Source: Tenuifilaceae bacterium (GTDB lineage Bacteria > Bacteroidota > Bacteroidia > Bacteroidales > Tenuifilaceae). Taken from it: a stretch of 39,911 nt of DNA. Location of the stretch: NCBI GenBank assembly GCA_035380045.1, contig DAOSWM010000025.1, positions 1 to 39,911 of the forward strand, in the 5' to 3' direction. A program made the position numbers and the translations under genes. Below, piece by piece: positions 1-39,911 of this stretch. Numbering within the stretch: the first letter of the stretch is position 1; every line of letters starts with the position of its first letter. The notes under the pieces were generated by a model. The model was given only the letters and a program-made list of their open reading frames with translations, searched no databases and was not told where the DNA came from.

Positions 1-161
1 ATTCCGCAACATTAAATCAGAATACTATTTTCTTGACGTTTTTAATGTTTCTTATAATATCTTAACGTTTTCTAAAAAACTTTTTTTTTACGTTTGTCGA
101 TAGGGTATTTCACTTGTCGAGGATCTATAGCATATAATCTACTTTAATAACACACGTAGCC

Positions 162-3100
162 ATGAAACGAATAAGCTTGTTTCTTATAAGCATTGTTGTT
201 TATACAAATAGCCTGGCTCAATCATATCGAATAAACCACTATAATATTAATCAGGGGTTATCGCAAAGCGTTGTTTACACAATATTTCAAGATAGCAAAG
301 GCTTTATTTGGGTTGGAACCCAGAATGGGCTTAACCGTTTTGATGGGTACTCATTCGTTAAGTTTTTGCACAATCCTTCCGACACAAACTCCTTGTCGGA
401 CAGCTGGGTATACTCAATAACGGAAGACAAAGAGGGAAATTTGTGGATTGGCACCCGTAATGGCTTGAATAAATTTAACTATAACACCAACAAGTTCTAT
501 AGGTACCAGCAAAAAACAAAGCCTGGAAATACCCTTTACAGGGACAATGTTTACGGTTGTGTTGTGAGCGATGACGGCATTGTGTACACCAACACGCCCC
601 CTCTTATTAATGCCTTTAATCCTAAAACCGAAGAGTACACGCATTACCAAAACAATCTTGGGCAAAACCCAAATGTGGAGGAACAAACGTTGCCTATAAT
701 TATCGATAGCGAGGGTATTATATGGGCTGCAACAACATTTGGGTTAACCCGATTCGACCCAGAAAGTAAAAAGTTCACCAACTTTCAGCATAACGAAAAA
801 GATAGCAAAACCATAAATAGTAACAACATCCTCACGATATACGAAGACTTAAACGGCAACATTCTGGCAGGAACCCCTGCTGGCATAAATATCTTCGACA
901 GACAAAGCGAAACCTTCAGTCACTATAAAGTTCAGGTGAATAATGCCAACGTTTGGTTTCAGTCCATTGTACAGGACCAGAAGGGAAACTACTGGGTTGG
1001 AACCCAAGGAAATGGTGTTCTAAAACTTAGAATAGATGGCAAAGAAGTTGTCCTCTTGAACAATATCGAAGCCAGCGAAACCCAAAGCCCTAACACGCTA
1101 AACCACAGTATAGTAAATACACTATTCATCGACTTCTCCCACAACCTGTGGATTGGGACACTGAACGGCCTTGATAAAACCAACCTAAAGGACCCCCGCT
1201 TTTCACTATATCGAAAATCGGAGGAGGAGAACTCCGTTGATCTGCTCGACAACGTAATTGCATCAATATACAAACACTCCGATGGAACCATTTGGGTAGG
1301 CAACTGGGGCAAAGGTTTAAACATTGTAAACAGGGAAACCGGCAAGGTAACGCATTACTCATCACAGCTTAGTAACGAACGTTACATCCCCAACGATTTC
1401 GTCCACGTTATTTTTGAATACACCCAATCCGAAATTTGGATAGGTACCCGCAGTGGAATTTTTGTTTTCGACAACCAAAGGTTTGTCCCTTTCTCTCGGT
1501 TTTATAAATCCAGCAAGCTTCCCGATCTGTCAACGTTCAGAATTTCGCATATACTAAAAGATGCAAAAAACAATGTTTGGATAGCAACACAGGGAGGATT
1601 ATTCTATGTTAACATGAACGATTTCTCCTTTGTTCACTACACACAGGATTCTCCCAAAGAGCAGAATCTTAGCGATAACCTGATTTACTCAATCACCTTC
1701 GACCACGACAGCACCCTGTGGATTGCATCAAAAAACGGGCTGAACTATTACAGCCCTCAATCAAAAAAAATCACGCACATTCTTCGCCAGGAAGGTTTAC
1801 AAAACACATTAAACGACAACTATACTGTTTCCATCTGTTACACCTCCGACTCATCACTTTTAATTGGAACTAAATCGGGTATTAATAAGCTTAACATAGA
1901 AACCAAAAAGTTCACCTACATTACTGAAGCAGATGGGCTTCCTGCCGGCGTAGTTTATGAAATAATTGAAGACGACTGGGGAAACGTATGGTTTGGTACC
2001 GGGAACGGACTTGCTGAACTCAAAAAAGGTGAAACGAAGCTAACTATTTATAGCGAGGATGACGGGCTCCAGGGTGCCGAGTTTAACTTGCATGCAGGCC
2101 ATAAGAGCAAGGATGGAGAAATTTTCTTTGGAGGAATGAACGGGTTTAACTCCTACTTCCCCAACAAATTGTCTAACAACATGTTCGTACCAAGTGTTGA
2201 GTTTACCTCCTTCCAAAAACAGAGTAGTAGCGGAACCGAAAACATTCACATTACCGAAAACAGTAGTATAATACTAAAACATAACGACTATGCATTTAAC
2301 GTTGAGTTTGCTGCCCTTGAGTTTACTAGTCCAAACAAGAACCAGTACGCATACAAGTTTACAAACTCCGACGGGGAATGGATTTACAATGGGAACAGAC
2401 GATTCCTCACTTTTTCAAACATCTCACCCGGCGTATACCAGCTTTGGGTAAAAGGAAGCAATAACGACGGGATTTGGAACGAGGAAGGAACTAGCATTAC
2501 CATTAAAGTTTTACCCCCATGGTGGAGAAGCTGGGTTGCTTACTTCGTTTACATTATTCTTATTCTTATTGGTATTATTGCTTTCATTAAGTACCGTGAA
2601 AAAAAGCTGGTTGAACAAAAAAGGGTTCTGGAACACATGGTTAAGGAGCGAACCATGGAAGTTGAAATGCAGAAAAATGAAATTATTGGGAAGAATGAGG
2701 AGCTGGAATCGCAAAACGTTGAAATTATGAGCCAGCGGGATTTGCTCTCTGAGCAAAACCAAAAAATATCAAAACAGAACAAGCAGATTAAGGACAGCAT
2801 ACAGTACGCCAGCCGAATCCAGAACGCGCTACTTCCATCTACAAATGTGCTATCGCAAAACAATATCGACCACTTTCTAATTCTCAAACCCAAGGATATT
2901 GTTAGCGGCGATTTCTACTGGTTTAAGCAGGTAAGGCACCACCTTCTCTTTGCCGTAGCCGATTGTACCGGACACGGAGTACCCGGCGCATTTATGAGCA
3001 TGCTTGGGAATGCCTTCCTTAACGAAATTGTTATGAGGAATGAGATAACCCGAGCCAATCAGGTGCTAGAAAAACTCCGTAACCTAATCATATCCTCGTT

Positions 3101-3542
3101 AATGCAATCGGGCGAAGATGCAGTATCACGTGATGGCATGGACATTGCTTTCTGTGAAATCGACCTTGCAACCCTAAAGCTACAGTACGCCGGAGCGCAC
3201 GTTAACCTAATAATTGTTAGGAACAACGAAATAATTACTGTAAAAGCCGACAGAATTCCCGTTGGTTTATACCACAAGGAGCAGCGCCCGTTTACCAACC
3301 AAGATATACAACTACAGTCAAACGACAAACTATACCTGTTTACCGATGGAATAATCGATCAGTTTGGGGGCGAACACGGAGGGAAGTTCATGCTGAAAAG
3401 ATTCCTGAGGTTGATAACCGACATCAACCAGCTACCAATGGATCAACAGCAACGACTTATCGAGGCATCAATGAACCGCTGGATGAACGATAAGTACGAA
3501 CAAATTGACGACATCACTGTTTTAGGACTTCATGTTCTGTAA
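162..3542 (+). CDS. Signal-peptide sensor protein: periplasmic two-component-regulator beta-propeller repeats plus Y_Y_Y domain, one TM helix, a cytoplasmic coiled coil and a C-terminal PP2C/SpoIIE-type Ser/Thr phosphatase domain
   Basis: The N-terminus MKRISLFLISIVVYTNSLAQ is a signal peptide. Repeated WIGT/WVGT...GLNRF/GLNKF propeller motifs span roughly aa 40-750. A hydrophobic TM segment WVAYFVYIILILIGIIAFI follows. The EE-rich coiled coil leads into the SpoIIE/PP2C motifs RIQNALLP...VSGDFYWF...AVADCTGHGVPGAFMS...DGMDIAF...LFTDGIIDQ. The ATG at 162 agrees with the ORF track. Confidence 0.75.
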   Translation: MKRISLFLISIVVYTNSLAQSYRINHYNINQGLSQSVVYTIFQDSKGFIWVGTQNGLNRFDGYSFVKFLHNPSDTNSLSDSWVYSITEDKEGNLWIGTRNGLNKFNYNTNKFYRYQQKTKPGNTLYRDNVYGCVVSDDGIVYTNTPPLINAFNPKTEEYTHYQNNLGQNPNVEEQTLPIIIDSEGIIWAATTFGLTRFDPESKKFTNFQHNEKDSKTINSNNILTIYEDLNGNILAGTPAGINIFDRQSETFSHYKVQVNNANVWFQSIVQDQKGNYWVGTQGNGVLKLRIDGKEVVLLNNIEASETQSPNTLNHSIVNTLFIDFSHNLWIGTLNGLDKTNLKDPRFSLYRKSEEENSVDLLDNVIASIYKHSDGTIWVGNWGKGLNIVNRETGKVTHYSSQLSNERYIPNDFVHVIFEYTQSEIWIGTRSGIFVFDNQRFVPFSRFYKSSKLPDLSTFRISHILKDAKNNVWIATQGGLFYVNMNDFSFVHYTQDSPKEQNLSDNLIYSITFDHDSTLWIASKNGLNYYSPQSKKITHILRQEGLQNTLNDNYTVSICYTSDSSLLIGTKSGINKLNIETKKFTYITEADGLPAGVVYEIIEDDWGNVWFGTGNGLAELKKGETKLTIYSEDDGLQGAEFNLHAGHKSKDGEIFFGGMNGFNSYFPNKLSNNMFVPSVEFTSFQKQSSSGTENIHITENSSIILKHNDYAFNVEFAALEFTSPNKNQYAYKFTNSDGEWIYNGNRRFLTFSNISPGVYQLWVKGSNNDGIWNEEGTSITIKVLPPWWRSWVAYFVYIILILIGIIAFIKYREKKLVEQKRVLEHMVKERTMEVEMQKNEIIGKNEELESQNVEIMSQRDLLSEQNQKISKQNKQIKDSIQYASRIQNALLPSTNVLSQNNIDHFLILKPKDIVSGDFYWFKQVRHHLLFAVADCTGHGVPGAFMSMLGNAFLNEIVMRNEITRANQVLEKLRNLIISSLMQSGEDAVSRDGMDIAFCEIDLATLKLQYAGAHVNLIIVRNNEIITVKADRIPVGLYHKEQRPFTNQDIQLQSNDKLYLFTDGIIDQFGGEHGGKFMLKRFLRLITDINQLPMDQQQRLIEASMNRWMNDKYEQIDDITVLGLHVL

Positions 3543-3577
3543 TAATGCTTTTCTGTTCATATTAATGCATTATTTTT

Positions 3578-4051
3578 TTGCTACTATTGCAGAATAAAAA
3601 AACAAAACAATTGAGAATACTAATCCTTTGTACCGGAAACTCATGCCGAAGCCAAATGGCCGAAGGTTACCTAAAATCATTTGACAACAGCATTGAAGTT
3701 TTTTCTGCTGGAACCAATCCTTCCAGTAATGTGCATCCGTACGCTGTTGAAGCAATGGCTGAAGTAGGCATCGACATCTCGGGAAATATACCCAAAAGCG
3801 TTGAGCAATACTTATCCCAACATTTTAATTACGTAATAACCGTTTGCGGGGGAGCAAACGAAAGCTGCCCAACCTTTACCGGTAAAGTTGCTAACCGGTG
3901 GCATATTGGCTTCGACGATCCTGCAGAAGCAATCGGTTCCGACGAAGAGGTAATGGCTGTTTTTCGCCGTGTTCGCAACGAGATTGGGGAGTCGTTTTCT
4001 GCATTCTACAAATCGCAAATTCTTGGTGAGAAGAATTGCTGCTGCGAGTAA
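3578..4051 (+). CDS. Arsenate reductase, thioredoxin-coupled ArsC type (LMW protein-tyrosine-phosphatase family)
   Basis: The CX5R P-loop LCTGNSCRSQMAEGY, the paired cysteines VCGGANESCP and the GFDDP motif match the B. subtilis-type ArsC/LMW-PTP fold. The frame has no in-frame ATG. The start is a TTG at 3578, or at 3608 giving MRILILCTGN, so the 5' end is uncertain. The C-terminus ends in an unusual CCCE. Confidence 0.6.
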   Translation: MLLLQNKKTKQLRILILCTGNSCRSQMAEGYLKSFDNSIEVFSAGTNPSSNVHPYAVEAMAEVGIDISGNIPKSVEQYLSQHFNYVITVCGGANESCPTFTGKVANRWHIGFDDPAEAIGSDEEVMAVFRRVRNEIGESFSAFYKSQILGEKNCCCE

Positions 4052-4153
4052 CTATTTATGCCCAACAAATAAACTCCCTCCGTTCCAAAATAAATAGTTT
4101 AGAAAAACTCAAAAACACCCTTCTGTAAAAAAAATAAAAAACACTTTGCAAAT

Positions 4154-4202
4154 TTAACATTGTTAATTATATTCGCGGTGTTAATTTATTGAACAGTGTT
4201 AA
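4154..4202 (+). promoter_or_regulatory. Candidate TetR operator region: perfect palindrome TTAACA-T-TGTTAA (4154-4166) plus two more TGTTAA half-sites (4179-4184, 4197-4202) just upstream of and overlapping the TetR start
   Basis: Inverted repeats read directly from the sequence. TetR-family repressors typically autoregulate through palindromic operators in their own promoter. Confidence 0.35.
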
Positions 4203-4203
4203 C

Positions 4204-4797
4204 ATGAGTAACAAAGAATTGCAAGAAAAAAGGATGAAAGGGTATTTTATCCAAGCAGCAAAAGACATCCTAAAAGGAGAAGGAATAAATAGTTTGAGCG
4301 TTAGAAACATTGCTAATCAGGCTGGATACTCCTACGCAACCCTATATAACTACTTTAAAGATGTTAACGATTTAGTCTTTCTCTGCGTAAACGATTTTCA
4401 GGAGGAGTGTAAACTTTTTGCTGAAAGCCAAACCAAGAATACTCCAGAAGGATTGGAAAAACTAAAGGCATCAGTTTTAGCATACATTGGCTATTTTGTC
4501 GAATACCCTAGTGTTTTCGATGTGTTTTACCTAGCAAAAGTGGGTGACTTTGGGAACAAGCAGGCAACAATTAATGCAATAAGTAACTCCCTCGAGAATG
4601 TTTGTATTTCAGACTGGGAATACTGTATTACCCAAAAATTAGTTCCAACTGAAAAAGCTAACATCATTAAATCTCAACTAAAGAATACTGTAGTTGGACT
4701 TCTATTGCTTTATATAAATCGGAGGATCCCAAATACATACTCTGATTTTATTCATCAGGCTGAAACCATGGTGAATCAACTTTTTGAATTCAATTAG
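4204..4797 (+). CDS. TetR/AcrR family transcriptional regulator
   Basis: The N-terminal HTH SVRNIANQAGYSYATLYNYFKDVNDLVF is typical of TetR. The ORF track starts at a TTG at 4189. The first in-frame ATG is at 4204 (MSNKELQ...) and is preferred here. Confidence 0.75.
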   Translation: MSNKELQEKRMKGYFIQAAKDILKGEGINSLSVRNIANQAGYSYATLYNYFKDVNDLVFLCVNDFQEECKLFAESQTKNTPEGLEKLKASVLAYIGYFVEYPSVFDVFYLAKVGDFGNKQATINAISNSLENVCISDWEYCITQKLVPTEKANIIKSQLKNTVVGLLLLYINRRIPNTYSDFIHQAETMVNQLFEFN

Positions 4798-4873
4798 CAC
4801 CCCCTTTCTTTGGCTGCGAATGGCAACTAAACTAACAAGCAGCAACCACTTTTTTCAATCAAACATACCATCT

Positions 4874-5027
4874 GAGGGTGTCTCAAAAGTTCATTGTGTG
4901 ACTCTGTGAAAGACACTGAGAACCTCTTTGAAACTAATAATTTATTGTATCACAGTGTATCGCAAGGGAACCACAGAGTTCCACAGAGGAGTAAATCTTA
5001 CCCTTTTTTTACTTTTGAAACACCCTC
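4874..5027. repeat. MITE-like dispersed repeat, copy A, ~154 bp with ~17-bp terminal inverted repeats (GAGGGTGTCTCAAAAGT ... ACTTTTGAAACACCCTC)
   Basis: A near-identical ~153-bp copy lies at 33728-33880. Internal CACAGAG/CTCTGTG inverted motifs are present. It lies in the intergenic region downstream of the TetR gene. Confidence 0.6.
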
Positions 5028-5271
5028 TTTTTATTACAATATTTCCTATAGTAACCTTAAAAATAAGCTCTTATCGAGCCATTCCGTCTCTCAATAAAAA
5101 TACTTTACCCAAATTTTACTCCTCAATATTGAAAGAGATCTTTCCCCCATCAACCATTAAGAACCTAGTATTTTCTAATCCTTCACAGATGTTGTAAAAC
5201 ATAGTAACAATTAAAATATTTTCTCGTTTATAACTGTGAAACGTTTAACACATTTTCAAAAATAAAATATT

Positions 5272-5718
5272 ATGATTTCAACAGTAAAAGTTAACGCAAA
5301 AATGGGTTCTGGATTCAGAACCGAGATAGGATGCTCACATCCATTTGTAATCGACCAACCAAAAGCGGGCGGAGGTAACGATGAGGGTCCAAATCCGCTT
5401 GAAATATTCCTGTCATCACTCCCCGCATGCATTTGCGCGATTGGCAGGATTATTGCCAACCAAAAACGTATTAACCTCAGAGGAATTGAGGTTGAAGTTG
5501 AGGGCGATATCGACAAGGATTTCCTTATGGGAAAAACCACCGAGGGTCGGTCGGGATTCACTGAGATTCGTGCATTCGTTAAAATCGATGCCGACATGAG
5601 CGACGAAGAGAAAAAATCATTTCTTCATGAAATAGAAACTCGCTGTCCCATTGCCGATAACATGTCCAATAAGTCAATAATCAGGGCTGAAGTTTACAGC
5701 ACACTAAACGCCAACTAG
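5272..5718 (+). CDS. OsmC/Ohr-family protein (organic hydroperoxide/osmotic stress peroxiredoxin-like)
   Basis: It is 148 aa with an OsmC-like pattern GFRTEIG...GGGNDEGPNPLE...LPACI and a C-terminal ETRCPIA with a conserved Cys. Confidence 0.65.
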   Translation: MISTVKVNAKMGSGFRTEIGCSHPFVIDQPKAGGGNDEGPNPLEIFLSSLPACICAIGRIIANQKRINLRGIEVEVEGDIDKDFLMGKTTEGRSGFTEIRAFVKIDADMSDEEKKSFLHEIETRCPIADNMSNKSIIRAEVYSTLNAN

Positions 5719-5811
5719 CAAGCATTTATATGGCAAATAAAATCGGCTAACCCATTCCTACAATAAATTATGGATTAAGGGTTATAAAACCTTCACTTTA
5801 CGCTAAAGCTA

Positions 5812-5851
5812 ATCGAGGAATCTAACAAAAGTAGATTCCTCGATTTTTTTG
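5812..5851 (+). terminator. Rho-independent terminator downstream of the OsmC-like gene
   Basis: Perfect 12-bp inverted repeat ATCGAGGAATCT...AGATTCCTCGAT followed by TTTTTTT. Confidence 0.5.
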
Positions 5852-5913
5852 TAATAAAAAGAAAACATCAAAGCGTCTTTTTTATTATCTTCACAATTCC
5901 TAAACCTAAAAAA

Positions 5914-6510
5914 ATGATACTACTCGATTTTAGCACTTGGTGGAACGATCTCTCTACCTTTGCATCCATTTACTGGCTTATTACACTTCCTGCTTCCGCA
6001 GTTTTTGTAATTCAGCTTATTCTTACGCTCATAGGTGCCGATGCCGACCACGACGGGCTCGATGCACTGGGCGATGCTGACGCCGGAGTTGACACCGACC
6101 ACGGAATTGGTTTCCAATTCATAAGCCTTAAGAACTTCATCGCATTCTTCACCGTTTTTGGCTGGGTGGGGCTAGCCTGCATTTACAGTGGTTTTGGGCC
6201 ATGGATCACAGTTCTTATCTCCACTGTTGCCGGGCTGATTATGATGGTTATTATGGCATCAATCTACTATTTCTTAGGCAAGCTCACTGAGTCGGGCAAT
6301 GTAAATATGGAAAGTGCCATTGGTAAAACCGCTACGGTTTACCTGTTCATCCCACCCAACAGGCAAGCTTCAGGGAAAGTCCAAATTCAGCTACAGGGCT
6401 ATCGCACCCTTGATGCAATGACTGATGAAGACGAAAAAATCCCAACCGGCTCCATCGTTCAGGTGGTTGATGTGATTAACGACGAAATCCTCCTTGTAAA
6501 AAAAGCGTAG
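5914..6510 (+). CDS. NfeD-like membrane protein (YqiJ-like, partner of flotillin)
   Basis: N-terminal TM helices plus a C-terminal soluble OB-fold-like domain. It lies immediately upstream of an SPFH/flotillin gene, the classic yqiJ-yqiK arrangement. Confidence 0.55.
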   Translation: MILLDFSTWWNDLSTFASIYWLITLPASAVFVIQLILTLIGADADHDGLDALGDADAGVDTDHGIGFQFISLKNFIAFFTVFGWVGLACIYSGFGPWITVLISTVAGLIMMVIMASIYYFLGKLTESGNVNMESAIGKTATVYLFIPPNRQASGKVQIQLQGYRTLDAMTDEDEKIPTGSIVQVVDVINDEILLVKKA

Positions 6511-6579
6511 TCTTATCTATTTATTCTTTTGCATTCTACATTTTACATTTTACATTCTTAACCTTTAACCTTTTATAAT

Positions 6580-8007
6580 ATGGGAGAATACATTCTACTA
6601 GGAACCATTGCTCTGGTTATCTTCGTTTTCATCCTTATCATCTCGCTTGTAAAGCGATACAAGCGCTGTCCTTCCGACAGAGTTCTTGTAGTTTTCGGTA
6701 AAGTTGGGAAAGGGAAGAGCGATCAGGCGCGCTCGGCCAAGTGTATCCACGGAGGTGCAGCCTTCATCTGGCCAATCATTCAGGACTACTCATTCCTGAA
6801 CCTCACCCCAATTTCCATTGAAATTAACCTTACCAATGCGCTTAGCCAGCAGAACATTCGGGTTGATGTTCCCTCTCGATTTACCGTAGGTATTTCAACC
6901 GAACCAGGCGTTATGGATAACGCGGCCGAACGCTTGCTGGGCCTTTCGCAGGACGATATCAGCAACCTGGCAAAGGACATCATCTTTGGTCAGCTTCGTT
7001 TGGTGGTTGCCACCATGGAAATTGAGGAGATAAACAACAATCGCGACAAATTCTTGGCCGCAGTATCGGCCAACGTGGAGGCTGAACTCAAGAAGATTGG
7101 CTTAAAGCTAATCAACGTAAACGTTACCGACATCAACGACGAGTCGGGCTACATCGAGGCACTGGGAAAGGAAGCCGCCGCCAAGGCCATAAACGACGCC
7201 AAGAAGAGCGTTGCCGAGAAGAACCGCGACGGTTCCATTGGCGAGGCAAACGCTATGCGCGACCAGCGTGTTCAGGTATCTCAGGCCGATGCTACTGCCG
7301 TTGAGGGCGAGAACCAGGCAAAAATAACCATCGCCAACTCAAACGCAACCCGCCGCGAGAACGAGGCGGAGGCTGAACGAAAAGCTGTTGCGGCCGAAAA
7401 AGTTGCCCGAGCAAAAGCTCTCGAGGAAGCATACGCCGCCGAAAAAGCAGCAGAAACAATTCGTGCCCAACGGGAACAAGCCACCCAAAAAGCCGACATT
7501 GTGGTACCCGCTCAAATTAACAAGGAGAAAATTGAGATTGATGCCGAAGCCATCGCTGAACGCACCCGTCGAGAGGCACACGGTGAAGCCGATGCTATCT
7601 TCATGAAGATGGAAGCAGAAGGAAAAGGTATCTTCGAAATCCTTACCAAGCAAGCCGAAGGTTTCGAGAAGCTAAGCAAGGCCGCTGGTAACTCACGCGA
7701 TGCAGTAATGATGATGATTGCCGACAAGCTACCCGAATTGGTAAAAACTCAGGTTGAGGCCATTAAGAATCTTAAAATCGACAAGGTTACCGTTTGGGAT
7801 AACATGGGCTCCGGCAAGGATGGTAAAAGCCCGGCAACCGCCAACTTCCTTTCAGGAATGCTCGGCTCAATTCCTCCTTTCGAGGAACTTTTCAAGATGG
7901 CTGGCATGGAGCTTCCAAACTACTTAAAAGGGAAAACAATTGAAACCGAAAAGCCCAAAAGCAAAGGAGGGAAAAAAGCTGAGGACATAGAACCAGTTCA
8001 GGAGTAA
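6580..8007 (+). CDS. Flotillin-family protein (SPFH/band-7 domain, YqiK/FloT-like)
   Basis: An N-terminal TM helix and an SPFH domain are followed by a long Ala/Glu-rich coiled coil (EAEAERKAVAAEKVARAKALEEAYAAEKAAE). Confidence 0.8.
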   Translation: MGEYILLGTIALVIFVFILIISLVKRYKRCPSDRVLVVFGKVGKGKSDQARSAKCIHGGAAFIWPIIQDYSFLNLTPISIEINLTNALSQQNIRVDVPSRFTVGISTEPGVMDNAAERLLGLSQDDISNLAKDIIFGQLRLVVATMEIEEINNNRDKFLAAVSANVEAELKKIGLKLINVNVTDINDESGYIEALGKEAAAKAINDAKKSVAEKNRDGSIGEANAMRDQRVQVSQADATAVEGENQAKITIANSNATRRENEAEAERKAVAAEKVARAKALEEAYAAEKAAETIRAQREQATQKADIVVPAQINKEKIEIDAEAIAERTRREAHGEADAIFMKMEAEGKGIFEILTKQAEGFEKLSKAAGNSRDAVMMMIADKLPELVKTQVEAIKNLKIDKVTVWDNMGSGKDGKSPATANFLSGMLGSIPPFEELFKMAGMELPNYLKGKTIETEKPKSKGGKKAEDIEPVQE

Positions 8008-8020
8008 AACCCATAGACCC

Positions 8021-8056
8021 AACTAACTAAAACCCGTCAACCTTTATTGGTTAGAC
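8021..8056 (+). terminator. Rho-independent terminator after the flotillin gene
   Basis: Hairpin AACCCGTC...GACGGGTT followed by a T-run. Confidence 0.55.
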
Positions 8057-8200
8057 GGGTTTTTTATTAAACACACATGAACCATCATAAATAATTTTGA
8101 TTTCTTATGGAATTTCTTCCTCCGCCGCATCATAATTACAAAGGCTGGCACGTTATACTATAAAAGGCCAGTATTCTCTAACCCCAAAAACCATAAAGCT

Positions 8201-8884
8201 ATGAGAACAAAAAAAAGTAGAAAGGCCGACCTGGAGGGGAAAAAAGCAATCTTCTTCGAAATTGGGTTAATTATTGCCCTGGGCCTATCACTGGTTGCCT
8301 TTGAGTGGTCAACCAAAGGTGATGTGAACCTCCCCGACTACATTTTAAAGAAGCAACCAGAACCCGAAGTAGATGTCCCCATTTTCATTCCTGAAAAAAT
8401 CAAAACGCCTCCACCTCCCGCAATTTCCATTGAAACAATTGTTATACGAGATGATAATGAAGTGTTGGAACCCGTTGAGTCAAACCCCTTTGATGAGATT
8501 ACCGAGGAAACTTACAAAAACATAATTGAACTAGTAAAAACCGAGGAGGATGAGGTAGACGAAATTATTGACTTTACCGTTATAGAGACAAAACCCACAT
8601 TCATGGGTGGTGGGTTCAACCGTTTCAACGAGTGGGTTTTCAGCAACCTTTGTTACCCCGAAGAGGCAATTAAAAATGGCATTCAAGGCAGAGTTTACCT
8701 CGAGTTTATGATTGACAAGAATGGCAACGTAACCAACGTTCAAATCCTGAAAGGCATCGACCCGCTACTTGATGCTGAAGCCAGCAGAGTAGTCGCATCT
8801 TCTCCTCGATGGAATCCTGGTTCTCAGCGCAATAAACCCGTTAACGTTATGTTCAAGTTTTCAATCAACTTTAGGCTTAAGTAA
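8201..8884 (+). CDS. TonB-family energy transducer
   Basis: N-terminal TM anchor, Pro-rich spacer (KTPPPPAIS) and a C-terminal TonB domain (YPEEAIKNGIQGRVYLEFMIDKNGNV...). Confidence 0.7.
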   Translation: MRTKKSRKADLEGKKAIFFEIGLIIALGLSLVAFEWSTKGDVNLPDYILKKQPEPEVDVPIFIPEKIKTPPPPAISIETIVIRDDNEVLEPVESNPFDEITEETYKNIIELVKTEEDEVDEIIDFTVIETKPTFMGGGFNRFNEWVFSNLCYPEEAIKNGIQGRVYLEFMIDKNGNVTNVQILKGIDPLLDAEASRVVASSPRWNPGSQRNKPVNVMFKFSINFRLK

Positions 8885-8904
8885 AAAACTCCTTAACCTA
8901 AAAA

Positions 8905-8933
8905 GCCCGACCTCAAAAACGTCGGGTTTTTTT
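8905..8933 (+). terminator. Rho-independent terminator after the TonB gene
   Basis: CCCGAC...GTCGGG hairpin followed by TTTTTTT. Confidence 0.55.
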
Positions 8934-9073
8934 ATCATAACCTTCTTTTATTGCTATTTACGAAATTATGCTCTTATATTATCAGCAATAAGTTGATTAA
9001 TAACTATTGTAAACTTAACATAGTTAAAATTGGCAAATGAACCAGAGATTGCTAATTTTGTTAAAGGTACTAC

Positions 9074-10153
9074 ATGGCAAAAAAACTGGAAAAAACCGAG
9101 AATCCGCTCAGCCGAATCAAACTCAGCAGGGCAATTTACCCAATAATCATTGGGTTTGGAGTTGTTGGGTACATGTTCTATCGCGAATTCAACCCCGAAG
9201 CACTCACCCTACTAAACCTAACCAGCTGGAGTTTCGTTTGGCTAATTGTTGCCCTTGGGCTAATGGCTTTACGCGATATTGGCTACATAATCCGTTTAAT
9301 GCTGCTTTCCGAGGGGAAACTAACCCTAAAACAGGCCTTTCGGGTAATTATGCTTTGGGAATTCACCTCAGCCATTACTCCATCTGCCGTTGGCGGCACC
9401 AGCGTGGCAATTCTATACGTTAACAAGGAAGGCCTAAGCGTTGGGCGTAGCTCGGCCGTTGTAATGGCAACCTCGCTGCTCGATGAGCTATATTTCATAC
9501 TAATGTTCCCGCTGCTGCTTATTCTGGTAAAAGCAAAAATTCTATTTGGCATTAGCGGCATTGAGGGTGAAATATCATTTTCCAACGAGCTTTTCCTGTT
9601 TGCAATTGCTGGCTATAGTTTGAAGCTAATATATGTTCTTATTCTTTCCTACGGACTCTTCATCAACCCACGGGGGTTGAAATGGGTTATTCTAATGGTT
9701 TTCAAACTCCCTATCCTTAGGCGCTGGAAGTACGATGCCAACGATGCGGGTACCGAAATAATTGAGAACTCCAAGGATTTTAAAAAGAAATCGCTTTCGT
9801 TCTGGCTCAAGGCTTTTGGGGCAACAATCCTGTCGTGGACCTCACGCTACTGGGTTGTTAACGCATTACTTTTGGCTTTTTTCGCTGTCTCTGATCACTT
9901 CCTTATTTTTGCCCGCCAGCTGGTTATGTGGATTATGATGCTGGTTAGCCCAACTCCGGGGGGCAGCGGCTTCGCCGAGTTTGTTTTCAAAAGGTACTTG
10001 GGTGAATTCATCCCTGTTGAATCCGCCTCCATTGGTGCTGTTGCTATTGCCATGGCTCTTGTATGGAGGCTGGCTACCTACTATCCTTACCTAGTTGCAG
10101 GGGTTTTAATTTTTCCGAAATGGATTAGAACAAAATTTGGTAAAAAGGCATAA
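9074..10153 (+). CDS. Polytopic membrane protein, lysyl-phosphatidylglycerol-synthase TM-region/flippase-like family
   Basis: It has ~8 predicted TM helices. The TPGGSGFAEF motif and overall architecture resemble the MprF flippase-like TM domain. The family assignment is tentative. Confidence 0.45.
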   Translation: MAKKLEKTENPLSRIKLSRAIYPIIIGFGVVGYMFYREFNPEALTLLNLTSWSFVWLIVALGLMALRDIGYIIRLMLLSEGKLTLKQAFRVIMLWEFTSAITPSAVGGTSVAILYVNKEGLSVGRSSAVVMATSLLDELYFILMFPLLLILVKAKILFGISGIEGEISFSNELFLFAIAGYSLKLIYVLILSYGLFINPRGLKWVILMVFKLPILRRWKYDANDAGTEIIENSKDFKKKSLSFWLKAFGATILSWTSRYWVVNALLLAFFAVSDHFLIFARQLVMWIMMLVSPTPGGSGFAEFVFKRYLGEFIPVESASIGAVAIAMALVWRLATYYPYLVAGVLIFPKWIRTKFGKKA

Positions 10154-10154
10154 A

Positions 10155-10180
10155 AAAACCCACAAATAATGTGGGTTTGT
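10155..10180. terminator. Bidirectional terminator hairpin between the convergent membrane-protein gene and purQ
   Basis: AAACCCAC...GTGGGTTT hairpin flanked by an A-run on one side and a T-run on the other. Confidence 0.5.
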
Positions 10181-10202
10181 GATAGAATGTTGCTTTAGCT
10201 CT

Positions 10203-10901
10203 CTACACTTTCTCTTTAATAAACTTAATGAGCGATTCAAATATTAATCTACCATCGGTATTGCCTAACTCGTCATCGGCTGCTCGCTCGGGGTGAGGCA
10301 TCATGCCAAAAACGTTGAAACTGTCGTTGCAAACTCCGGCAATGTTTTCGAGAGAACCGTTAGGGTTTACCGATTCGGAAATGCTTCCGTTCTCATCGCA
10401 GTAGCGGAATAGTATTTGCCCATTAATTCTCATCACAGCAAGAATCTCTTTATCAGCATAGTAACGACCCTCGCCGTGCGCAATAGGAATTTTCAGTGCT
10501 CTGTTGCGAGGGAGGAAGACAGTTGGTGCTGCAGTTTTGCTGTCGGGAAGGATATACACATTTTTACACTCAAATTTCTGGCTGTTGTTATGAAGCAGAG
10601 CCCCCGGGAGCAATCCAGCTTCGCAAAGAATCTGAAATCCGTTGCACACACCAAACACGTAGCCACCCGAGTTGGCAAATTCAATAACCTTGTCCATAAT
10701 TGGAGAAAAACGAGCCAGCGCTCCTGATCGCAGGTAGTCGCCATACGAAAAACCTCCGGGAAGAACCACCACATCAACACCCTGCAGGTTTGTGTCCTTG
10801 TGCCAAAGTTCAACCACTTCTTGCTCCATGATGTTACGAAGCACGTAAATCATGTCGTGATCGCAGTTGGATCCGGGAAAAATCACTACTCCAAACTTCA
10901 T
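10203..10901 (-). CDS. purQ: Phosphoribosylformylglycinamidine synthase subunit PurQ (glutaminase)
   Basis: Class-I glutamine amidotransferase motifs are present, including GVCNGFQIL and the catalytic Cys. The N-terminus MKFGVVIFPGSNCD is PurQ-like. The ORF track extends to a TTG at 10955. The conserved ATG at 10901 is preferred. Confidence 0.85.
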   Translation of the reverse strand: MKFGVVIFPGSNCDHDMIYVLRNIMEQEVVELWHKDTNLQGVDVVVLPGGFSYGDYLRSGALARFSPIMDKVIEFANSGGYVFGVCNGFQILCEAGLLPGALLHNNSQKFECKNVYILPDSKTAAPTVFLPRNRALKIPIAHGEGRYYADKEILAVMRINGQILFRYCDENGSISESVNPNGSLENIAGVCNDSFNVFGMMPHPERAADDELGNTDGRLIFESLIKFIKEKV

Positions 10902-11216
10902 ATTTCCAATTGTAAATGATTTGCCCAAAGATAGAGATAAAAAAAAATTATGCAAGCAAAAAAAATGGTCAATTCATTTCCATTTTTCATTGCGACACTC
11001 TGGAAATGGAGCCGATATATCAAATATTTTGTGGTTTTTTTAGAACTCTGGTGAAGTTAAAAATCAGCGAACAACATATAAATCTGATTATCTTTATGTT
11101 ATCGTGGCGTCAGGTTAGGTAAAAACAGCTGTAAAACATACCCACAACCTTTATTTTTAGTACAAAATATTATCTTTAACTACTATTTTCGCAGCCAAAT
11201 TCAATGAGTAAAATCG

Positions 11217-11987
11217 ATGCGAGGTAGTCTAGTATTCATAATTACTTTATTTTTCATTTCTTTTTCTTTGTTTTCAAGTGAAACCGAAAAGAAATCGCCC
11301 CTAACCGAGCCATCAGAGAAAATACACATGGCATCGGATTCGCTGAAGTTCGATTTCTCCGCCGATTTCCGCTCGCGCCATATTTGGCGCGGAAATCTTA
11401 CCTGTAGCGCATGGAGCGTTCAGCCTACCATGAACCTTACCTCCTCAAACTTTCTGGTTGGCATCTGGGGTGCTTACACGGTTGACAACAGCTACACGGA
11501 GTTCGACCTTTACGCTTCGTACACCTACAAACGTTTCACCATTGCCATACTCGACTATTTTTGTCCCAGCGAAACGGTTAAATTCAACCACCTATTCAAC
11601 TATAGCAATAAAACAACAAAACACACGCTCGATGCGGTACTCAGCTTCAACGGAACCCAAAGATTCCCGCTGAGCATATCGGCCTCAACGCTGTTCTTTG
11701 GCGACGATAAAAACCCCAGTAATGGTGAAAACTACTTTTCCACCTATATCGAAGCCAGCTATAAATGGGAAGTAAGCGAGCAGCTTAAATCAGAATTTCA
11801 CGTTGGCCTCACTCCCTTCGAAGGTTACTACTCAACAGGGGCAAACGTGGTTAGCTGCGGCTTGTCGATAACTCAAAACTTGCAAATTTCATCAAGTTTC
11901 AAACTTCCGATAAATGGCAAACTCATTATCAATCCTAACACAGAGAATGTGTTCTTTGTGTTAGGGTTTACATTGGGATACTTCTAG
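11217..11987 (+). CDS. Hypothetical secreted protein, probable outer-membrane beta-barrel
   Basis: A signal peptide, alternating hydrophobic beta-strand pattern and a C-terminal aromatic residue (…GFTLGYF) typical of OM barrels. No family was recognised. Confidence 0.4.
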   Translation: MRGSLVFIITLFFISFSLFSSETEKKSPLTEPSEKIHMASDSLKFDFSADFRSRHIWRGNLTCSAWSVQPTMNLTSSNFLVGIWGAYTVDNSYTEFDLYASYTYKRFTIAILDYFCPSETVKFNHLFNYSNKTTKHTLDAVLSFNGTQRFPLSISASTLFFGDDKNPSNGENYFSTYIEASYKWEVSEQLKSEFHVGLTPFEGYYSTGANVVSCGLSITQNLQISSSFKLPINGKLIINPNTENVFFVLGFTLGYF

Positions 11988-12117
11988 AATTCTGGCAAAA
12001 AAATAAATTCAGCTCTCATTCACTCATCCGAAAAACACTCAACGCCAAACATTTTTGCTTTACTTTTTTTTAACTTTCCCTTTTTCCCCCTTCATAACCA
12101 TAAAAAAGCTTTATAAA

Positions 12118-12135
12118 CTTTGCAGATTAGCAAAG
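12118..12135 (+). promoter_or_regulatory. Perfect palindrome CTTTGC-AGATTA-GCAAAG in the promoter region upstream of the CheR-led cluster, overlapping a TTTG ... TATTTTTA Bacteroidota-type promoter candidate
   Basis: Read directly from the sequence. It lies ~130 bp upstream of the ATG at 12264. Confidence 0.25.
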
Positions 12136-12263
12136 TATTTATATTTTTAGCAAGTTAATTTTGTACAAAATGCCAATGACTTTTTCTGACTCTTTGGTAT
12201 TTTGCATATTTGTTTTTACACAAAACACAAGGACAGTAAAGCAAAAACTACCAAGAGCCCCCT

Positions 12264-13103
12264 ATGATAATTACAGATCAAGATCTTCAATATTTTGTAA
12301 GTGCTCTTAAGAACTCCTCTAAGTACGACTTTAGCGAATACTCGGACAAATCGCTCAAGCGTAGGCTTCAGAAGGTGATGGAAGATTTTAATTTAGATAT
12401 CACAGGGCTTATCTCAGCCATACGTAGCGATGCCGATTTTTCAGAAAAAATTGTAAAAGAAATTACCGTAAATACTACTGAACTTTTTCGGGATCCACAG
12501 GTTTGGCACACCCTTCGGTCTCGCATTCTTCCTCGTTTTAAAAACAACAAAACCATTAACATATGGCATGCCGGGTGTTCAACCGGCCAGGAGGTCTATT
12601 CAATGATGATACTCCTAAATGAGATGGGAATGTTTGATAAAGCAAAGATTTTTGCCTCAGATCTAAATACCGATGTCCTCGATGCAGCCAAGAAGGGGCT
12701 GTATAAATACCGTTTCAATATTGGGTATCTTGATAATTTCGACAAGGTTATTAAACAAAACCCATTAAACTACGAAGAGTTTAATGACGTTCCATACGAA
12801 ACTTATTTTGATATTGACAAGGTTAGGGACTCCATTTCCATGAAAAAGTTTTTAACTGAAAAACCCATATTCAGGAAGCATGACTTGGTGAAGGACGGGA
12901 ATCTCTTTTTTGCCAAATTTGACCTTATTCTATGTAGAAACGTAATAATTTATTTTAACTACTCGTTGCAGAACAAAGTATTCGAACTCTTCCATTCAAA
13001 CCTATACAATAAGGGCGTTTTGTTACTAGGTATGCACGAAACAATACTGGGGCCATGGGCCGCTAAGTTCGACAAGATGGGGCAAGCTTACATTAAAAAA
13101 TAA
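12264..13103 (+). CDS. cheR: CheR-type protein-glutamate O-methyltransferase (standalone)
   Basis: It has the CheR N-terminal helical domain and the SAM-binding signature: FFRDPQVW...INIWHAGCSTGQEVYSMMILL...IFASDLN...LILCRNVIIYF. Confidence 0.8.
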   Translation: MIITDQDLQYFVSALKNSSKYDFSEYSDKSLKRRLQKVMEDFNLDITGLISAIRSDADFSEKIVKEITVNTTELFRDPQVWHTLRSRILPRFKNNKTINIWHAGCSTGQEVYSMMILLNEMGMFDKAKIFASDLNTDVLDAAKKGLYKYRFNIGYLDNFDKVIKQNPLNYEEFNDVPYETYFDIDKVRDSISMKKFLTEKPIFRKHDLVKDGNLFFAKFDLILCRNVIIYFNYSLQNKVFELFHSNLYNKGVLLLGMHETILGPWAAKFDKMGQAYIKK

Positions 13104-13129
13104 TTTTGCAGTTATAATCAGTTTTAGGC

Positions 13130-15502
13130 ATGAAGTTTTTAAAAAATATGAGCATCAAACAAAGAATTCAACTTTTGGTTGTCACCCTAATGGTTGTACT
13201 CTTTTCTGCTTCTGCCATTATAGCATACTACATGCTCCGCAAACAATCACAAATATCCACTGATAAGCAAACGATGCTATACCTCGGTCAGCTGGAAAAA
13301 ATTATAACCCTCATTAACGAAAACACTGAACCTGGCTTCGATCACAACGACTACATCCAAATTAAACCATACTTCACCCAAAACCCCTACTTTAAAACCG
13401 ATTACCCTTTTCTAATCGACATTTCTGGCAACTATCTGATTCATCTATACAAAGAAGGTCAGAAATTCCCGCGTGAGCAACTAAAAGAAATGCTCACTAA
13501 CCCTGAAAAAAAAGGTGTAATTATATACGAAGACTATAAGAACGCCCAGCAACAGATCGTTTCACTTTATTTCAAAAAAATTGAACCCTACAACTCTTTC
13601 GTTGCGATTCCCATAAATCATGATGAGGCGTTCTCCCACCTGCAAAACAGCATACTAATTCTTTTAGCCATTGCGATAGCATGCACCCTCATTTCCTTTT
13701 TTATTATCAGGAGAACCTTAAACCCACTGATAAAGGCAATTAACACAGTAAGTAAAAGTCTTAACCTCCTGTCAACAGGACAGGTAGCTCCAAAGATTAA
13801 TTATTTACAAAATGACGAGGTTGGACAAATTGTTCTACCGCTCAATTCTCTTATTGATGGGGTTCAACGAACAACGCTCTTTGCAAAAAGAATAGGTAAA
13901 AGTGAACTCGATGTTGAATTCATCACCATGGGGGAAAATGATGAGCTTGGTAATTCGTTGCTTGAGCTGAAAAACAGCATGCTAAAAACTGCAAAGGAAA
14001 ACGAACAACGAAAACTTCAGGATGAGCAACGGAACTGGAGTACTTCTGGAATTGCAAAGTTTGGTGATATCCTGCGTCAAAACAACAACAACCTTCAGTT
14101 TCTCTCCGACAGTGTTATTCAAAATTTAGTTAACTATCTCAACGCAAACCAGGGAGGCCTATTTATTCTTAACGAATCCGATAACACCCCATACCTTGAA
14201 CTCATTTCGGCTTTCGCATTCAACCGTAAAAAGGTTAAAACAAAAACTATCCATGTAGGAGAGGGACTCGTAGGGAATTGTGCAATAGAAAAACAAACTA
14301 TTTACCTAAAAGAAATTCCCGAAGATTACATTGAGATTACGTCTGGGCTTGGTGATGCTCCTCCAAGTTCGCTTCTCATTGTACCCCTCAAGCTTGAAGA
14401 TAAAATTTTTGGAGTAGTTGAACTTGCTTCATTTAATGAGTTTCAACCTCATGAAATTGAATTCGTTGAAATAATAGGAGAAAGCATCGCCTCTACCCTC
14501 TCCGCTGTGAAAAATAACATCCGAACCAATGAGCTCCTAGAACAATCGCAGCAACAACGTGAAGAAATGGCTGCTCAGGAGGAGGAAATGCGGCAGAACA
14601 TGGAGGAAATGCAAGCCACGCAGGAAGAGATGGCACGCAAAACCCTCGAGATGGAAGGTATGACATCTGCCATTAATGAATCGTTAGCTTTTGCGGAGCT
14701 AACCGAGGAGGGAAACTTCATAATGGCGAATCCAAACTTTTTAAGCCTAACAGGTTACGGAAAAACAGAAATTGAGAATAAACGTATCAACGACTTCATT
14801 CACTCCGACGAGGCTGCGATCTTCAACAAAAACTGGAAGAACATTGTGATAGGCGAACCCTTTAAGGGAACGCTCAAGTGGGTGAACCATAGCGAAGAGG
14901 AATTGTATGTGCTTGCAAGCATAAGTCCTGCCTTCGATGAAAGCGGACGTATTTTTAAAATATTCTTCCTGGGTCAGGATGTTAGCGAATCAAAAAAAAT
15001 TGAGTTGAAAGCCCAAGCGCAAGCCGAAGAGATTGAAAAGAGTTTAATGGAACTCGAGATGGAACAGGAACTATCCAAGCAACGCGAAGAGGAAATGGAT
15101 GCTTTGCTTCAAGCCCTCGACACCACCTGCCTTGTAACACAATTTGAACCCGATGGTCGCATTACATACATCAACAATAAAAACGTTGAAACACTTGGCG
15201 ATCCAAAAAGCAAAATTGAAGGGAAACTCCATTCCGAACTTGATTTTCAAGCTAAAAATAATCCCCAAGAGTACAAACAGTTCTGGGAAGACTTGCTTCT
15301 GGGCATTCAAAAAACCAGAGAATTTTCACTCAACGTTAGCGGAAAAAATATCTGGATTTCAGAACACTACACCCCTATTAAAAATACAGAAGGGAAAGTT
15401 ATTAAAATTATTAACATCGGAATCGACATATCTGCCTCGAAAGACACGGAAAAAAAATTGAGGGAAACTGTTAACTCCTTAAAAAAGGACAAGGAAAAGT
15501 AA
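13130..15502 (+). CDS. Membrane sensor protein: TM-periplasmic region-TM-HAMP-GAF-coiled coil-PAS-coiled coil-PAS, with no recognisable output domain
   Basis: A TM helix, a ~150-aa extracytoplasmic region and a second TM helix (ILILLAIAIACTLISFFII) are followed by a HAMP-like segment. The GAF motif is ITSGLGDAPPSSLLIVPLKLEDKIFGVVELASF. The EE-heptad helix EEMAAQEEEMRQNMEEMQATQEEM resembles MCP methylation helices. Two PAS-like blocks follow. No kinase, cyclase or phosphatase domain is present. Confidence 0.7.
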   Translation: MKFLKNMSIKQRIQLLVVTLMVVLFSASAIIAYYMLRKQSQISTDKQTMLYLGQLEKIITLINENTEPGFDHNDYIQIKPYFTQNPYFKTDYPFLIDISGNYLIHLYKEGQKFPREQLKEMLTNPEKKGVIIYEDYKNAQQQIVSLYFKKIEPYNSFVAIPINHDEAFSHLQNSILILLAIAIACTLISFFIIRRTLNPLIKAINTVSKSLNLLSTGQVAPKINYLQNDEVGQIVLPLNSLIDGVQRTTLFAKRIGKSELDVEFITMGENDELGNSLLELKNSMLKTAKENEQRKLQDEQRNWSTSGIAKFGDILRQNNNNLQFLSDSVIQNLVNYLNANQGGLFILNESDNTPYLELISAFAFNRKKVKTKTIHVGEGLVGNCAIEKQTIYLKEIPEDYIEITSGLGDAPPSSLLIVPLKLEDKIFGVVELASFNEFQPHEIEFVEIIGESIASTLSAVKNNIRTNELLEQSQQQREEMAAQEEEMRQNMEEMQATQEEMARKTLEMEGMTSAINESLAFAELTEEGNFIMANPNFLSLTGYGKTEIENKRINDFIHSDEAAIFNKNWKNIVIGEPFKGTLKWVNHSEEELYVLASISPAFDESGRIFKIFFLGQDVSESKKIELKAQAQAEEIEKSLMELEMEQELSKQREEEMDALLQALDTTCLVTQFEPDGRITYINNKNVETLGDPKSKIEGKLHSELDFQAKNNPQEYKQFWEDLLLGIQKTREFSLNVSGKNIWISEHYTPIKNTEGKVIKIINIGIDISASKDTEKKLRETVNSLKKDKEK

Positions 15503-15529
15503 GGTTAAGTTGCTGACTAAAACGAAACG

Positions 15530-16360
15530 ATGGTACGATACGAAATAGGCATAGTAGAAACACGAAACGTAATCAAAACTTTACTTGAAACCTTTGATTA
15601 CGACTTTAGCGATTATGCGCTTACCTCATTTAAGCGAAGACTTGAAGATATTATTATTAACAACGGACTGAAGGATGCCGATGGATTAATTTACAGGCTA
15701 AAAAACAACAAGGACTACTTCGAATATTTCCTCCGTGAAATAACTCCTGAAACAACTGAAATGTTTCGCGATCCTTCACTATGGCGAACACTCCGCGATG
15801 ATATTATTCCTGATATCACCAGAACATCAGGAAAATTAAAATTCTGGGTTGGCAATTTCGATTCGGGGGAAGATTTATATTCGCTCTGTATCACCCTCAA
15901 CGAATTGGGCATCCTAAACGAATCAACTATATACTGTTCAATCATCAGCAATGTAATTGAACATAAAATAAAAAGCGGTAAAATCGACTTTAAGCAGGTT
16001 GAAACCAATGAAGCGAACTATACACGCTGTAACGGCGACAAAAACTACTCCGATTACGTTACCGTTAACAATGGAATGGCTACAATTGATACCAAACTGA
16101 TTGAAAACGTTACCTTCCTGAAGCAAAACACCCTATTCAACAACTGTCCTAACAGCGTTAAACTTCTACTTTTCAGGAACCAGATTATTTACTACAACCA
16201 ATCGTTACAGGATAAAATAATAAATAACATCTCAAATAGTTTGGTCGCAGGAGGGTACCTGGCCATTGGCGCAAAAGAAACCTTGGATAATACAAATACA
16301 AGCAATAAATTTACCGTGATTAACGATGCCGAAAAAGTTTACAAAAAGAAAACAGGTTAG
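15530..16360 (+). CDS. Divergent CheR-like methyltransferase paralog (SAM-binding glycine/cysteine motif degenerated)
   Basis: The CheR N-terminal motif MFRDPSLWRTLRDDIIPDI is present. The canonical G-C-S-T-G-E-E-x-Y-S is replaced by GNFDSGEDLYS. The C-terminal LLLFRNQIIYYN corresponds to the CheR LIFCRNVLIYF. It is therefore CheR-fold but possibly catalytically altered. Confidence 0.65.
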   Translation: MVRYEIGIVETRNVIKTLLETFDYDFSDYALTSFKRRLEDIIINNGLKDADGLIYRLKNNKDYFEYFLREITPETTEMFRDPSLWRTLRDDIIPDITRTSGKLKFWVGNFDSGEDLYSLCITLNELGILNESTIYCSIISNVIEHKIKSGKIDFKQVETNEANYTRCNGDKNYSDYVTVNNGMATIDTKLIENVTFLKQNTLFNNCPNSVKLLLFRNQIIYYNQSLQDKIINNISNSLVAGGYLAIGAKETLDNTNTSNKFTVINDAEKVYKKKTG

Positions 16361-16366
16361 TAAATT

Positions 16367-16927
16367 ATGTATAAAGCAGTTATAATAGGAGGTTCTGCAG
16401 GAAGTTTTCAGGTGATAACTAAAATTCTAAGTTCATTACCACAAAACTTTCATTTACCTGTGCTTCTTAGCCTTCACAGGCTAAAACATGTTCGAAGCGG
16501 ATTCGTTGAAGCCCTTTCCATCAAGGCCTCAATACCTGTTATCGAACCATATGATAAGGATCAGATTAAACCCGGCAAAGCATACCTAGCCCCAGCCAAC
16601 TACCATATGTTTGTTGAATTGGGAAATAAAATTGCTCTTTCAACGGAAGAACCCGTAAATCACTCGCGTCCATCCATCGACCTTTCTTTCACTACTGCAG
16701 CCCAAGTGTACCGCGATAAACTAATCGGCATAATACTCTCTGGCGCCAACAAGGATGGTGCTTACGGCTTAAAAAAAATTAAGGATTATGGTGGGATTGC
16801 CATTGTTCAAGATCCTGAGGAATGCCAAGTTAAAACAATGACCGAGTCATCGCTTCGACTCACAAAAGTCGACCATATTTATAGAACAAATGAGATTATT
16901 AGATTTTTACAAAATCTTAAACCCTAA
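16367..16927 (+). CDS. cheB: CheB-type protein-glutamate methylesterase, catalytic domain only (no receiver domain)
   Basis: The catalytic triad context is conserved: GGSAGS (Ser), NHSRPSID (His) and SGANKDGA (Asp). At 186 aa it lacks the N-terminal REC domain. Confidence 0.8.
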   Translation: MYKAVIIGGSAGSFQVITKILSSLPQNFHLPVLLSLHRLKHVRSGFVEALSIKASIPVIEPYDKDQIKPGKAYLAPANYHMFVELGNKIALSTEEPVNHSRPSIDLSFTTAAQVYRDKLIGIILSGANKDGAYGLKKIKDYGGIAIVQDPEECQVKTMTESSLRLTKVDHIYRTNEIIRFLQNLKP

Positions 16928-16939
16928 CCCCGATGCCCA

Positions 16940-17749
16940 ATGAAAAAACTCTCATTCAAATCGAGATTTAGCCACGGCATCCTGCTGTTAATACTTCTTT
17001 CCGGAGCCATAACTTCGGCATTAATAATGCATAACATCATCCTACAGCTAGGCGGCAGAATATCTCTTATCCCCATCATTCTTATACTTTTTGCAATTGG
17101 GGCTGGAGTTATGCTATACCAGAAAGCAGCATCAAATTACCGGCAGTTTTACAAAAAAACAGAAGAGCTAGAACATCTCAAAAAAGCCGTTGAACAAGCA
17201 CGTAAAGCAGAGGAAGAGAAAGAAGTAGCAAAAAAAAGTAAGGAAAACCAAGAGCAAACAGTTGTCGACTTCGACGCTGAAGTACAATCGGTTATCCCCC
17301 TTGAAACCTTTGAAAACAACGAACAGTACATAGAGAAACTGCTAGCCAACGTCGCTAATAAGTTTGAAATCGTTCAGGGAATTGTTTTTCTCTACAACCC
17401 ACAGAAGAAGAAATTCTGCTTCTCTGGAGGTTACGCATACTTCTCAGAAGAGATTCCAAGAGAGTTTTCTGAAGGTGAAACACTTTCAGGACAGGTTGCA
17501 AAAAACAAGATTCTACTTAACCTCGACAATGTTCCCGAAGGTTACATTACAATCCTTTCGGGTCTTGGGAAAGGAACCCCAAAAAACCTAATTATCGCAC
17601 CTGTCCTCACTGCTCAAAGCGAATGTATTGGCGTAATTGAGCTGGCTTCATTTAAGCCCTTTACAAAGGATTGTGAAAAAGTATTCGAACTACTGGGCAA
17701 GTCCGTGGGCGTACAAATTGAAAATAAAACCCTAAGCAATGAGGAGTAG
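16940..17749 (+). CDS. Small membrane protein with two TM helices, a coiled coil and a C-terminal GAF domain
   Basis: The TM helices are ILLLILLSGAITSALIM and LIPIILILFAIGAGVMLY. The coiled coil is EELEHLKKAVEQARKAEEEKE. The GAF motif ITILSGLGKGTPKNLIIAPVLTAQSECIGVIELASF is paralogous to the GAF domains of the two flanking large sensors. Confidence 0.6.
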   Translation: MKKLSFKSRFSHGILLLILLSGAITSALIMHNIILQLGGRISLIPIILILFAIGAGVMLYQKAASNYRQFYKKTEELEHLKKAVEQARKAEEEKEVAKKSKENQEQTVVDFDAEVQSVIPLETFENNEQYIEKLLANVANKFEIVQGIVFLYNPQKKKFCFSGGYAYFSEEIPREFSEGETLSGQVAKNKILLNLDNVPEGYITILSGLGKGTPKNLIIAPVLTAQSECIGVIELASFKPFTKDCEKVFELLGKSVGVQIENKTLSNEE

Positions 17750-17752
17750 TTT

Positions 17753-20365
17753 ATGGTAACTCATAGCAAAATATCTTCAACCACCCAAGCTAGGCTCATC
17801 TCCCATAAAGTGGTGATGGCAGGTGTAATAGGATTACTTTTTATGGTTCTTGCCTGGATTTTAGAACTCATCGGACAAAATATTCCCTTCTCAATAAGCA
17901 GTATTGGAGCAATACATTCTACAAACCCCACTTTATGGATAATTGACATACTCCCATTACTTTTTGCATATGTCACCTGGGTTCAGCTCTCAAAGCATCA
18001 GGAAAAAGTTGTTTTCCTTGAGGAAGAAATCCAGCAACGTGACGACGACATAAATAAAAACGCTCTTTTTGCAAAAAAGATTGGAGAGGGCGACTACAAT
18101 GCCAACCTTGAGATTAGCGATGAAGAGGATATTCTCGGGAAATCGCTCCTGGTTATGCGCGACAACCTCCTAGAGAATAACCAGAAGGAATCGGAGCAGA
18201 ATTGGATTTCAACAGGCAAGGATGAAGTTTCGCACATACTCCGATTGCATAACAACATCGATGAGCTAACCTACGAGGTTCTGGTTAAACTCATTAACTA
18301 CATAAACGTTATTCAAGGTGCCCTCTACATATACGATGAGGATAAAAAAATACTGAAAAACCTAGCCACATTCGCATACTCACGAAAAAAATTCATCAAT
18401 CAGGAGTTTAAAATCGGACAAGGTTTAATTGGTCAATGTGCCTACGAACGTGATTTTATCTACAGAACCGAAATCCCCGATAACTACATTTCAATAACAT
18501 CAGGAATACTCGGTGACAAGAAACCCAAGAGCCTCCTTATAGTACCACTTATAACCGACGAAAAACTCCAGGGCGTAATCGAGTTTGCTTCGCTTGACGA
18601 TAACATCCCCGAGCTAACAATCCGTTTCCTAAAAGAAATGGGCGAAATTATTGCCCGTACCATCTTTAACCTAAGGGTGAACCAAAAAACGGAAAGATTA
18701 CTGCAGGAAGCTCAACAGATGACTCAAGAACTTAAAGAGAACGAAGAGGAGCTTCGGCAGAATGCTGAGGAGATGAGAGCCACACACGAAGAGCTCGAGA
18801 AATCGAACGCCAAACTTGAGCAAAAAATTAAGGAGGTAGAAAACGCTCAAAAACGATTACACTCACTCCTTGAAAACGCATCAGAAATAATATCGATTTA
18901 CAGCAGCAGCCTTAAACTCACCTACATAAGCCCTTCGGTAACAAAAATTTTAGGCTACACACCCCAGGAAATGATGAGCGGAAAGGATATCGATAGGCTT
19001 ACCCGCAAGGGCGAGCAAGATTTGAGCGACATGTTCCACAAGCTACTCGACTCTCCCCGTATGCCCATCACCATCCAGTACACTTTCATGAAAAAGGATG
19101 GAGAAAAGATATTCCTTGAGGTTACCGGACGTAACTTACTCGACGACACTGCAATTAATGGCATCATTCTTAACTCCCAAGATATTACTGAGCGCAAAAG
19201 AGCCGAGAAGGAGGAACGCATGCGGAGCAAAATGCAGGCCCTATCAGAGAACTCACCCGACATGATTATTCGCCTCAACACCGCAGGACAATTCTTCTAC
19301 GCCAACCCCATGGTGGAGCAGTACCTTGGCATTCCGGTGAAAGACTTAATAAACCAAACCCTTAACTCCATTGAAATAAACGAAACGCTTCTCTCCTTCT
19401 TCAAAGAATCAATTAAAACCATAAAAACCACCAAACAGAAAGTTGAAGAAGACCTTACTTTCGATGCAAAAATTGGTGAAACCATAATGCATATCTCAGC
19501 AATTCCGGAATTTAACGAGAATGAACTCGAAACAATCCTTTTCGTTAGCCACGATATTACCGAAGCGAAACGCATTGAACTCGAAATCCAGGATAAAAAC
19601 CGAAAGATTACCGAAAGTATCAACTACGCACAGCGTATTCAAACCTCAATACTTCCAAACAACAAAATTATTCGACAGTATCTGCCAAAATCATTCATTT
19701 ACTATAAACCACGCGACGTGGTTAGCGGCGACTTCCCCTGGTTTTTTATAAAAGAAGATTACATCTACATTGCTGCTGTCGACTGTACTGGGCATGGAGT
19801 TCCTGGAGCTCTGCTCTCATTCATTGGTTACTTTACACTCAACAATGTTGTTGACCATGATGTTACCTATAGCGCAGGAAAAATTCTTGACGTACTTCAT
19901 TTTGGAGTACGCAAAACCCTTAAACAGGACAGACCCGATGCTGATGCTCGTGATGGGATGGACATTGCACTTTGTAAAATAAATCTTAAAAAGAAAGAAC
20001 TCCAATACTCAGGTGCTCACAGGCCCCTGTTCCTTTTACGAAACAAAGAGCTACTTGAATACAAAGGCGACCGAAAAGCCATTGGGGGCATCCCTCATCC
20101 AAAGAAAGAGGAGTCTGACTTTACAAACTACATCATCGAGCTAAAACAGGGAGATAAGATATTCTTCTTCTCCGATGGCATGCCCGACCAAGTTGGTGGT
20201 TCAGACATCAGAAAGTACGGACCAGCAAGAATCCGGGAGATTATCACAGGCAATCCAGACATGACAATGCCCCAGTACAACGAAATTTTCTCAAAAGATT
20301 TTGAAGAGTATAAGGGTGAAAATAAGCAAATTGACGACGTTTTACTAATTGGTATAGAATTCTAA
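17753..20365 (+). CDS. Membrane sensor phosphatase: TM-HAMP-GAF-EE-heptad coiled coil-PAS-PAS-PP2C/SpoIIE Ser/Thr phosphatase (SiaA/RsbU-like)
   Basis: Two TM helices are followed by a HAMP-like linker. The GAF motif is ITSGILGDKKPKSLLIVPLITDEKLQGVIEFASL. The EE-heptad helix is QELKENEEELRQNAEEMRATHEELEKS. Two PAS blocks follow. The PP2C motifs are RIQTSILP...VSGDFPWF...AAVDCTGHGVPGALLS...DGMDIAL...FFSDGMPDQ. The start overlaps the stop of the upstream gene (ATGGTAAC). Confidence 0.8.
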   Translation: MVTHSKISSTTQARLISHKVVMAGVIGLLFMVLAWILELIGQNIPFSISSIGAIHSTNPTLWIIDILPLLFAYVTWVQLSKHQEKVVFLEEEIQQRDDDINKNALFAKKIGEGDYNANLEISDEEDILGKSLLVMRDNLLENNQKESEQNWISTGKDEVSHILRLHNNIDELTYEVLVKLINYINVIQGALYIYDEDKKILKNLATFAYSRKKFINQEFKIGQGLIGQCAYERDFIYRTEIPDNYISITSGILGDKKPKSLLIVPLITDEKLQGVIEFASLDDNIPELTIRFLKEMGEIIARTIFNLRVNQKTERLLQEAQQMTQELKENEEELRQNAEEMRATHEELEKSNAKLEQKIKEVENAQKRLHSLLENASEIISIYSSSLKLTYISPSVTKILGYTPQEMMSGKDIDRLTRKGEQDLSDMFHKLLDSPRMPITIQYTFMKKDGEKIFLEVTGRNLLDDTAINGIILNSQDITERKRAEKEERMRSKMQALSENSPDMIIRLNTAGQFFYANPMVEQYLGIPVKDLINQTLNSIEINETLLSFFKESIKTIKTTKQKVEEDLTFDAKIGETIMHISAIPEFNENELETILFVSHDITEAKRIELEIQDKNRKITESINYAQRIQTSILPNNKIIRQYLPKSFIYYKPRDVVSGDFPWFFIKEDYIYIAAVDCTGHGVPGALLSFIGYFTLNNVVDHDVTYSAGKILDVLHFGVRKTLKQDRPDADARDGMDIALCKINLKKKELQYSGAHRPLFLLRNKELLEYKGDRKAIGGIPHPKKEESDFTNYIIELKQGDKIFFFSDGMPDQVGGSDIRKYGPARIREIITGNPDMTMPQYNEIFSKDFEEYKGENKQIDDVLLIGIEF

Positions 20366-20403
20366 ATTGATTATTATCGGTAAATTATTTAATTTTACGG
20401 GCT

Positions 20404-20979
20404 ATGGACAAAAAGAATGTTAAAGGGTTTCTTGAGTTTGTATACGACTTCTACAAGTCGATGAAAGCTCATGAAATCACCCTTGTGTACGAGGGTGAAA
20501 TAACCCACCAAATCACCAAGGCCTTTACCTCCCTCACTGAGTCGAACATGGCGAAGGAGGAAGAGTCTAACTCTGTGCAGAAGAAAGTCTTTCATGTTAT
20601 GGTAGAGTGCCTGCAAAACATTAGCAAGCACGCCGACAGCTTCGGCTCCGATGACTTTCTGTTCGCCGGACGAGGAATCTTCATGGTTAGTAAAGGTGAA
20701 ATTGAGTACCATGTTACTACCGGGAACGTGATTGAGAACTCAAAGATTGATGAACTCACAAAAATTCTCGACCACATCAACACCCTGGATAAGGACGGTT
20801 TGAAAGAACTGTACAAAACACAGATGCGAGAAGGACGTCTTTCGGAGAAAGGTGGAGCAGGACTTGGATTTATTGATATTGCTAGGAAAACTGGCCGTAA
20901 ACTCGAGTACCACTTCCTCCCCATCGACGAAGAAACCCACTTCTTTATTTTAACCTCAACCATATCCAGAAACGAGTAA
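20404..20979 (+). CDS. GHKL-type Ser/Thr protein kinase, SiaB/RsbW/SpoIIAB-like partner-switch kinase
   Basis: The N-box-like VECLQNISKHA and the G2-box EKGGAGLGFIDIARKTG of HATPase_c anti-sigma-factor-type kinases are present. The 191-aa size and position directly after a PP2C phosphatase gene fit this role. Confidence 0.6.
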   Translation: MDKKNVKGFLEFVYDFYKSMKAHEITLVYEGEITHQITKAFTSLTESNMAKEEESNSVQKKVFHVMVECLQNISKHADSFGSDDFLFAGRGIFMVSKGEIEYHVTTGNVIENSKIDELTKILDHINTLDKDGLKELYKTQMREGRLSEKGGAGLGFIDIARKTGRKLEYHFLPIDEETHFFILTSTISRNE

Positions 20980-20994
20980 GAAAATACAAGAGCT

Positions 20995-21378
20995 ATGGAA
21001 ACCATAAAGATCATGGGTACCGACGATACCCCAACTGTTATTCTCGATGCTGATAACGATATCTTTGAGATATCAGGCCGCTCTCTCCCCGAGGATGTAA
21101 CCGCATTCTACGAGCCCATACTTAACTGGCTCGACGATTATGCCAACTCGCCTAATGCGAAAACCGTGTTTATATTTAAACTCGTTTACTTTAACACAGC
21201 GAGCTCCAAGCTTCTACTTGACATTCTTATGAAGCTTGAGCAAATGCATGAAGATGGCAAGGAGGTATTAATCCGATGGTTCTACCCTGAAGATGATGAA
21301 GATATGCAGGAAGCTGGTGAGGAGTATGCTGATATTGTTGATATCCCATTTGAGCAGGTAAGCTACACGCTAACCTAA
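20995..21378 (+). CDS. DUF1987/SiaC-like small regulatory phosphoprotein, the probable kinase/phosphatase substrate
   Basis: It is 127 aa. The pattern DDTPTVILDADNDIFEISGRSLPEDVTAFYEPILNWLDDY ... VYFNTASSKLL ... WFYPEDDEDMQEAGEEY matches the SiaC-family layout as remembered, including the Ser/Thr-containing YFNT(A/S)SS segment. The family assignment is from recall, not a search. Confidence 0.55.
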   Translation: METIKIMGTDDTPTVILDADNDIFEISGRSLPEDVTAFYEPILNWLDDYANSPNAKTVFIFKLVYFNTASSKLLLDILMKLEQMHEDGKEVLIRWFYPEDDEDMQEAGEEYADIVDIPFEQVSYTLT

Positions 21379-21419
21379 TTTAGCCTATAGCTATCCGTTT
21401 GCTTTAACAAACCTTAGCA

Positions 21420-24400
21420 ATGAGTGAAGAAATTCTCAAGGCTTTAATGCAACTGTTTGCGATTATCGCCAAACAGGACGAGGGCGTTGAATCTAATGAA
21501 CGCGACTACGTCGTGAATTTTCTTACTCAACAACTTAACGATGAGGCCGTTAAGGAGTATATCAATCTTTTTGATCAGCATGCAGGCCTTAACGATGAAA
21601 AGGAGGAGGATAATGGCGAGGAGGGGAAACCCAAAAAAGTAAAACTCACCTCGGTTAAGGACTCTGTAAAGATCCTGGGGATTTGCAAAAAAATTAACAA
21701 AACACTTACCCAGGAGCAAAAAGTAGTTGTTCTGGTTCGCCTTTTTGAGCTGGTTAATGCCGACCGAAAATTTACCGACCAACGGATGGCCATTATAAAC
21801 ACTGTGGCCGAAGTATTTAAACTCACAAAGGAAGAGTTTCAGGATGTTGAAAATTTTGTTATCAACAACGACCCAAAAGATCTCGATTATCCCAGCATTC
21901 TCAGTATACACGACAAGGAAGAACTAGGCGAACACTGCAAGCACATTCCCACAGAGGCACTCAACGGATACCTATTCATTCTCCAAATTAAAAGTGTCGA
22001 CCTATATTTCCTGCGATACACAGGAAATGAGGACATTTTCCTAAACGGGCTACCAATTAACAACAAACGCATCTACCTTTTCGCAAGTGGTAGTTCAATT
22101 AAACTTCCTAAGGGAAAACCTGTTTACTATACCGATGTTGTTGCTCACTTCCTCGCCGATTTGAGTGCAACCCGGATTTGTTACGATGTTCAGGATGTTG
22201 GTTTCAGGTTCAAATCAGGCGATATTGGGCTCCGCAACATCAGCTTCAAGGAAGAACATGGCAAACTCATAGGCATTATGGGTGCCAGCGGTGCCGGAAA
22301 AACAACACTTTTAAACGTTCTAGCTGGGGTTGAAAAACCAACGAGCGGCCGAGTTCTTATCAATGGATTCGATTTACACAATGAGAAAGAAAAAGTTGAG
22401 GGTGTTATCGGTTTAATACCCCAGGACGATCTGCTCATTGAAGAGCTAACCGTTTTTCAGAACCTGTACTACAACGCAAAGCTATGCTTTAAAAACAAGA
22501 CCGAAGAAGAACTTGTTGAACTTGTCGACAGAACGCTCGACAACCTAGGCCTTCTTGAAAGGAAGAACCTAAAGGTTGGTTCGCCCATGAATAAAATGAT
22601 TTCGGGTGGCCAGCGGAAAAGGTTGAACATAGCCCTCGAGCTTATCCGCGAACCCTCCATCCTATTTGTCGACGAACCAACTTCTGGCCTATCATCACGC
22701 GACTCTGAAAACGTTATGGACCTTCTAAGGGAACTAACCCTTAAAGGCAAGCTAATTTTTGTGGTTATCCACCAGCCATCGTCGGACATATATAAAATGT
22801 TCGATAACATGACCATTCTTGATACTGGCGGATACCTTATATATTATGGGAATCCCGTTGAAGCCGTTATGTATTTCAAACGCCTCGACATGCAAATTAA
22901 CAGTGATGTTGGCGAATGTCCCACGTGCGGTAACGTTAACCCAGAGCTCATCTTCAACATTATTGAAGCCAAAGTGGTTGATGAATTTGGTCGCTACACA
23001 CCAACCCGAAAAGTATCACCACCAAAGTGGGAGGATTACTACCACGAAAACATCAAACTGAGGGAAGTTAATGACGAAACCGAGCCTCCCCCAAAATCCC
23101 TAGATATCCCCTCAGCGTTCAAACAGTTCTTAATATACACAACCCGCGACTTCCTGTCAAAGGTTAGCAATACGCAGTATATAGTACTAAACCTACTCGA
23201 AACCCCTATTCTGGGATTTATTCTTGCATTCGTAATACGATACATAGCCGACCCAAACTCAAATATTTATATTTTCCGCGAAAACGAAAACATACCCATC
23301 TATATTTTTATGGCGCTAATTGTGGCCCTGTTTATTGGCTTAACAGTAAGTGCCGAGGAAATTTTTCGCGACAGAAAAATACTGAAGCGAGAAGCATTCC
23401 TAAACCTTAGCCGAACCTCGTACCTTTTTAGTAAAATATCTATCCTTGTAGTTCTGTCTGCTATACAAAGCATTACGTTTGTGCTAATTGCAAATGGGAT
23501 TCTCCAACTCAAAGGAATGAACTTCGAGTACTGGCTCGTACTATTCTCCACAGCAGTTTTTGCTAACCTTTTAGGGCTGAATATTTCAGCAACTTTCAAT
23601 TCGGCCGTAACCATATATATTGTTATCCCGCTTTTAATGATTCCTATGATGGTTCTTTCCGGAGCCATGTTTAGCTTCGAGAAGCTTAATCGAGCCGTAG
23701 GAAGTTTTAGCCGTGTCCCAATTATCGCTGAATTTATGGTCACCAAATGGGGCTACGAGGCTCTGGTGGTACACCAGTATAAGGATAACGATTTCCAGAA
23801 GAATTTCTACGAGATAGAGAAGGTTGAACGCAACGCAAACTACAAAACCGTATACTACATTCCTGAAATTGAAAAAAAGGTTCTTGAAACCTTAGATCTA
23901 CTTGAAAGTTCAAACGAGGAAAACCAACAAACACTATCCGCAGACTTAAACACGATACACAAGGCAATATTCAACGAAACGAACTATTTAGCACCAGGTG
24001 TGCCATTTAGCTTCATTGATAGCATAACCATAAACAGCTACTCATTCGAAACTGCATACGCTATTATTGATTACCTAGATGCCCTGAAAAATCATTACAG
24101 TAAAATTTTTCAGGGGGCAAACCAGAAACGCGACCGAATTATCAACCACCTTGTCAGCACCAATCCTAAACTCTATGAAGCAAAAAGGAGAGCCTACCAT
24201 AACGAAAGCATCGCCGACCTAGCAGAAAAAGTATTTGAAAAAAATAAAATTCTTTTATACAAAGATGAATTCGTACAACAATACGACCCCATATACAGGG
24301 ATCCCTTACCAAGGCATGCGCTCGATTTTCGCTCACACTTCTTAGCCCCCCGAAAATTCTTTTTTGGCAACTTCTTTGATACGTTTTGGTTCAATATTTG

Positions 24401-24509
24401 TTTTATATGGTTTATGTCTATAGTTCTTTACATAACACTTTACTTTGAAACATTAAAAAAACTGTTAGATCTTTCCTCTAAAATAAAAATACCATGGGGG
24501 AAAAAATAA
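21420..24509 (+). CDS. Fused ABC transporter (ABCG/White-like): N-terminal regulatory region (TerB-like helical domain plus FHA-like segment), ABC ATPase, ABC-2 type permease and a ~250-aa C-terminal extension
   Basis: Walker A is GASGAGKTTLLNVLAG, the ABC signature is ISGGQRKRLNIALEL and Walker B is ILFVDEPTSGL. Six TM helices follow the ATPase (aa ~560-790). The N-terminal ~240 aa, MSEEILKALMQLFAIIAKQDEGVESNERDYV...NADRKFTDQRMAIINTVAEVF, is TerB-like. The segment YLFILQIKSVDLYFLRYTGNEDIFLNGLPINNKRIYLFASGSSIKL is FHA-like. Both N-terminal calls are tentative. Confidence 0.8.
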   Translation: MSEEILKALMQLFAIIAKQDEGVESNERDYVVNFLTQQLNDEAVKEYINLFDQHAGLNDEKEEDNGEEGKPKKVKLTSVKDSVKILGICKKINKTLTQEQKVVVLVRLFELVNADRKFTDQRMAIINTVAEVFKLTKEEFQDVENFVINNDPKDLDYPSILSIHDKEELGEHCKHIPTEALNGYLFILQIKSVDLYFLRYTGNEDIFLNGLPINNKRIYLFASGSSIKLPKGKPVYYTDVVAHFLADLSATRICYDVQDVGFRFKSGDIGLRNISFKEEHGKLIGIMGASGAGKTTLLNVLAGVEKPTSGRVLINGFDLHNEKEKVEGVIGLIPQDDLLIEELTVFQNLYYNAKLCFKNKTEEELVELVDRTLDNLGLLERKNLKVGSPMNKMISGGQRKRLNIALELIREPSILFVDEPTSGLSSRDSENVMDLLRELTLKGKLIFVVIHQPSSDIYKMFDNMTILDTGGYLIYYGNPVEAVMYFKRLDMQINSDVGECPTCGNVNPELIFNIIEAKVVDEFGRYTPTRKVSPPKWEDYYHENIKLREVNDETEPPPKSLDIPSAFKQFLIYTTRDFLSKVSNTQYIVLNLLETPILGFILAFVIRYIADPNSNIYIFRENENIPIYIFMALIVALFIGLTVSAEEIFRDRKILKREAFLNLSRTSYLFSKISILVVLSAIQSITFVLIANGILQLKGMNFEYWLVLFSTAVFANLLGLNISATFNSAVTIYIVIPLLMIPMMVLSGAMFSFEKLNRAVGSFSRVPIIAEFMVTKWGYEALVVHQYKDNDFQKNFYEIEKVERNANYKTVYYIPEIEKKVLETLDLLESSNEENQQTLSADLNTIHKAIFNETNYLAPGVPFSFIDSITINSYSFETAYAIIDYLDALKNHYSKIFQGANQKRDRIINHLVSTNPKLYEAKRRAYHNESIADLAEKVFEKNKILLYKDEFVQQYDPIYRDPLPRHALDFRSHFLAPRKFFFGNFFDTFWFNICFIWFMSIVLYITLYFETLKKLLDLSSKIKIPWGKK

Positions 24510-24562
24510 TTTTTTATATATTTACTTGTTTAGAATTATAGTTAAATACAAAACTCAATGTT

Positions 24563-25474
24563 ATGGCAAGGATCATACCTCTTCTTCTAATAATATCTGT
24601 TCTACTTTCATCGTGCAGATCCTGCAACCAAGATCAGGATGCGAATAAGGAGTTTGACATCCCTGATGAATTAATGAACGACGAGCAGCCCCTCCCTGTA
24701 TCCTCTGAAGTTATTGATGAGATTGTACAAAACGTATCTTCTCCCGTTGAAACTGCTGCCCTTATTAAAGGCTTAAAGGTTCCCTTTAACAAGGATTACA
24801 TGGCCTCAACCAATAGCGCTAAAAACATGAATACCAGCTTTCAAAAAGCGTTAGGGCTAGGCATTTACGGAGCCGACCTTGGCTACCTAAACATGTATGA
24901 AAAAACAACCGTTGTGATCGATTATATCTCAACAGTAAAGGATTTGGCTGATGGCATTCAAGTCGGTCAATTTTTCGACTTTAACACCCTTCGACGGATT
25001 GCCACTAACAAAGAGAACCTAGATTCTTTAATGCTCATTTCCCAGCAAAGTTTCAATCGAATTGACAGCTATCTACGTGAAACTAACCGAGCAAGCCTAA
25101 GTGTGGTAATTATTGCTGGTGTTTGGCTTGAGGGTCTATATCTTTCTACCAGGGTTGCACAGGATGCGAACCACCCACGAATAAACGAAACCATTGGCGA
25201 ACAAAAGGTTATTATGGGAACCCTTATGGCTCTTCTTGATAACTATAAACGTGACCCCAATATTGCAACCTTAATTTCTGATTTTGAGGAGATAAAAGAT
25301 TTGTATAAGGATGTTACAATAACCTACGAGATAGGAGGCGAACCAACACCCGTTGTCAAGGACGGTGTTCTCACATTTGTTCAGAATGATGTGCAAACAA
25401 TAAAAATGTCTGACGAAACATTAAAGGCCATAATAACAAAGGTGCAAACATTAAGAAACAAATTTATTAGTTAA
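24563..25474 (+). CDS. Hypothetical lipoprotein
   Basis: Signal peptide with a lipobox-like LLSSC. There is no recognisable family. It is co-directional with and 54 bp after the ABC transporter. Confidence 0.45.
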   Translation: MARIIPLLLIISVLLSSCRSCNQDQDANKEFDIPDELMNDEQPLPVSSEVIDEIVQNVSSPVETAALIKGLKVPFNKDYMASTNSAKNMNTSFQKALGLGIYGADLGYLNMYEKTTVVIDYISTVKDLADGIQVGQFFDFNTLRRIATNKENLDSLMLISQQSFNRIDSYLRETNRASLSVVIIAGVWLEGLYLSTRVAQDANHPRINETIGEQKVIMGTLMALLDNYKRDPNIATLISDFEEIKDLYKDVTITYEIGGEPTPVVKDGVLTFVQNDVQTIKMSDETLKAIITKVQTLRNKFIS

Positions 25475-25493
25475 TCAGAGAAATTTAAGGGCC

Positions 25494-25931
25494 ATGAAAA
25501 AAACATATTTTATTTTACTACTAACGTTCATTCTCTCCGGAGCCTATTCGATTGCTTTCGCTCAATCTGAAGACGATTTAGTTGAGATTTGTGGAATGAT
25601 AGCACAGGATGCAACCTACCTTAAAGACTTTAAGGTAAGGCTCGATGCGGGGAATCCTCCTCCAGTTCAGCGTTTTTCAGTAATTCTTAAGAAAGGAATT
25701 AAGTACAGGTTCTCGGTTTGCAATTCCAAGGACTATGAAGGGAAAGTTGTTCTTCAGCTACTTGATAACAACCGCCTCCTAGCCACCACTCACGTAGTGG
25801 CAAGCGGACAGGACTACCCATCAATAGACTATGTGTGCACAAAGACAGGAGCATACCACCTCTTCTTCAACTTTAAGGACGGAAAACCTGGGTTGGCTGT
25901 TGGCTTACTTTCGCTGGTTGAAACAATATAG
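25494..25931 (+). CDS. Hypothetical small secreted protein
   Basis: Signal peptide MKKTYFILLLTFILSGAYSIAFAQ. It is 145 aa with no recognisable family. Confidence 0.4.
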   Translation: MKKTYFILLLTFILSGAYSIAFAQSEDDLVEICGMIAQDATYLKDFKVRLDAGNPPPVQRFSVILKKGIKYRFSVCNSKDYEGKVVLQLLDNNRLLATTHVVASGQDYPSIDYVCTKTGAYHLFFNFKDGKPGLAVGLLSLVETI

Positions 25932-26002
25932 CTAAATACAATTAATAAATATTCAGGGTATTCATTTTTGAGTACCCTTTTTTATTCTGGAATTGTAAAA
26001 AA

Positions 26003-26033
26003 ATAACCCTAAGATAGGTTACCTTAGGGTTAT
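26003..26033 (-). terminator. Hairpin terminator for the minus-strand tRNA-Asn (possibly bidirectional)
   Basis: AACCCTAAG...CTTAGGGTT hairpin. On the minus strand it is followed by a T-run (plus-strand AAAAAAA at 25997-26003). Confidence 0.45.
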
Positions 26034-26036
26034 TTG

Positions 26037-26113
26037 TGGCTCCTCATCTAGGACTTGAACCTAGGACCCCCTGATTAACAGTCAGGTGCTCTAACCAACT
26101 GAGCTAATGAGGA
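26037..26113 (-). tRNA. tRNA-Asn (anticodon GTT), CCA encoded
   Basis: The reverse complement reads TCCTCATTAGCTCAGTTGGTTAGAGCACCTGACTGTTAATCAGGGGGTCCTAGGTTCAAGTCCTAGATGAGGAGCCA. This gives a cloverleaf with a 7-bp acceptor stem, D arm, anticodon loop CTGTTAA and T arm GGTTCAAGTCC. Confidence 0.85.
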
Positions 26114-26275
26114 ATAGTGTGATGATTAAGCAAACCTCGTTCGTTTTGCGAGTGCAAATATACAACCTTTTATAATTCGTACAAATTTTTTACCATATTT
26201 TTATTTGCAAGTTTGATAAATCAGGATAACTACCTAAAAAAAACTACTTTTGTACCTTAATAAAATGATACAGAA

Positions 26276-27274
26276 ATGACAAAGATTTTAGCAATTGGAA
26301 ATGCGCTGGTTGATATTATGACCTCGCTTGAAAATGACTCTCTACTTGAAAAGTTAAAACTCCCTAAAGGCAGCATGCAACTTGTAGATGATGCTACAAG
26401 CGCAAAAGCAATGGAGTCAACAAAAGGGCTGAAGCAAGTTTTAGCCACAGGAGGTAGCGCCGCAAACACAACCAATGGGCTATCGAACCTTGGTATTGAC
26501 TCATCGTTCATTGGCAAAGTTGGAAGTGATGAACTGGGCAAATTCTTCAGAAACGACATGAAAAAGAACGGGATAAATCCCATTTTGCTAACAGGTAAAG
26601 CTCCAACTGGCAGGGCACTCGCCTTGGTATCACCCGATTCAGAAAGAACCTTTGCCGTAAACCTTGGCGCTGCCATAGAAATGGTTCCCGATGATTTGAA
26701 CGAAGACATGTTTACTGGCTATAGCTACTTCCATATTGAAGGCTACCTGGTACAAAACCACAACTTAATTGAGAAAGCCCTGGTCCTAGCAAAAAAGGCA
26801 GGGTTAATAGTTTCTCTTGATATGGCAAGCTTTAACGTTGTTGAGGCCAACAGGGATTTCTTGAAGAAAGTTATTTCCAACTACGTTGACATTGTTTTTG
26901 CCAACGAGGATGAGTCGAAGGCTTTCACTGGTCTATCTCCCGAAGAGTCGCTTCATGCGTTAGCCGAAATGGTAAAAATTGCCATTGTAAAAGTTGGCTC
27001 AAACGGTTCAATGATAAAATCGGGTAACGAGGTTCAAAAAGTTGGTGTTATTAAAGTTAATCCAATTGACAGCACCGGAGCCGGTGATTTATATGCCTCG
27101 GGATTTCTATATGGACTATCAAAAGGACTTAGCCTAAAGCAGTGCGGTTCTATAGGAGCTGTTCTTTCAGGGAAAGTTATTGAAGTAATGGGCCCAAAAA
27201 TGGCTCCTGAAACCTGGGAGATTGTCAAAAAAATGGTTACCCGAATAATTCAAGGCGAAGAAATTGTATCATAA
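26276..27274 (+). CDS. PfkB-family carbohydrate/nucleoside kinase (adenosine kinase-like)
   Basis: The ribokinase-fold motifs are present: N-terminal ILAIGNALVDI, GGSAANT and the C-terminal DSTGAGDLYASGFLYGL. Confidence 0.8.
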   Translation: MTKILAIGNALVDIMTSLENDSLLEKLKLPKGSMQLVDDATSAKAMESTKGLKQVLATGGSAANTTNGLSNLGIDSSFIGKVGSDELGKFFRNDMKKNGINPILLTGKAPTGRALALVSPDSERTFAVNLGAAIEMVPDDLNEDMFTGYSYFHIEGYLVQNHNLIEKALVLAKKAGLIVSLDMASFNVVEANRDFLKKVISNYVDIVFANEDESKAFTGLSPEESLHALAEMVKIAIVKVGSNGSMIKSGNEVQKVGVIKVNPIDSTGAGDLYASGFLYGLSKGLSLKQCGSIGAVLSGKVIEVMGPKMAPETWEIVKKMVTRIIQGEEIVS

Positions 27275-27280
27275 TTGGAA

Positions 27281-27802
27281 TTAAGGTAATTCGCACCAGA
27301 ATCGCCAAGGTTTCAATCCCCACTCGTCCCCTGCATAATCAACTCCTATGCGGGGGCCTTGTTTTATTTCTACCTTCATGTTCATATCAGTTACCCAAAT
27401 CCTATTCGATGAGAATAAATCTTCTCCATAGAACGATTTGTCAATTTCAAGCAACCGCGATACTCTTCCTGGCCCTGTAACTCCCTTCATACTCCTAACT
27501 AAAACTGCTTGTGGCGTATCAATGCTACCTGTTACAAAATTAAGCATCCAGTATATTCCGTAGATAAGGTACACGTACACTAGGCCTCCTCTCCCAAACA
27601 TTACTTCTGTACGAGGAGTTCTGCCTTTGCTAGCATGGCATGCAAGGTCATCGACTCCCCGGTAGGCTTCAACTTCAGTGATAACAAACGATTGTAGTTG
27701 ACCATTCTCAAATCGTCTTGTAATGCGCTTCCCCAATAATTCAGGAGCAACAACTAGCACATCGCGCTGAAAGAATTTGGAATCAAGTCTTTCTCTCTTC
27801 AT
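27281..27802 (-). CDS. DNA-3-methyladenine glycosylase (Mpg/AAG family)
   Basis: VAPELLGK...EVEAYRG..D.A.HA..GRT.R...MFG.GG..YVY..YG family pattern. It is 173 aa. Confidence 0.75.
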   Translation of the reverse strand: MKRERLDSKFFQRDVLVVAPELLGKRITRRFENGQLQSFVITEVEAYRGVDDLACHASKGRTPRTEVMFGRGGLVYVYLIYGIYWMLNFVTGSIDTPQAVLVRSMKGVTGPGRVSRLLEIDKSFYGEDLFSSNRIWVTDMNMKVEIKQGPRIGVDYAGDEWGLKPWRFWCELP

Positions 27803-27805
27803 TTA

Positions 27806-29434
27806 TTAAAGGATGGATTCGTTGCTCTCTTTCGAGAACACAGCGATGCTGTAAAAAATTGAAGCCAGACACACGCCAACATGGGTTTGGAATGTATCCT
27901 CATTAAACATTGAAAGGGTTATGATAAAGAAAAATGTAATTGCCAAAAAATCGGTATGCCTTTTTTCCTGAAAGAAGGGGATAAACCAGCCTGTAAGGAA
28001 AAAAACAAACCCAAAAAATCCGAGGGCAACCCATTGCGTTAAATATTGGTTGTGGCTAAGATACCAAAAAGGTTTGTGTAAATTTGGTTCGTTTAACCTG
28101 TAGTATTCAGTGAACGAATCAGCCAAATCACCGGTACCAACTCCAAACCAAAAGTATTCAGATATTAAAGCTATAGCTGATTTAATATATATGAAGCGTT
28201 GAACGAATGGGCTTCCGTTTACCTGCCCAATATTCAGGTACTGGTCAATTTCCCAGAAAAACTGATACATTCGGGGGTACAAACCAAACCTGTGCTGCTT
28301 GAATATAATGCTGGTAACCCCCGATTCAATCAACCCCACATCAACCTTGTCAAGCTTCGATATTCCAACAGAATCTTTTGTAAGCCCCATTGAAGATAAG
28401 TAACGAATCAGGGTTGCGTTTAATGGCTGGCCCAATCTATCCTTACCACTAAAAGGAATGTTGCTGATTCTATTCCACTCATTACTTAGCTCACTCCATG
28501 AAATATTAATCCATACTGGATAACCATTCTCATACTGAATTTTTTGTGGGTCATGGAAGTAAACATTCCCATTCTTTGTTTCCAACTCGAGGTCGCTTTC
28601 GTCAAAAGGTTGCCTTGTGAAATAGGCATCAACTTGGTGTGCCGTAAACGAGGCAACAAAAAGGACTGAACAGCATAGGAAAACAAATATCGCAAAACGT
28701 CCCACAATGTTTTGAACAAAAAAAACTGACAAGAACAACAAGAAGAGCACCGTACTGACCAAAACAACCACTGCCGTTAGCGACTGAAGTATTAGTATAA
28801 AAAACAGGAGCCAAGCTAGCACCACAATAAATACCGAACGTGCCATTCCTTTCATAAAAAGAGGTGGCTTTACAAGGTAAAAAACGCATATAAAAAATGC
28901 AATATTAACCATTAAACCAAACCTAATGTGGGAAACAAAAGGCGATATTTCCCTTACGTTGGCTCCTCCAAAGTAGAATGTTTGAAAGAATAAGAACGAG
29001 CTGTAGAAAGAGGCAACTAATACCGATATAACAAAAATTGTTAACAGATAAAAAAGTTCCCTTCCATTAACAGGCGTCGATGTGGCAAGAACAAGTGGTA
29101 AAAAAAGTAATGGAAGTTTCAATCGGAGTTCGGATAGGCCATAGGCAAAATTCGAGGTGTAAAACATTCCAACCAACAATGAAAAGTATATAAGCATGAA
29201 AAGGAGTGCAGACCTTCTTTTAGCCAACATTTTAACCTTTCGTTTTATTCCACCCTCAAGGATCCAATTGACCGAAAGCGATATTACACCAATACTAAGA
29301 GCGTACTCTGAAAAAGGCAAGCTTGCAAGCGATAACGCTAACGATGCAAAAAATATTTTTCGATGAACACCTTCTTTAAAAAGACCCATGGCATAGCTGC
29401 TTAACATTCTCCTCAAAGGTAGAAAAAATCTCAT
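27806..29434 (-). CDS. Polytopic integral membrane protein (possibly O-antigen ligase/polymerase-like)
   Basis: It has more than 10 hydrophobic helices and a large loop near the C-terminal third. No firm family call is made. Confidence 0.4.
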   Translation of the reverse strand: MRFFLPLRRMLSSYAMGLFKEGVHRKIFFASLALSLASLPFSEYALSIGVISLSVNWILEGGIKRKVKMLAKRRSALLFMLIYFSLLVGMFYTSNFAYGLSELRLKLPLLFLPLVLATSTPVNGRELFYLLTIFVISVLVASFYSSFLFFQTFYFGGANVREISPFVSHIRFGLMVNIAFFICVFYLVKPPLFMKGMARSVFIVVLAWLLFFILILQSLTAVVVLVSTVLFLLFLSVFFVQNIVGRFAIFVFLCCSVLFVASFTAHQVDAYFTRQPFDESDLELETKNGNVYFHDPQKIQYENGYPVWINISWSELSNEWNRISNIPFSGKDRLGQPLNATLIRYLSSMGLTKDSVGISKLDKVDVGLIESGVTSIIFKQHRFGLYPRMYQFFWEIDQYLNIGQVNGSPFVQRFIYIKSAIALISEYFWFGVGTGDLADSFTEYYRLNEPNLHKPFWYLSHNQYLTQWVALGFFGFVFFLTGWFIPFFQEKRHTDFLAITFFFIITLSMFNEDTFQTHVGVCLASIFYSIAVFSKESNESIL

Positions 29435-29591
29435 TTTTGCAAGCCAATAAAAAAACGAGGATACTTTTAAAAAAATAAATCACGGTATGTATTGTAGTTT
29501 AAATAAATAGCTGTATTTTTGCAACCCGCTTATCATAGCCGTTTGGATCACGGTAAATTAAGGTATTAACTAAAAACAAAGGAAAAGAGAC

Positions 29592-30047
29592 GTGGACACA
29601 CTAAGCTACAAAACCGTATCGGCCAACGACGCCACCGTTACCAAGGAGTGGGTTGTGGTTGATGCTACTAACGAGGTTTTGGGGCGACTGGCCAGCAAAG
29701 TAGCAAAAATGCTACGCGGCAAGTACAAGCCAAACTTCACTCCACATGTTGATTGTGGCGATAACGTTATCGTTATCAATGCTGAAAGGGTACGCTTAAC
29801 CGGTAAGAAACTTACCGACAAGCAGTACGTACACTACACTGGTTATCCGGGAGGACAACGCTTTGGAACTCCAAAGGAATGGCTGCATCGTAAGCCTGCT
29901 GCAGTAATTGAGCACGCAGTAAAAGGGATGCTTCCAAAAAACCGACTAGGTTCCAAAATCTATGGGAATCTTCATGTATACGCTGGATCAGAGCACCCAC
30001 ATGAAGCACAAAAACCAAAGGAAATTAAACTAAACACAATTAAATAG
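29592..30047 (+). CDS. rplM: 50S ribosomal protein L13
   Basis: MDTLSYKTVSANDATVTKEWVVVDATNEVLGRLAS is a strong L13 match. The start is an apparent GTG. Confidence 0.9.
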   Translation: MDTLSYKTVSANDATVTKEWVVVDATNEVLGRLASKVAKMLRGKYKPNFTPHVDCGDNVIVINAERVRLTGKKLTDKQYVHYTGYPGGQRFGTPKEWLHRKPAAVIEHAVKGMLPKNRLGSKIYGNLHVYAGSEHPHEAQKPKEIKLNTIK

Positions 30048-30052
30048 AAGTT

Positions 30053-30439
30053 ATGCAGGTTTACAACGCAACAGGAAGAAGGAAAAGCGCTGTGGCTCGT
30101 GTTTACCTCCAAGAAGGCAAAGGAAACATAACCATCAACGGAAAAGATATTAAGGACTACTTCCCATCAGAACTTATGCAGTATGTTGTTAAACAACCCC
30201 TTGAAGTTCTGAACCTACTTGGTAGCTACGATGTGAAGGTAAACGTCGATGGTGGCGGAGTAAAAGGCCAAGCCGAAGCTCTCCGTTTGGGTATTGCCCG
30301 TGCGCTGGTTGAACTCAACCCTGAGAACAAACCAACCCTTAAGGCTAATGGCTTTATGACTCGCGATCCACGTGAAGTAGAACGCAAAAAGCCAGGTCAA
30401 CCAAAAGCAAGGAAAAGATTCCAGTTTAGCAAACGTTAA
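30053..30439 (+). CDS. rpsI: 30S ribosomal protein S9
   Basis: GRRKSAVARVYL and the C-terminal KKPGQPKARKRFQFSKR are characteristic of S9. Confidence 0.9.
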   Translation: MQVYNATGRRKSAVARVYLQEGKGNITINGKDIKDYFPSELMQYVVKQPLEVLNLLGSYDVKVNVDGGGVKGQAEALRLGIARALVELNPENKPTLKANGFMTRDPREVERKKPGQPKARKRFQFSKR

Positions 30440-30546
30440 ACAATTATTAACTATTTGGCAAACAGCATTTGCTGTAAATTGACAGGACTTTCATTGCCGA
30501 AACTACCTGACAATTGCCATAATTTAAAACAAACTACACTACTAAA

Positions 30547-31404
30547 ATGCCAAGAACCGATTTTAAAGAGTTACTAGACGCTGGTGTACATTTTGGTCAC
30601 CTCAAGCGCAAGTGGAATCCTAAAATGGCTCCCTACATCTTCATGGAGCGTAACGGGATTCATATTATTGACCTGCAGAAAACTGCAATAAAAATTGACG
30701 AAGCCGCTTCAGCTGTAAAGCAAATAGCTAAATCAGGGCGGAAAGTCCTTTTTGTTGCCACAAAAAAACAGGCAAAAGAAATTGTTGCCGAAAGAGTTAA
30801 ACAAGTGAACATGCCATACGTTACCGAGCGTTGGCCAGGCGGTATGCTTACCAACTTCCCTACTATTCGTAAGGCTGTAAAGAAAATGTCATCAATAGAC
30901 AAGATGCTAACTGACGGTACCTTCGATAACCTATCGAAACGCGAAAAGTTACAAATCACCCGTCAACGTGCGAAGCTTGAGAAGAACCTTGGCTCAATTG
31001 CAGATCTTAACCGCTTACCCGCAGCACTTTTTGTTGTTGATGTTCAGAAAGAATACATCGCTGTAAGAGAAGCTAAAAAACTAAACATTCCGGTATTCGC
31101 AATGGTTGATACCTGCTGTGATCCAACACCCATCGATTTTGTGATTCCGGCCAACGATGATGCTTCTAAATCAATTTCTCTAATTGTTGACATCATGTCA
31201 AAAGCCATTGAGGAAGGTCTTAATGAGCGTAAGGCTGAGAAAGAGAAGGAACCTGCTGAAAGGGAAGGAGATGATGCAAACGAACAACCAAAAACTGCTC
31301 GCACCAGGGCAAGAAAAGGTGGGAAAACCGAAAAACCAAGAACAATTGCTCCTAAGAAGCAGAAGGATGTGGAAGACGAAGAAGAAACATCTACAGAAGA
31401 ATAG
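30547..31404 (+). CDS. rpsB: 30S ribosomal protein S2
   Basis: LLDAGVHFGHLKRKWNPKMAPYIF is the S2 signature. It carries an acidic/basic C-terminal extension. Confidence 0.9.
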   Translation: MPRTDFKELLDAGVHFGHLKRKWNPKMAPYIFMERNGIHIIDLQKTAIKIDEAASAVKQIAKSGRKVLFVATKKQAKEIVAERVKQVNMPYVTERWPGGMLTNFPTIRKAVKKMSSIDKMLTDGTFDNLSKREKLQITRQRAKLEKNLGSIADLNRLPAALFVVDVQKEYIAVREAKKLNIPVFAMVDTCCDPTPIDFVIPANDDASKSISLIVDIMSKAIEEGLNERKAEKEKEPAEREGDDANEQPKTARTRARKGGKTEKPRTIAPKKQKDVEDEEETSTEE

Positions 31405-31446
31405 CATCAAAACAAGTTTAACCAACGAAATATAATTATTTACAAT

Positions 31447-32277
31447 ATGTCAGACGTAAAAACCGCCGATATAGCCAAACTCCGAAAACTTACCGGAGCA
31501 GGCATGATGGATTGCAAAAAAGCCTTAGAGGAGTCAAACAACGATATCGATAAAGCTGTTGAGTTAATTCGCGAACGCGGAAAAGCTATTGCAAACAAGC
31601 GTGCCGACCGTGAAGCAGGCGAAGGTGCTGCTCTTGCAGCCACCAACAATAACGCTACACACGGTGCCATTGTAGTTCTAAACTGTGAAACCGACTTTGT
31701 TGCCAAGAACGATGATTTTGTGGGTCTTACAAAAAAAATTCTAACCTCTGCTATTGAAAATAAACCTGCTAGCCTCGATGAACTTAAGAACATGCAGATT
31801 GAAGGCAGAAAGGTTGCTGACTTGGTTACCGATCAGTCGGGAATTACTGGCGAGAAGTTCGAACTATCATACTACGAAATGTTGGAAGCACCAAAAGTTG
31901 TTTTCTACATCCACCCAGGTAACAAGCTGGCAACTATTGTTGGATTCAACAAAACTGGATTTGAAGAACAAGTTGGTAAAGATATCGCCATGCAGATTGC
32001 TGCCATGAATCCTGTATCTATTGATAAGGACGATGTGCCAGAAAAAGTTCGTAAGCAGGAGTTTGAAATTGGCCGGGAGCAAGCTCGTTTAGAAGGTAAA
32101 CCTGAAAATATGCTCGACAAGATTGCTGAAGGGAAACTCAACAAGTTCTTCAAAGAAAGCACGCTGCTGAACCAAGACTTCATTAAGGATGGCAAATCCA
32201 GTGTTCGTCAGTACCTTGAGTCAGTTGACAAGGAACTTAAAGTTACCGGTTTCAAACGAGTATCGTTAACTATTTAG
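31447..32277 (+). CDS. tsf: Elongation factor Ts
   Basis: The N-terminus IAKLRKLTGAGMMDCKKAL is the EF-Ts UBA-like motif. Its position immediately after rpsB matches the conserved operon. Confidence 0.9.
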   Translation: MSDVKTADIAKLRKLTGAGMMDCKKALEESNNDIDKAVELIRERGKAIANKRADREAGEGAALAATNNNATHGAIVVLNCETDFVAKNDDFVGLTKKILTSAIENKPASLDELKNMQIEGRKVADLVTDQSGITGEKFELSYYEMLEAPKVVFYIHPGNKLATIVGFNKTGFEEQVGKDIAMQIAAMNPVSIDKDDVPEKVRKQEFEIGREQARLEGKPENMLDKIAEGKLNKFFKESTLLNQDFIKDGKSSVRQYLESVDKELKVTGFKRVSLTI

Positions 32278-32297
32278 TTCCTATTAAATATTTAAAA

Positions 32298-32324
32298 AGC
32301 CACCCAAACAGGTGGCTTTTTTTA
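32298..32324 (+). terminator. Rho-independent terminator after tsf
   Basis: AGCCACC...GGTGGCT hairpin followed by TTTTTTT. Confidence 0.55.
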
Positions 32325-32414
32325 TGCCATGACTTTAGTAAGGCATAAAAAATAGTATGTTTTTTAAGAATTGCTTTTTCAATTTGCTATTTTTACAACA
32401 TAAAACCAAAGAGC

Positions 32415-33125
32415 ATGATAAAATACCAAAGGATTCTTCTTAAACTCAGTGGCGAAGCGCTAATGGGAGACGATAAGTACGGAATAAACACAAGCATCCT
32501 AAACAGCTATGCTGAACAGGTAAAAGAAATATCCAGCTTGGGCATTGAAGTGGCAATTGTTATTGGAGGCGGAAATATATTCAGAGGATTAAGTGGTGTT
32601 TCAAAGGGGTTCGACAGGGTAAAAGGCGACCAAATGGGAATGCTCGCCACCGTAATTAATAGCTTGGCGCTTCAGAGCGCCATTGAAGGAGCTGGTGGGA
32701 AGGCTAAGGTTTTCACCGCAACAAAAATGGAACCCGTTGGGGAGCTCTACTCGAAGGCAAAAGTCCTTGATGCGTTTCAGCACGGGTACGTTTCAATTAT
32801 TGCAGGGGGAACCGGAAACCCTTTCTTCACAACCGATACGGCGTCCTCGCTTCGTGGAGTAGAAATTGAAGCTGAAGCGCTACTAAAAGGGACCAGAGTT
32901 GATGGGGTTTATAATGCAGACCCTGAGAAGGATAAAAATGCAGTTAAGTTTGATGAACTTACCTTTGAAGAAGCCTACAGCCAGAAGCTTAAAATTATGG
33001 ATTTAACTGCCTTCACAATGTGTAGCGAGAATAATCTGCCCATTATTGTTTTCGACATGAACACTCCAGGTAACCTAAAAAAAGTTGTTTTTGGTGAAAA
33101 AATTGGAACTTTGGTAAAAAATTGA
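32415..33125 (+). CDS. pyrH: UMP kinase
   Basis: YQRILLKLSGEAL...IVIGGGNIFRG...MGMLATVINSLAL matches PyrH. Confidence 0.9.
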   Translation: MIKYQRILLKLSGEALMGDDKYGINTSILNSYAEQVKEISSLGIEVAIVIGGGNIFRGLSGVSKGFDRVKGDQMGMLATVINSLALQSAIEGAGGKAKVFTATKMEPVGELYSKAKVLDAFQHGYVSIIAGGTGNPFFTTDTASSLRGVEIEAEALLKGTRVDGVYNADPEKDKNAVKFDELTFEEAYSQKLKIMDLTAFTMCSENNLPIIVFDMNTPGNLKKVVFGEKIGTLVKN

Positions 33126-33161
33126 ATATTTTTACTCCCGTTATATAAAACAAGAGAAGCA

Positions 33162-33725
33162 ATGAAAGAAGAAGCCAACCTTCAAATAGAGATGGCCGAA
33201 GAAAGGATGAATAAGGCCATAGAACATCTGGACAATGAACTCAGAATAATTAGAGCCGGGAAAGCCAATCCTGCCATGCTCTCTGGAATAATGGTTGACT
33301 ACTACGGAACCATGACTCCTCTCCAGCAAATTTCAAACGTAGGAGCCCCCGATGCCCGCACCATTACGATTCAACCATGGGAAAAAGCAATGATTGGACC
33401 TATTGAGAAAGCGATTATGGCAGCAAACCTAGGCTTTAACCCACAAAATAACGGTGAATTGGTACGCATTGCCGTTCCTCCCCTAACCGAAGAGCGCAGA
33501 AAGTTACTTGTAAAACAGGTGAAAACGGAGGGAGAGAATGCCCGGGTTAGCATTCGGAATGCCCGCCGCGATGCGAATGAAGAAATTAAGAAACTTCAAA
33601 AGAACGGGCTTGCTGAAGATATTGCCAAGGATTGTGAATTAGACATCCAAAAACTTACCGATAGCTACAACAAGAAAGTTGACGAGCTGCTGGTAAAAAA
33701 AGAACAAGAAATACTTACTGTATAA
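33162..33725 (+). CDS. frr: Ribosome recycling factor
   Basis: 187 aa. The basic helical arm motifs NLQIEMAEERMNKAIEHLDNELRIIRAGKANPAML...IRNARRDANEE match the RRF pattern. Confidence 0.9.
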   Translation: MKEEANLQIEMAEERMNKAIEHLDNELRIIRAGKANPAMLSGIMVDYYGTMTPLQQISNVGAPDARTITIQPWEKAMIGPIEKAIMAANLGFNPQNNGELVRIAVPPLTEERRKLLVKQVKTEGENARVSIRNARRDANEEIKKLQKNGLAEDIAKDCELDIQKLTDSYNKKVDELLVKKEQEILTV

Positions 33726-33727
33726 AA

Positions 33728-33880
33728 GAGGGTGCCTTAAAAGTTCATTGTGTGACTCTGTGAAGGACACCGAGAAACTCTGTGAAACTTATAATTTATT
33801 GTATCACAGTGTATCTCAGAGGAATCACAGAGTTCCACAGAGTAGTAAATCTAATCCTTTTTAACTTTTGAGACAGCCCC
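33728..33880. repeat. MITE-like dispersed repeat, copy B (~153 bp), immediately after the frr stop
   Basis: About 85% identical to 4874-5027. It shares the TGTGTGACTCTGTGAA...TTATTGTATCACAGTGTATC...CACAGAGTTCCACAGAG core and the terminal inverted repeats. Confidence 0.6.
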
Positions 33881-33882
33881 TT

Positions 33883-35052
33883 CTAGCTCACAATTTCGAA
33901 ACCTAGCAACCTTGCCATTACCTCAAGGTGCAACAAATAGTTGCCAGGCACAATTAAATGGTGGTTCCCCAATGGGTTATGGGTAAAATAGCGATGCTGC
34001 ATTTCGCTGAATTTTAGGGTTAGCTGGGTTCTACAGGCATTCTTGGAATAGGGACTTTTCTCAACAATTCCAATACCAAAAAATATTTTTGACAACTCCT
34101 TGTCAATCCTGAAAACGGTGAATTCGTTTCCCTTTACTTTACCATTTATAGCGGCTCCCTTATCCGTTTCGAAGTGGGTTTCAACCGTAAAATCGGAGAC
34201 TAAATTGCTAGGTATGGTACAGTGAGCGAAAAGAATATTCGCTTCGTTCACATAGGCAACATTCGCCATCCACGGTGTAATTCCGAAAATTTCCTTGCCA
34301 AGCATCATACCTATCATGCTGCAGATATCGCCTTCGCATCCTGCAGGAATACCATCTAGACTTAACTTAGAAAGGCCAAGGCAAGCAGTAGTATTACAAG
34401 CGTTCACAAGCGAAAAGCACTCAACGGTTACTGCGCTCAACTGTTTACTCGCAACTTGCTTTGCAATAGCCTCGTACACTTTCCCTGCCATTTCAATTCC
34501 TTCGTTCGAATCGGATTTGAAAAACGACATGAAATCGGCAGCAACGCTCGTTTGTTCCGAGGGTTTTACCTCGCTCCAGGGAATTGTAACCTGTTCAACC
34601 CCTAGTTTTTCATTGATTAAATCGGGGTTAATTACGGAGTTAATTAACCAATCGGACGGTTCGCCAACCAAACCAAACCGCTTCCCTTTTAAACTCTCAA
34701 GCCCCTTCCTTACTGCATACAAAGCTGCCACCAGCTGAACAGTTTCGGGTTTCGATTGGTCAACAAGCAAGCTCGAAATATTATTGGCATTCATCCAGGC
34801 TTTCACTTCAGTGGCTGCTGCCCACGAATTATCTTTTGGGGAGGCAATTACCAGGTAAAACCTGTTGGGCTTTGCCGACTGTACCACCTGCGACTCGGAA
34901 CCGCCTGTAAGAAATACAAAAATATCGGGGTTTGAGTCAACAAACTCAACTTTATCCTGTGGAAAAAGATGCAGTAAATTCTTTTTAGCCCTTGAAAATA
35001 ATGCTAACTCAGCATTGGTGTATGCGAGTAATTTTACCCTTAACTTGTACAT
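33883..35052 (-). CDS. L-arabinose/L-fucose isomerase-superfamily protein (sugar isomerase-like, ~390 aa)
   Basis: The N-terminal VFLTGGSESQ resembles the AraA FxxGSQ motif. A central AGCEGD block resembles the AraA catalytic GEGD region. The ORF track start at 35190 would overlap the upstream gene. The internal ATG at 35052 (MYKLRVKLLA...) is preferred. Confidence 0.45.
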   Translation of the reverse strand: MYKLRVKLLAYTNAELALFSRAKKNLLHLFPQDKVEFVDSNPDIFVFLTGGSESQVVQSAKPNRFYLVIASPKDNSWAAATEVKAWMNANNISSLLVDQSKPETVQLVAALYAVRKGLESLKGKRFGLVGEPSDWLINSVINPDLINEKLGVEQVTIPWSEVKPSEQTSVAADFMSFFKSDSNEGIEMAGKVYEAIAKQVASKQLSAVTVECFSLVNACNTTACLGLSKLSLDGIPAGCEGDICSMIGMMLGKEIFGITPWMANVAYVNEANILFAHCTIPSNLVSDFTVETHFETDKGAAINGKVKGNEFTVFRIDKELSKIFFGIGIVEKSPYSKNACRTQLTLKFSEMQHRYFTHNPLGNHHLIVPGNYLLHLEVMARLLGFEIVS

Positions 35053-35141
35053 AGCGTAGAATGGTTTGAAACTTAGCCCCAAAGATGTAATAAAATAGCG
35101 AGAATGTAAACAGTTTTCTGTTCCTAATTCAATTTGAATAT

Positions 35142-36161
35142 CTAAACTTTGTAATCGAGGGGCATACGACCATAGGGGCAATCGGAGCAAACTGGCATTG
35201 AATTTCTTCGAGTTAACACATTCATCCTAAACCTATTGTAATGCTCGGATTTCCAAATTTCTTTTACAGAGGCAAAACGTAACGAACCCAAAATGTACTG
35301 TGCATTCTTGTCGAAGCAGCAGGGAACAATCCACCCATCGTGAGTTACCGAAAGTTTGAACCATGGAGCAGAGCATGAAGCGGAGGAATTTGCCTTTAGC
35401 GATACGCTCCCATCACTACCTAGCTTGTAACGGCTATACTTGGTTCCGAGCGGAACCAATAAGGGTACGTTTTCATCAGAAACAACTTGAACCGTTTTTA
35501 GTCTTATCACATCTGCCCCTATAGTTTTTGCGTTATTTCGAAAGGTTGATATTTCGCTAACGTTATTCTTAAACATAAGAAGCTCAAGAACAACAATCGG
35601 GTAAGTGCTTCCAATCTCCTTTTTCGCATTGATAATTGCAGCGATTCCCTCGGCAACGGCTCCGGAACGCTCTCCCTTCCTATACTGCCCAGTTGTGTTA
35701 AAATTGGCCGAATCAACTGAAACAACAATTTTCTTCAACCCCGATTTAACCAGTAACGCAGCGTTACCCTTATTAATTAGGGTAGCATTCGTGGCCATTT
35801 CGGTAACTATTTTTTTTGATGTTGCGTAAGCAATAAACGAAAAGATTTGAGGGTTCATCATGGGCTCGCCCTGAAAGTGAAGTAAAACCGTATAGGCAAA
35901 CCCCGCAATCTGGTTGGTAATGGTTTTAAAAACCTCAAAATCCATGTCGCCACTCCTTCTTTTCAACTCTCCCCTTCCTGTTGTGCATTCGGAACACTTT
36001 AGGTTACATCGAGTTGTTGGTTCAATAGAGATGCTGTAGGGATTGCCAAAAACAACAGGCCAACGAATAAGTTTCGAAAACACAAAGCCAATCCGACACA
36101 TAAGGAGATTGAGTAATCTTCTCAGGGTTGTATGCCGGATGTAGAGAATTAGTTCCTTCAA
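35142..36161 (-). CDS. Radical SAM protein with C-terminal SPASM domain
   Basis: The CX3CX2C motif is TRCNLKCSEC. The Cys-rich C-terminus CSAPWF...VPCCFD...PVCSDCPY is SPASM-like. The start is either the TTG at 36161 or the ATG at 36101. Confidence 0.7.
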   Translation of the reverse strand: MKELILYIRHTTLRRLLNLLMCRIGFVFSKLIRWPVVFGNPYSISIEPTTRCNLKCSECTTGRGELKRRSGDMDFEVFKTITNQIAGFAYTVLLHFQGEPMMNPQIFSFIAYATSKKIVTEMATNATLINKGNAALLVKSGLKKIVVSVDSANFNTTGQYRKGERSGAVAEGIAAIINAKKEIGSTYPIVVLELLMFKNNVSEISTFRNNAKTIGADVIRLKTVQVVSDENVPLLVPLGTKYSRYKLGSDGSVSLKANSSASCSAPWFKLSVTHDGWIVPCCFDKNAQYILGSLRFASVKEIWKSEHYNRFRMNVLTRRNSMPVCSDCPYGRMPLDYKV

Positions 36162-36209
36162 TAGTGAAGCTATTAATCCCTTAGTTACTAGAAGAAAAAA
36201 GCGATGCTA

Positions 36210-37241
36210 CTAGTTAGCCTCCAGAATTTCGAACAGCTCGTCGAGTTTTGGGGTAAGAATTATCTCAGTTCTTCTGTTTTTCTGTCTGGCTTCAGGGGTT
36301 TTAGCCGGATCAACCGGATGGTATTCGCTTCGTCCCGAAGCGGAAATTCGCGCGGGACTGATTTTTGAGCCATCGAGAAGAATTCTAACAATGGAAGTTG
36401 CTCTTTTAACGCTTAAGTCCCAGTTATCGAGCAGTTCGCCCCTTCCCGCAAAACGAACATCATCGGTATGCCCCTCAACCACAATGTTGATATCAGCATT
36501 CTGCTCCAGCACCGGGATAAGCTGCTTTAGCGCAGTAACTCCGTTAGCATCGACCACGTGGCTTCCCGACTTGAACATGAGCTTCTCCTCCAGCGAAACG
36601 TAAACCTTTCCGTTCTGTAACTTAATGCTAAGCCCTTTCCCTTCGAACCCAAAAAGCGCATCGGCCACTTTTCTGCGTAGGGCAAGGACTGCAGAATCCT
36701 TTCTGGCCAAAATTTGTTCAAGTTCAGTTAATCGGGCGTTACGTTCTTCCAAGTCCCTTCTTAATGCTTCGAGACTATCCTGTAATGCATCCAACTCACG
36801 GCTTCGTAGGTTCAACCTACGTTCCGACTCCTTAAGCGCGTCCTCCTTTACCTGTAGCTCTTCCTGAGTTTTCTGAAGCTGAGCCAGAACCTTTCGGGTT
36901 TCCTTTTGGGTTCCCGACATGAAGCCCTCCTGAAGCTGCTGTAGTTCGGCATAACGGCTCGAAAGTTTCTGATTCTCATCCTTTAGGGTTGCCAACTCTA
37001 TGGAACGTGATGCGCTATCGGCCAAAAGATTATCAACTTCGCCCTGAAGAACGCCAACCTTGGTTGTAAGTTCCGCTACCCTTACATTGAGCGATTCGTT
37101 CTCGGTGGAAAACCGCTCCCTCTCCTCTTCACACTTAAGGTTTTTATCTTGCAGTGCCTGAAACTCCTTGGCAGGAACGCAGGCAAATAGAGTAAGCGAT
37201 ATTAAGCCTATTCCTATTAGGTTTACTCTCTGAATTTTCAT
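36210..37241 (-). CDS. OmpA/MotB-domain lipoprotein with a long N-terminal coiled coil
   Basis: Signal and lipobox MKIQRVNLIGIGLISLTLFAC. A ~200-aa heptad coiled coil follows. The C-terminal OmpA-like domain is EGHTDDVRF...NWDLSVKRATSI. The ATG at 37241 is preferred over the ORF-track start at 37289. Confidence 0.7.
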   Translation of the reverse strand: MKIQRVNLIGIGLISLTLFACVPAKEFQALQDKNLKCEEERERFSTENESLNVRVAELTTKVGVLQGEVDNLLADSASRSIELATLKDENQKLSSRYAELQQLQEGFMSGTQKETRKVLAQLQKTQEELQVKEDALKESERRLNLRSRELDALQDSLEALRRDLEERNARLTELEQILARKDSAVLALRRKVADALFGFEGKGLSIKLQNGKVYVSLEEKLMFKSGSHVVDANGVTALKQLIPVLEQNADINIVVEGHTDDVRFAGRGELLDNWDLSVKRATSIVRILLDGSKISPARISASGRSEYHPVDPAKTPEARQKNRRTEIILTPKLDELFEILEAN

Positions 37242-37441
37242 AGTTTGCGTATTTTCTAAACAGCAAATATAAAAATAGTAACCAAGCAAACTTCACATAA
37301 TGCCAAAACATTATCCACAAAACAGAACTCTACTGTTAATAATTCGTATTATTAATGATTGGGTTACTGTTAAGGTATGTTGAAAATTTGGAACCCAAAC
37401 CTTTTAATATTTTATTTGTTATAACTTTGCAGAAATTGAGA

Positions 37442-39367
37442 ATGAGAATGGGAAGCCAATACCCTTTATTGAGTCGTATTAATTCACCACAAGACATAAA
37501 AAAACTTGGGGTCGATGATTTATTGGGGCTTAGCAACGAGGTGCGCCAATTCATTATCGACGTTGTGTCGTCCAATCCCGGGCACTTTGGTGCAAGTTTA
37601 GGCGTTGTGGAACTCACGGTTGCCCTGCATTACGTTTTCAACACGCCCAACGACCGCATTATTTGGGATGTTGGCCATCAGGCTTACGGGCACAAGATTT
37701 TAACCGGTAGGCGCGATTTGTTTCATACAAACCGAAAGTACGGAGGAATAAGCGGGTTCCCAAAACGAAGCGAAAGCGAATACGATGCTTTTGGAACCGG
37801 ACACAGCTCCACCTCAATTTCAGCAGCACTGGGAATGGCCCTCGCATCGGAACTAAAGGGAGAGGAAAGGCAAACCATTGCAGTTATTGGCGACGGATCG
37901 ATGACAGCCGGGCTGGCATTTGAGGGGTTGAATAATGGCGGATCGAAGAAGTCGAACCTGCTGGTTATCCTTAACGATAACAACATGGCCATTGACCCGA
38001 ACGTTGGAGCCCTAAAGGAGTACCTGCTCGACATAACTACCTCGCAAACATACAACCGTTTCAAGAAGGATGTGTGGAATCTTTTGGGCAAACTCGACAG
38101 GATTGCCCCAAGCACACGTTCCACCATTCAAAAACTTGAGAATGCCATTAAATCTGCAATCCTGAAGCAGAGCAATCTTTTTGAATCGTTGGGTTTTAGA
38201 TACTTCGGGCCAGTTGATGGTCACGATGTGGTTTACCTAACACAGGTTTTAAATGACCTAAAAAACATACCGGGGCCCAAGCTACTCCACTGCGTTACGG
38301 TAAAAGGGAAAGGGTTTTCACCTGCTGAGAAGGACCAAACGGTTTGGCATGCTCCTGGACTATTCGATAAAAATACCGGAGAGAGAATAGTTATTAGGAG
38401 CGAAAAACCTGCTCCTCCCCGATTTCAGGATGTTTTTGGCCATACACTGGTTGAACTTGCTGAGCAGAACCAAAAAATTGTTGGCATTACCCCTGCAATG
38501 CCCACTGGTTGCTCAATGAACATTATGATGGAAAAAATTCCCGAACGCACCTTCGACGTTGGAATTGCCGAGCAGCATGCAGTTACCTTTGCAGCCGGTT
38601 TGGCTGCCGAAGGACTGGTTCCGTTCTGCAACATTTACTCATCGTTCATGCAGCGCGCCTACGACCAGGTTGTACACGATGCTGCCCTGCAAAACCTGAA
38701 CGTAGTTTTCTGTCTCGACCGTGGCGGGCTGGTTGGCGACGATGGAGCAACCCACCACGGGGTTTTCGATATTGCCTACATGCGTGCAATTCCCAACATC
38801 ACCATTTGCTCACCCATGAATGAGGAGGAGCTGCGAAACATGATGTATACCGCACAGCAGCAGGACATGGGAACCTGGAGCATACGTTACCCAAGAGGGA
38901 ACGGCGTTATGACCAACTGGAAGAAACCTTTCCGAACCCTTGAGGTTGGAAAAGGAAGACAACTTAGGGATGGAACCGACATTGCCATTCTAACCCTTGG
39001 CCCTCTTGGAAACATCGCCGCAAAAGCCATTGAGAAACTTGCAGAGGAAGGAATTAGCGTTGCGCACTATGATATGCGTTTTGTTAAGCCCATTGACGAA
39101 CAGCTGCTAGCGCAAATTGGCAAACGCTTTAAGCACATTATAACCATTGAAGACGGTTGCCTGCAGGGAGGCTTTGGCTCAGCAATTCTGGAATGGCTGA
39201 ACGATAATGGACTTAGTACTCAGGTAATTAGGTTGGGCATTCCCGATAGGTTTATTGACCACGGAACGCAAGCTGAATTATACCGCGAGTGTGGTATTGA
39301 TGCAGAAGGAATTTACAGCGCAGCCAAAAAAATTGCAACACCTAAACTAATTGGGCGGGTAGTGTAA
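37442..39367 (+). CDS. dxs: 1-deoxy-D-xylulose-5-phosphate synthase
   Basis: [22 protein letters not shown] is the typical Dxs N-terminus. The TPP-binding GDG(S/A)MTAG and the transketolase-like Pyr and C-terminal domains are present. The ORF track start at 37355 adds a non-conserved 29-aa leader. Confidence 0.9.
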
Positions 39368-39436
39368 ATTCACGGTTCAACTTCTTGCCCAATAAAAAAA
39401 AGTAACTATTTTTGCATTCCCAACAAACCAGCATTT

Positions 39437-39523
39437 GCCCGGATGGCGGAATTGGTAGACGCGCTGGTCTCAAACACCAGTGGTAGCAATACCGTGCCGG
39501 TTCGACCCCGGCTCCGGGTACCA
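39437..39523 (+). tRNA. tRNA-Leu (anticodon CAA), long variable arm, CCA encoded
   Basis: The sequence is GCCCGGATGGCGGAATTGGTAGACGCGCTGGTCTCAAACACCAGTGGTAGCAATACCGTGCCGGTTCGACCCCGGCTCCGGGTACCA. The anticodon loop is CTCAAAC and the T arm is GCCGGTTCGACCCCGGC. Confidence 0.85.
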
Positions 39524-39555
39524 GAAGCCTCGAGAAATCGGGGCTTTTTTAATTA

Positions 39556-39911
39556 AAGTTGTCCTATGTACTACGTATACGTGATATCAAGTATTAACAG
39601 AAACTATACTTACATTGGGATAACAGATAATCCCCAAAGAAGGATAAACCAGCACAACAAGGGATACAATCGTACTACTAAGCCCTACAAACCCTTCTTC
39701 TTGGTTTTCACTGAAAATTTTCCTTCTCGAATTTTAGCAAGGGAAAGAGAAAAATTTCTTAAGTCAGGAATTGGGAGAGAATTTATTAAAAAAATTATTT
39801 CTGACAAGTGTGCCGGCCTGTCTACCCTGTCTCCCGACAGGCAGGCGACAGGTAGATTCGACCCCGGCTCCGGGTACAAAAAACTAAACCCTCAAGTATT
39901 TGAGGGTTTTT
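39556..39911 (+). CDS. GIY-YIG nuclease-family small protein (partial; no stop codon before the window end)
   Basis: Manual translation from the ATG at 39556 gives MYYVYVISSINRNYTYIGITDNPQRRINQHNKGYNRTTKPYKPFFLVFTENFPSRILAREREKFLKSGIGREFIKKII... This has the classic GIY-YIG pattern (YxVYxI...YIGxT.N..RR..QHN.G...T). The ORF track omits it because it is open-ended. The frame runs on through the duplicated tRNA fragment and a terminator-like hairpin, so the real C-terminus is uncertain. Confidence 0.6.
39857..39877 (+). repeat. 21-bp direct duplication of the tRNA-Leu 3' end (TTCGACCCCGGCTCCGGGTAC, identical to 39501-39521), an att-like repeat
   Basis: Exact match read from the sequence. The tRNA copy is followed by CA and the downstream copy by AA. 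Confidence 0.6.
39887..39911 (+). terminator. Terminator-like hairpin AACCCTCAA-GTAT-TTGAGGGTT followed by a T-run at the window edge
   Basis: Inverted repeat read directly. It lies immediately after the duplicated tRNA 3' fragment. Confidence 0.4.

Follow-up and report, generated by a model that had tools for sequence, protein, structure and literature searches.

A single gene of a Tenuifilaceae bacterium joins a periplasmic sensor of the hybrid two-component system (HTCS) type to a PP2C phosphatase, a combination confirmed by Pfam, structural homology, and modeling. The gene lies in the window, that is, the whole 39,911-nucleotide stretch of contig DAOSWM010000025.1 that was analyzed (Table 1). 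We consider the encoded protein to be, with a probability of roughly 0.55, a ligand-gated, homodimeric transmembrane Ser/Thr phosphatase acting on a SiaC-type partner switch. The initial annotation of this DNA holds for the sensor type, the PP2C output, the presence of a second phosphatase, and the lack of adjacent partner genes, but not for polysaccharide sensing or for the implied rarity of the architecture.

Table 1. Features of the sensor phosphatase gene and of the SiaA/SiaB/SiaC-like cluster in the window
Feature	Position (nt)	Strand	Evidence or remark
Reg_prop/Y_Y_Y-TM-PP2C sensor phosphatase gene, complete	162..3542	+	ORF and Pfam domains
N-terminal signal peptide or membrane anchor, aa 1-20, MKRISLFLISIVVYTNSLAQ	162..221	+	Hydrophobic helix aa 2-15 in model
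Two tandem seven-bladed Reg_prop beta-propellers, aa 24-665	231..2156	+	Pfam, AF2 model, BT4663/BT3049 matches
Y_Y_Y Ig-like beta-sandwich, membrane-proximal, aa 679-784	2196..2513	+	Pfam and model strands 679-783
Single transmembrane helix, aa 789-811, WRSWVAYFVYIILILIGIIAFIK	2526..2594	+	Kyte-Doolittle and model
Cytoplasmic E/K/Q-rich helical linker, aa 812-894 (~80 aa), signaling helix, putative coiled coil	2595..2843	+	Model helices
PPM/PP2C (SpoIIE-type) phosphatase domain, aa 895-1126	2844..3539	+	Pfam, NCBIfam, 6k4e, residue mapping
Other PP2C, 2TM-(HAMP-like)-GAF-PAS-PAS-PP2C	17753..20365	+	Dedicated SiaA-like phosphatase of the SiaB/SiaC pair
SiaB-family protein kinase (DUF6272), candidate opposing kinase; link to 162-3542 inferred	20404..20979	+	NF038262, PF19788
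SiaC-family phosphoprotein (DUF1987), candidate substrate; link to 162-3542 inferred	20995..21378	+	PF09345, 143 bits

Architecture of the sensor phosphatase

The reading frame is single and uninterrupted, with an ATG start, 1126 codons for amino acids, and a stop codon at 3540-3542. Full-length homologues (98-100% coverage) back the ATG at 162; for the same sequence, JGI calls a gene (P0001, 1049 aa) that starts 77 codons further downstream. From the N to the C terminus, the protein consists of a signal peptide, two seven-bladed Reg_prop propellers, a Y_Y_Y domain, one transmembrane helix, a linker, and a SpoIIE/PP2C domain, and its AlphaFold (AF2) monomer model has a mean pLDDT of 86.8. Homology to solved periplasmic domains begins at aa 19, just after the N-terminal hydrophobic helix, a segment that may be cleaved or kept as a membrane anchor. 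A promoter and terminator scan of positions 1-4300, which does not cover Bacteroidota promoters, gave matches at chance level and no plus-strand terminator 3' of the gene.

The domain search recovered all three expected families, with Pfam matches to Reg_prop (1.5e-40; 132 bits, cutoff 20.4), Y_Y_Y (aa 721-784; 1.4e-15), and SpoIIE (PF07228, aa 926-1125; 4e-23; 82.8 bits, cutoff 25). Along its entire length, the periplasmic part is homologous to the HTCS sensors BT4663 and BT3049: the alignment with the solved BT4663 (4a2l, 3.8e-91) and BT3049 (3v9f, 2.1e-71) periplasmic domains extends over the whole of aa 19-789, and the model superposes on them with target-normalized TM-scores (TMt) of 0.78 and 0.82, respectively, although sequence identity to BT4663 is only about 25%. 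In the model, the propeller region contains 56 beta-strands, equal to 14 four-stranded blades. This full-length homology and fold superposition rule out an origin of the sensor from PQQ, WD40, or other propeller families. The protein thus shares with Bacteroides HTCS proteins (BT4663, BT3049, and BT4673; 4A2L/4A2M, 3V9F, and 3OTT) the whole periplasmic module followed by a single transmembrane helix. Unlike them, it has no HisKA plus HATPase_c (no Pfam match at E<0.1), no receiver, and no AraC-type HTH_18; instead, a PP2C domain with a complete catalytic site runs to aa 1126.

The nearest relatives of the sensor outside the phosphatases are plain, classical Reg_prop/Y_Y_Y histidine kinases of Bacteroidota lacking AraC outputs (for example, P0025 and P0076-P0120), with 43-59% identity over the sensor and transmembrane helix. 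One such kinase adjoins pilus/secretin and MCP/CheW genes. The closest, P0025, is 59% identical over the sensor, the transmembrane helix, and the first ~40 linker residues and then diverges, with HisKA/HATPase in place of PP2C past about aa 853. In this pair, the output seems to have been exchanged naturally within the linker. Such a shared start followed by divergence fits a linker-mediated, exchangeable-output model, in which a dimeric helical linker acts on the PP2C switch element in RsbU (PMC12143880). The hydrophobicity maximum (Kyte-Doolittle, 19 residues) falls at aa 791-809 with a score of 2.78, and the transmembrane segment opens a continuous helix (791-833) that is followed in the monomer model by a second linker helix (847-890), with low confidence at 829-861. 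The heptad signal is moderate, as 0.5-0.63 of the a/d positions are hydrophobic. The distal part of the linker aligns with the SiaA linker, and the conserved segment IQYASRIQNALLP closes it.

The PP2C domain is closest to Pseudomonas aeruginosa SiaA and belongs, by sequence, to a SiaA-like clade. Residues 855-1123 match SiaA-PP2C (6k4e) at 1.1e-38 with 31% identity, and the modeled domain, with the alpha/beta sandwich of PP2C enzymes present, superposes on this structure with a TMt of 0.90 and an rmsd of 2.5 A. The SiaA active-site residues D457, D474, C475, G477, D534, D600, G601, D604, and D653 (PMC7647112) are all kept, mapping in order to D917, D934, C935, G937, D994, D1062, G1063, D1066, and D1116. 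The metal ligands are D917, D934, D1062, and D1116, with C935, G937, D994, G1063, and D1066 as auxiliary residues. The mapped residues are invariant or nearly invariant across 61 homologues, the motifs GDF, DxTGHG, TDG, and DD are intact, and the motif DCTGHGVPGAFMS quoted in the initial annotation was found at aa 934-946. Based on this complete metal site, we predict an Mn2+/Mg2+-dependent phospho-Ser/Thr phosphatase. The best NCBIfam model is likewise SiaA (NF038263), as a local match to model positions 379-656 whose 204.6 bits fall below the equivalog cutoff of 700 bits for full-length SiaA; the next PP2C-type model, RssB, scores 38 bits. Of the solved PP2C structures, SiaA and RssB alone match at E<1e-3 (1e-38 and 3e-6).

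The protein therefore resembles SiaA of the P. aeruginosa SiaABCD system in its PP2C domain with the preceding helix, in an active site identical down to the unusual Cys that follows the second Asp, and in being membrane anchored. It differs at the N terminus, which is TM/HAMP in SiaA and a ~770-aa periplasmic propeller sensor here.

Genomic context and partner-switch genes

By neighborhood, the gene is an orphan: as originally claimed, no kinase or substrate gene adjoins it. Neighbors differ even beside orthologues with 64-65% identity (L003 and L085), and at its own contig (L001), at these two, and at most of 55 loci surveyed they are unrelated housekeeping genes. Examples across loci include enolase, UbiD, dnaE, thioredoxin, an OPT transporter, and an M20 peptidase. 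Beyond the SiaB/SiaC operons described below, neighborhood conservation gave no clue to function. NCBIfam assigns an LMWPc gene (3578-4051), 35 nt downstream, to the ArsC-type thioredoxin-coupled arsenate reductases with a score below the cutoff; we dropped it as a functional partner since it is missing beside orthologues.

Reg_prop-PP2C proteins form a large family across Bacteroidota and Ignavibacteria. They occur in no fewer than 54 species-representative genomes and in some 75 of the 120 best-matching protein clusters, already with automatic annotation. The combination is real and common, not rare as had been implied. Our literature search found no paper that describes SpoIIE or PP2C combined with Reg_prop or Y_Y_Y.

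The window contains a second membrane-anchored PP2C, with two N-terminal hydrophobic helices and a PP2C domain 38% identical to that of the sensor phosphatase (E 1e-58). It is followed by a SiaB-family kinase (NF038262, 178 bits against a cutoff of 85; PF19788, 2.2e-44) and a SiaC-family protein that, aligned to P. aeruginosa SiaC structures 6kko/6k4f, keeps the phospho-acceptor T68 (YFNT68ASSK). No SiaD-type diguanylate cyclase was found in the window. These are the nearest SiaB/SiaC genes to the sensor phosphatase, about 17 kb off, and they belong to a conserved CheR/CheB-GAF-PP2C-SiaB-SiaC-TerB/ABC cluster. The GAF/PAS phosphatase is also conserved beside SiaB/SiaC in metagenome loci, whereas a Reg_prop protein occurs in none of 80 such loci related to the window SiaC.

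Direct linkage to partner-switch genes was found in distant members of the family. Four distant genomes (L018, L020, L042, and L068) share a same-strand gene order of Reg_prop-PP2C, lipoprotein, SiaB-family kinase, and SiaC-family protein, with intergenic gaps of 3-102 nt in the measured operons (L020 and L068). SiaB lies within 2-6 kb of the Reg_prop-PP2C gene at L064, as does SiaC at L022. Within 6 kb of 52 family members lie 124 small ORFs; of the 25 families listed for them, only DUF6272/SiaB (n=5) and SiaC (n=4) are partner-switch families, and none is a STAS or RsbW-type (HATPase_c_2) family. The four linked loci may represent a single evolutionary event because they share downstream synteny (aldolase and accD). 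In a neighbor-joining tree of PP2C domains, used only as a caution as it has neither support values nor an outgroup, the four group in a Reg_prop clade, and our protein is not its sister. The 285-aa lipoprotein between the phosphatase and SiaB genes has no homologue in the window and is unrelated to the 269-aa GAF protein encoded there.

Proposed function and alternatives

A SiaC-type partner switch is the likeliest target because of the SiaB/SiaC operons in four genomes and the lack of STAS partners among the families listed near family members. The protein would act as a homodimer, in which a ligand bound by the periplasmic dimer would change how far apart, or at what angle, the membrane-proximal Y_Y_Y domains and transmembrane helices stand, comparable to the scissor-blade model of BT4663 (Lowe et al. 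2012, as cited in PMC8534201). This movement would travel along the crossing linker helices to the PP2C dimer interface and switch helices and would thereby set Mn2+/Mg2+ binding and hence phosphatase activity, as in RsbU and SpoIIE. The target would be a phospho-Thr/Ser on a SiaC-family protein phosphorylated by a SiaB-family kinase.

The SiaB/SiaC pair of the window is the only such pair in view, and if it were the target, two phosphatases would converge on one switch. The sensor phosphatase would read a periplasmic ligand through its propellers, and the GAF/PAS phosphatase, a possible co-input, would read cytoplasmic or membrane cues through its HAMP-like, GAF, and PAS domains. Action on the window SiaC is plausible but unproven: the SiaA-like PP2C domain, its 38% identity to the window phosphatase, and the SiaB/SiaC operons elsewhere speak for convergence, which is weakened by the dedicated phosphatase of this SiaC and the absence of Reg_prop proteins from the 80 related loci. 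A more specific version, which we regard as doubtful, makes the protein a periplasm-facing second input to the CheR/CheB-GAF-SiaA-SiaB-SiaC-TerB/ABC module, such that a ligand outside the cell, perhaps a glycan or a component of the envelope, would set SiaC phosphorylation and thereby control the adjacent TerB-ABC transporter post-translationally. The remainder of the genome could also hold another SiaC or a STAS substrate.

In B. subtilis, RsbU and RsbP both act on RsbV, so two differently gated phosphatases serve one phosphoprotein, as proposed for the pair in the window. These enzymes belong to the same superfamily, and dimeric-linker control of the PP2C switch has been proposed for them (PMC12143880). 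An RsbU-like role, in which the phosphatase dephosphorylates a STAS anti-sigma-factor antagonist encoded elsewhere and so controls an alternative sigma factor, would agree with the JGI automatic name of many homologues, 'serine phosphatase RsbU (regulator of sigma subunit)', and with the orphan position of the gene, which places the substrate gene out of view. SiaC and STAS proteins are also structurally similar (PMC7647112), making cross-family specificity possible. We nevertheless consider this role unlikely. RsbU and RsbP are soluble, are controlled by RsbT or PAS/RsbQ, act on a STAS substrate, and have no sequence match to our PP2C domain at E<1e-3. The same threshold excludes every solved PP2C acting on STAS substrates (which we take to be SpoIIE, RsbX, and Rv1364c), against 1e-38 for SiaA. 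The 25 families listed in the census near 52 members include SiaB and SiaC but neither STAS nor HATPase_c_2, and no STAS or RsbW-type protein occurs among window ORFs of at least 120 aa.

The polysaccharide-sensing reading of the initial annotation, in which phosphatase signaling replaces HTCS transcription control in a PUL-like response, appears improbable. The fold is shared with the heparin sensor BT4663, and propeller relatives such as PorZ bind glycans, namely, anionic LPS (PMC8545088). However, the low identity to BT4663 and the closer kinship to histidine kinases without AraC, one of them beside pilus/secretin and MCP/CheW genes, weaken this argument. In contrast to Bacteroides HTCS genes, the gene has no PUL context: neither SusC/SusD nor a glycoside hydrolase is encoded in the window or in the upstream flank that the contig provides (~2.8 kb). 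Around 55 homologous genes (about 1 Mb), we counted just 3 Plug-domain proteins among mostly housekeeping neighbors and found no PUL enrichment. Nothing indicates a dietary or host glycan as the ligand. Least probable by far is a noncatalytic adaptor or pseudophosphatase like RssB, using the PP2C fold for protein binding only; RssB-type domains are detectably related, but far more weakly than SiaA (38 versus 205 bits), and the invariant metal aspartates and intact motifs argue for catalysis.

Implications for the Reg_prop-PP2C family

The known inputs of partner-switch PP2C phosphatases are HAMP, PAS, GAF, receiver, and RsbU-N domains, and Reg_prop/Y_Y_Y sensors have been known chiefly as the input modules of HTCS glycan regulators; the gene described here shows the two joined in one protein. 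Taken alone, this finding reveals neither a new mechanism nor a new type of polysaccharide sensing. To our knowledge, SiaABC-type threonine-phosphorylation switching has so far been studied in Pseudomonas, and the hard-wired SiaB/SiaC genes of some Reg_prop-PP2C members extend it beyond that genus. Together with P0025, the sensor phosphatase forms a natural chimera pair, in which one and the same transmembrane signal, passed on by a helical linker, might control a kinase in one protein and a PPM phosphatase in the other. If the protein is indeed a second input to the SiaC module, it would provide a PUL-independent and transcription-independent readout of an HTCS-type sensor and a natural test bed for scissor-type transmembrane gating of PP2C dimers.

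A propeller sensor on a PP2C phosphatase

The gene at window positions 162 to 3542 (+) is a single uninterrupted ORF of 1,126 codons, and its product combines, as the initial annotation had proposed, a Reg_prop/Y_Y_Y sensor and a SpoIIE-type phosphatase in one protein. The Reg_prop repeats (1.5e-40), the Y_Y_Y domain (1.4e-15), and the SpoIIE/PP2C domain (4e-23) all score far over their curated Pfam cutoffs. Residues 19 to 789 align end to end with the solved periplasmic domain of BT3049 (3v9f; 2.1e-71), the periplasmic domain of BT4663 (4a2l) aligns with the sensor in four pieces (3.8e-91), and residues 855 to 1123 align with the PP2C domain of Pseudomonas aeruginosa SiaA (6k4e; 1.1e-38). We used 61 homologues as input for an AlphaFold2 model (mean pLDDT, 86.8), and Foldseek searches against the PDB matched the sensor to BT4663 and BT3049 (target-normalized TM-scores of 0.78 and 0.82, respectively) and the phosphatase to SiaA-PP2C (0.90; rmsd, 2.5 Å). 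The fold of the sensor is therefore that of the Bacteroides hybrid two-component systems (HTCS), with homology to BT4663 and BT3049 ruling out a PQQ or WD40 origin of the propellers. Beyond the N-terminal helix, the only strongly hydrophobic segment noted is the transmembrane (TM) segment, giving a topology of periplasmic sensor, one TM helix, a helical linker of approximately 80 residues, and PP2C.

Features of the propeller phosphatase and of the Sia-like module in the window
Feature	Position	Source or remark
N-terminal hydrophobic helix	aa 2-15	AlphaFold2 model
Two seven-bladed propellers (56 beta-strands in fourteen four-stranded blades)	aa 24-665	AlphaFold2 model
Ig-like sandwich	aa 679-783	AlphaFold2 model
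Y_Y_Y domain	aa 721-784	Pfam
Long helix, including TM segment aa 789-811	from aa 791	AlphaFold2 model
Second helix	aa 847-890	AlphaFold2 model
PP2C alpha/beta domain	aa 895-1125	AlphaFold2 model
SpoIIE/PP2C domain	aa 926-1125	Pfam
2TM-(HAMP-like)-GAF-PAS-PAS-PP2C protein	window 17753-20365	
SiaB-family kinase	window 20404-20979	NF038262, 178 bits (cutoff, 85)
SiaC-family protein	window 20995-21378	phospho-acceptor T68 retained

The ATG at position 162 is the correct start, since homologues cover 98 to 100% of the protein, signal peptide included. In the public JGI annotation, the call for this sequence (P0001, 1,049 amino acids; L001:3179) begins 77 codons too far downstream, so that the signal peptide and the initial strands of the propeller are lost (window 162-392); the longer ORF is backed by homologues and solved structures.

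All nine active-site residues of SiaA (D457, D474, C475, G477, D534, D600, G601, D604, and D653; PMC7647112) have counterparts in the propeller phosphatase (D917, D934, C935, G937, D994, D1062, G1063, D1066, and D1116), which are invariant or nearly invariant among 61 homologues. No loss of metal-binding Asp residues was seen, and the catalytic site is, at the level of sequence, intact. Score threshold, catalytic residues, and fold all place the protein in the SpoIIE-type PP2C family.

Like the BT4663 periplasmic domain and SiaA-PP2C (PMC7647112), the protein would be a homodimer. Ligand binding would move the membrane-proximal Y_Y_Y domains and the TM helices relative to each other, as in the scissor-blade model (Lowe et al. 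2012, as cited in PMC8534201), and crossing helical linkers would carry this change to the dimer interface and the switch helices of PP2C. Because the linker has no more than a moderate heptad signal and the confidence of the monomer model is low at residues 829 to 861, a continuous coiled coil is only putative.

Distribution of the architecture and exchange of outputs

A search of 5.8 billion proteins showed Reg_prop, Y_Y_Y, and SpoIIE across the full length in approximately 75 of the best 120 clusters, with identities falling from 65% to 38%. Source names for these clusters include [quoted passage not shown] "SpoIIE family protein phosphatase," and [quoted passage not shown] and named relatives include MAGs of Tenuifilaceae, Salinivirgaceae, and Bacteroidales. 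With one genome per GTDB species, at least 54 of the 80 loci listed join the sensor to PP2C in one ORF, and the record titles of these 54 name Bacteroidales, Flavobacteriales, Sphingobacteriaceae/Sphingobacterium, Chitinophaga, Flammeovirga, and others; several more of the 80 are Ignavibacteria records, in which the matches end before PP2C or the fusion is unconfirmed. Some variants contain an extra GAF domain (clusters P0033 and P0036, among others). Local expansions were also observed, with three tandem Reg_prop-PP2C paralogues at one locus (L073:3461-15002) and a Reg_prop-PP2C gene followed by four tandem PP2C-only genes at another (L016:9941-21771). A literature search found no paper in which either Reg_prop or Y_Y_Y is mentioned alongside PP2C or SpoIIE, and a 2025 survey of bacterial PP2C architectures makes no mention of the combination. 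The architecture is common and already auto-annotated yet uncharacterized.

Classical histidine kinases (clusters P0025 and P0076 to P0120) likewise carry this type of sensor. None of the top 120 relatives is an AraC-type HTCS, and the BT4663 sensor is only approximately 25% identical. The description "HTCS-style" is therefore right for the fold, yet the nearest sensors belong to ordinary kinases. One of these (P0025; L084:10001-13249) is 59% identical to the propeller phosphatase from residue 1 through the TM segment and the first ~40 linker residues and departs at about residue 853 into HisKA/HATPase, which locates the output swap inside the linker. This natural pair supports sensor-output modularity. 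The neighbors of this kinase gene are secretin, T2SSE, and prepilin-peptidase genes, two MCPs, and CheW. A further locus encodes a 1,304-aa fusion of a Reg_prop/Y_Y_Y sensor with adenylate/guanylate cyclase and HD domains (L083:11037-14951), approximately 1.2 kb upstream of a SiaB, PP2C, and SiaC trio (16159-19065). Here the sensor type has yet another output, and a Sia-like switch is once more nearby.

The HTCS/Reg_prop family is the source of the borrowed input module. The propeller phosphatase itself is no HTCS: the kinase, receiver, AraC domain, and polysaccharide utilization locus (PUL) context of such a system were all absent when sought. The window contains no SusC/SusD pair, and TonB-receptor Plug domains occur in only 3 of 43 large ORFs in approximately 1 Mb around 55 family members. 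The polysaccharide sensing suggested by the initial annotation thus draws on the sensor fold and is otherwise unsupported.

Genomic context and the candidate partner switch

The gene is an orphan, in line with the remark of the initial annotation that its own kinase or substrate is not adjacent. A TPR-HisKA-HATPase kinase gene lies upstream on its contig (L001:849-2801), and genes for an ArsC-type LMW phosphatase-fold protein, a TetR regulator, and OsmC lie downstream; the neighbors of orthologues with 64 to 65% identity are entirely different (OPT transporter, M20 peptidase, TatD, and tautomerase). Recurring neighbors at other genome loci are lineage-specific housekeeping genes (enolase, UbiD, dnaE, and thioredoxin). 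The ArsC-type (thioredoxin-coupled, pI258 family) arsenate reductase-like gene (window 3578-4051; 125.9 bits, under the 174.3 cutoff) begins 35 nt past the end of the propeller phosphatase gene and has the same orientation, and no terminator-like site was found between the two. It is probably unrelated, as it is not conserved beside orthologues. Elsewhere, one same-strand gene family sits immediately upstream of Reg_prop-PP2C (L035, L039, L040, L044, L052, L055, L061, L063, and L072); the one member scanned (L035) is a TPR and caspase-like (Peptidase_C14) protein.

Of the curated families, SiaA matches the PP2C domain best by a wide margin (204.6 bits, model positions 379 to 656, against an equivalog cutoff of 700), followed by RssB at 38 bits, and SiaA and RssB are the only solved PP2C structures with an E value below 1e-3. 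With a score below that cutoff, the propeller phosphatase does not qualify as a SiaA equivalog, and it also differs from SiaA in its N terminus and in not being encoded adjacent to siaB/siaC. In each of four genomes (L018:9971-15424, L020:9959-15190, L042:9941-15028, and L068:4378-9478), genes for a Reg_prop/Y_Y_Y-PP2C protein, a lipoprotein, a SiaB-family kinase, and a SiaC-family protein stand in this order on one strand, like an operon, with intergenic gaps of 3 to 102 nt (measured in L020 and L068). The lipoprotein has 270 to 286 amino acids, a lipobox-like ...SCKK, and no Pfam family; it may serve the propeller domain as a co-sensor. All four loci continue downstream with class I aldolase and accD, a common synteny that may reflect one ancestral arrangement. 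Looser associations also occur, with a SiaB-family gene 1.6 kb (L064) or a SiaC gene 6 kb (L022) upstream of Reg_prop-PP2C. A Pfam census covered 124 small ORFs lying no more than 6 kb from 52 family members. Of the 25 families listed, only DUF6272/SiaB (5) and SiaC (4) belong to partner switches, and none is of the STAS or RsbW type. The SiaA-like PP2C, the SiaABC-like module in the window, and the four operonic loci together point to a SiaC-family partner switch rather than a STAS/sigma-factor switch as the substrate.

Convergence on the window's own SiaC, as the initial annotation suggested, is plausible. The genes at 17753-21378 form a bona fide SiaABC-like module, and its PP2C domain is 38% identical to that of the propeller phosphatase (E value, 1e-58). 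The module lies in a cluster (12264-24509) of CheR, a GAF-PAS protein, CheR, CheB, a 269-aa GAF protein, PP2C, SiaB, SiaC, and a 1,029-aa TerB-ABC(G-type) transporter fusion. This cluster is strongly conserved in a SiaC-centered metagenome scan: of 80 related loci, the longer ones mostly have CheR/CheB/GAF/PP2C before SiaC and TerB-ABC immediately after it, and none of the 80 contains a Reg_prop protein. The window SiaC therefore already has a dedicated phosphatase, so that any contribution of the propeller phosphatase would be cross-talk of the kind in which RsbU and RsbP both act on RsbV. In a neighbor-joining tree of PP2C domains (no outgroup or support values), the four operonic members group in a Reg_prop clade of their own, to which the propeller phosphatase is not sister, and the GAF/PAS-type SiaA-like proteins, including the second phosphatase of the window, form a separate clade. 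Alternatively, a second SiaB/SiaC pair or a STAS substrate may be encoded elsewhere in the genome. As no diguanylate cyclase (SiaD) is present in the window cluster, the output of its SiaC may be the TerB-ABC transporter. Four window ORFs of 145 to 303 amino acids (within 24563-25931, 11217-11987, and 5914-6510) have no Pfam match, and NCBIfam gave none for 24563-25474, 25494-25931, and 11217-11987; two of these ORFs (24563-25931 region) are directly downstream of the TerB-ABC gene.

Like SiaA, RsbU, and RsbP, the propeller phosphatase would act in a partner switch as a PPM phosphatase gated by a sensor. The architecture agrees with current ideas of modular sensor-output exchange and will not surprise specialists. 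Of the leads, the Reg_prop-PP2C/lipoprotein/SiaB/SiaC operons and the kinase and phosphatase pair with a common sensor are the most useful.

Follow-up and report, generated by a model that had tools for sequence, protein, structure and literature searches.

Why would a bacterium of the Tenuifilaceae (Bacteroidales) carry two different CheR paralogues and a CheB without a receiver domain in one operon? The question was raised by a 39,911-nucleotide stretch of Tenuifilaceae DNA, here called the window, in which the original prediction had placed CheR1 at 12264–13103, CheR2 at 15530–16360 and CheB at 16367–16927. Open reading frames lie exactly at these coordinates, and the motifs that had been quoted are present, with WVGNFDSGEDLYS of CheR2 in the position that aligns with WHAGCSTGQEVYS of CheR1. 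It had been proposed that CheR2 is degenerate in its SAM-binding motif and may act as an adaptor or scaffold, and that CheB is constitutively active or differently regulated. What had been missed is the setting: the genes sit in a SiaABC-type partner-switch operon that has its own candidate methyl-accepting helices, and not in a chemotaxis operon. CheR residues are numbered here as in Salmonella typhimurium CheR, counts refer to 76 CheR2 and 72 CheR1 orthologues, and every operon feature given below is on the + strand.

The CheR and CheB genes lie in a SiaABC-type operon

The three genes fall within a tightly packed 11-gene operon in the order CheR1, GAF-PAS sensor, CheR2, CheB, TM-GAF protein, SiaA-like PP2C phosphatase, SiaB, SiaC, TerB-ABC transporter and two exported proteins. 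The GAF-PAS sensor (13130–15502) is a 790-aa membrane protein with TM, HAMP-like, GAF, coiled-coil and two PAS regions (Pfam GAF and PAS); it has no output domain and is a paralogue of the sensor part of the phosphatase. The small membrane GAF protein (16940–17749; 269 aa; Pfam GAF_2, 1.6e-5) always follows CheB directly and is the fastest-evolving member of the operon (39% mean identity). The phosphatase (17753–20365) combines TM, HAMP-like, GAF, coiled-coil, two PAS and PP2C regions (Pfam GAF, PAS and SpoIIE). It matches NCBIfam SiaA at 5.5e-50 over the PP2C region only, scoring 170.6 bits with model NF038263 against an equivalog cutoff of 700. A SiaB-family protein kinase (20404–20979; NCBIfam SiaB_fam_kinase, 178 bits against a cutoff of 85; Pfam DUF6272) and a SiaC-family regulatory phosphoprotein (20995–21378; Pfam SiaC, 143 bits against a cutoff of 24.5) come next, so that both the SiaB and the SiaC of the SiaABCD pathway are represented, with the narrower equivalog models under their cutoffs.

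Directly after SiaC, in all loci, stands an ABC transporter with an N-terminal TerB-like domain (21420–24509; Pfam ABC_tran and ABC2_membrane), a candidate output. The operon closes with two exported proteins of no known family (24563–25931), one a probable lipoprotein of 303 aa and the other a protein of 145 aa that begins with a signal peptide, both conserved in related loci. The last gene is followed by a terminator-like hairpin, found by pattern match only, with a 10-bp stem and then a T run (25955–25978). A sigma-70 promoter scan was uninformative, with 30 sites against 34 expected; the promoter type of Bacteroidota differs.

We compared 85 related loci, covering about 20 kb per genome and including the genomes of 80 different species. 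The order CheR1-(790-aa sensor)-CheR2-CheB-GAF-SiaA-like-SiaB-SiaC-ABC-p303 is common to all 85, up to the limit of each contig, and recurs in loci L086, L088 and L092. The genes for CheR2, CheB, the GAF protein and the phosphatase follow one another with median gaps of 5–8 nt. The 790-aa sensor is an optional member, present in the closer loci and missing from about 30 more distant ones, where CheR1 adjoins CheR2; the 269-aa GAF protein is still found in a four-gene variant (L087). One carrier is cultured, Perlabentimonas gracilis (locus L007), and searches of the Perlabentimonas and Tenuifilaceae literature returned no reports of motility or chemotaxis genes.

A phmmer search with Tar and CheW sequences found no MCP signalling domain or CheW among the 2,418 ORFs of the window and the 85 loci. 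In the window, a Pfam scan of ORFs of at least 150 aa without antisense overlaps, together with the smaller operon genes, returned no match for MCP, CheA or CheW, and none for the GGDEF domain of a SiaD. A classical chemotaxis operon was rejected as a description of this neighbourhood, where MCP and CheW genes were not found.

CheR1 is canonical and CheB consists of its catalytic domain

CheR1 (12264–13103; 279 aa) is a CheR methyltransferase of the canonical type, predicted to be the methyl 'writer'. It matches Pfam CheR (6e-38) and CheR_N, and its closest solved structure is Bacillus subtilis CheR (5FTW, 4e-29). Every CheR motif tested is present, including motif I WHAGCSTGQEVYS at residues 101–113, ASDLN, FDLILCRNVIIYFN, R98 and Y235. 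AGCSTG, D154, D225, CRNV, R98 and Y235 are invariant in the 72 orthologues.

CheB (16367–16927; 186 aa), the predicted 'eraser', consists of the methylesterase/deamidase catalytic domain alone. The sole Pfam match, CheB_methylest (164.8 bits, 2e-48), spans residues 5–179 and so leaves no room for a receiver domain; orthologues of 184–189 aa likewise lack the N-terminal REC domain that CheA phosphorylates, as had been predicted. PDB matches are 3SFT (1.6e-27) and 1CHD. We took the triad positions from an Escherichia coli CheB reference, with which the 3SFT and 1CHD alignments agree; Ser164, His190 and Asp286 are invariant among the orthologues that extend over them (73 at Ser and His, 78 at Asp). 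CheB thus looks active by its sequence, and the proposal that it is constitutively active is deduced from the absence of the inhibitory domain. The F3 chemosensory class provides an earlier example of a CheB without REC (PMC9239204).

CheR2 keeps the catalytic residues in an altered cofactor pocket

CheR2 (also CheR*; 15530–16360; 276 aa) is a CheR paralogue with a degenerate cofactor pocket. It matches Pfam CheR (70.4 bits against a cutoff of 27; 1.8e-19), and CheR_N slightly under its cutoff (22 bits). An AlphaFold2 model of high confidence (pLDDT 93.7) has the two-domain CheR fold, with an N-terminal helical domain, a Rossmann-type methyltransferase domain and a β-subdomain; its best Foldseek match is 5FTW (TM 0.80/0.86), followed by 1BC5 and 1AF7.

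The motif on which the original prediction relied is the cofactor-binding loop of CheR and not its catalytic core. In CheR2 this motif I loop, WVGNFDSGEDLYS (residues 106–118; 15845–15883), aligns with S. typhimurium WSAAASTGEEPYS. Its columns hold A or P at 122, a variable residue at 123, F or V at 124, D or S at 125, S in 74 of 76 orthologues at 126 and G in all 76 at 127, leaving the AGCST stretch variable. Of the cofactor loop A-(A/G)-(A/C)-S-T-G-E/Q-E, only S/T126, G127, E128 and E129 remain. The predicted degeneracy of the motif stands for positions 122–125, which are changed, and not for Ser/Thr126, Gly127, Glu129, Tyr131 and Ser132, which are kept. It had further been claimed that a catalytic Cys/Ser-Thr-Gly core is lost, and here the prediction fails: R98 and Y235, the key catalytic residues of CheR (PMC3447774), are each kept in 75 of 76 orthologues. 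G127, R230 and N231 are kept in all 76 and E129 in 72, and the N-terminal Arg53 is retained as well.

Beyond the quoted motif, degeneracy shows more strongly. In the alignment with S. typhimurium CheR, Asp154, Asp225 (to Lys/Arg), Cys229 (to Phe) and Val232 (to Gln) are replaced, and Gly127, Glu129, Arg230 and Asn231 are kept. We take Asp154 to be the ribose ligand of CheR, on the general rule for class I methyltransferases and the 1AF7 structure. This position is D in all 72 CheR1 orthologues and in three solved CheRs; it is acidic in none of the 76 CheR2 orthologues, where it varies (S in 28, V in 22, T in 7, Y in 7, A in 5 and C in 3, among others). In the window's CheR2 it is Ile138, on strand β2 (IYCSIIS; 15929–15949), for which the model has a strand at residues 132–138. 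Motif IV (D-x-I-x-C-R-N-V) reads VKLLLFRNQIIYYN (16157–16198), with K for D225, F for C229 and Q for V232, and with R230, N231 and Y235 kept. All the orthologues keep R230 and N231, but D225 has given way to K or R in 74 of 76, C229 to F in 68 of 76 and V232 to Q or K in all. N92 has become E or D in 70 of 76, and the positions that align with the adenine-side residues 212 and 213 are variable. The new residues E92, L130, K225, F229 and Q232 are conserved in the pocket.

Since our literature searches found no residue-level account of the SAM contacts of CheR, we used the general rules for class I methyltransferases, in which SAM is bound by the motif I loop, by a motif II acid that hydrogen-bonds the ribose and by a motif IV acid (PMC1282579). 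Judged from its sequence, CheR2 very probably no longer binds SAM in the canonical manner.

CheR2 belongs to a large and conserved clade

Nothing speaks for the motif being an artefact of sequencing or frameshift, or for CheR2 being a decaying pseudogene, and we see practically no chance of either. The identical protein (P0001) is found on 11 contigs, and 76 distinct full-length orthologues from independent assemblies, all of about 270–280 aa, carry the same substitutions, which refutes an assembly or frameshift error. The constant length, the confident fold and a dN/dS of about 0.06, indicating strong purifying selection, rule out a pseudogene. CheR1 has a dN/dS of 0.009; both values were computed against locus L006 and are rough, because dS (0.5–2) is near saturation. 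Over the same genomes mean identity is 55% for CheR2 and 79% for CheR1, CheR2 evolving about twice as fast.

CheR2 is a member of a large, old and conserved clade and not a one-off. The acid at position 154 is missing from 85 of the 150 best representatives of 50%-identity clusters, and a neighbour-joining tree places these acid-less representatives together in a single clade of 87 leaves. Distant members (about 34% identity) recur in this setting, with a canonical CheR gene on one side and a CheB and a GAF gene on the other.

Candidate methyl-accepting helices in the sensor proteins

The operon's own proteins offer a candidate substrate. In the phosphatase, a helix of the coiled coil that joins GAF to PAS, EAQQMTQELKENEEELRQNAEEMRATHEELEKSN (18707–18808), has three Glu pairs seven residues apart (E332/E333, E339/E340 and E346/E347), the central one an exact Glu-Glu-X-X-Ala-Thr, the classical CheR site consensus (PMC1079850). 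A corresponding helix occupies the GAF-PAS coiled coil of the 790-aa paralogue (14543–14644), where it holds that protein's sole EExx[AST][AST] match; the pattern is found once per GAF-PAS protein, at homologous positions, and in no other protein of the operon. Because the EE-x-x-A-T motif is short, with about one match expected by chance in the operon's 4,400 residues, the case for the helix is built on how well it is conserved, on its heptad spacing and on the exchange of E for Q. The phosphatase helix hardly varies among 75 orthologues (conservation 0.90, against 0.77 for the whole protein), and neither does the sensor helix among 42 orthologues of the 790-aa protein. Only 3 of 870 phosphatase columns are purely E/Q, and two of these (331 and 333) are within the helix; at 333, where the first pair has its second Glu, 58 orthologues have E and 17 have Q.

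An HMM built from the phosphatase-orthologue helices matches the 790-aa sensor helix at 2e-5. It also ranks above all 2,110 decoy ORFs a set of 17 short coiled-coil fragments, retrieved from the protein database with a CheB/CheR-fusion coiled-coil motif; three are annotated as CheB/CheR fusion proteins (JGI) and one has a PAS_10 domain, which confirms that such proteins do carry the motif. The likeness of the helix to the CheB/CheR-fusion coiled coil is weak, at 8–18 bits in low-complexity sequence. Two other readings were rejected. The helix is not a generic feature of PP2C sensors, the window's other PP2C protein (162–3542) having no match to the helix HMM, and the small TM-GAF protein, with neither the EE-x-x-A-T motif nor an HMM match, was dropped as a site of methylation. 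The conserved Glu-Glu-x-x-Ala-Thr sites are likely CheR/CheB substrates.

A proposed modification module and its alternatives

Our best explanation, which we believe and doubt in about equal measure, is that CheR1, CheR2 and CheB would form a covalent-modification module that tunes the partner switch, with CheR2 as a non-catalytic, substrate-binding partner. The membrane sensor phosphatase and the SiaB kinase would set the phosphorylation state of SiaC, which probably controls the neighbouring TerB-ABC transporter. CheR1 would write methyl esters at the predicted sites, E332/E333, E339/E340 and E346/E347 of the phosphatase and their equivalents in the 790-aa paralogue, and CheB would erase them and deamidate encoded Gln, free of CheA-dependent control. 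On the most likely reading, CheR2 would have lost methyl transfer and would bind the same Glu sites, serving CheR1, CheB or both as a subunit that regulates or targets them. We infer the loss of SAM binding, the identity of the substrate and the role of CheR2 from sequence. More tentatively, and with doubt outweighing belief, reversible Glu methylation, hitherto linked to MCP-CheA chemosensory arrays, might also be an adaptation layer on a Ser/Thr partner switch in non-flagellated Bacteroidales, its acceptor the signalling helix of the PP2C phosphatase, in which CheR*, as a dedicated pseudo-methyltransferase, reads or shields the sites and replaces the feedback that CheA exerts through CheB phosphorylation. 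The association of a normal CheR, a CheR2 that lacks the usual SAM-binding residues and a receiver-less CheB with a phosphatase/kinase switch, and not with chemotaxis proteins, suggests that adaptation by methylation has a use outside chemotaxis.

CheR2 might instead still transfer methyl groups, with SAM bound in some non-canonical mode; it would then be an additional writer that prefers another site or substrate, such as the 790-aa sensor or other heptads. Conservation of R98, Y235, R230/N231, G127 and E129 would suit such an enzyme, as would the strong purifying selection, and the retention of both catalytic residues with Gly127 and Glu129 leaves room for an unusual mode of SAM binding. The new residues E92, F229, Q232 and K225 are themselves conserved, which suggests a pocket remodelled rather than decayed. 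Moreover, the Treponema denticola CheW-CheR-like domain was predicted inactive from sequence, yet binds SAM with a Kd of 8.8 uM (PMC7666581), which makes sequence-based calls on CheR-like domains risky. Weighing against activity, position 154 is never acidic and not conserved, in 76 orthologues and 85 cluster representatives alike, the motif IV acid is charge-reversed to Lys/Arg, and the positions aligned with adenine-side residues 212/213 vary; nor can CheR2 be a dedicated writer for the 790-aa sensor, because it persists in loci without it. We regard an active CheR2 as rather unlikely. If the conserved substitutions at E92, F229, Q232, K225 and L130 are read as a change of ligand, CheR2 could be a small-molecule sensor that gates the access of CheR1 or CheB to the sites; a precedent for small-molecule control of CheR through a partner protein is CheR1-MapZ-c-di-GMP (5XLY and 5Y4R, both among the fold matches). 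The variability of position 154 and of several motif I positions is better explained by a ligand site that was lost than by one that took up a new ligand, and we find the sensor reading improbable.

It is very improbable, in our judgement, that CheR1, CheR2 and CheB are ordinary chemotaxis enzymes serving MCPs encoded elsewhere, their adjacency to SiaABC being incidental. Database annotations do call all these proteins chemotaxis CheR or CheB, and only about 20 kb per genome was inspected. Against this stand the invariant operon order in 80 species-level genomes, the 5–8 nt gaps from CheR2 to the phosphatase, the finding of MCP or CheW in none of the loci and the conserved CheR-site-like helix inside the operon's own proteins. 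Bacteroidales are not generally known to have flagellar chemotaxis systems, which we also count against this explanation.

If the module with a non-catalytic CheR2 is real, CheR/CheB methylation would not be confined to chemoreceptor arrays, and could be attached to a phosphatase/kinase partner switch as an adaptation or memory layer. A clade annotated as "protein-glutamate O-methyltransferase CheR" (85 of the 150 best representatives) would then consist of non-catalytic partners, correcting a systematic misannotation, and bacteria would have a further enzyme-pseudoenzyme pair. The degeneration of CheR2, with the cofactor site lost and the catalytic and substrate site kept, would be opposite to that of the T. 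denticola domain, the only non-catalytic CheR studied. The model is easily testable, with small soluble proteins, three defined Glu pairs as predicted sites and one cultured carrier, P. gracilis.

Comparison with known systems

Literature searches on CheR/CheB with SiaA/SiaB, PP2C or partner switching, Bacteroidetes and pseudo-CheR returned no description of this system, and T. denticola as the only precedent. The operon resembles classical CheR/CheB systems (E. coli and Salmonella; 1AF7, 1BC5, 5FTW and 1CHD) in its canonical CheR1 and in the CheB catalytic domain with its triad. It differs in that the window ORFs scanned include neither an MCP signalling domain nor a CheA or CheW, and the 85 loci no MCP or CheW, that the helix linking GAF and PAS in a PP2C phosphatase is the candidate acceptor, that CheB has no REC domain and that a second CheR without SAM-binding residues is obligatory. 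The REC-less CheB of the F3 class in Campylobacterota is also a stand-alone methylesterase, but acts within a CheA-CheV-CheW-MCP pathway (PMC9239204).

The CheW-CheR-like protein of T. denticola F2 systems likewise has a conserved CheR fold, occurs alongside a canonical CheR and is thought to be non-methylating, with a structural or regulatory part (PMC7666581). Its CheR-like domain has lost the catalytic Arg and Tyr (R79W and Y218F) and the receptor-binding residues, and binds SAM (PMC7666581). CheR2 shows the reverse degeneration, with Arg98 and Tyr235 kept and the SAM-binding acids lost; it is also a stand-alone protein of 276 aa with no CheW fusion and no CheA partner, whereas the T. denticola domain is fused to CheW.

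CheB/CheR fusion sensor kinases, which carry the annotation 'two-component system CheB/CheR fusion protein', also combine CheR and CheB with a non-MCP sensor, and their coiled coil, seen in short fragments only, has EE[LM] every seven residues (NEELQSSNEELETSKEELQSLNEEL). There, CheR and CheB are fused in cis with a histidine kinase; in the operon each is a protein of its own that would act in trans on a PP2C phosphatase. These fusions are not known to have been characterised, nor are they known to contain a degenerate CheR copy. Pseudomonas aeruginosa SiaABCD, whose pathway logic is summarised in PMC9239204, has, in the same order, a phosphatase of the PP2C type with a sensor part in the membrane, a kinase of the SiaB family and a phosphoprotein of the SiaC family. 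The Tenuifilaceae operon departs from it in having no SiaD diguanylate cyclase and a TerB-ABC transporter after SiaC, and in a phosphatase with GAF and two PAS domains that scores under the SiaA equivalog cutoff; P. aeruginosa SiaABCD, for its part, is without CheR, CheR* and CheB genes.

Degeneration of the CheR2 cofactor pocket

Three open reading frames lie on the forward strand at exactly the positions of the original prediction: CheR1, the canonical CheR of the operon (12264-13103, 279 amino acids (aa); Pfam CheR, 6e-38, and CheR_N); CheR2, its paralogue with a degenerate cofactor pocket (15530-16360, 276 aa; Pfam CheR, 1.8e-19, and CheR_N); and CheB (16367-16927, 186 aa). The sole Pfam match in CheB is the methylesterase domain (residues 5-179), and the protein therefore has no receiver (REC) domain, as had been proposed. 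The reported motif difference between the paralogues likewise holds, with WHAGCSTGQEVYS in CheR1 and WVGNFDSGEDLYS in CheR2 at the same alignment position. CheR2 is 100% identical to the recorded protein P0001 from a Tenuifilaceae (Bacteroidales) metagenome-assembled genome.

We aligned 72 CheR1 and 76 CheR2 orthologues with the CheR proteins of S. typhimurium and B. subtilis and counted residues by column; the S. typhimurium sequence, whose numbering is used here, is identical to 1AF7 across residues 11-284. The CheR1 clade is canonical and near-invariant at all motifs, with Asn92, Asp154, Asp225, Cys229 and Val232 each found in 72 of 72 orthologues and A-G-C-S invariant at motif I (122-125). 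At the position of Asp154, which ends strand β2, CheR2 is never acidic (S in 28, V in 22, T in 7, Y in 7, A in 5 and C in 3, among others). Asp225 is replaced by K (65) or R (9), Cys229 by F (68), Val232 by Q (71) or K (5) and Asn92 by E (63) or D (7), and motif I reads A/P, a variable residue, F/V and D/S. In class I methyltransferases, two elements engage SAM, the Gly-rich loop at its carboxypropyl part and the motif II acid through hydrogen bonds to its ribose hydroxyls, and motif IV opens with a near-invariant acid (PMC1282579); in CheR2 both acids and most of the loop are lost or reversed. An AF2 model of CheR2 (pLDDT 93.7) places Ile138 (CheR2 numbering) at the end of strand 132-138, where canonical CheR has Asp154, and its best structural matches are CheR 5FTW (TM 0.80/0.86), 1BC5 and 1AF7.

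The original description of the catalytic core as lost was inaccurate: the key catalytic residues of CheR are Arg98 and Tyr235 (PMC3447774), and each survives in 75 of the 76 CheR2 orthologues. Arg230 and Asn231 are present in all 76, and Trp120, Gly256, Gly261 and Arg53 of the N-terminal domain are also kept. Degeneration of the SAM site, as aligned to S. typhimurium CheR, stands for Asp154, Asp225 and most of the loop but not for Gly127 (76 of 76), Ser/Thr126 and Glu129, which survive. The main rival to a non-catalytic CheR2 is that it is still an active methyltransferase with an unusual SAM site, and a precedent is the T. denticola CheW-CheR-like domain, which binds SAM (Kd 8.8 µM) despite an earlier prediction that it would be inactive (PMC7666581). 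That domain has lost the catalytic Arg and Tyr and kept SAM binding, a pattern opposite to that of CheR2. We regard retained activity as unlikely, if far from negligible.

The CheB Ser-His-Asp triad is invariant in all orthologues, all of about 185 aa. Because E. coli CheB is activated by removal of its REC domain, we infer by analogy that the CheB of the window would be constitutively active. The F3 chemosensory class already offers examples of CheB without REC (PMC9239204), so this feature by itself is not new.

A conserved operon with a putative SiaABC-like partner switch

From 12264 to 25931 every gene lies on the + strand with short gaps, and a terminator-like hairpin (25955-25978) stands 3′ of the last. 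In order, the operon encodes CheR1, a 790-aa membrane GAF/coiled-coil/PAS/PAS sensor without an output domain (13130-15502), CheR2, CheB, a 269-aa membrane GAF protein (16940-17749), an 870-aa SiaA-like GAF/coiled-coil/PAS/PAS/PP2C phosphatase (17753-20365), a SiaB-family kinase, a SiaC-family phosphoprotein, a 1029-aa ABC transporter with a TerB-like N terminus and two exported proteins with no assigned family. A Pfam scan of all window ORFs of at least 150 aa except antisense overlaps, together with the smaller operon genes, found no MCP, CheA, CheW or GGDEF, and phmmer queries with the Tar signalling domain and CheW had no match in 2,418 ORFs from the window and related loci.

Gene order is identical in 85 related loci, as far as each contig extends; 80 of these represent different species-level genomes of Bacteroidales/Marinilabiliales, with Perlabentimonas gracilis the sole cultured organism. 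Along the stretch CheR2-CheB-GAF-phosphatase, the median gaps between genes are 5-8 nt. As an optional member of the operon, the 790-aa sensor is missing from about 30 loci, roughly the more distant third (within L050-L085), where CheR1 adjoins CheR2, and it separates the two in closer relatives only. A variant locus, L087 (GCA_054923775.1, 9063-12464), carries CheR1-CheR2-CheB-GAF only, with unrelated genes after them; about 3 kb off, on the opposite strand, is a lone SiaC-family gene, and there is no adjacent phosphatase.

The 269-aa GAF protein always follows CheB and evolves far faster than any other member of the operon (mean identity 39%; neighbours 72-90%). The signature SGLG...P..L.I.P is common to its GAF domain and those of both large sensors. 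The ABC transporter with the TerB-like N terminus, a 303-aa probable lipoprotein and a 145-aa secreted protein (21420-25931, +) follow SiaC in essentially all related loci, and may be the pathway output, occupying the place of the P. aeruginosa SiaD cyclase. Upstream of CheR1 lies the gene for a 256-aa protein (11217-11987, +) that has a signal peptide and matches no Pfam family; it has the same position in about 20 related loci and may be loosely linked to the operon. Elsewhere in the window, a second large sensor phosphatase of 1126 aa (162-3542, +), with Reg_prop β-propeller repeats, a Y_Y_Y domain and a SpoIIE/PP2C domain, precedes a low-molecular-weight phosphotyrosine phosphatase (3578-4051, +). 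A 339-aa radical SAM/SPASM protein and a 435-aa ORF without a confident family, whose end it overlaps, lie at 33883-36161 (-) and could form a peptide-maturase-type pair.

A candidate methyl-accepting helix

The pattern EExx[AST][AST], which covers the Glu-Glu-X-X-Ala-Thr consensus of CheR sites (PMC1079850), occurs exactly twice in the entire operon, as EEMQAT in the 790-aa sensor and EEMRAT in the phosphatase. The two sites are homologous in position and fall within the coiled coil that separates GAF from PAS. The phosphatase helix, ENEEELRQNAEEMRATHEELEKSN, contains three EE[LM] units at the 7-residue spacing of MCP sites. It is near-invariant in 75 orthologues, with a mean conservation of 0.90 against 0.77 for the whole phosphatase. 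Only 3 of the 870 phosphatase columns are pure E/Q, two of them inside the helix. One of these two is position 333, the second residue of the first Glu pair: 58 orthologues have E there and 17 have Q, a pattern like that of MCP sites deamidated by CheB. The helix is kept in the distant system L092, where a shorter GAF protein (636 aa) with the same helix takes the position of the sensor. The window's other PP2C protein (162-3542) has no match to the helix HMM.

An old clade of degenerate CheR paralogues

CheR2 evolves about twice as fast as CheR1, as judged from identity to the window averaged over 54 genomes (55% versus 79%; CheB 82%, SiaB 90%), yet it is clearly maintained. Against the related locus L006, whose CheR2 is 89% identical, dN/dS is about 0.06 for CheR2 (dN 0.052) and 0.009 for CheR1 (dN 0.016), rough values with dS near saturation. 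A full-library search returned 242 cluster representatives at E<=1e-30. Among the best 150 of these, 64 are canonical and 85 have no acidic residue at 154, the latter tending to [FY]-R-N-[KQR] in place of canonical C-R-N-V. A neighbour-joining tree bears out the idea that the degenerate paralogue is a conserved clade, uniting the degenerate sequences in a single clade of 87 leaves (91% without the acid) and placing CheR1 among canonical sequences.

Among the distant degenerate sequences, three representatives at about 34% identity were examined for neighbours. Two have a canonical CheR upstream and CheB and GAF downstream, one of them also with a phosphatase bearing the same helix; the contig of the third is too short to give a neighbourhood. 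Since two distant representatives are again flanked by CheR and by CheB and GAF, the association of the two kinds of CheR, canonical and degenerate, with CheB is old and obligatory. CheR2 orthologues (P0001-P0120, P0270-P0329) are named 'chemotaxis protein methyltransferase CheR' or 'protein-glutamate O-methyltransferase CheR' in databases, and the second label is probably over-specific. The orthologues so labelled as CheR have no SAM-ribose-binding Asp, and their operons of origin have no chemotaxis genes.

Model and relation to known systems

From the observed sequence features, conservation, synteny and purifying selection we infer a mechanism of four steps. The SiaA-like phosphatase and SiaB kinase would set the phosphorylation of SiaC, which would control an output; as no SiaD cyclase is present, this is probably the TerB-ABC transporter that always lies downstream of SiaC. 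At the EE sites in the signalling helix, CheR1 would add methyl groups and CheB would remove them. Helix methylation would then bias signal transmission from GAF to PAS/PP2C, giving adaptation without CheA. CheR2, predicted not to bind SAM, may still dock on the Glu sites through its retained Arg98/Tyr235/Arg230/Asn231 surface. Docked there, it would shield or read the sites, or help to target CheR1 or CheB as their partner. The spacing between its gene and cheB, almost always 5 nt, hints that it is co-produced with CheB. We consider the joint core of this model, a non-catalytic CheR2 in a module acting on the operon's own sensor helices, to be evenly poised.

CheR, CheB, REC-less CheB, SiaABC and the pseudo-CheR concept are each already known singly. 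The novelty appears to lie in the combination of module and partner switch, the Asp154-less clade and the candidate helix: the literature searched gave no description of a methylation module that lacks CheA and is coupled to a PP2C partner switch, of a dedicated ancient clade of Asp154-less CheR paralogues or of the candidate methyl-accepting signalling helix.

Uncharacterised CheB/CheR fusion sensor kinases contain a comparable repeat, NEELQS-NEELETS-KEEL. Searching a database with this motif returned 17 short fragments, of which three are named CheB/CheR fusion protein by JGI and one has a PAS_10 domain; all 17 rank above 2,110 decoy ORFs with the helix HMM, at low scores of 8-18 bits. Circumstantial but coherent sequence evidence suggests that, in non-MCP sensors, CheR/CheB go together with a heptad EE helix, which lies in cis to them in the fusions and in trans in the operon described here.

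Follow-up and report, generated by a model that had tools for sequence, protein, structure and literature searches.

A SiaB/SiaC-related pair and a candidate ABC exporter target in a conserved Bacteroidales operon

To our knowledge, the Sia system has been studied in P. aeruginosa only, where its output is a diguanylate cyclase. An uncultured Bacteroidales bacterium (Tenuifilaceae) encodes a SiaB/SiaC-related pair within a conserved 11-gene operon that ends in an ABC exporter and two companion genes, which raises the question of what the pair might control there. We analyzed the whole stretch of DNA around it, a window of 39,911 nucleotides, and compared it with related loci. We propose that the exporter is gated through protein contact with a Sia-type partner switch, and that an EEMxAT motif of the sensors may be a methylation target of CheR and CheB proteins; we regard this reading as having about an even chance of being correct.

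A predicted Sia-type switch core within a sensor-rich operon

The operon spans 12264-25931 with intergenic gaps of 3 to 53 nt (Table 1). Its first gene, CheR 1 at 12264, is preceded by a 276-nt gap, and beyond the terminator-like hairpin that follows its last gene lie a 344-nt gap and a convergent tRNA-Asn. A sigma-70 promoter scan, which is unsuited to Bacteroidota promoters, returned a count no better than that of shuffled sequence.

Table 1. Features of the window (nucleotide positions; aa, amino acid residues of the encoded protein).
Feature	Position	Strand	Description
LPG_synthase_TM (MprF-flippase-like) membrane protein	9074..10153	+	Pfam PF03706, 86.5 bits
CheR-type methyltransferase 1	12264..13103	+	Pfam CheR 130.6 bits and CheR_N; first operon gene
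Membrane sensor, 790 aa	13130..15502	+	Two TM segments (aa 7-25 and 167-185), Pfam GAF_2, coiled coil, two PAS; no output domain
EEMQAT motif of 790-aa sensor	14603-14620		aa 492-497
CheR-type methyltransferase 2	15530..16360	+	Pfam CheR 70.4 bits; kept in syntenic loci
CheB methylesterase domain protein, 186 aa	16367..16927	+	Pfam CheB_methylest 164.8 bits, aa 5-179; no receiver
Membrane protein, 269 aa	16940..17749	+	Two TM segments (aa 10-28 and 32-50), GAF-like; Pfam GAF_2 25.6 bits, below 28.6 cutoff
SiaA-like PP2C phosphatase, 870 aa	17753..20365	+	Pfam SpoIIE 56.7 bits, GAF, two PAS
EEMRAT motif of phosphatase	18767-18784		aa 339-344
SiaB-family Ser/Thr kinase (DUF6272, GHKL-like), 191 aa	20404..20979	+	Pfam, NCBIfam and PDB matches
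SiaC-family (DUF1987, STAS-like) phosphoprotein, 127 aa	20995..21378	+	Predicted phosphosite T68, nt 21196-21198
ABCG-type exporter, 1029 aa, candidate target	21420..24509	+	N-terminal region, NBD, ABC-2 membrane domain, C-terminal extension
Predicted N-terminal regulatory region of exporter	21420-22169		aa 1-250; TerB-like helical domain aa 3-155
FHA-like beta domain of exporter	21885-22169		aa 156-250
Predicted lipoprotein, 303 aa	24563..25474	+	N-terminus ...LLSSC, lipobox-like
Predicted secreted protein, 145 aa	25494..25931	+	Signal peptide ending AFA; last operon gene
Terminator-like hairpin	25955..25978	+	Ten-pair stem then TTTTTATT, a T run; operon end

An earlier note on this DNA had described the pair as a SiaB-like kinase and a SiaC-like (DUF1987) protein followed by an ABC transporter. 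The coordinates, strand and lengths of both proteins were confirmed, as was the 1029-aa transporter directly after them. The 191-aa protein is SiaB-like by its matches to Pfam DUF6272 (150.8 bits, E 2e-44, cutoff 26.6), to the NCBIfam subfamily NF038262 'SiaB family protein kinase' (178.1 bits, above the cutoff of 85) and to P. aeruginosa SiaB (PDB 6kko_A; E 1.8e-13). It retains E68, N72 and a GAGLG box at 151-155; N72 and the box align with QNI and GAGLG of 6kko_A, while E68 aligns with E61, the predicted catalytic Glu of PaSiaB (PMC7647112). Across 80 species, the kinase is 75-98% identical. The 127-aa protein matched Pfam SiaC (PF09345, formerly DUF1987; 143 bits, E 4e-42, cutoff 24.5, model positions 1-119 of 120) and the structure of PaSiaC (PDB 6kko_C/6k4f; E 6e-15), with no match to Pfam STAS. 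On this sequence evidence the matches are strong family matches rather than chance ones, and the two proteins are family members, not Sia orthologs, both scoring under the NCBIfam equivalog cutoffs (87.7 vs 225 for kinase_SiaB; 86.9 vs 150 for phos_prot_SiaC).

Since the alignment to PaSiaC (6kko_C) is gapless, the Thr of the YFNTASS segment is residue 68, and it aligns with T68 of the PaSiaC YLNTSS loop, which is the mapped phosphosite (PMC7647112). The earlier suggestion that this segment holds a conserved candidate phospho-Thr was therefore upheld. Y65, N67 and T68 of the PaSiaC phospho-loop are all retained and are invariant in the close-clade alignment, and position 68 is mostly Thr, with some Ser, across 46 diverse SiaC-family members. 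The protein carries a net charge of -20. SiaB-SiaC fusion proteins among family members (P0184, P0223 and P0269) are informative as partner clues. Other fusions, to a cytidylate-kinase-like domain, HEAT repeats or an SLT domain, are each isolated and may be gene-calling run-ons.

The phosphatase named in the earlier note exists, and its position in the operon, which had been missed, is immediately upstream of the kinase. Its two TM segments are combined with a GAF domain, a coiled coil, a pair of PAS domains and, at aa 600-870, a SpoIIE/PP2C domain; against NCBIfam prot_phos_SiaA the protein scored 170.6 bits (cutoff 700), with only the PP2C part matching (model 397-655). The genes for phosphatase, kinase and SiaC-family protein run one after another over 17753-21378, separated by 38 and 15 nt. 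The generic gene set of a partner switch, a PP2C phosphatase with a Ser/Thr kinase and an antagonist that can be phosphorylated, is thus encoded together.

Also overlooked in the earlier note were the genes further upstream in the same operon, which encode two CheR proteins, one CheB and two further GAF sensors, so that enzymes of the Che pathway are present. CheR 1 is retained in 64 of 80 loci, the remainder being cut by contig ends, and CheB identity is 69-95% over 80 loci and 63% in Fulvivirga. The 269-aa protein is conserved in position across syntenic loci, and its Fulvivirga counterpart carries a clear GAF domain. EE-x-x-A-[ST] occurs just twice in ~12,000 encoded residues, as EEMQAT and EEMRAT. 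Both copies sit in the post-GAF coiled coil of sensors adjoining CheR/CheB, and the EEMxAT motif is conserved over 80 loci and in Fulvivirga. We take Glu-Glu-x-x-Ala-Ser/Thr in the sensor coiled coils to match the classical MCP methylation-site consensus, and CheR and CheB may methylate this motif. Pfam found no MCP signalling domain, CheA or CheW among the ORFs of the 40-kb window. Profile matches and gene order establish family membership for the operon parts and the layout of the predicted operon.

Conservation of the junction between SiaC and the exporter

The earlier report that no GGDEF, sigma-factor or STAS gene is visible within the 40 kb was borne out. Pfam scans of plausible ORFs of at least 100 aa in the window found none, and tblastn with GGDEF, STAS and ECF-sigma queries found no match in the window or in ~85 syntenic loci. 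The implication that a missing SiaD is unusual did not hold: among nine sampled lineage contexts, a small sample assembled by two different routes with three of the nine reached via the exporter, a GGDEF gene followed SiaC only in Thermochlorobacteriaceae. Those distant contexts were obtained by looking up individual cluster representatives; a profile from the 46 diverse SiaC representatives returned only Bacteroidales proteins of 73-86% identity. The SiaC family comprises 4864 clusters at 50% identity, and absence of a cyclase is ordinary for it.

The SiaC-like protein itself differs at the surface that grips SiaD. PaSiaC residues contacting the SiaD stalk have been described (PMC8457831), and in the alignment to PaSiaC several are replaced here (S69A, D79M, R103D, L107A and D114I), with only Y65, N67, T68 and E110 kept. 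The replaced positions are nearly invariant inside this Bacteroidales clade, as expected for a different partner.

We compared about 85 syntenic loci overall; SiaC identity in the 80 genome loci is 78-98%. The SiaB-SiaC pair is present in 80 of the 80 genome loci, and the ABC gene comes next in all 75 Bacteroidales loci where that stretch is visible. Four further lineages with differing sensor genes keep SiaC adjacent to the ABC gene, making five lineages in total. A Bacteroidia MAG (L085-L087) encodes three different PP2Cs and three SiaB paralogs, with no CheR/CheB; SiaC adjoins the ABC gene there, and both companion genes are inverted yet adjacent. Fulvivirga maritima (Cytophagales) carries the whole module (CP089980.1, 3,041,577-3,062,785), and the adjacency recurs in L098 and L100. 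Because the SiaC-to-ABC junction is kept although sensor inputs differ between lineages, the transporter is the leading candidate target. Output adjacency despite varied inputs is the pattern of siaC-siaD and rsbW-sigB. The verdict of the earlier note that the downstream target is unknown is too pessimistic given 75 loci and four additional lineages; we infer the link from SiaB-SiaC to the exporter from conserved gene order. Part of the conserved adjacency is explained by common descent, given that a single order supplies most of the evidence for it.

The exporter and its companions also occur without the switch. In a sister exporter subfamily, none of the 65 metagenome loci has SiaB/SiaC genes upstream, and L097 and L099 contain the exporter trio without the switch; we interpret the trio, which thus also occurs alone, as an effector unit that can be separated. 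The 303-aa predicted lipoprotein, which had no Pfam or NCBIfam match, is an obligate companion of the exporter: of 80 genome loci, 67 have its gene after the ABC gene (the rest are incomplete), as do all 50 metagenome loci, and in L085 the gene is inverted but adjoining. The gene for the 145-aa secreted protein co-occurs in 67/80 and 46/46 loci. In the sister subfamily, the gene immediately before the ABC gene encodes a 47-60% identical LPG_synthase_TM homolog in 39 of 63 loci. In L015, L045 and L047, LPG_synthase_TM directly precedes CheR1, and the regulatory cassette lies exactly between LPG_synthase_TM and the ABC gene. The LPG_synthase_TM protein is probably a peripheral partner that works with the exporter, the four proteins likely form a set tied to the cell envelope, and the exported substrate may be an envelope lipid.

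The separability of the trio bears on whether the exporter is the target at all. The switch could be real and act elsewhere in the genome, on a distant GGDEF protein, a sigma factor or a metabolic enzyme, with the ABC genes merely sharing its transcript or neighborhood. We consider this unlikely, although it survives best among the alternatives. Other SiaB/SiaC pairs in Bacteroidota adjoin unrelated genes (aminotransferase, glycosyltransferase, CTP synthase) with no obvious target, so adjacency is not always informative; moreover, all 65 sister loci carry a complete, conserved trio and no switch, and our view of the source genome is limited to 40 kb. A distant target would nevertheless leave unexplained why the SiaC-to-ABC junction is kept in five lineages despite changed sensors and inverted companions, and why the cassette is placed so exactly in three species. 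GGDEF, STAS and sigma-factor genes were also absent from ~1.7 Mb of loci, apart from unrelated lineages.

Proposed gating of the exporter

In the gating model that we prefer, the SiaB-like kinase and SiaC-like phosphoprotein would form the switch core, with the upstream membrane GAF-PAS-PP2C protein as phosphatase. The output would be the downstream ABCG-type exporter, not a cyclase, acting with the lipoprotein and the small secreted protein. Signals sensed by the membrane GAF/PAS proteins would set PP2C activity, and PP2C and SiaB would together determine whether SiaC is phosphorylated at Thr68. On the model of SiaC-SiaD, the unphosphorylated protein would bind the TerB-like/FHA-like N-terminal region of the exporter and alter transport, and would be freed upon phosphorylation. 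The two CheR proteins and the receiver-less CheB would probably methylate and demethylate the Glu pair of EEMQAT and EEMRAT, giving adaptation.

The putative docking region was examined by structure prediction. The model of the exporter N-terminus (pLDDT 88.3) shows a TerB-like helical domain and an FHA-like sandwich, so that an FHA beta-sandwich fold lies N-terminal to the ATPase domain in the predicted structure. The TerB assignment (Pfam PF05099) was above the gathering cutoff and agrees with the fold. For FHA there was no Pfam match in the exporter even at E 10, and hhalign against Rad53 FHA1 gave 1.7% probability; a PDB profile search with the N-terminus returned nothing significant. Conservation of the N-terminus equals that of the ATPase domain: identity to the window protein, averaged over positions, is 0.83-0.85 vs 0.84. 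The sole basic stretch of the N-terminus is residues 78-135 (+5), opposite in sign to SiaC (-20). The C-terminal extension carries one extra TM segment. Comparison of the switch-coupled exporters with the sister subfamily gave 82 shared invariant positions in the N-terminal domain and 12 scattered group-specific ones. Being almost equally conserved in the sister subfamily, the domain has a role independent of an adjacent SiaC, and this split argues mildly against a SiaC-specific domain.

FHA domains bind pThr. The polarity could be reversed, with SiaC phosphorylated at T68 being read by the FHA-like domain, or a different effector could operate, with SiaB holding the exporter, much as sigma factors are held by anti-sigma kinases, until unphosphorylated SiaC frees it. 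Rv1747 does use FHA domains in a phosphorylation-dependent manner (PMC3138270), SiaB-type kinases resemble anti-sigma kinases (PMC7647112), and the L085 lineage has three SiaB paralogs per one SiaC. Set against this are the lack of a sequence-level FHA signal in the exporter and the residues found where the pThr-binding Arg and Asn are expected: in an uncertain hand alignment, Rad53 R70 and N107 fall on acidic D165 and on E204, which is invariant. Canonical pThr reading was accordingly downgraded. The form that binds in the one studied system is unphosphorylated SiaC (PMC8457831). We rate reversed polarity or another effector as less probable than a distant target.

Least probable of all is that the pair feeds back on its own sensors, with SiaC/SiaB modulating the GAF/PAS proteins, CheR or CheB and the operon output set by transcription only: the 790-aa and 269-aa sensors lack an output domain, one Bacteroidales lineage retains only CheR-SiaB-SiaC beside the same flanking amidotransferase gene, and CheR/CheB accompany SiaB/SiaC with no ABC gene after them in L091, but the L085 lineage has switch and exporter without CheR, CheB or output-less sensors, and a literature search gave no instance in which SiaC acts on the sensors of its own system.

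The locus offers a concrete candidate second output for Sia-type switches, an ABC exporter that has a cytoplasmic region dedicated to regulation, in a family of thousands of clusters in which most sampled Bacteroidota members have no adjacent cyclase. Culturable carriers include Fulvivirga maritima and Perlabentimonas gracilis. Sensor methylation, if it occurs, would give orphan CheR/CheB a role in bacteria without CheA and flagella and would extend methylation-based adaptation to a PP2C phosphatase. More tentatively, we suggest a CheA-independent, chemosensory-like pathway in non-flagellated Bacteroidota, running from a methylated PP2C and its GAF-PAS partner through SiaB/SiaC to exporter gating; though doubtful, it would couple sensory adaptation directly to transport and not to motility, transcription or c-di-GMP.

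Comparison with known systems

We found no description of a module of SiaB/SiaC, CheR/CheB and a TerB/ABC exporter in the open-access literature; its parts resemble several studied systems. The closest is SiaABCD of P. aeruginosa (PMC7647112, PMC8457831), which shares the order of membrane PP2C, SiaB-type kinase and SiaC-type STAS-like protein, the Thr68 loop (Y65, N67, T68) and a likely target gene directly downstream. Here, however, SiaD and GGDEF are missing and the next gene encodes an ABC exporter whose N-terminus is TerB-like and FHA-like, the SiaD-contacting residues of SiaC are replaced, the phosphatase has GAF and PAS domains, CheR and CheB genes are present, and all three switch proteins score under the NCBIfam equivalog cutoffs. 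RsbU/RsbV/RsbW and SpoIIE/SpoIIAA/SpoIIAB likewise combine a PP2C, a GHKL-like Ser/Thr kinase and a small antagonist with an adjacent output gene, whereas the present locus has no sigma factor and no Pfam STAS, its antagonist being of DUF1987 type and its kinase of DUF6272 type.

Rv1747, an FHA-bearing ABC exporter of M. tuberculosis, is positively regulated by Ser/Thr phosphorylation (PMC3138270) through the kinase PknF (PMC3138270, PMC8339232). Both exporters have a cytoplasmic N-terminal FHA fold, predicted in the present case, and are encoded beside a Ser/Thr phosphorylation system. Rv1747 has two canonical FHA domains and a Hanks-type kinase, whereas in the exporter described here a single divergent FHA-like domain follows a TerB-like one, and the kinase encoded beside it is GHKL-like, with SiaC and not the transporter as the known substrate class. 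As in MCP adaptation, the CheR/CheB genes adjoin membrane sensors with Glu-Glu-x-x-Ala-Ser/Thr coiled coils. Unlike MCP adaptation, the window has no MCP signalling domain, CheA or CheW, and CheB lacks a receiver; the proposed methylation substrates would instead be a PP2C phosphatase and a GAF-PAS protein.

The SiaB-SiaC pair and its operon

The window belongs to an uncultured Tenuifilaceae (Bacteroidales) bacterium. The earlier note proposed a SiaB-like kinase paired with a SiaC-like (DUF1987) protein, and we found open reading frames of the proposed position and length with concordant Pfam, NCBIfam and PDB matches. The 191-aa protein matched Pfam DUF6272 (150.8 bits), the NCBIfam 'SiaB family protein kinase' model (178 bits, cutoff 85) and P. 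aeruginosa SiaB (PaSiaB; PDB 6kko, E 1.8e-13). Its E68, N72 and GAGLG (151-155) correspond in the alignment to the catalytic Glu predicted for PaSiaB (PMC7647112) and to the nucleotide-binding motifs of that protein, and judged by these matches it is a clear SiaB-family member. The 127-aa protein, found in identical form on contigs of several public metagenome assemblies labelled Tenuifilaceae bacterium, matched Pfam SiaC (143 bits) and P. aeruginosa SiaC (PaSiaC; E 6e-15), which makes it, by similarity, a clear SiaC-family member. Because its alignment to PaSiaC is gapless, the Thr of YFNTASS, a segment previously suggested to carry the phosphosite, is residue 68 and coincides exactly with the phosphosite mapped in PaSiaC (PMC7647112). 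Across 46 diverse SiaC-family members this position is mostly Thr and in some cases Ser. Neither protein reached its NCBIfam equivalog cutoff (SiaB and SiaC, respectively); we regard both as belonging to the families without being orthologous to the Pseudomonas pathway.

The pair lies in a tight row of 11 plus-strand genes (12264-25931, intergenic gaps 3-53 nt). Before this row is a gap of 276 nt; after it come a strong hairpin and T run, a gap of 344 nt and a tRNA-Asn gene in convergent orientation. Although the earlier note recognized the kinase and phosphoprotein, it did not place in their operon the 870-aa PP2C phosphatase encoded directly upstream. The NCBIfam SiaA model matched this protein over the phosphatase part only (170.6 bits, cutoff 700), so the remaining part of a Sia-type partner switch, its third, is present immediately before SiaB-SiaC. 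As noted earlier, no GGDEF, sigma-factor or STAS domain was encoded in the 40-kb window according to domain and homology searches.

Features of the window and their coordinates
Feature	Position	Strand	Remark
PP2C phosphatase, 1126 aa	162-3542	+	Reg_prop beta-propeller, Y_Y_Y, SpoIIE
NfeD-like and SPFH/Band 7 (flotillin-like) pair	5914-8007	+
LPG_synthase_TM (MprF flippase-like)	9074-10153	+	47-60% identical to sister-subfamily copies
CheR methyltransferase 1	12264-13103	+
Membrane sensor, 790 aa	13130-15502	+	two TM, GAF, coiled coil, two PAS; no output domain
EEMQAT	14603-14620	+	790-aa sensor
CheR methyltransferase 2	15530-16360	+
CheB methylesterase	16367-16927	+	no receiver domain
269-aa protein	16940-17749	+	two TM, GAF-like domain
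PP2C phosphatase, 870 aa	17753-20365	+	GAF, coiled coil, PAS-PAS, PP2C
EEMRAT	18767-18784	+	870-aa PP2C protein
SiaB-like kinase, 191 aa	20404-20979	+	Pfam DUF6272, NCBIfam SiaB family
SiaC-like phosphoprotein, 127 aa	20995-21378	+	Pfam SiaC
ABC exporter, 1029 aa	21420-24509	+
Predicted lipoprotein, 303 aa	24563-25474	+
Predicted secreted protein, 145 aa	25494-25931	+
Hairpin and T run	25955-25978
tRNA-Asn (GTT)	26037-26113	-	converges on operon end
tRNA-Leu (CAA)	39437-39523	+

Two other parts of the window resemble neighbors of SiaB/SiaC elsewhere. The 1126-aa PP2C phosphatase, with no kinase or SiaC gene adjoining, is a full-length homolog (28-29% identity, ~1150 aa) of Y_Y_Y-PP2Cs next to SiaB/SiaC at L085, L088 and L094, and may be a second input to the window SiaC. 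The NfeD/Band 7 pair lies upstream of the switch, at a distance of ~12 kb. In Thermochlorobacteriaceae (L088, 11341-13489), the SiaC-GGDEF genes are immediately followed by a similar pair, NfeD and Band_7/flotillin; the presence of such pairs near both switches may be coincidence.

The motif Glu-Glu-x-x-Ala-Ser/Thr (EE-x-x-A-[ST]), which matches the classical chemoreceptor methylation-site consensus, occurs only twice in the ~12,000 residues encoded by the window, each in a coiled coil after a GAF domain. The sensors bearing them flank CheR/CheB, and the surrounding 20 residues are conserved in 80 Bacteroidales loci and Fulvivirga. No MCP signaling domain, CheA or CheW was found in the window. 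EEMQAT and EEMRAT are candidate methyl-accepting sites outside any MCP domain, and CheR/CheB could plausibly adapt the PP2C phosphatase by methylation.

Gene contexts of SiaB and SiaC

The SiaC family is very large, forming 4864 clusters at 50% identity (E up to 0.001). We compared gene contexts from nine lineages: the window clade and eight at greater distance, of which five were diverse SiaC representatives on long contigs and three were found through the exporter N-terminus, a route biased towards the exporter. A GGDEF gene was present in one of the nine contexts sampled (Thermochlorobacteriaceae); absence of a cyclase beside SiaB/SiaC is not unusual.

Contexts of SiaB and SiaC genes (L-numbers, loci from other genomes and metagenomes)
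Lineage or locus	Found through	Context
Window clade, 80 Bacteroidales loci	SiaC	whole 11-gene module
Thermochlorobacteriaceae, L088-L090	SiaC	Y_Y_Y-PP2C, SiaB, SiaC, GGDEF (canonical Sia layout)
Bacteroidia MAG, L085-L087	SiaC	three PP2C, three SiaB, SiaC, TerB/ABC exporter
L091	SiaC	CheR, CheB, PP2C, two SiaB-SiaC pairs, then small genes, product unassigned
L093	SiaC	CheR, SiaB, SiaC, aminotransferase
L094	SiaC	SiaB, SiaC, Y_Y_Y-PP2C, glycosyltransferase
L095	SiaC	SiaB, SiaC adjoining CTP synthase
Fulvivirga maritima, L098, L100	exporter N-terminus	module with ABC exporter

Several contexts showed further variation. In a thermophilic-looking Bacteroidia lineage (L091/L092, 10390-12301), CheR, CheB, a PEBP-like protein and PP2C precede two tandem SiaB-SiaC pairs; two genes downstream of the second SiaC, a 155-aa protein (11834-12301) is weakly similar to the N-terminal stalk of a SiaD-like cyclase (tblastn E 0.002, 32% over 75 aa) and might be a stalk-only SiaC partner. 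The Bacteroidales locus L093 (6487-8384) has CheR, SiaB and SiaC only, with no PP2C, sensors or exporter, adjoins the same flanking PurQ-like amidotransferase gene as the window, and seems to be the module in reduced or paralogous form. Family representatives also included many tandem double-SiaC proteins (~250-270 aa), several SiaB-SiaC fusions (P0184, P0223, P0269) and one 654-aa protein with a weak DUF6272 match followed by three SiaC repeats.

The adjacent exporter as a candidate output

We put roughly an even chance on a Sia-type switch that acts by protein contact and has the adjacent exporter as its output. The large ABC transporter previously noted after the pair recurs: in a genome-collection scan of 80 Bacteroidales species loci (SiaC identity 78-98%), all 80 had SiaB-SiaC, and the ABC gene came directly next in 75/75 with that stretch visible. 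The remaining nine module genes kept their order wherever the contig extended, and the flanking genes varied (hyp256, PfkB, MPG). Distant lineages are more telling. L085-L087 (56% SiaC and 53% ABC identity) have wholly different inputs, with PP2Cs of the 7TM, PAS and Y_Y_Y types, three paralogs of SiaB and neither CheR nor CheB, yet SiaC still immediately precedes the same exporter, and the genes for the lipoprotein and the secreted protein, though inverted, still adjoin it. Fulvivirga maritima, a cultured Cytophagales, has the entire module in the same order, and L098 and L100 are two further SiaB/SiaC-exporter cases. We read several lineages as carrying a regulatory cassette that has SiaB-SiaC at its end and is placed exactly before the exporter gene.

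In the complete Fulvivirga maritima genome (CP089980.1; L096, 10001-13082), the exporter gene is two overlapping ORFs (402 and 629 aa) split at about residue 392-402. This could be a frameshift, sequencing error or pseudogene, and matters for genetics in that strain.

The SiaC surface fits a different but specific partner, with no proof in this pattern alone. SiaC of P. aeruginosa binds the SiaD stalk in its unphosphorylated form, using its T68 loop together with helices alpha-2 and alpha-3, and phosphorylation blocks this binding (PMC8457831). Window SiaC keeps loop residues Y65, N67 and T68, while SiaD-contact residues are replaced relative to PaSiaC (S69A, D79M, R103D, L107A, D114I), and the replaced surface is nearly invariant inside the window clade. 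The protein is very acidic (net charge -20), and exporter residues 78-135 are the only basic stretch (+5) of the exporter's N-terminal region. In 70 full-length homologs of the exporter, its N-terminal helical domain is as well conserved as its ATPase domain (identity to the window protein, averaged per position, 0.83-0.85 vs 0.84), with the first 20 residues almost invariant even at 47% overall identity.

The main evidence against the exporter as output comes from relatives and from other SiaB/SiaC pairs, which have no obvious target adjoining. Exporter loci L097 and L099, of a sister subfamily, are without SiaB/SiaC; a metagenome scan seeded with that subfamily gave 80 loci, and 0/65 had the pair upstream. 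The N-terminal domains of coupled and uncoupled exporters are almost identical (82 invariant positions common, only 12 differ). Sister-subfamily loci kept the lipoprotein gene (50/50) and secreted-protein gene (46/46), and LPG_synthase_TM was directly upstream of the ABC gene in 39/63 (L106-L180); at L015, L045 and L047 it immediately precedes CheR1. We read LPG_synthase_TM, exporter, lipoprotein and secreted protein as a probable self-standing effector unit, and the LPG_synthase_TM position hints that it handles envelope lipid. In 12/33 sister-subfamily loci (L106, L115, L137, L144 and others), the 6 kb upstream of the ABC gene contain a divergent pair, a LytTR response regulator and a LytS-type kinase, which may be an alternative regulator of this unit.

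That the switch target is encoded elsewhere in the genome is unlikely, given the conserved SiaC-exporter adjacency, even with pairs that have no evident neighboring target. We consider it less likely still that polarity is reversed, with phospho-SiaC read by the exporter's FHA-like domain, or that SiaB is the effector and holds the exporter. The FHA call is a prediction from fold only: Pfam gave no FHA match in the N-terminus even at E 10, hhalign against the verified Rad53 FHA1 sequence gave 1.7% probability, and in alignments D165 and the invariant E204 stand where the Arg and Asn that bind pThr are expected, so canonical phosphothreonine reading is not favored. Feedback on the sensor complex is improbable.

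Comparison with known systems

In the literature that could be searched, we found no description of such a switch coupled to a TerB/FHA-like ABC exporter, embedded in an apparent envelope-transport operon, or associated with CheR/CheB. The authors of the SiaC-SiaD structure suggested, in general terms only, a modulation of adjacent proteins by members of DUF1987 (PMC8457831). The components belong to known families, and the system follows the logic of an already known kind. The window exporter, its FHA assignment coming from fold only, resembles Rv1747, an ABC exporter that bears FHA and is under positive control by Ser/Thr phosphorylation (PMC3138270). In the classical partner switches siaC-siaD and rsbW-sigB, the output gene occupies the same position as the exporter gene does here.

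Follow-up and report, generated by a model that had tools for sequence, protein, structure and literature searches.

Among the described systems closest to the locus reported here is SegB of phages T4 and T6, a free-standing GIY-YIG homing endonuclease encoded in a tRNA gene cluster, which cuts inside tRNA genes, whose motif, RAWTSGAAC, is the reverse complement of the T-loop, and which drives recombination-dependent tandem amplification of a gene-plus-tRNA segment (PMC13096335). Genes for tRNA are also targeted by integrase islands and prophages, which restore the tRNA 3' end and leave a direct repeat. The SLX1 nuclease is structure-selective for branched and stem-loop DNA, and YhbQ and YazA belong to the same Slx1 family (PMC7017083). 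Mobile hairpins are known from the REP/REPIN-RAYT systems, in which a short dispersed palindromic sequence is accompanied by a single small nuclease-type gene flanked by its copies (PMC3116915, PMC2817692). RAYTs are HUH tyrosine transposases acting through a covalent intermediate, and REPs are species-specific and abundant. The small dispersed repeats (SDR) of Nostoc are reportedly hairpin-forming repeats of 21-27 nt, self-nested, often situated in heptamer tandem repeats and with no known enzyme; to our knowledge, no link of SDRs to tRNA or to GIY-YIG proteins has been reported.

Here we analyse a 39,911-nt stretch of DNA from a Tenuifilaceae bacterium (contig DAOSWM010000025.1 of assembly GCA_035380045.1; hereafter, the window), near the end of which a tRNA-Leu(CAA) gene, a small GIY-YIG gene and a displaced, hairpin-split piece of the tRNA follow one another. 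Our literature searches turned up neither mini GIY-YIG cassettes linked to tRNA genes nor the 20-nt hairpin that accompanies them. In our view the arrangement is, with a probability of about 0.6, a homing-like, tRNA-targeting selfish cassette that complements the gene it splits.

Results

The window carries a predicted working tRNA-Leu(CAA) gene at 39437-39523 of the forward strand (ARAGORN; 53 bits against a cut-off of 29 with the Rfam tRNA model). The first-pass annotation of this DNA had reported that a 21-mer from the 3' end of the gene recurs exactly at 39857-39877, with a spacing of 356 nt, and a repeat search confirmed this: the region 38500-39911 contains a single direct-repeat family, TTCGACCCCGGCTCCGGGTAC, exact over 21 nt; in 1.4 kb, an exact pair of 21-mers would arise by chance with a probability of about 1e-7. 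Copy 1 (39501-39521) covers the T-loop, the 3' strands of the T-stem and acceptor stem, the discriminator A and the first C of CCA; copy 2 (39857-39877, also on the forward strand) is the displaced native tRNA 3' end, which has no CCA and runs into AAAAAA. The duplicated part is longer than the 21 nt originally assigned to it, as the second copy also includes an ORF-proximal stub, GTGCCGG, at 39810-39816 of the same strand, equal to tRNA positions 39494-39500 (the end of the variable arm and the 5' strand of the T-stem); between this stub and the 21-mer lies a 40-nt hairpin insert (39817-39856). The stub is 8 nt long in L001 and 14 nt in L122 (such designations refer to comparison sequences). 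No second tRNA, intact ones included, was found at the locus by ARAGORN or Rfam; at E<=10, Rfam returned only tRNA over 38900-39911, with sub-threshold noise over 39853-39911 and nothing credible on copy 2 or the hairpin. A group I intron in tRNA-Leu was rejected, since no intron model matched, the insertion lies at the T-loop and not in the anticodon loop, and the tRNA is continuous.

Copy 1 is followed by a terminator-like hairpin with a T run, GCCTCGAGAAATCGGGGC TTTTTT (39527-39550, forward strand), delimited from the sequence and its alignment to L001. It matches the terminator found after tRNA-Leu(TAA) in L001-L004, and a simple terminator scan did not flag it. The terminator-like hairpin noted earlier behind the second copy was recovered by both folding and the terminator scan as a 10-bp stem, AAACCCTCAA GTAT TTGAGGGTTT, at 39886-39909 of the same strand, 3' of copy 2, with its T run cut by the window end; it differs from the cassette-borne terminator and is the probable native terminator of tRNA-Leu(CAA). 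The first-pass annotation mentioned neither the hairpin at 39527-39550 nor the conserved 20-nt hairpin described below.

The 5' part of the tRNA gene is identical at 56 of 57 positions to the tRNA at the empty site of L121 and at 40 of 57 to that of L001, and from GTGCCGG onward the gene matches L001. Native genes at the dxs locus read GGGTACAAA, with no encoded CCA, and the window tRNA reads GGGTACCAG; on the side of copy 2, homology to L001 stops at GGGTAC. On these alignments the tRNA-Leu(CAA) gene is a chimera, native over 39437-39493 and of donor type, including the encoded CCA, over 39494-39523.

Comparison of the locus among related contigs revealed the order dxs, tRNA-Leu(CAA), none, one or two cassettes, and dCMP deaminase, with both empty and occupied states. 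The site is empty in L121 and occupied in the window, L122 and L120, the latter two bearing a different lineage of cassette that took the site independently, and such presence/absence polymorphism at a conserved site is a property of homing genes. Among the relatives found for the window organism, Dxs identity did not exceed about 80%. The window cassette is 95% identical (347/364) to that of L001, which lies in a different neighbourhood, after tRNA-Gly/tRNA-Leu(TAA), and the CCA, left terminator and spacer carried by the window are of the L001 type. Both cassette junctions, within 39494-39521 and 39857-39877, fall inside the 21-28 nt common to the two tRNA-Leu genes. Such a pattern shows transfer with co-conversion of donor flank and with junctions in homologous DNA, likewise a property of homing genes. 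In L001 and L122 one and the same terminator stands on either side of the cassette, in repeats of 50-63 nt, an arrangement not expected from transfer out of a foreign locus.

The GIY-YIG nuclease ORF annotated between the repeat copies is present on the forward strand at 39566-39911 (translation; PF01541; 91% identity to the 89-aa P0001), but it starts at ATG 39566 and not at 39577, and it encodes the whole domain, not the N-terminus alone. The domain spans approximately 39566-39799 and matches PF01541 with a score of 64.2 bits, the cut-off being 22.6 (E=1.3e-17; residues 1-67 of the ~78-aa domain). From about 39800 the ORF reads through into the tRNA stub, the hairpins, the tRNA fragment and the terminator, with no stop by the window end. 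The hairpin explains this read-through, remarked on as odd before. In relatives the ORF ends with AGLSTDR at a TAG located inside the hairpin, and in the window the nested extra 20-nt unit puts this usual TAG (39853-55) out of frame. With its tail frameshifted and without a visible stop, the window copy may therefore be impaired. Peptides encoded by the hairpin in ORF products are LPAGRQ and AGLSTDR.

Five residues (Y16, G18, R26, H30, E62) do not vary among 23 diverse members of the family, and Y5 is almost constant; the window protein has all of them. Its AF2 model (pLDDT 91) has the beta-beta-alpha-beta-alpha-alpha fold, with strands at 2-9, 15-20 and 44-52 and helices at 23-32, 55-66 and 68-83. 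The best sequence and fold matches are SLX1 and UPF0213 (YhbQ, YazA): Foldseek gave a probability of 1.0 to both, with SLX1 as the top match, and profile matches include 1zg2 and 1ywl (E ~1e-9) and the SLX1 nuclease domain (32-38% identity). In relatives the protein has 77-89 aa and consists of the nuclease domain only, and neither the Pfam match nor the AF2 model contains a domain beyond the catalytic core, such as a DNA-recognition module. Judged from sequence and predicted structure, the window protein is an SLX1/UPF0213-like minimal nuclease. No NCBIfam model matches it, PADLOC assigns it to no defence family, and PHROGs gave a weak match to a GIY-YIG homing-endonuclease family (E=8e-6). 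A tblastn search of phage and plasmid collections yielded no match to the family, so nothing points to a phage or a plasmid as its vector. The family comprises 5,264 clusters at 50% identity (E<=1e-10).

The 40-nt block that splits the second tRNA copy ('PAL', 39817-39856, forward strand) consists of two units of a conserved 20-nt hairpin, CCTGCCTGCCGGCAGGCAGG, by which the partial tRNA copies are interrupted. The outer unit, CCTGTCTAC plus CGACAGGTAGA (39817-25 and 39846-56), is split in its loop by the inner one, CCTGTCTCCCGACAGGCAGG (39826-45). The inner unit is missing from L001, the window having gained one extra, non-identical unit since its divergence from L001. Nested or tandem units also occur in L041, L046, L042, L056 and L120. 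When the flanks of the hairpin are rejoined, the adjacent tRNA is re-created.

This architecture recurs among 98 relatives surveyed from Bacteroidota, Ignavibacteria, Patescibacteria and Omnitrophota, nearly all of them metagenomic except for Algoriphagus isolate genomes (L017, L030, L036, L054). A same-strand tRNA lies within 330 nt of the ORF in 86 of the 98 (73 Leu, 7 Arg, 2 Ser, 2 Asn, 1 Met and 1 Lys), the ORFs linked to Arg, Asn and Lys forming one cluster. On the other side of the ORF there is a partial copy of the adjoining tRNA, split by the hairpin at a loop or junction, and the succession of intact tRNA, ORF and hairpin-split copy, in either order, is found in about 90 relatives from several phyla; the split copy is upstream of the ORF in 51/70. 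The consensus 20-nt unit occurs within 330 nt of the ORF in at least 72 of the 98, always on the ORF flank opposite the intact tRNA. Insertion points of the hairpin cluster at tRNA positions 14-15 and 22-24 of the D-loop, 31-33 and 39 of the anticodon and 62-68 of the T arm. Tandem cassette arrays are present in L003, L120, L062, L010, L028 and L039, and an intact tRNA may also be paired with a hairpin-split copy where the ORF is absent.

Exact copies of the 20-mer were also detected in viral sequences (35 loci) and metagenomes (at least 120 loci), mostly distant from tRNA or the family ORF; across metagenome and viral contigs, over 90% of such copies have neither of them nearby. The hairpin therefore has a life of its own, beyond what simple homing explains. 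Genomes with the gene have a low density of hairpins: 298 kb yielded about 4 distal copies. Even between phyla the hairpin is identical, with ORFs just 50-60% identical; its compensatory variants preserve the 6-bp stem, both orientations are found, and variants are inherited together with ORF lineages (TACC..TAGA in the window and L001, a long-loop form in L120 and L122). None of 160 unique sites shows a target-site duplication around the hairpin. Inverted repeats beside it are only mildly enriched, with 4 sites having repeats of >=7 bp where 0.6 would be expected, and the site preference is weak, a purine preceding the unit in 70% of sites. A period-7 repeat context is enriched, though confined to ~3% of copies: it was found for 5 of 162 dispersed copies and 3 of 2978 controls. 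In unbiased scans, ORFs lying up to 1.5 kb from 160 exact copies of the hairpin were clustered all against all, and no gene family other than the GIY-YIG family recurred across unrelated loci. An RNA-level function, with orientation fixed relative to transcription, gained no support, as asymmetric variants are found next to ORFs in both orientations. A sequencing-adapter origin was ruled out by the isolate genomes, lineage variants and compensatory changes; we know of no adapter that the hairpin matches.

Discussion

The suggestion of the first-pass annotation that a homing-type GIY-YIG mini-element targets tRNA genes gained support from the presence and absence of the cassette at an orthologous site, its 95%-identical counterpart elsewhere, the tandem arrays, and the near-universal association with tRNA in the 98 relatives. 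In the explanation we propose, a cassette of about 356 bp has entered tRNA-Leu(CAA) where the T-stem meets the T-loop (between 39500 and 39501). Its first part is a replacement end, from T-loop to CCA, with its own terminator; this spare tRNA end completes the resident tRNA, which should keep its predicted function, so that the host would lose nothing. The second part is the gene for a minimal (~77-89 aa) GIY-YIG nuclease, probably expressed via read-through from the tRNA promoter, and the third a short tRNA stub with the 20-nt hairpin unit, abutting the presumably dead native tRNA 3' end. Spread would be homing-like: the nuclease may break a tRNA gene, or its extruded stem-loop, at the loop/stem junction, and repair guided by the short tRNA homology could then copy the cassette from a tRNA gene that already carries it. 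As the cognate DNA structure of the nuclease, the hairpin would move together with the gene, and in the window a second unit may later have entered the loop of the first, frameshifting the ORF tail. Several observations count against a homing cassette: the intact tRNA beside it retains the presumed target; sequence-specific homing is hard to picture for a protein with no DNA-binding domain beyond its catalytic core; most exact copies of the hairpin are remote from both the gene and tRNA; the cassettes of L001 and L122 are bordered by one terminator on both sides; hairpin-split copies also occur beside intact tRNAs without the ORF; and the window copy may be impaired.

A rather unlikely alternative, partly compatible with the homing cassette, would be a pair akin to REP and RAYT, in which the 20-nt hairpin is the mobile unit, GIY-YIG its structure-specific enzyme, the tRNA-linked spot merely the residence of the single 'master' gene, and hairpin-split tRNA copies by-products of hairpin insertion into tRNA loops. 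It would account for the dispersed viral and metagenome copies of the exact 20-mer, their nesting and tandem arrangement, the absence of target-site duplications, the constancy of the hairpin next to diverged ORFs, the compensatory variants and dual orientation, and the family ORF being the only gene family that recurs near the hairpin. The co-inheritance of hairpin variants with ORF lineages and an extra unit in the window that is newer than the split from L001 fit it too, and SLX1-type enzymes cut branched and stem-loop DNA (PMC7017083). However, GIY-YIG enzymes form no covalent DNA intermediate, and other factors would hence be needed to move a 20-mer; hairpins are sparse in genomes that have the gene; and this explanation alone does not account for a gene wedged between an intact and a partial tRNA, or for its transfer between tRNA-Leu genes. 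A wider formulation, for which we have tentative confidence, well short of even odds, is that the hairpin and the ~77-aa SLX1-like nuclease constitute previously unrecognised mobile DNA of several bacterial phyla, the hairpin entering loops of folded DNA (tRNA genes, hairpins and itself) without target duplication and the gene splitting and complementing a tRNA gene.

The gene might instead belong to the host as a non-mobile resident, co-transcribed with tRNA-Leu and lying beside a decaying tandem tRNA duplicate, the repeat being ordinary pseudogene debris. The same-strand position and tight spacing at nearly all loci, the absence of the family from phage and plasmid collections, and the UPF0213/YhbQ relatives, which are ordinary chromosomal genes, would suit this explanation. 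It is nevertheless improbable and largely refuted by the empty orthologous site in L121, the occupation of one site by two lineages, the presence in another tRNA gene of a nearly identical cassette that has brought along a foreign terminator, the arrays, and the recurrence of the interrupted-fragment design in distant phyla, there with tRNAs for Leu, Arg, Asn, Ser and Lys. Very improbable is an integrase-mediated island, be it as a site-specific integration scar, a decayed remnant or the left edge of a larger element, as considered in the first-pass annotation. Both borders do carry a direct repeat of the 3' end of the tRNA, the classic att (attL/attR) signature, but the interval holds nothing but the ORF for a 77-aa domain. 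No integrase was found in it or among the called genes of L001-L004 and L120-L122, past the cassette or cassettes the orthologous loci run directly into dCMP deaminase, with an S41 peptidase, and the repeat unit is itself tandemly iterated in L003 and L120. That an assembly or sequencing artefact made the duplicate or the hairpin is scarcely credible: palindromes and short repeats are prone to mis-assembly, and the tandem copies of L003 could come from the assembler, but the same architecture occurs in independent projects and in Algoriphagus spp. isolates (L017, L030, L036, L054), with lineage-specific variants and compensatory changes.

The homing-like cassette shares with SegB a GIY-YIG gene among tRNA genes, a tie to the T-loop, which the SegB motif matches in reverse complement and at whose start the window cassette joins, and the formation of tandem arrays. 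In contrast to the cassette protein, SegB is a phage protein of about 220 aa that has a DNA-binding region in addition to its catalytic domain; it splits no tRNA gene, carries no replacement piece and leaves no interrupted fragment, and we know of no conserved hairpin associated with it, whereas the cassette family is chromosomal. Like integrase islands, the cassette targets a tRNA gene, restores its 3' end and leaves a direct repeat; unlike them, it has no integrase or recombinase, measures about 0.35 kb, contains a hairpin insertion in the displaced fragment, and belongs to a family that also inserts in the 5' half of tRNA. SLX1 proper differs from the window-type protein in having a C-terminal RING/PHD-type zinc finger and the SLX4 partner, and for YhbQ-type genes we are aware of no tRNA linkage or repeat association. 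A likeness to REP/REPIN-RAYT would lie in the pairing of hairpin and small gene; the enzyme is of GIY-YIG and not of HUH type, and the 20-mer, unlike REPs, is sparse, the same across phyla and inserted into tRNA copies. Nested units and the occasional period-7 context recall the Nostoc SDR, from which the hairpin differs in sequence and host range.

For annotation, the consequences are spurious tRNA fragments, mis-called ORF starts and ends, and assembly-prone repeats beside tRNA-Leu genes. A minimal SLX1-like nuclease tied to a defined 20-nt hairpin offers a testable substrate for uncharacterised proteins of the UPF0213/YhbQ type, and the family nuclease is a candidate enzyme for 'very small mobile repeats'. 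If the hairpin is mobile in its own right, it would be among the smallest mobile units known, and the system would represent a recombinase-free counterpart of tRNA-targeting islands and possibly provide an enzyme for SDR-type mini-repeats. If the homing-like cassette is real, tRNA genes of Bacteroidota, Ignavibacteria, the candidate phyla radiation and others would host a very small, recombinase-free selfish cassette, which avoids harming its host by means of a carried replacement piece, a solution distinct both from splicing, as in introns and inteins, and from the att sites of integrases.

Results

The exact repeat of the tRNA-Leu 3' end reported in the first-pass annotation proved real, since a repeat search of positions 38500-39911 returned TTCGACCCCGGCTCCGGGTAC as the sole direct repeat, identical over 21 nt and present at 39501-39521 and, with a spacing of 356 nt, at 39857-39877. 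This 21-mer spans the T-loop, the 3' strands of the T-stem and the acceptor stem, the discriminator A and the first C of CCA. Its first copy lies in tRNA-Leu(CAA) at 39437-39523 (ARAGORN; Rfam tRNA 53 bits, cut-off 29); as had been supposed, ARAGORN found no second tRNA nearby. The hairpin noted 3' of the second copy is also present, with a 10-bp stem. Overlooked were a terminator-like hairpin, read from the sequence, after the tRNA (39527-39550), a tRNA stub, GTGCCGG (39810-16, equal to 39494-39500), which precedes the second copy, and a G+C-rich hairpin block of 40 nt between the two (39817-39856). The ORF between the copies begins with ATG at 39566, not at 39577, and is open, with no stop, at the window end. 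Its identification as GIY-YIG holds, but not its description as an N-terminus, for the domain is complete (PF01541, E=1e-17). Upstream, the Dxs ORF (37355-39367, + strand) has 670 aa when the first ATG is taken as its start; its N-terminal portion is then unlike Dxs, and the true start probably lies later.

The ORF does run through the tRNA-like fragment without a stop, as was remarked. Homologues are mostly 77-89 aa long, and many end in ...(C/R)AGLSTDR*; the DNA behind this tail, GCCGG CCTGTC TACC GACAGG TAG A and then directly TTCGA..., is a tRNA stub and a 6-bp-stem hairpin with the stop codon inside the hairpin. Set against locus L001, whose ORF is the closest relative of the window ORF (91% aa identity), the window sequence contains one additional 20-nt unit, CCTGTCTCCCGACAGGCAGG (39826-39845), nested within the loop of the resident unit, of which CCTGTCTAC and CGACAGGTAGA lie on either side. 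Because the extra 20 nt put the TAG at 39853-55 out of frame, the tail is frameshifted, which accounts for the odd read-through. The probable source of the nested unit is a different copy in trans, and not a local duplication, because it differs from the resident unit at 3/20 positions whereas window and L001 agree at 95% across the remaining cassette; no further copy occurs elsewhere in the 39.9-kb window. Gene callers run family ORFs on through tRNA fragments and hairpins (P0003, P0005, P0034, P0062, P0246 and others), and hairpin-encoded terminal peptides (LPAGRQ, PACRQA, CLPAGR, LSTDR) were seen in 36/265 family proteins.

The cassette is an insertion, and its presence is polymorphic. Dxs identity to organisms in the databases does not exceed about 80%; three related contigs nonetheless have the locus. 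It is empty in L121 (dxs, tRNA-Leu(CAA), its own terminator, dCMP deaminase), holds a single cassette of a different lineage in L122 (ORF about 67% identical), and holds two cassettes of the L122 lineage in tandem in L120, where dCMP deaminase and an S41 peptidase come next. None of the three has an integrase, which speaks against a decayed island remnant or the edge of a larger element.

The cassette has, moreover, moved between tRNA-Leu genes via very short homology. The window's lineage is also found in L001-L004, downstream of tRNA-Gly(GCC)/tRNA-Leu(TAA) in an unrelated neighbourhood. In alignment, the 5' part of the window tRNA is identical at 56/57 positions to the empty-site tRNA of L121 and at 40/57 to that of L001, whereas from 39494 (GTGCCGG) to the second GGGTAC (39877) the window matches L001 at 347/364 positions, a stretch covering CCA, terminator, spacer, ORF, stub and hairpin; beyond 39877 the two diverge. 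CCA is not encoded by the native tRNA-Leu(CAA) at the dxs locus (GGGTACAAA), nor by the second copy in the window, and the working window tRNA has GGGTACCAG, as in L001. From this split and the CCA pattern, the working tRNA reads as chimeric, its 5' part native and its 3' end derived from the donor, and the second 21-mer as the displaced native end. The cassette spares the tRNA by providing the missing part. Both junctions fall within 21-28 nt common to the two tRNA-Leu genes. In L001 and L122 an identical terminator flanks the cassette on both sides.

The family comprises 5,264 clusters (50% identity, E<=1e-10). A family-alignment scan of genomes gave 574 relatives, of which 80 loci were retained, making 98 ORFs with other loci. 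A same-strand tRNA lies within 330 nt of 86/98 (73 Leu, 7 Arg, 2 Ser, 2 Asn, 1 Met, 1 Lys), and the rest are mostly inner array members or at contig ends. The Arg-, Asn- and Lys-linked ORFs group together; hosts are Bacteroidota (including Algoriphagus isolates), Ignavibacteria, many Patescibacteria, Omnitrophota and others. The window shows one of two arrangements, an intact tRNA, then the ORF, then a 3' tRNA fragment; the other is its mirror, a 5' fragment, the ORF and an intact tRNA, where the ORF stop is often 0-12 nt ahead of tRNA position 1. The cassette also forms arrays. Two to three whole cassettes stand by one intact tRNA in L003 (1-800), L120 (1140-2250), L062 (2880-4330), L010, L028 and L039, and in L120 long-loop hairpin variants are arrayed between the units. 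Elsewhere an intact tRNA is paired with its own hairpin-split partial copy and no nuclease ORF between (L157 300-420; L174 7250-7400; L241 1233-1289; L027 2754-2800), either as a remnant of ORF loss or by hairpin insertion alone.

In both arrangements the tRNA fragment is split by a 20-nt unit, consensus CCTGCCTGCCGGCAGGCAGG, found with up to 4 mismatches beside at least 72/98 ORFs, since the search missed lineage variants, that of the window among them. Joining its flanks restores the neighbouring tRNA, without target duplication. Insertion points fall in clusters: in the D-loop and at its 3' junction (tRNA positions 14-15 and 22-24), at the junctions of anticodon stem and loop (31-33 and 39), and in the T-loop and at its junction with the T-stem (62-68). 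The fragment arm distal to the ORF always reaches the tRNA end; the proximal arm is short and variable (5-40 nt). In the variants CCTGTCTGCCGACAGGCAGG and reverse complement, compensatory change preserves the 6-bp stem. The unit is found beside ORFs in both orientations, which argues for a structure acting at the DNA rather than the RNA level. Some loci have units in tandem (L046, L042, L056), others nested units (the window, L041).

Exact copies of the 20-mer were found at 35 viral-contig loci and at least 120 metagenome loci. Among the matches listed, a family ORF is near 1/35 viral and 9/127 metagenome copies, about 10% lie in tRNA contexts, none has a target duplication, and clustering of ORFs within 1.5 kb left GIY-YIG as the only family recurring at unrelated loci. 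Site preference is weak (purine^pyrimidine), and near family ORFs four more copies lie >700 nt distant, in 298 kb. With many copies lacking a family ORF and a single recurring gene family, the hairpin appears to behave as a sparse dispersed repeat whose sole recurrent gene partner is the GIY-YIG nuclease. In two viral contigs (L109 2239-2330; L086 around 8590-8660) the variable loop of a tRNA-Met contains the exact hairpin, and ARAGORN still calls a 92-nt tRNA there; this may be a tolerated insertion mimicking a long variable arm. At L135 4154-4173, removal of the unit joins its two sides in a continuous frame (...LVCPNCGAN|MRIIAFITE...), and the unit thus appears to interrupt a coding sequence; the joined protein matched no confident Pfam family. 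Other copies lie within degenerate tandem heptamer repeats (L125, L127, L140, L168, L177, L228, L085; lag-7 context at 5/162 copies vs 3/2978 control positions), reminiscent of Nostoc small dispersed repeats.

Discussion

On its hairpin side the cassette resembles REP/RAYT systems and Nostoc small dispersed repeats, but enzyme class and repeat differ. Like tRNA-targeting islands it restores its target, and it would work like free-standing homing endonuclease genes; it differs from both in having no recombinase, no DNA-binding domain, a conserved hairpin and the use of either tRNA half. Literature searches gave no account of a tRNA-linked GIY-YIG/hairpin arrangement; we think it doubtful, at roughly three chances in ten, that hairpin and nuclease together form a class of mobile DNA that is truly new.

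A PDB profile search with the nuclease found UPF0213 proteins (1zg2, 1ywl; E about 1e-9), next SLX1 and, weakly, I-TevI. The AF2 model predicts a GIY-YIG fold (pLDDT 91), and its top structural matches are SLX1 nuclease domains (32-38% identity). Catalytic residues are invariant, and the protein has no domain beyond GIY-YIG. SLX1 is a structure-selective nuclease, of a family that takes in YhbQ and YazA (PMC7017083). Since the protein is an SLX1-type catalytic core only and split points lie at loop/stem junctions, recognition of a DNA structure, either the hairpin unit or stem-loops extruded from tDNA, seems more likely than recognition of a long sequence.

The closest case, and a precedent for a homing-like process, is the phage protein SegB. 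This GIY-YIG enzyme makes its cuts inside tRNA genes, its motif RAWTSGAAC is a reverse complement reading of the T-loop, and it causes its own locus to amplify in tandem by a recombination-dependent route (PMC13096335). Insertion, polymorphism and movement between tRNA-Leu genes favour the earlier suggestion of a homing-type mini-element aimed at tRNA genes, in which we infer the nuclease's break itself. The nuclease would supply this break and so make recombination through 21-28 nt efficient, in a homing-like process.
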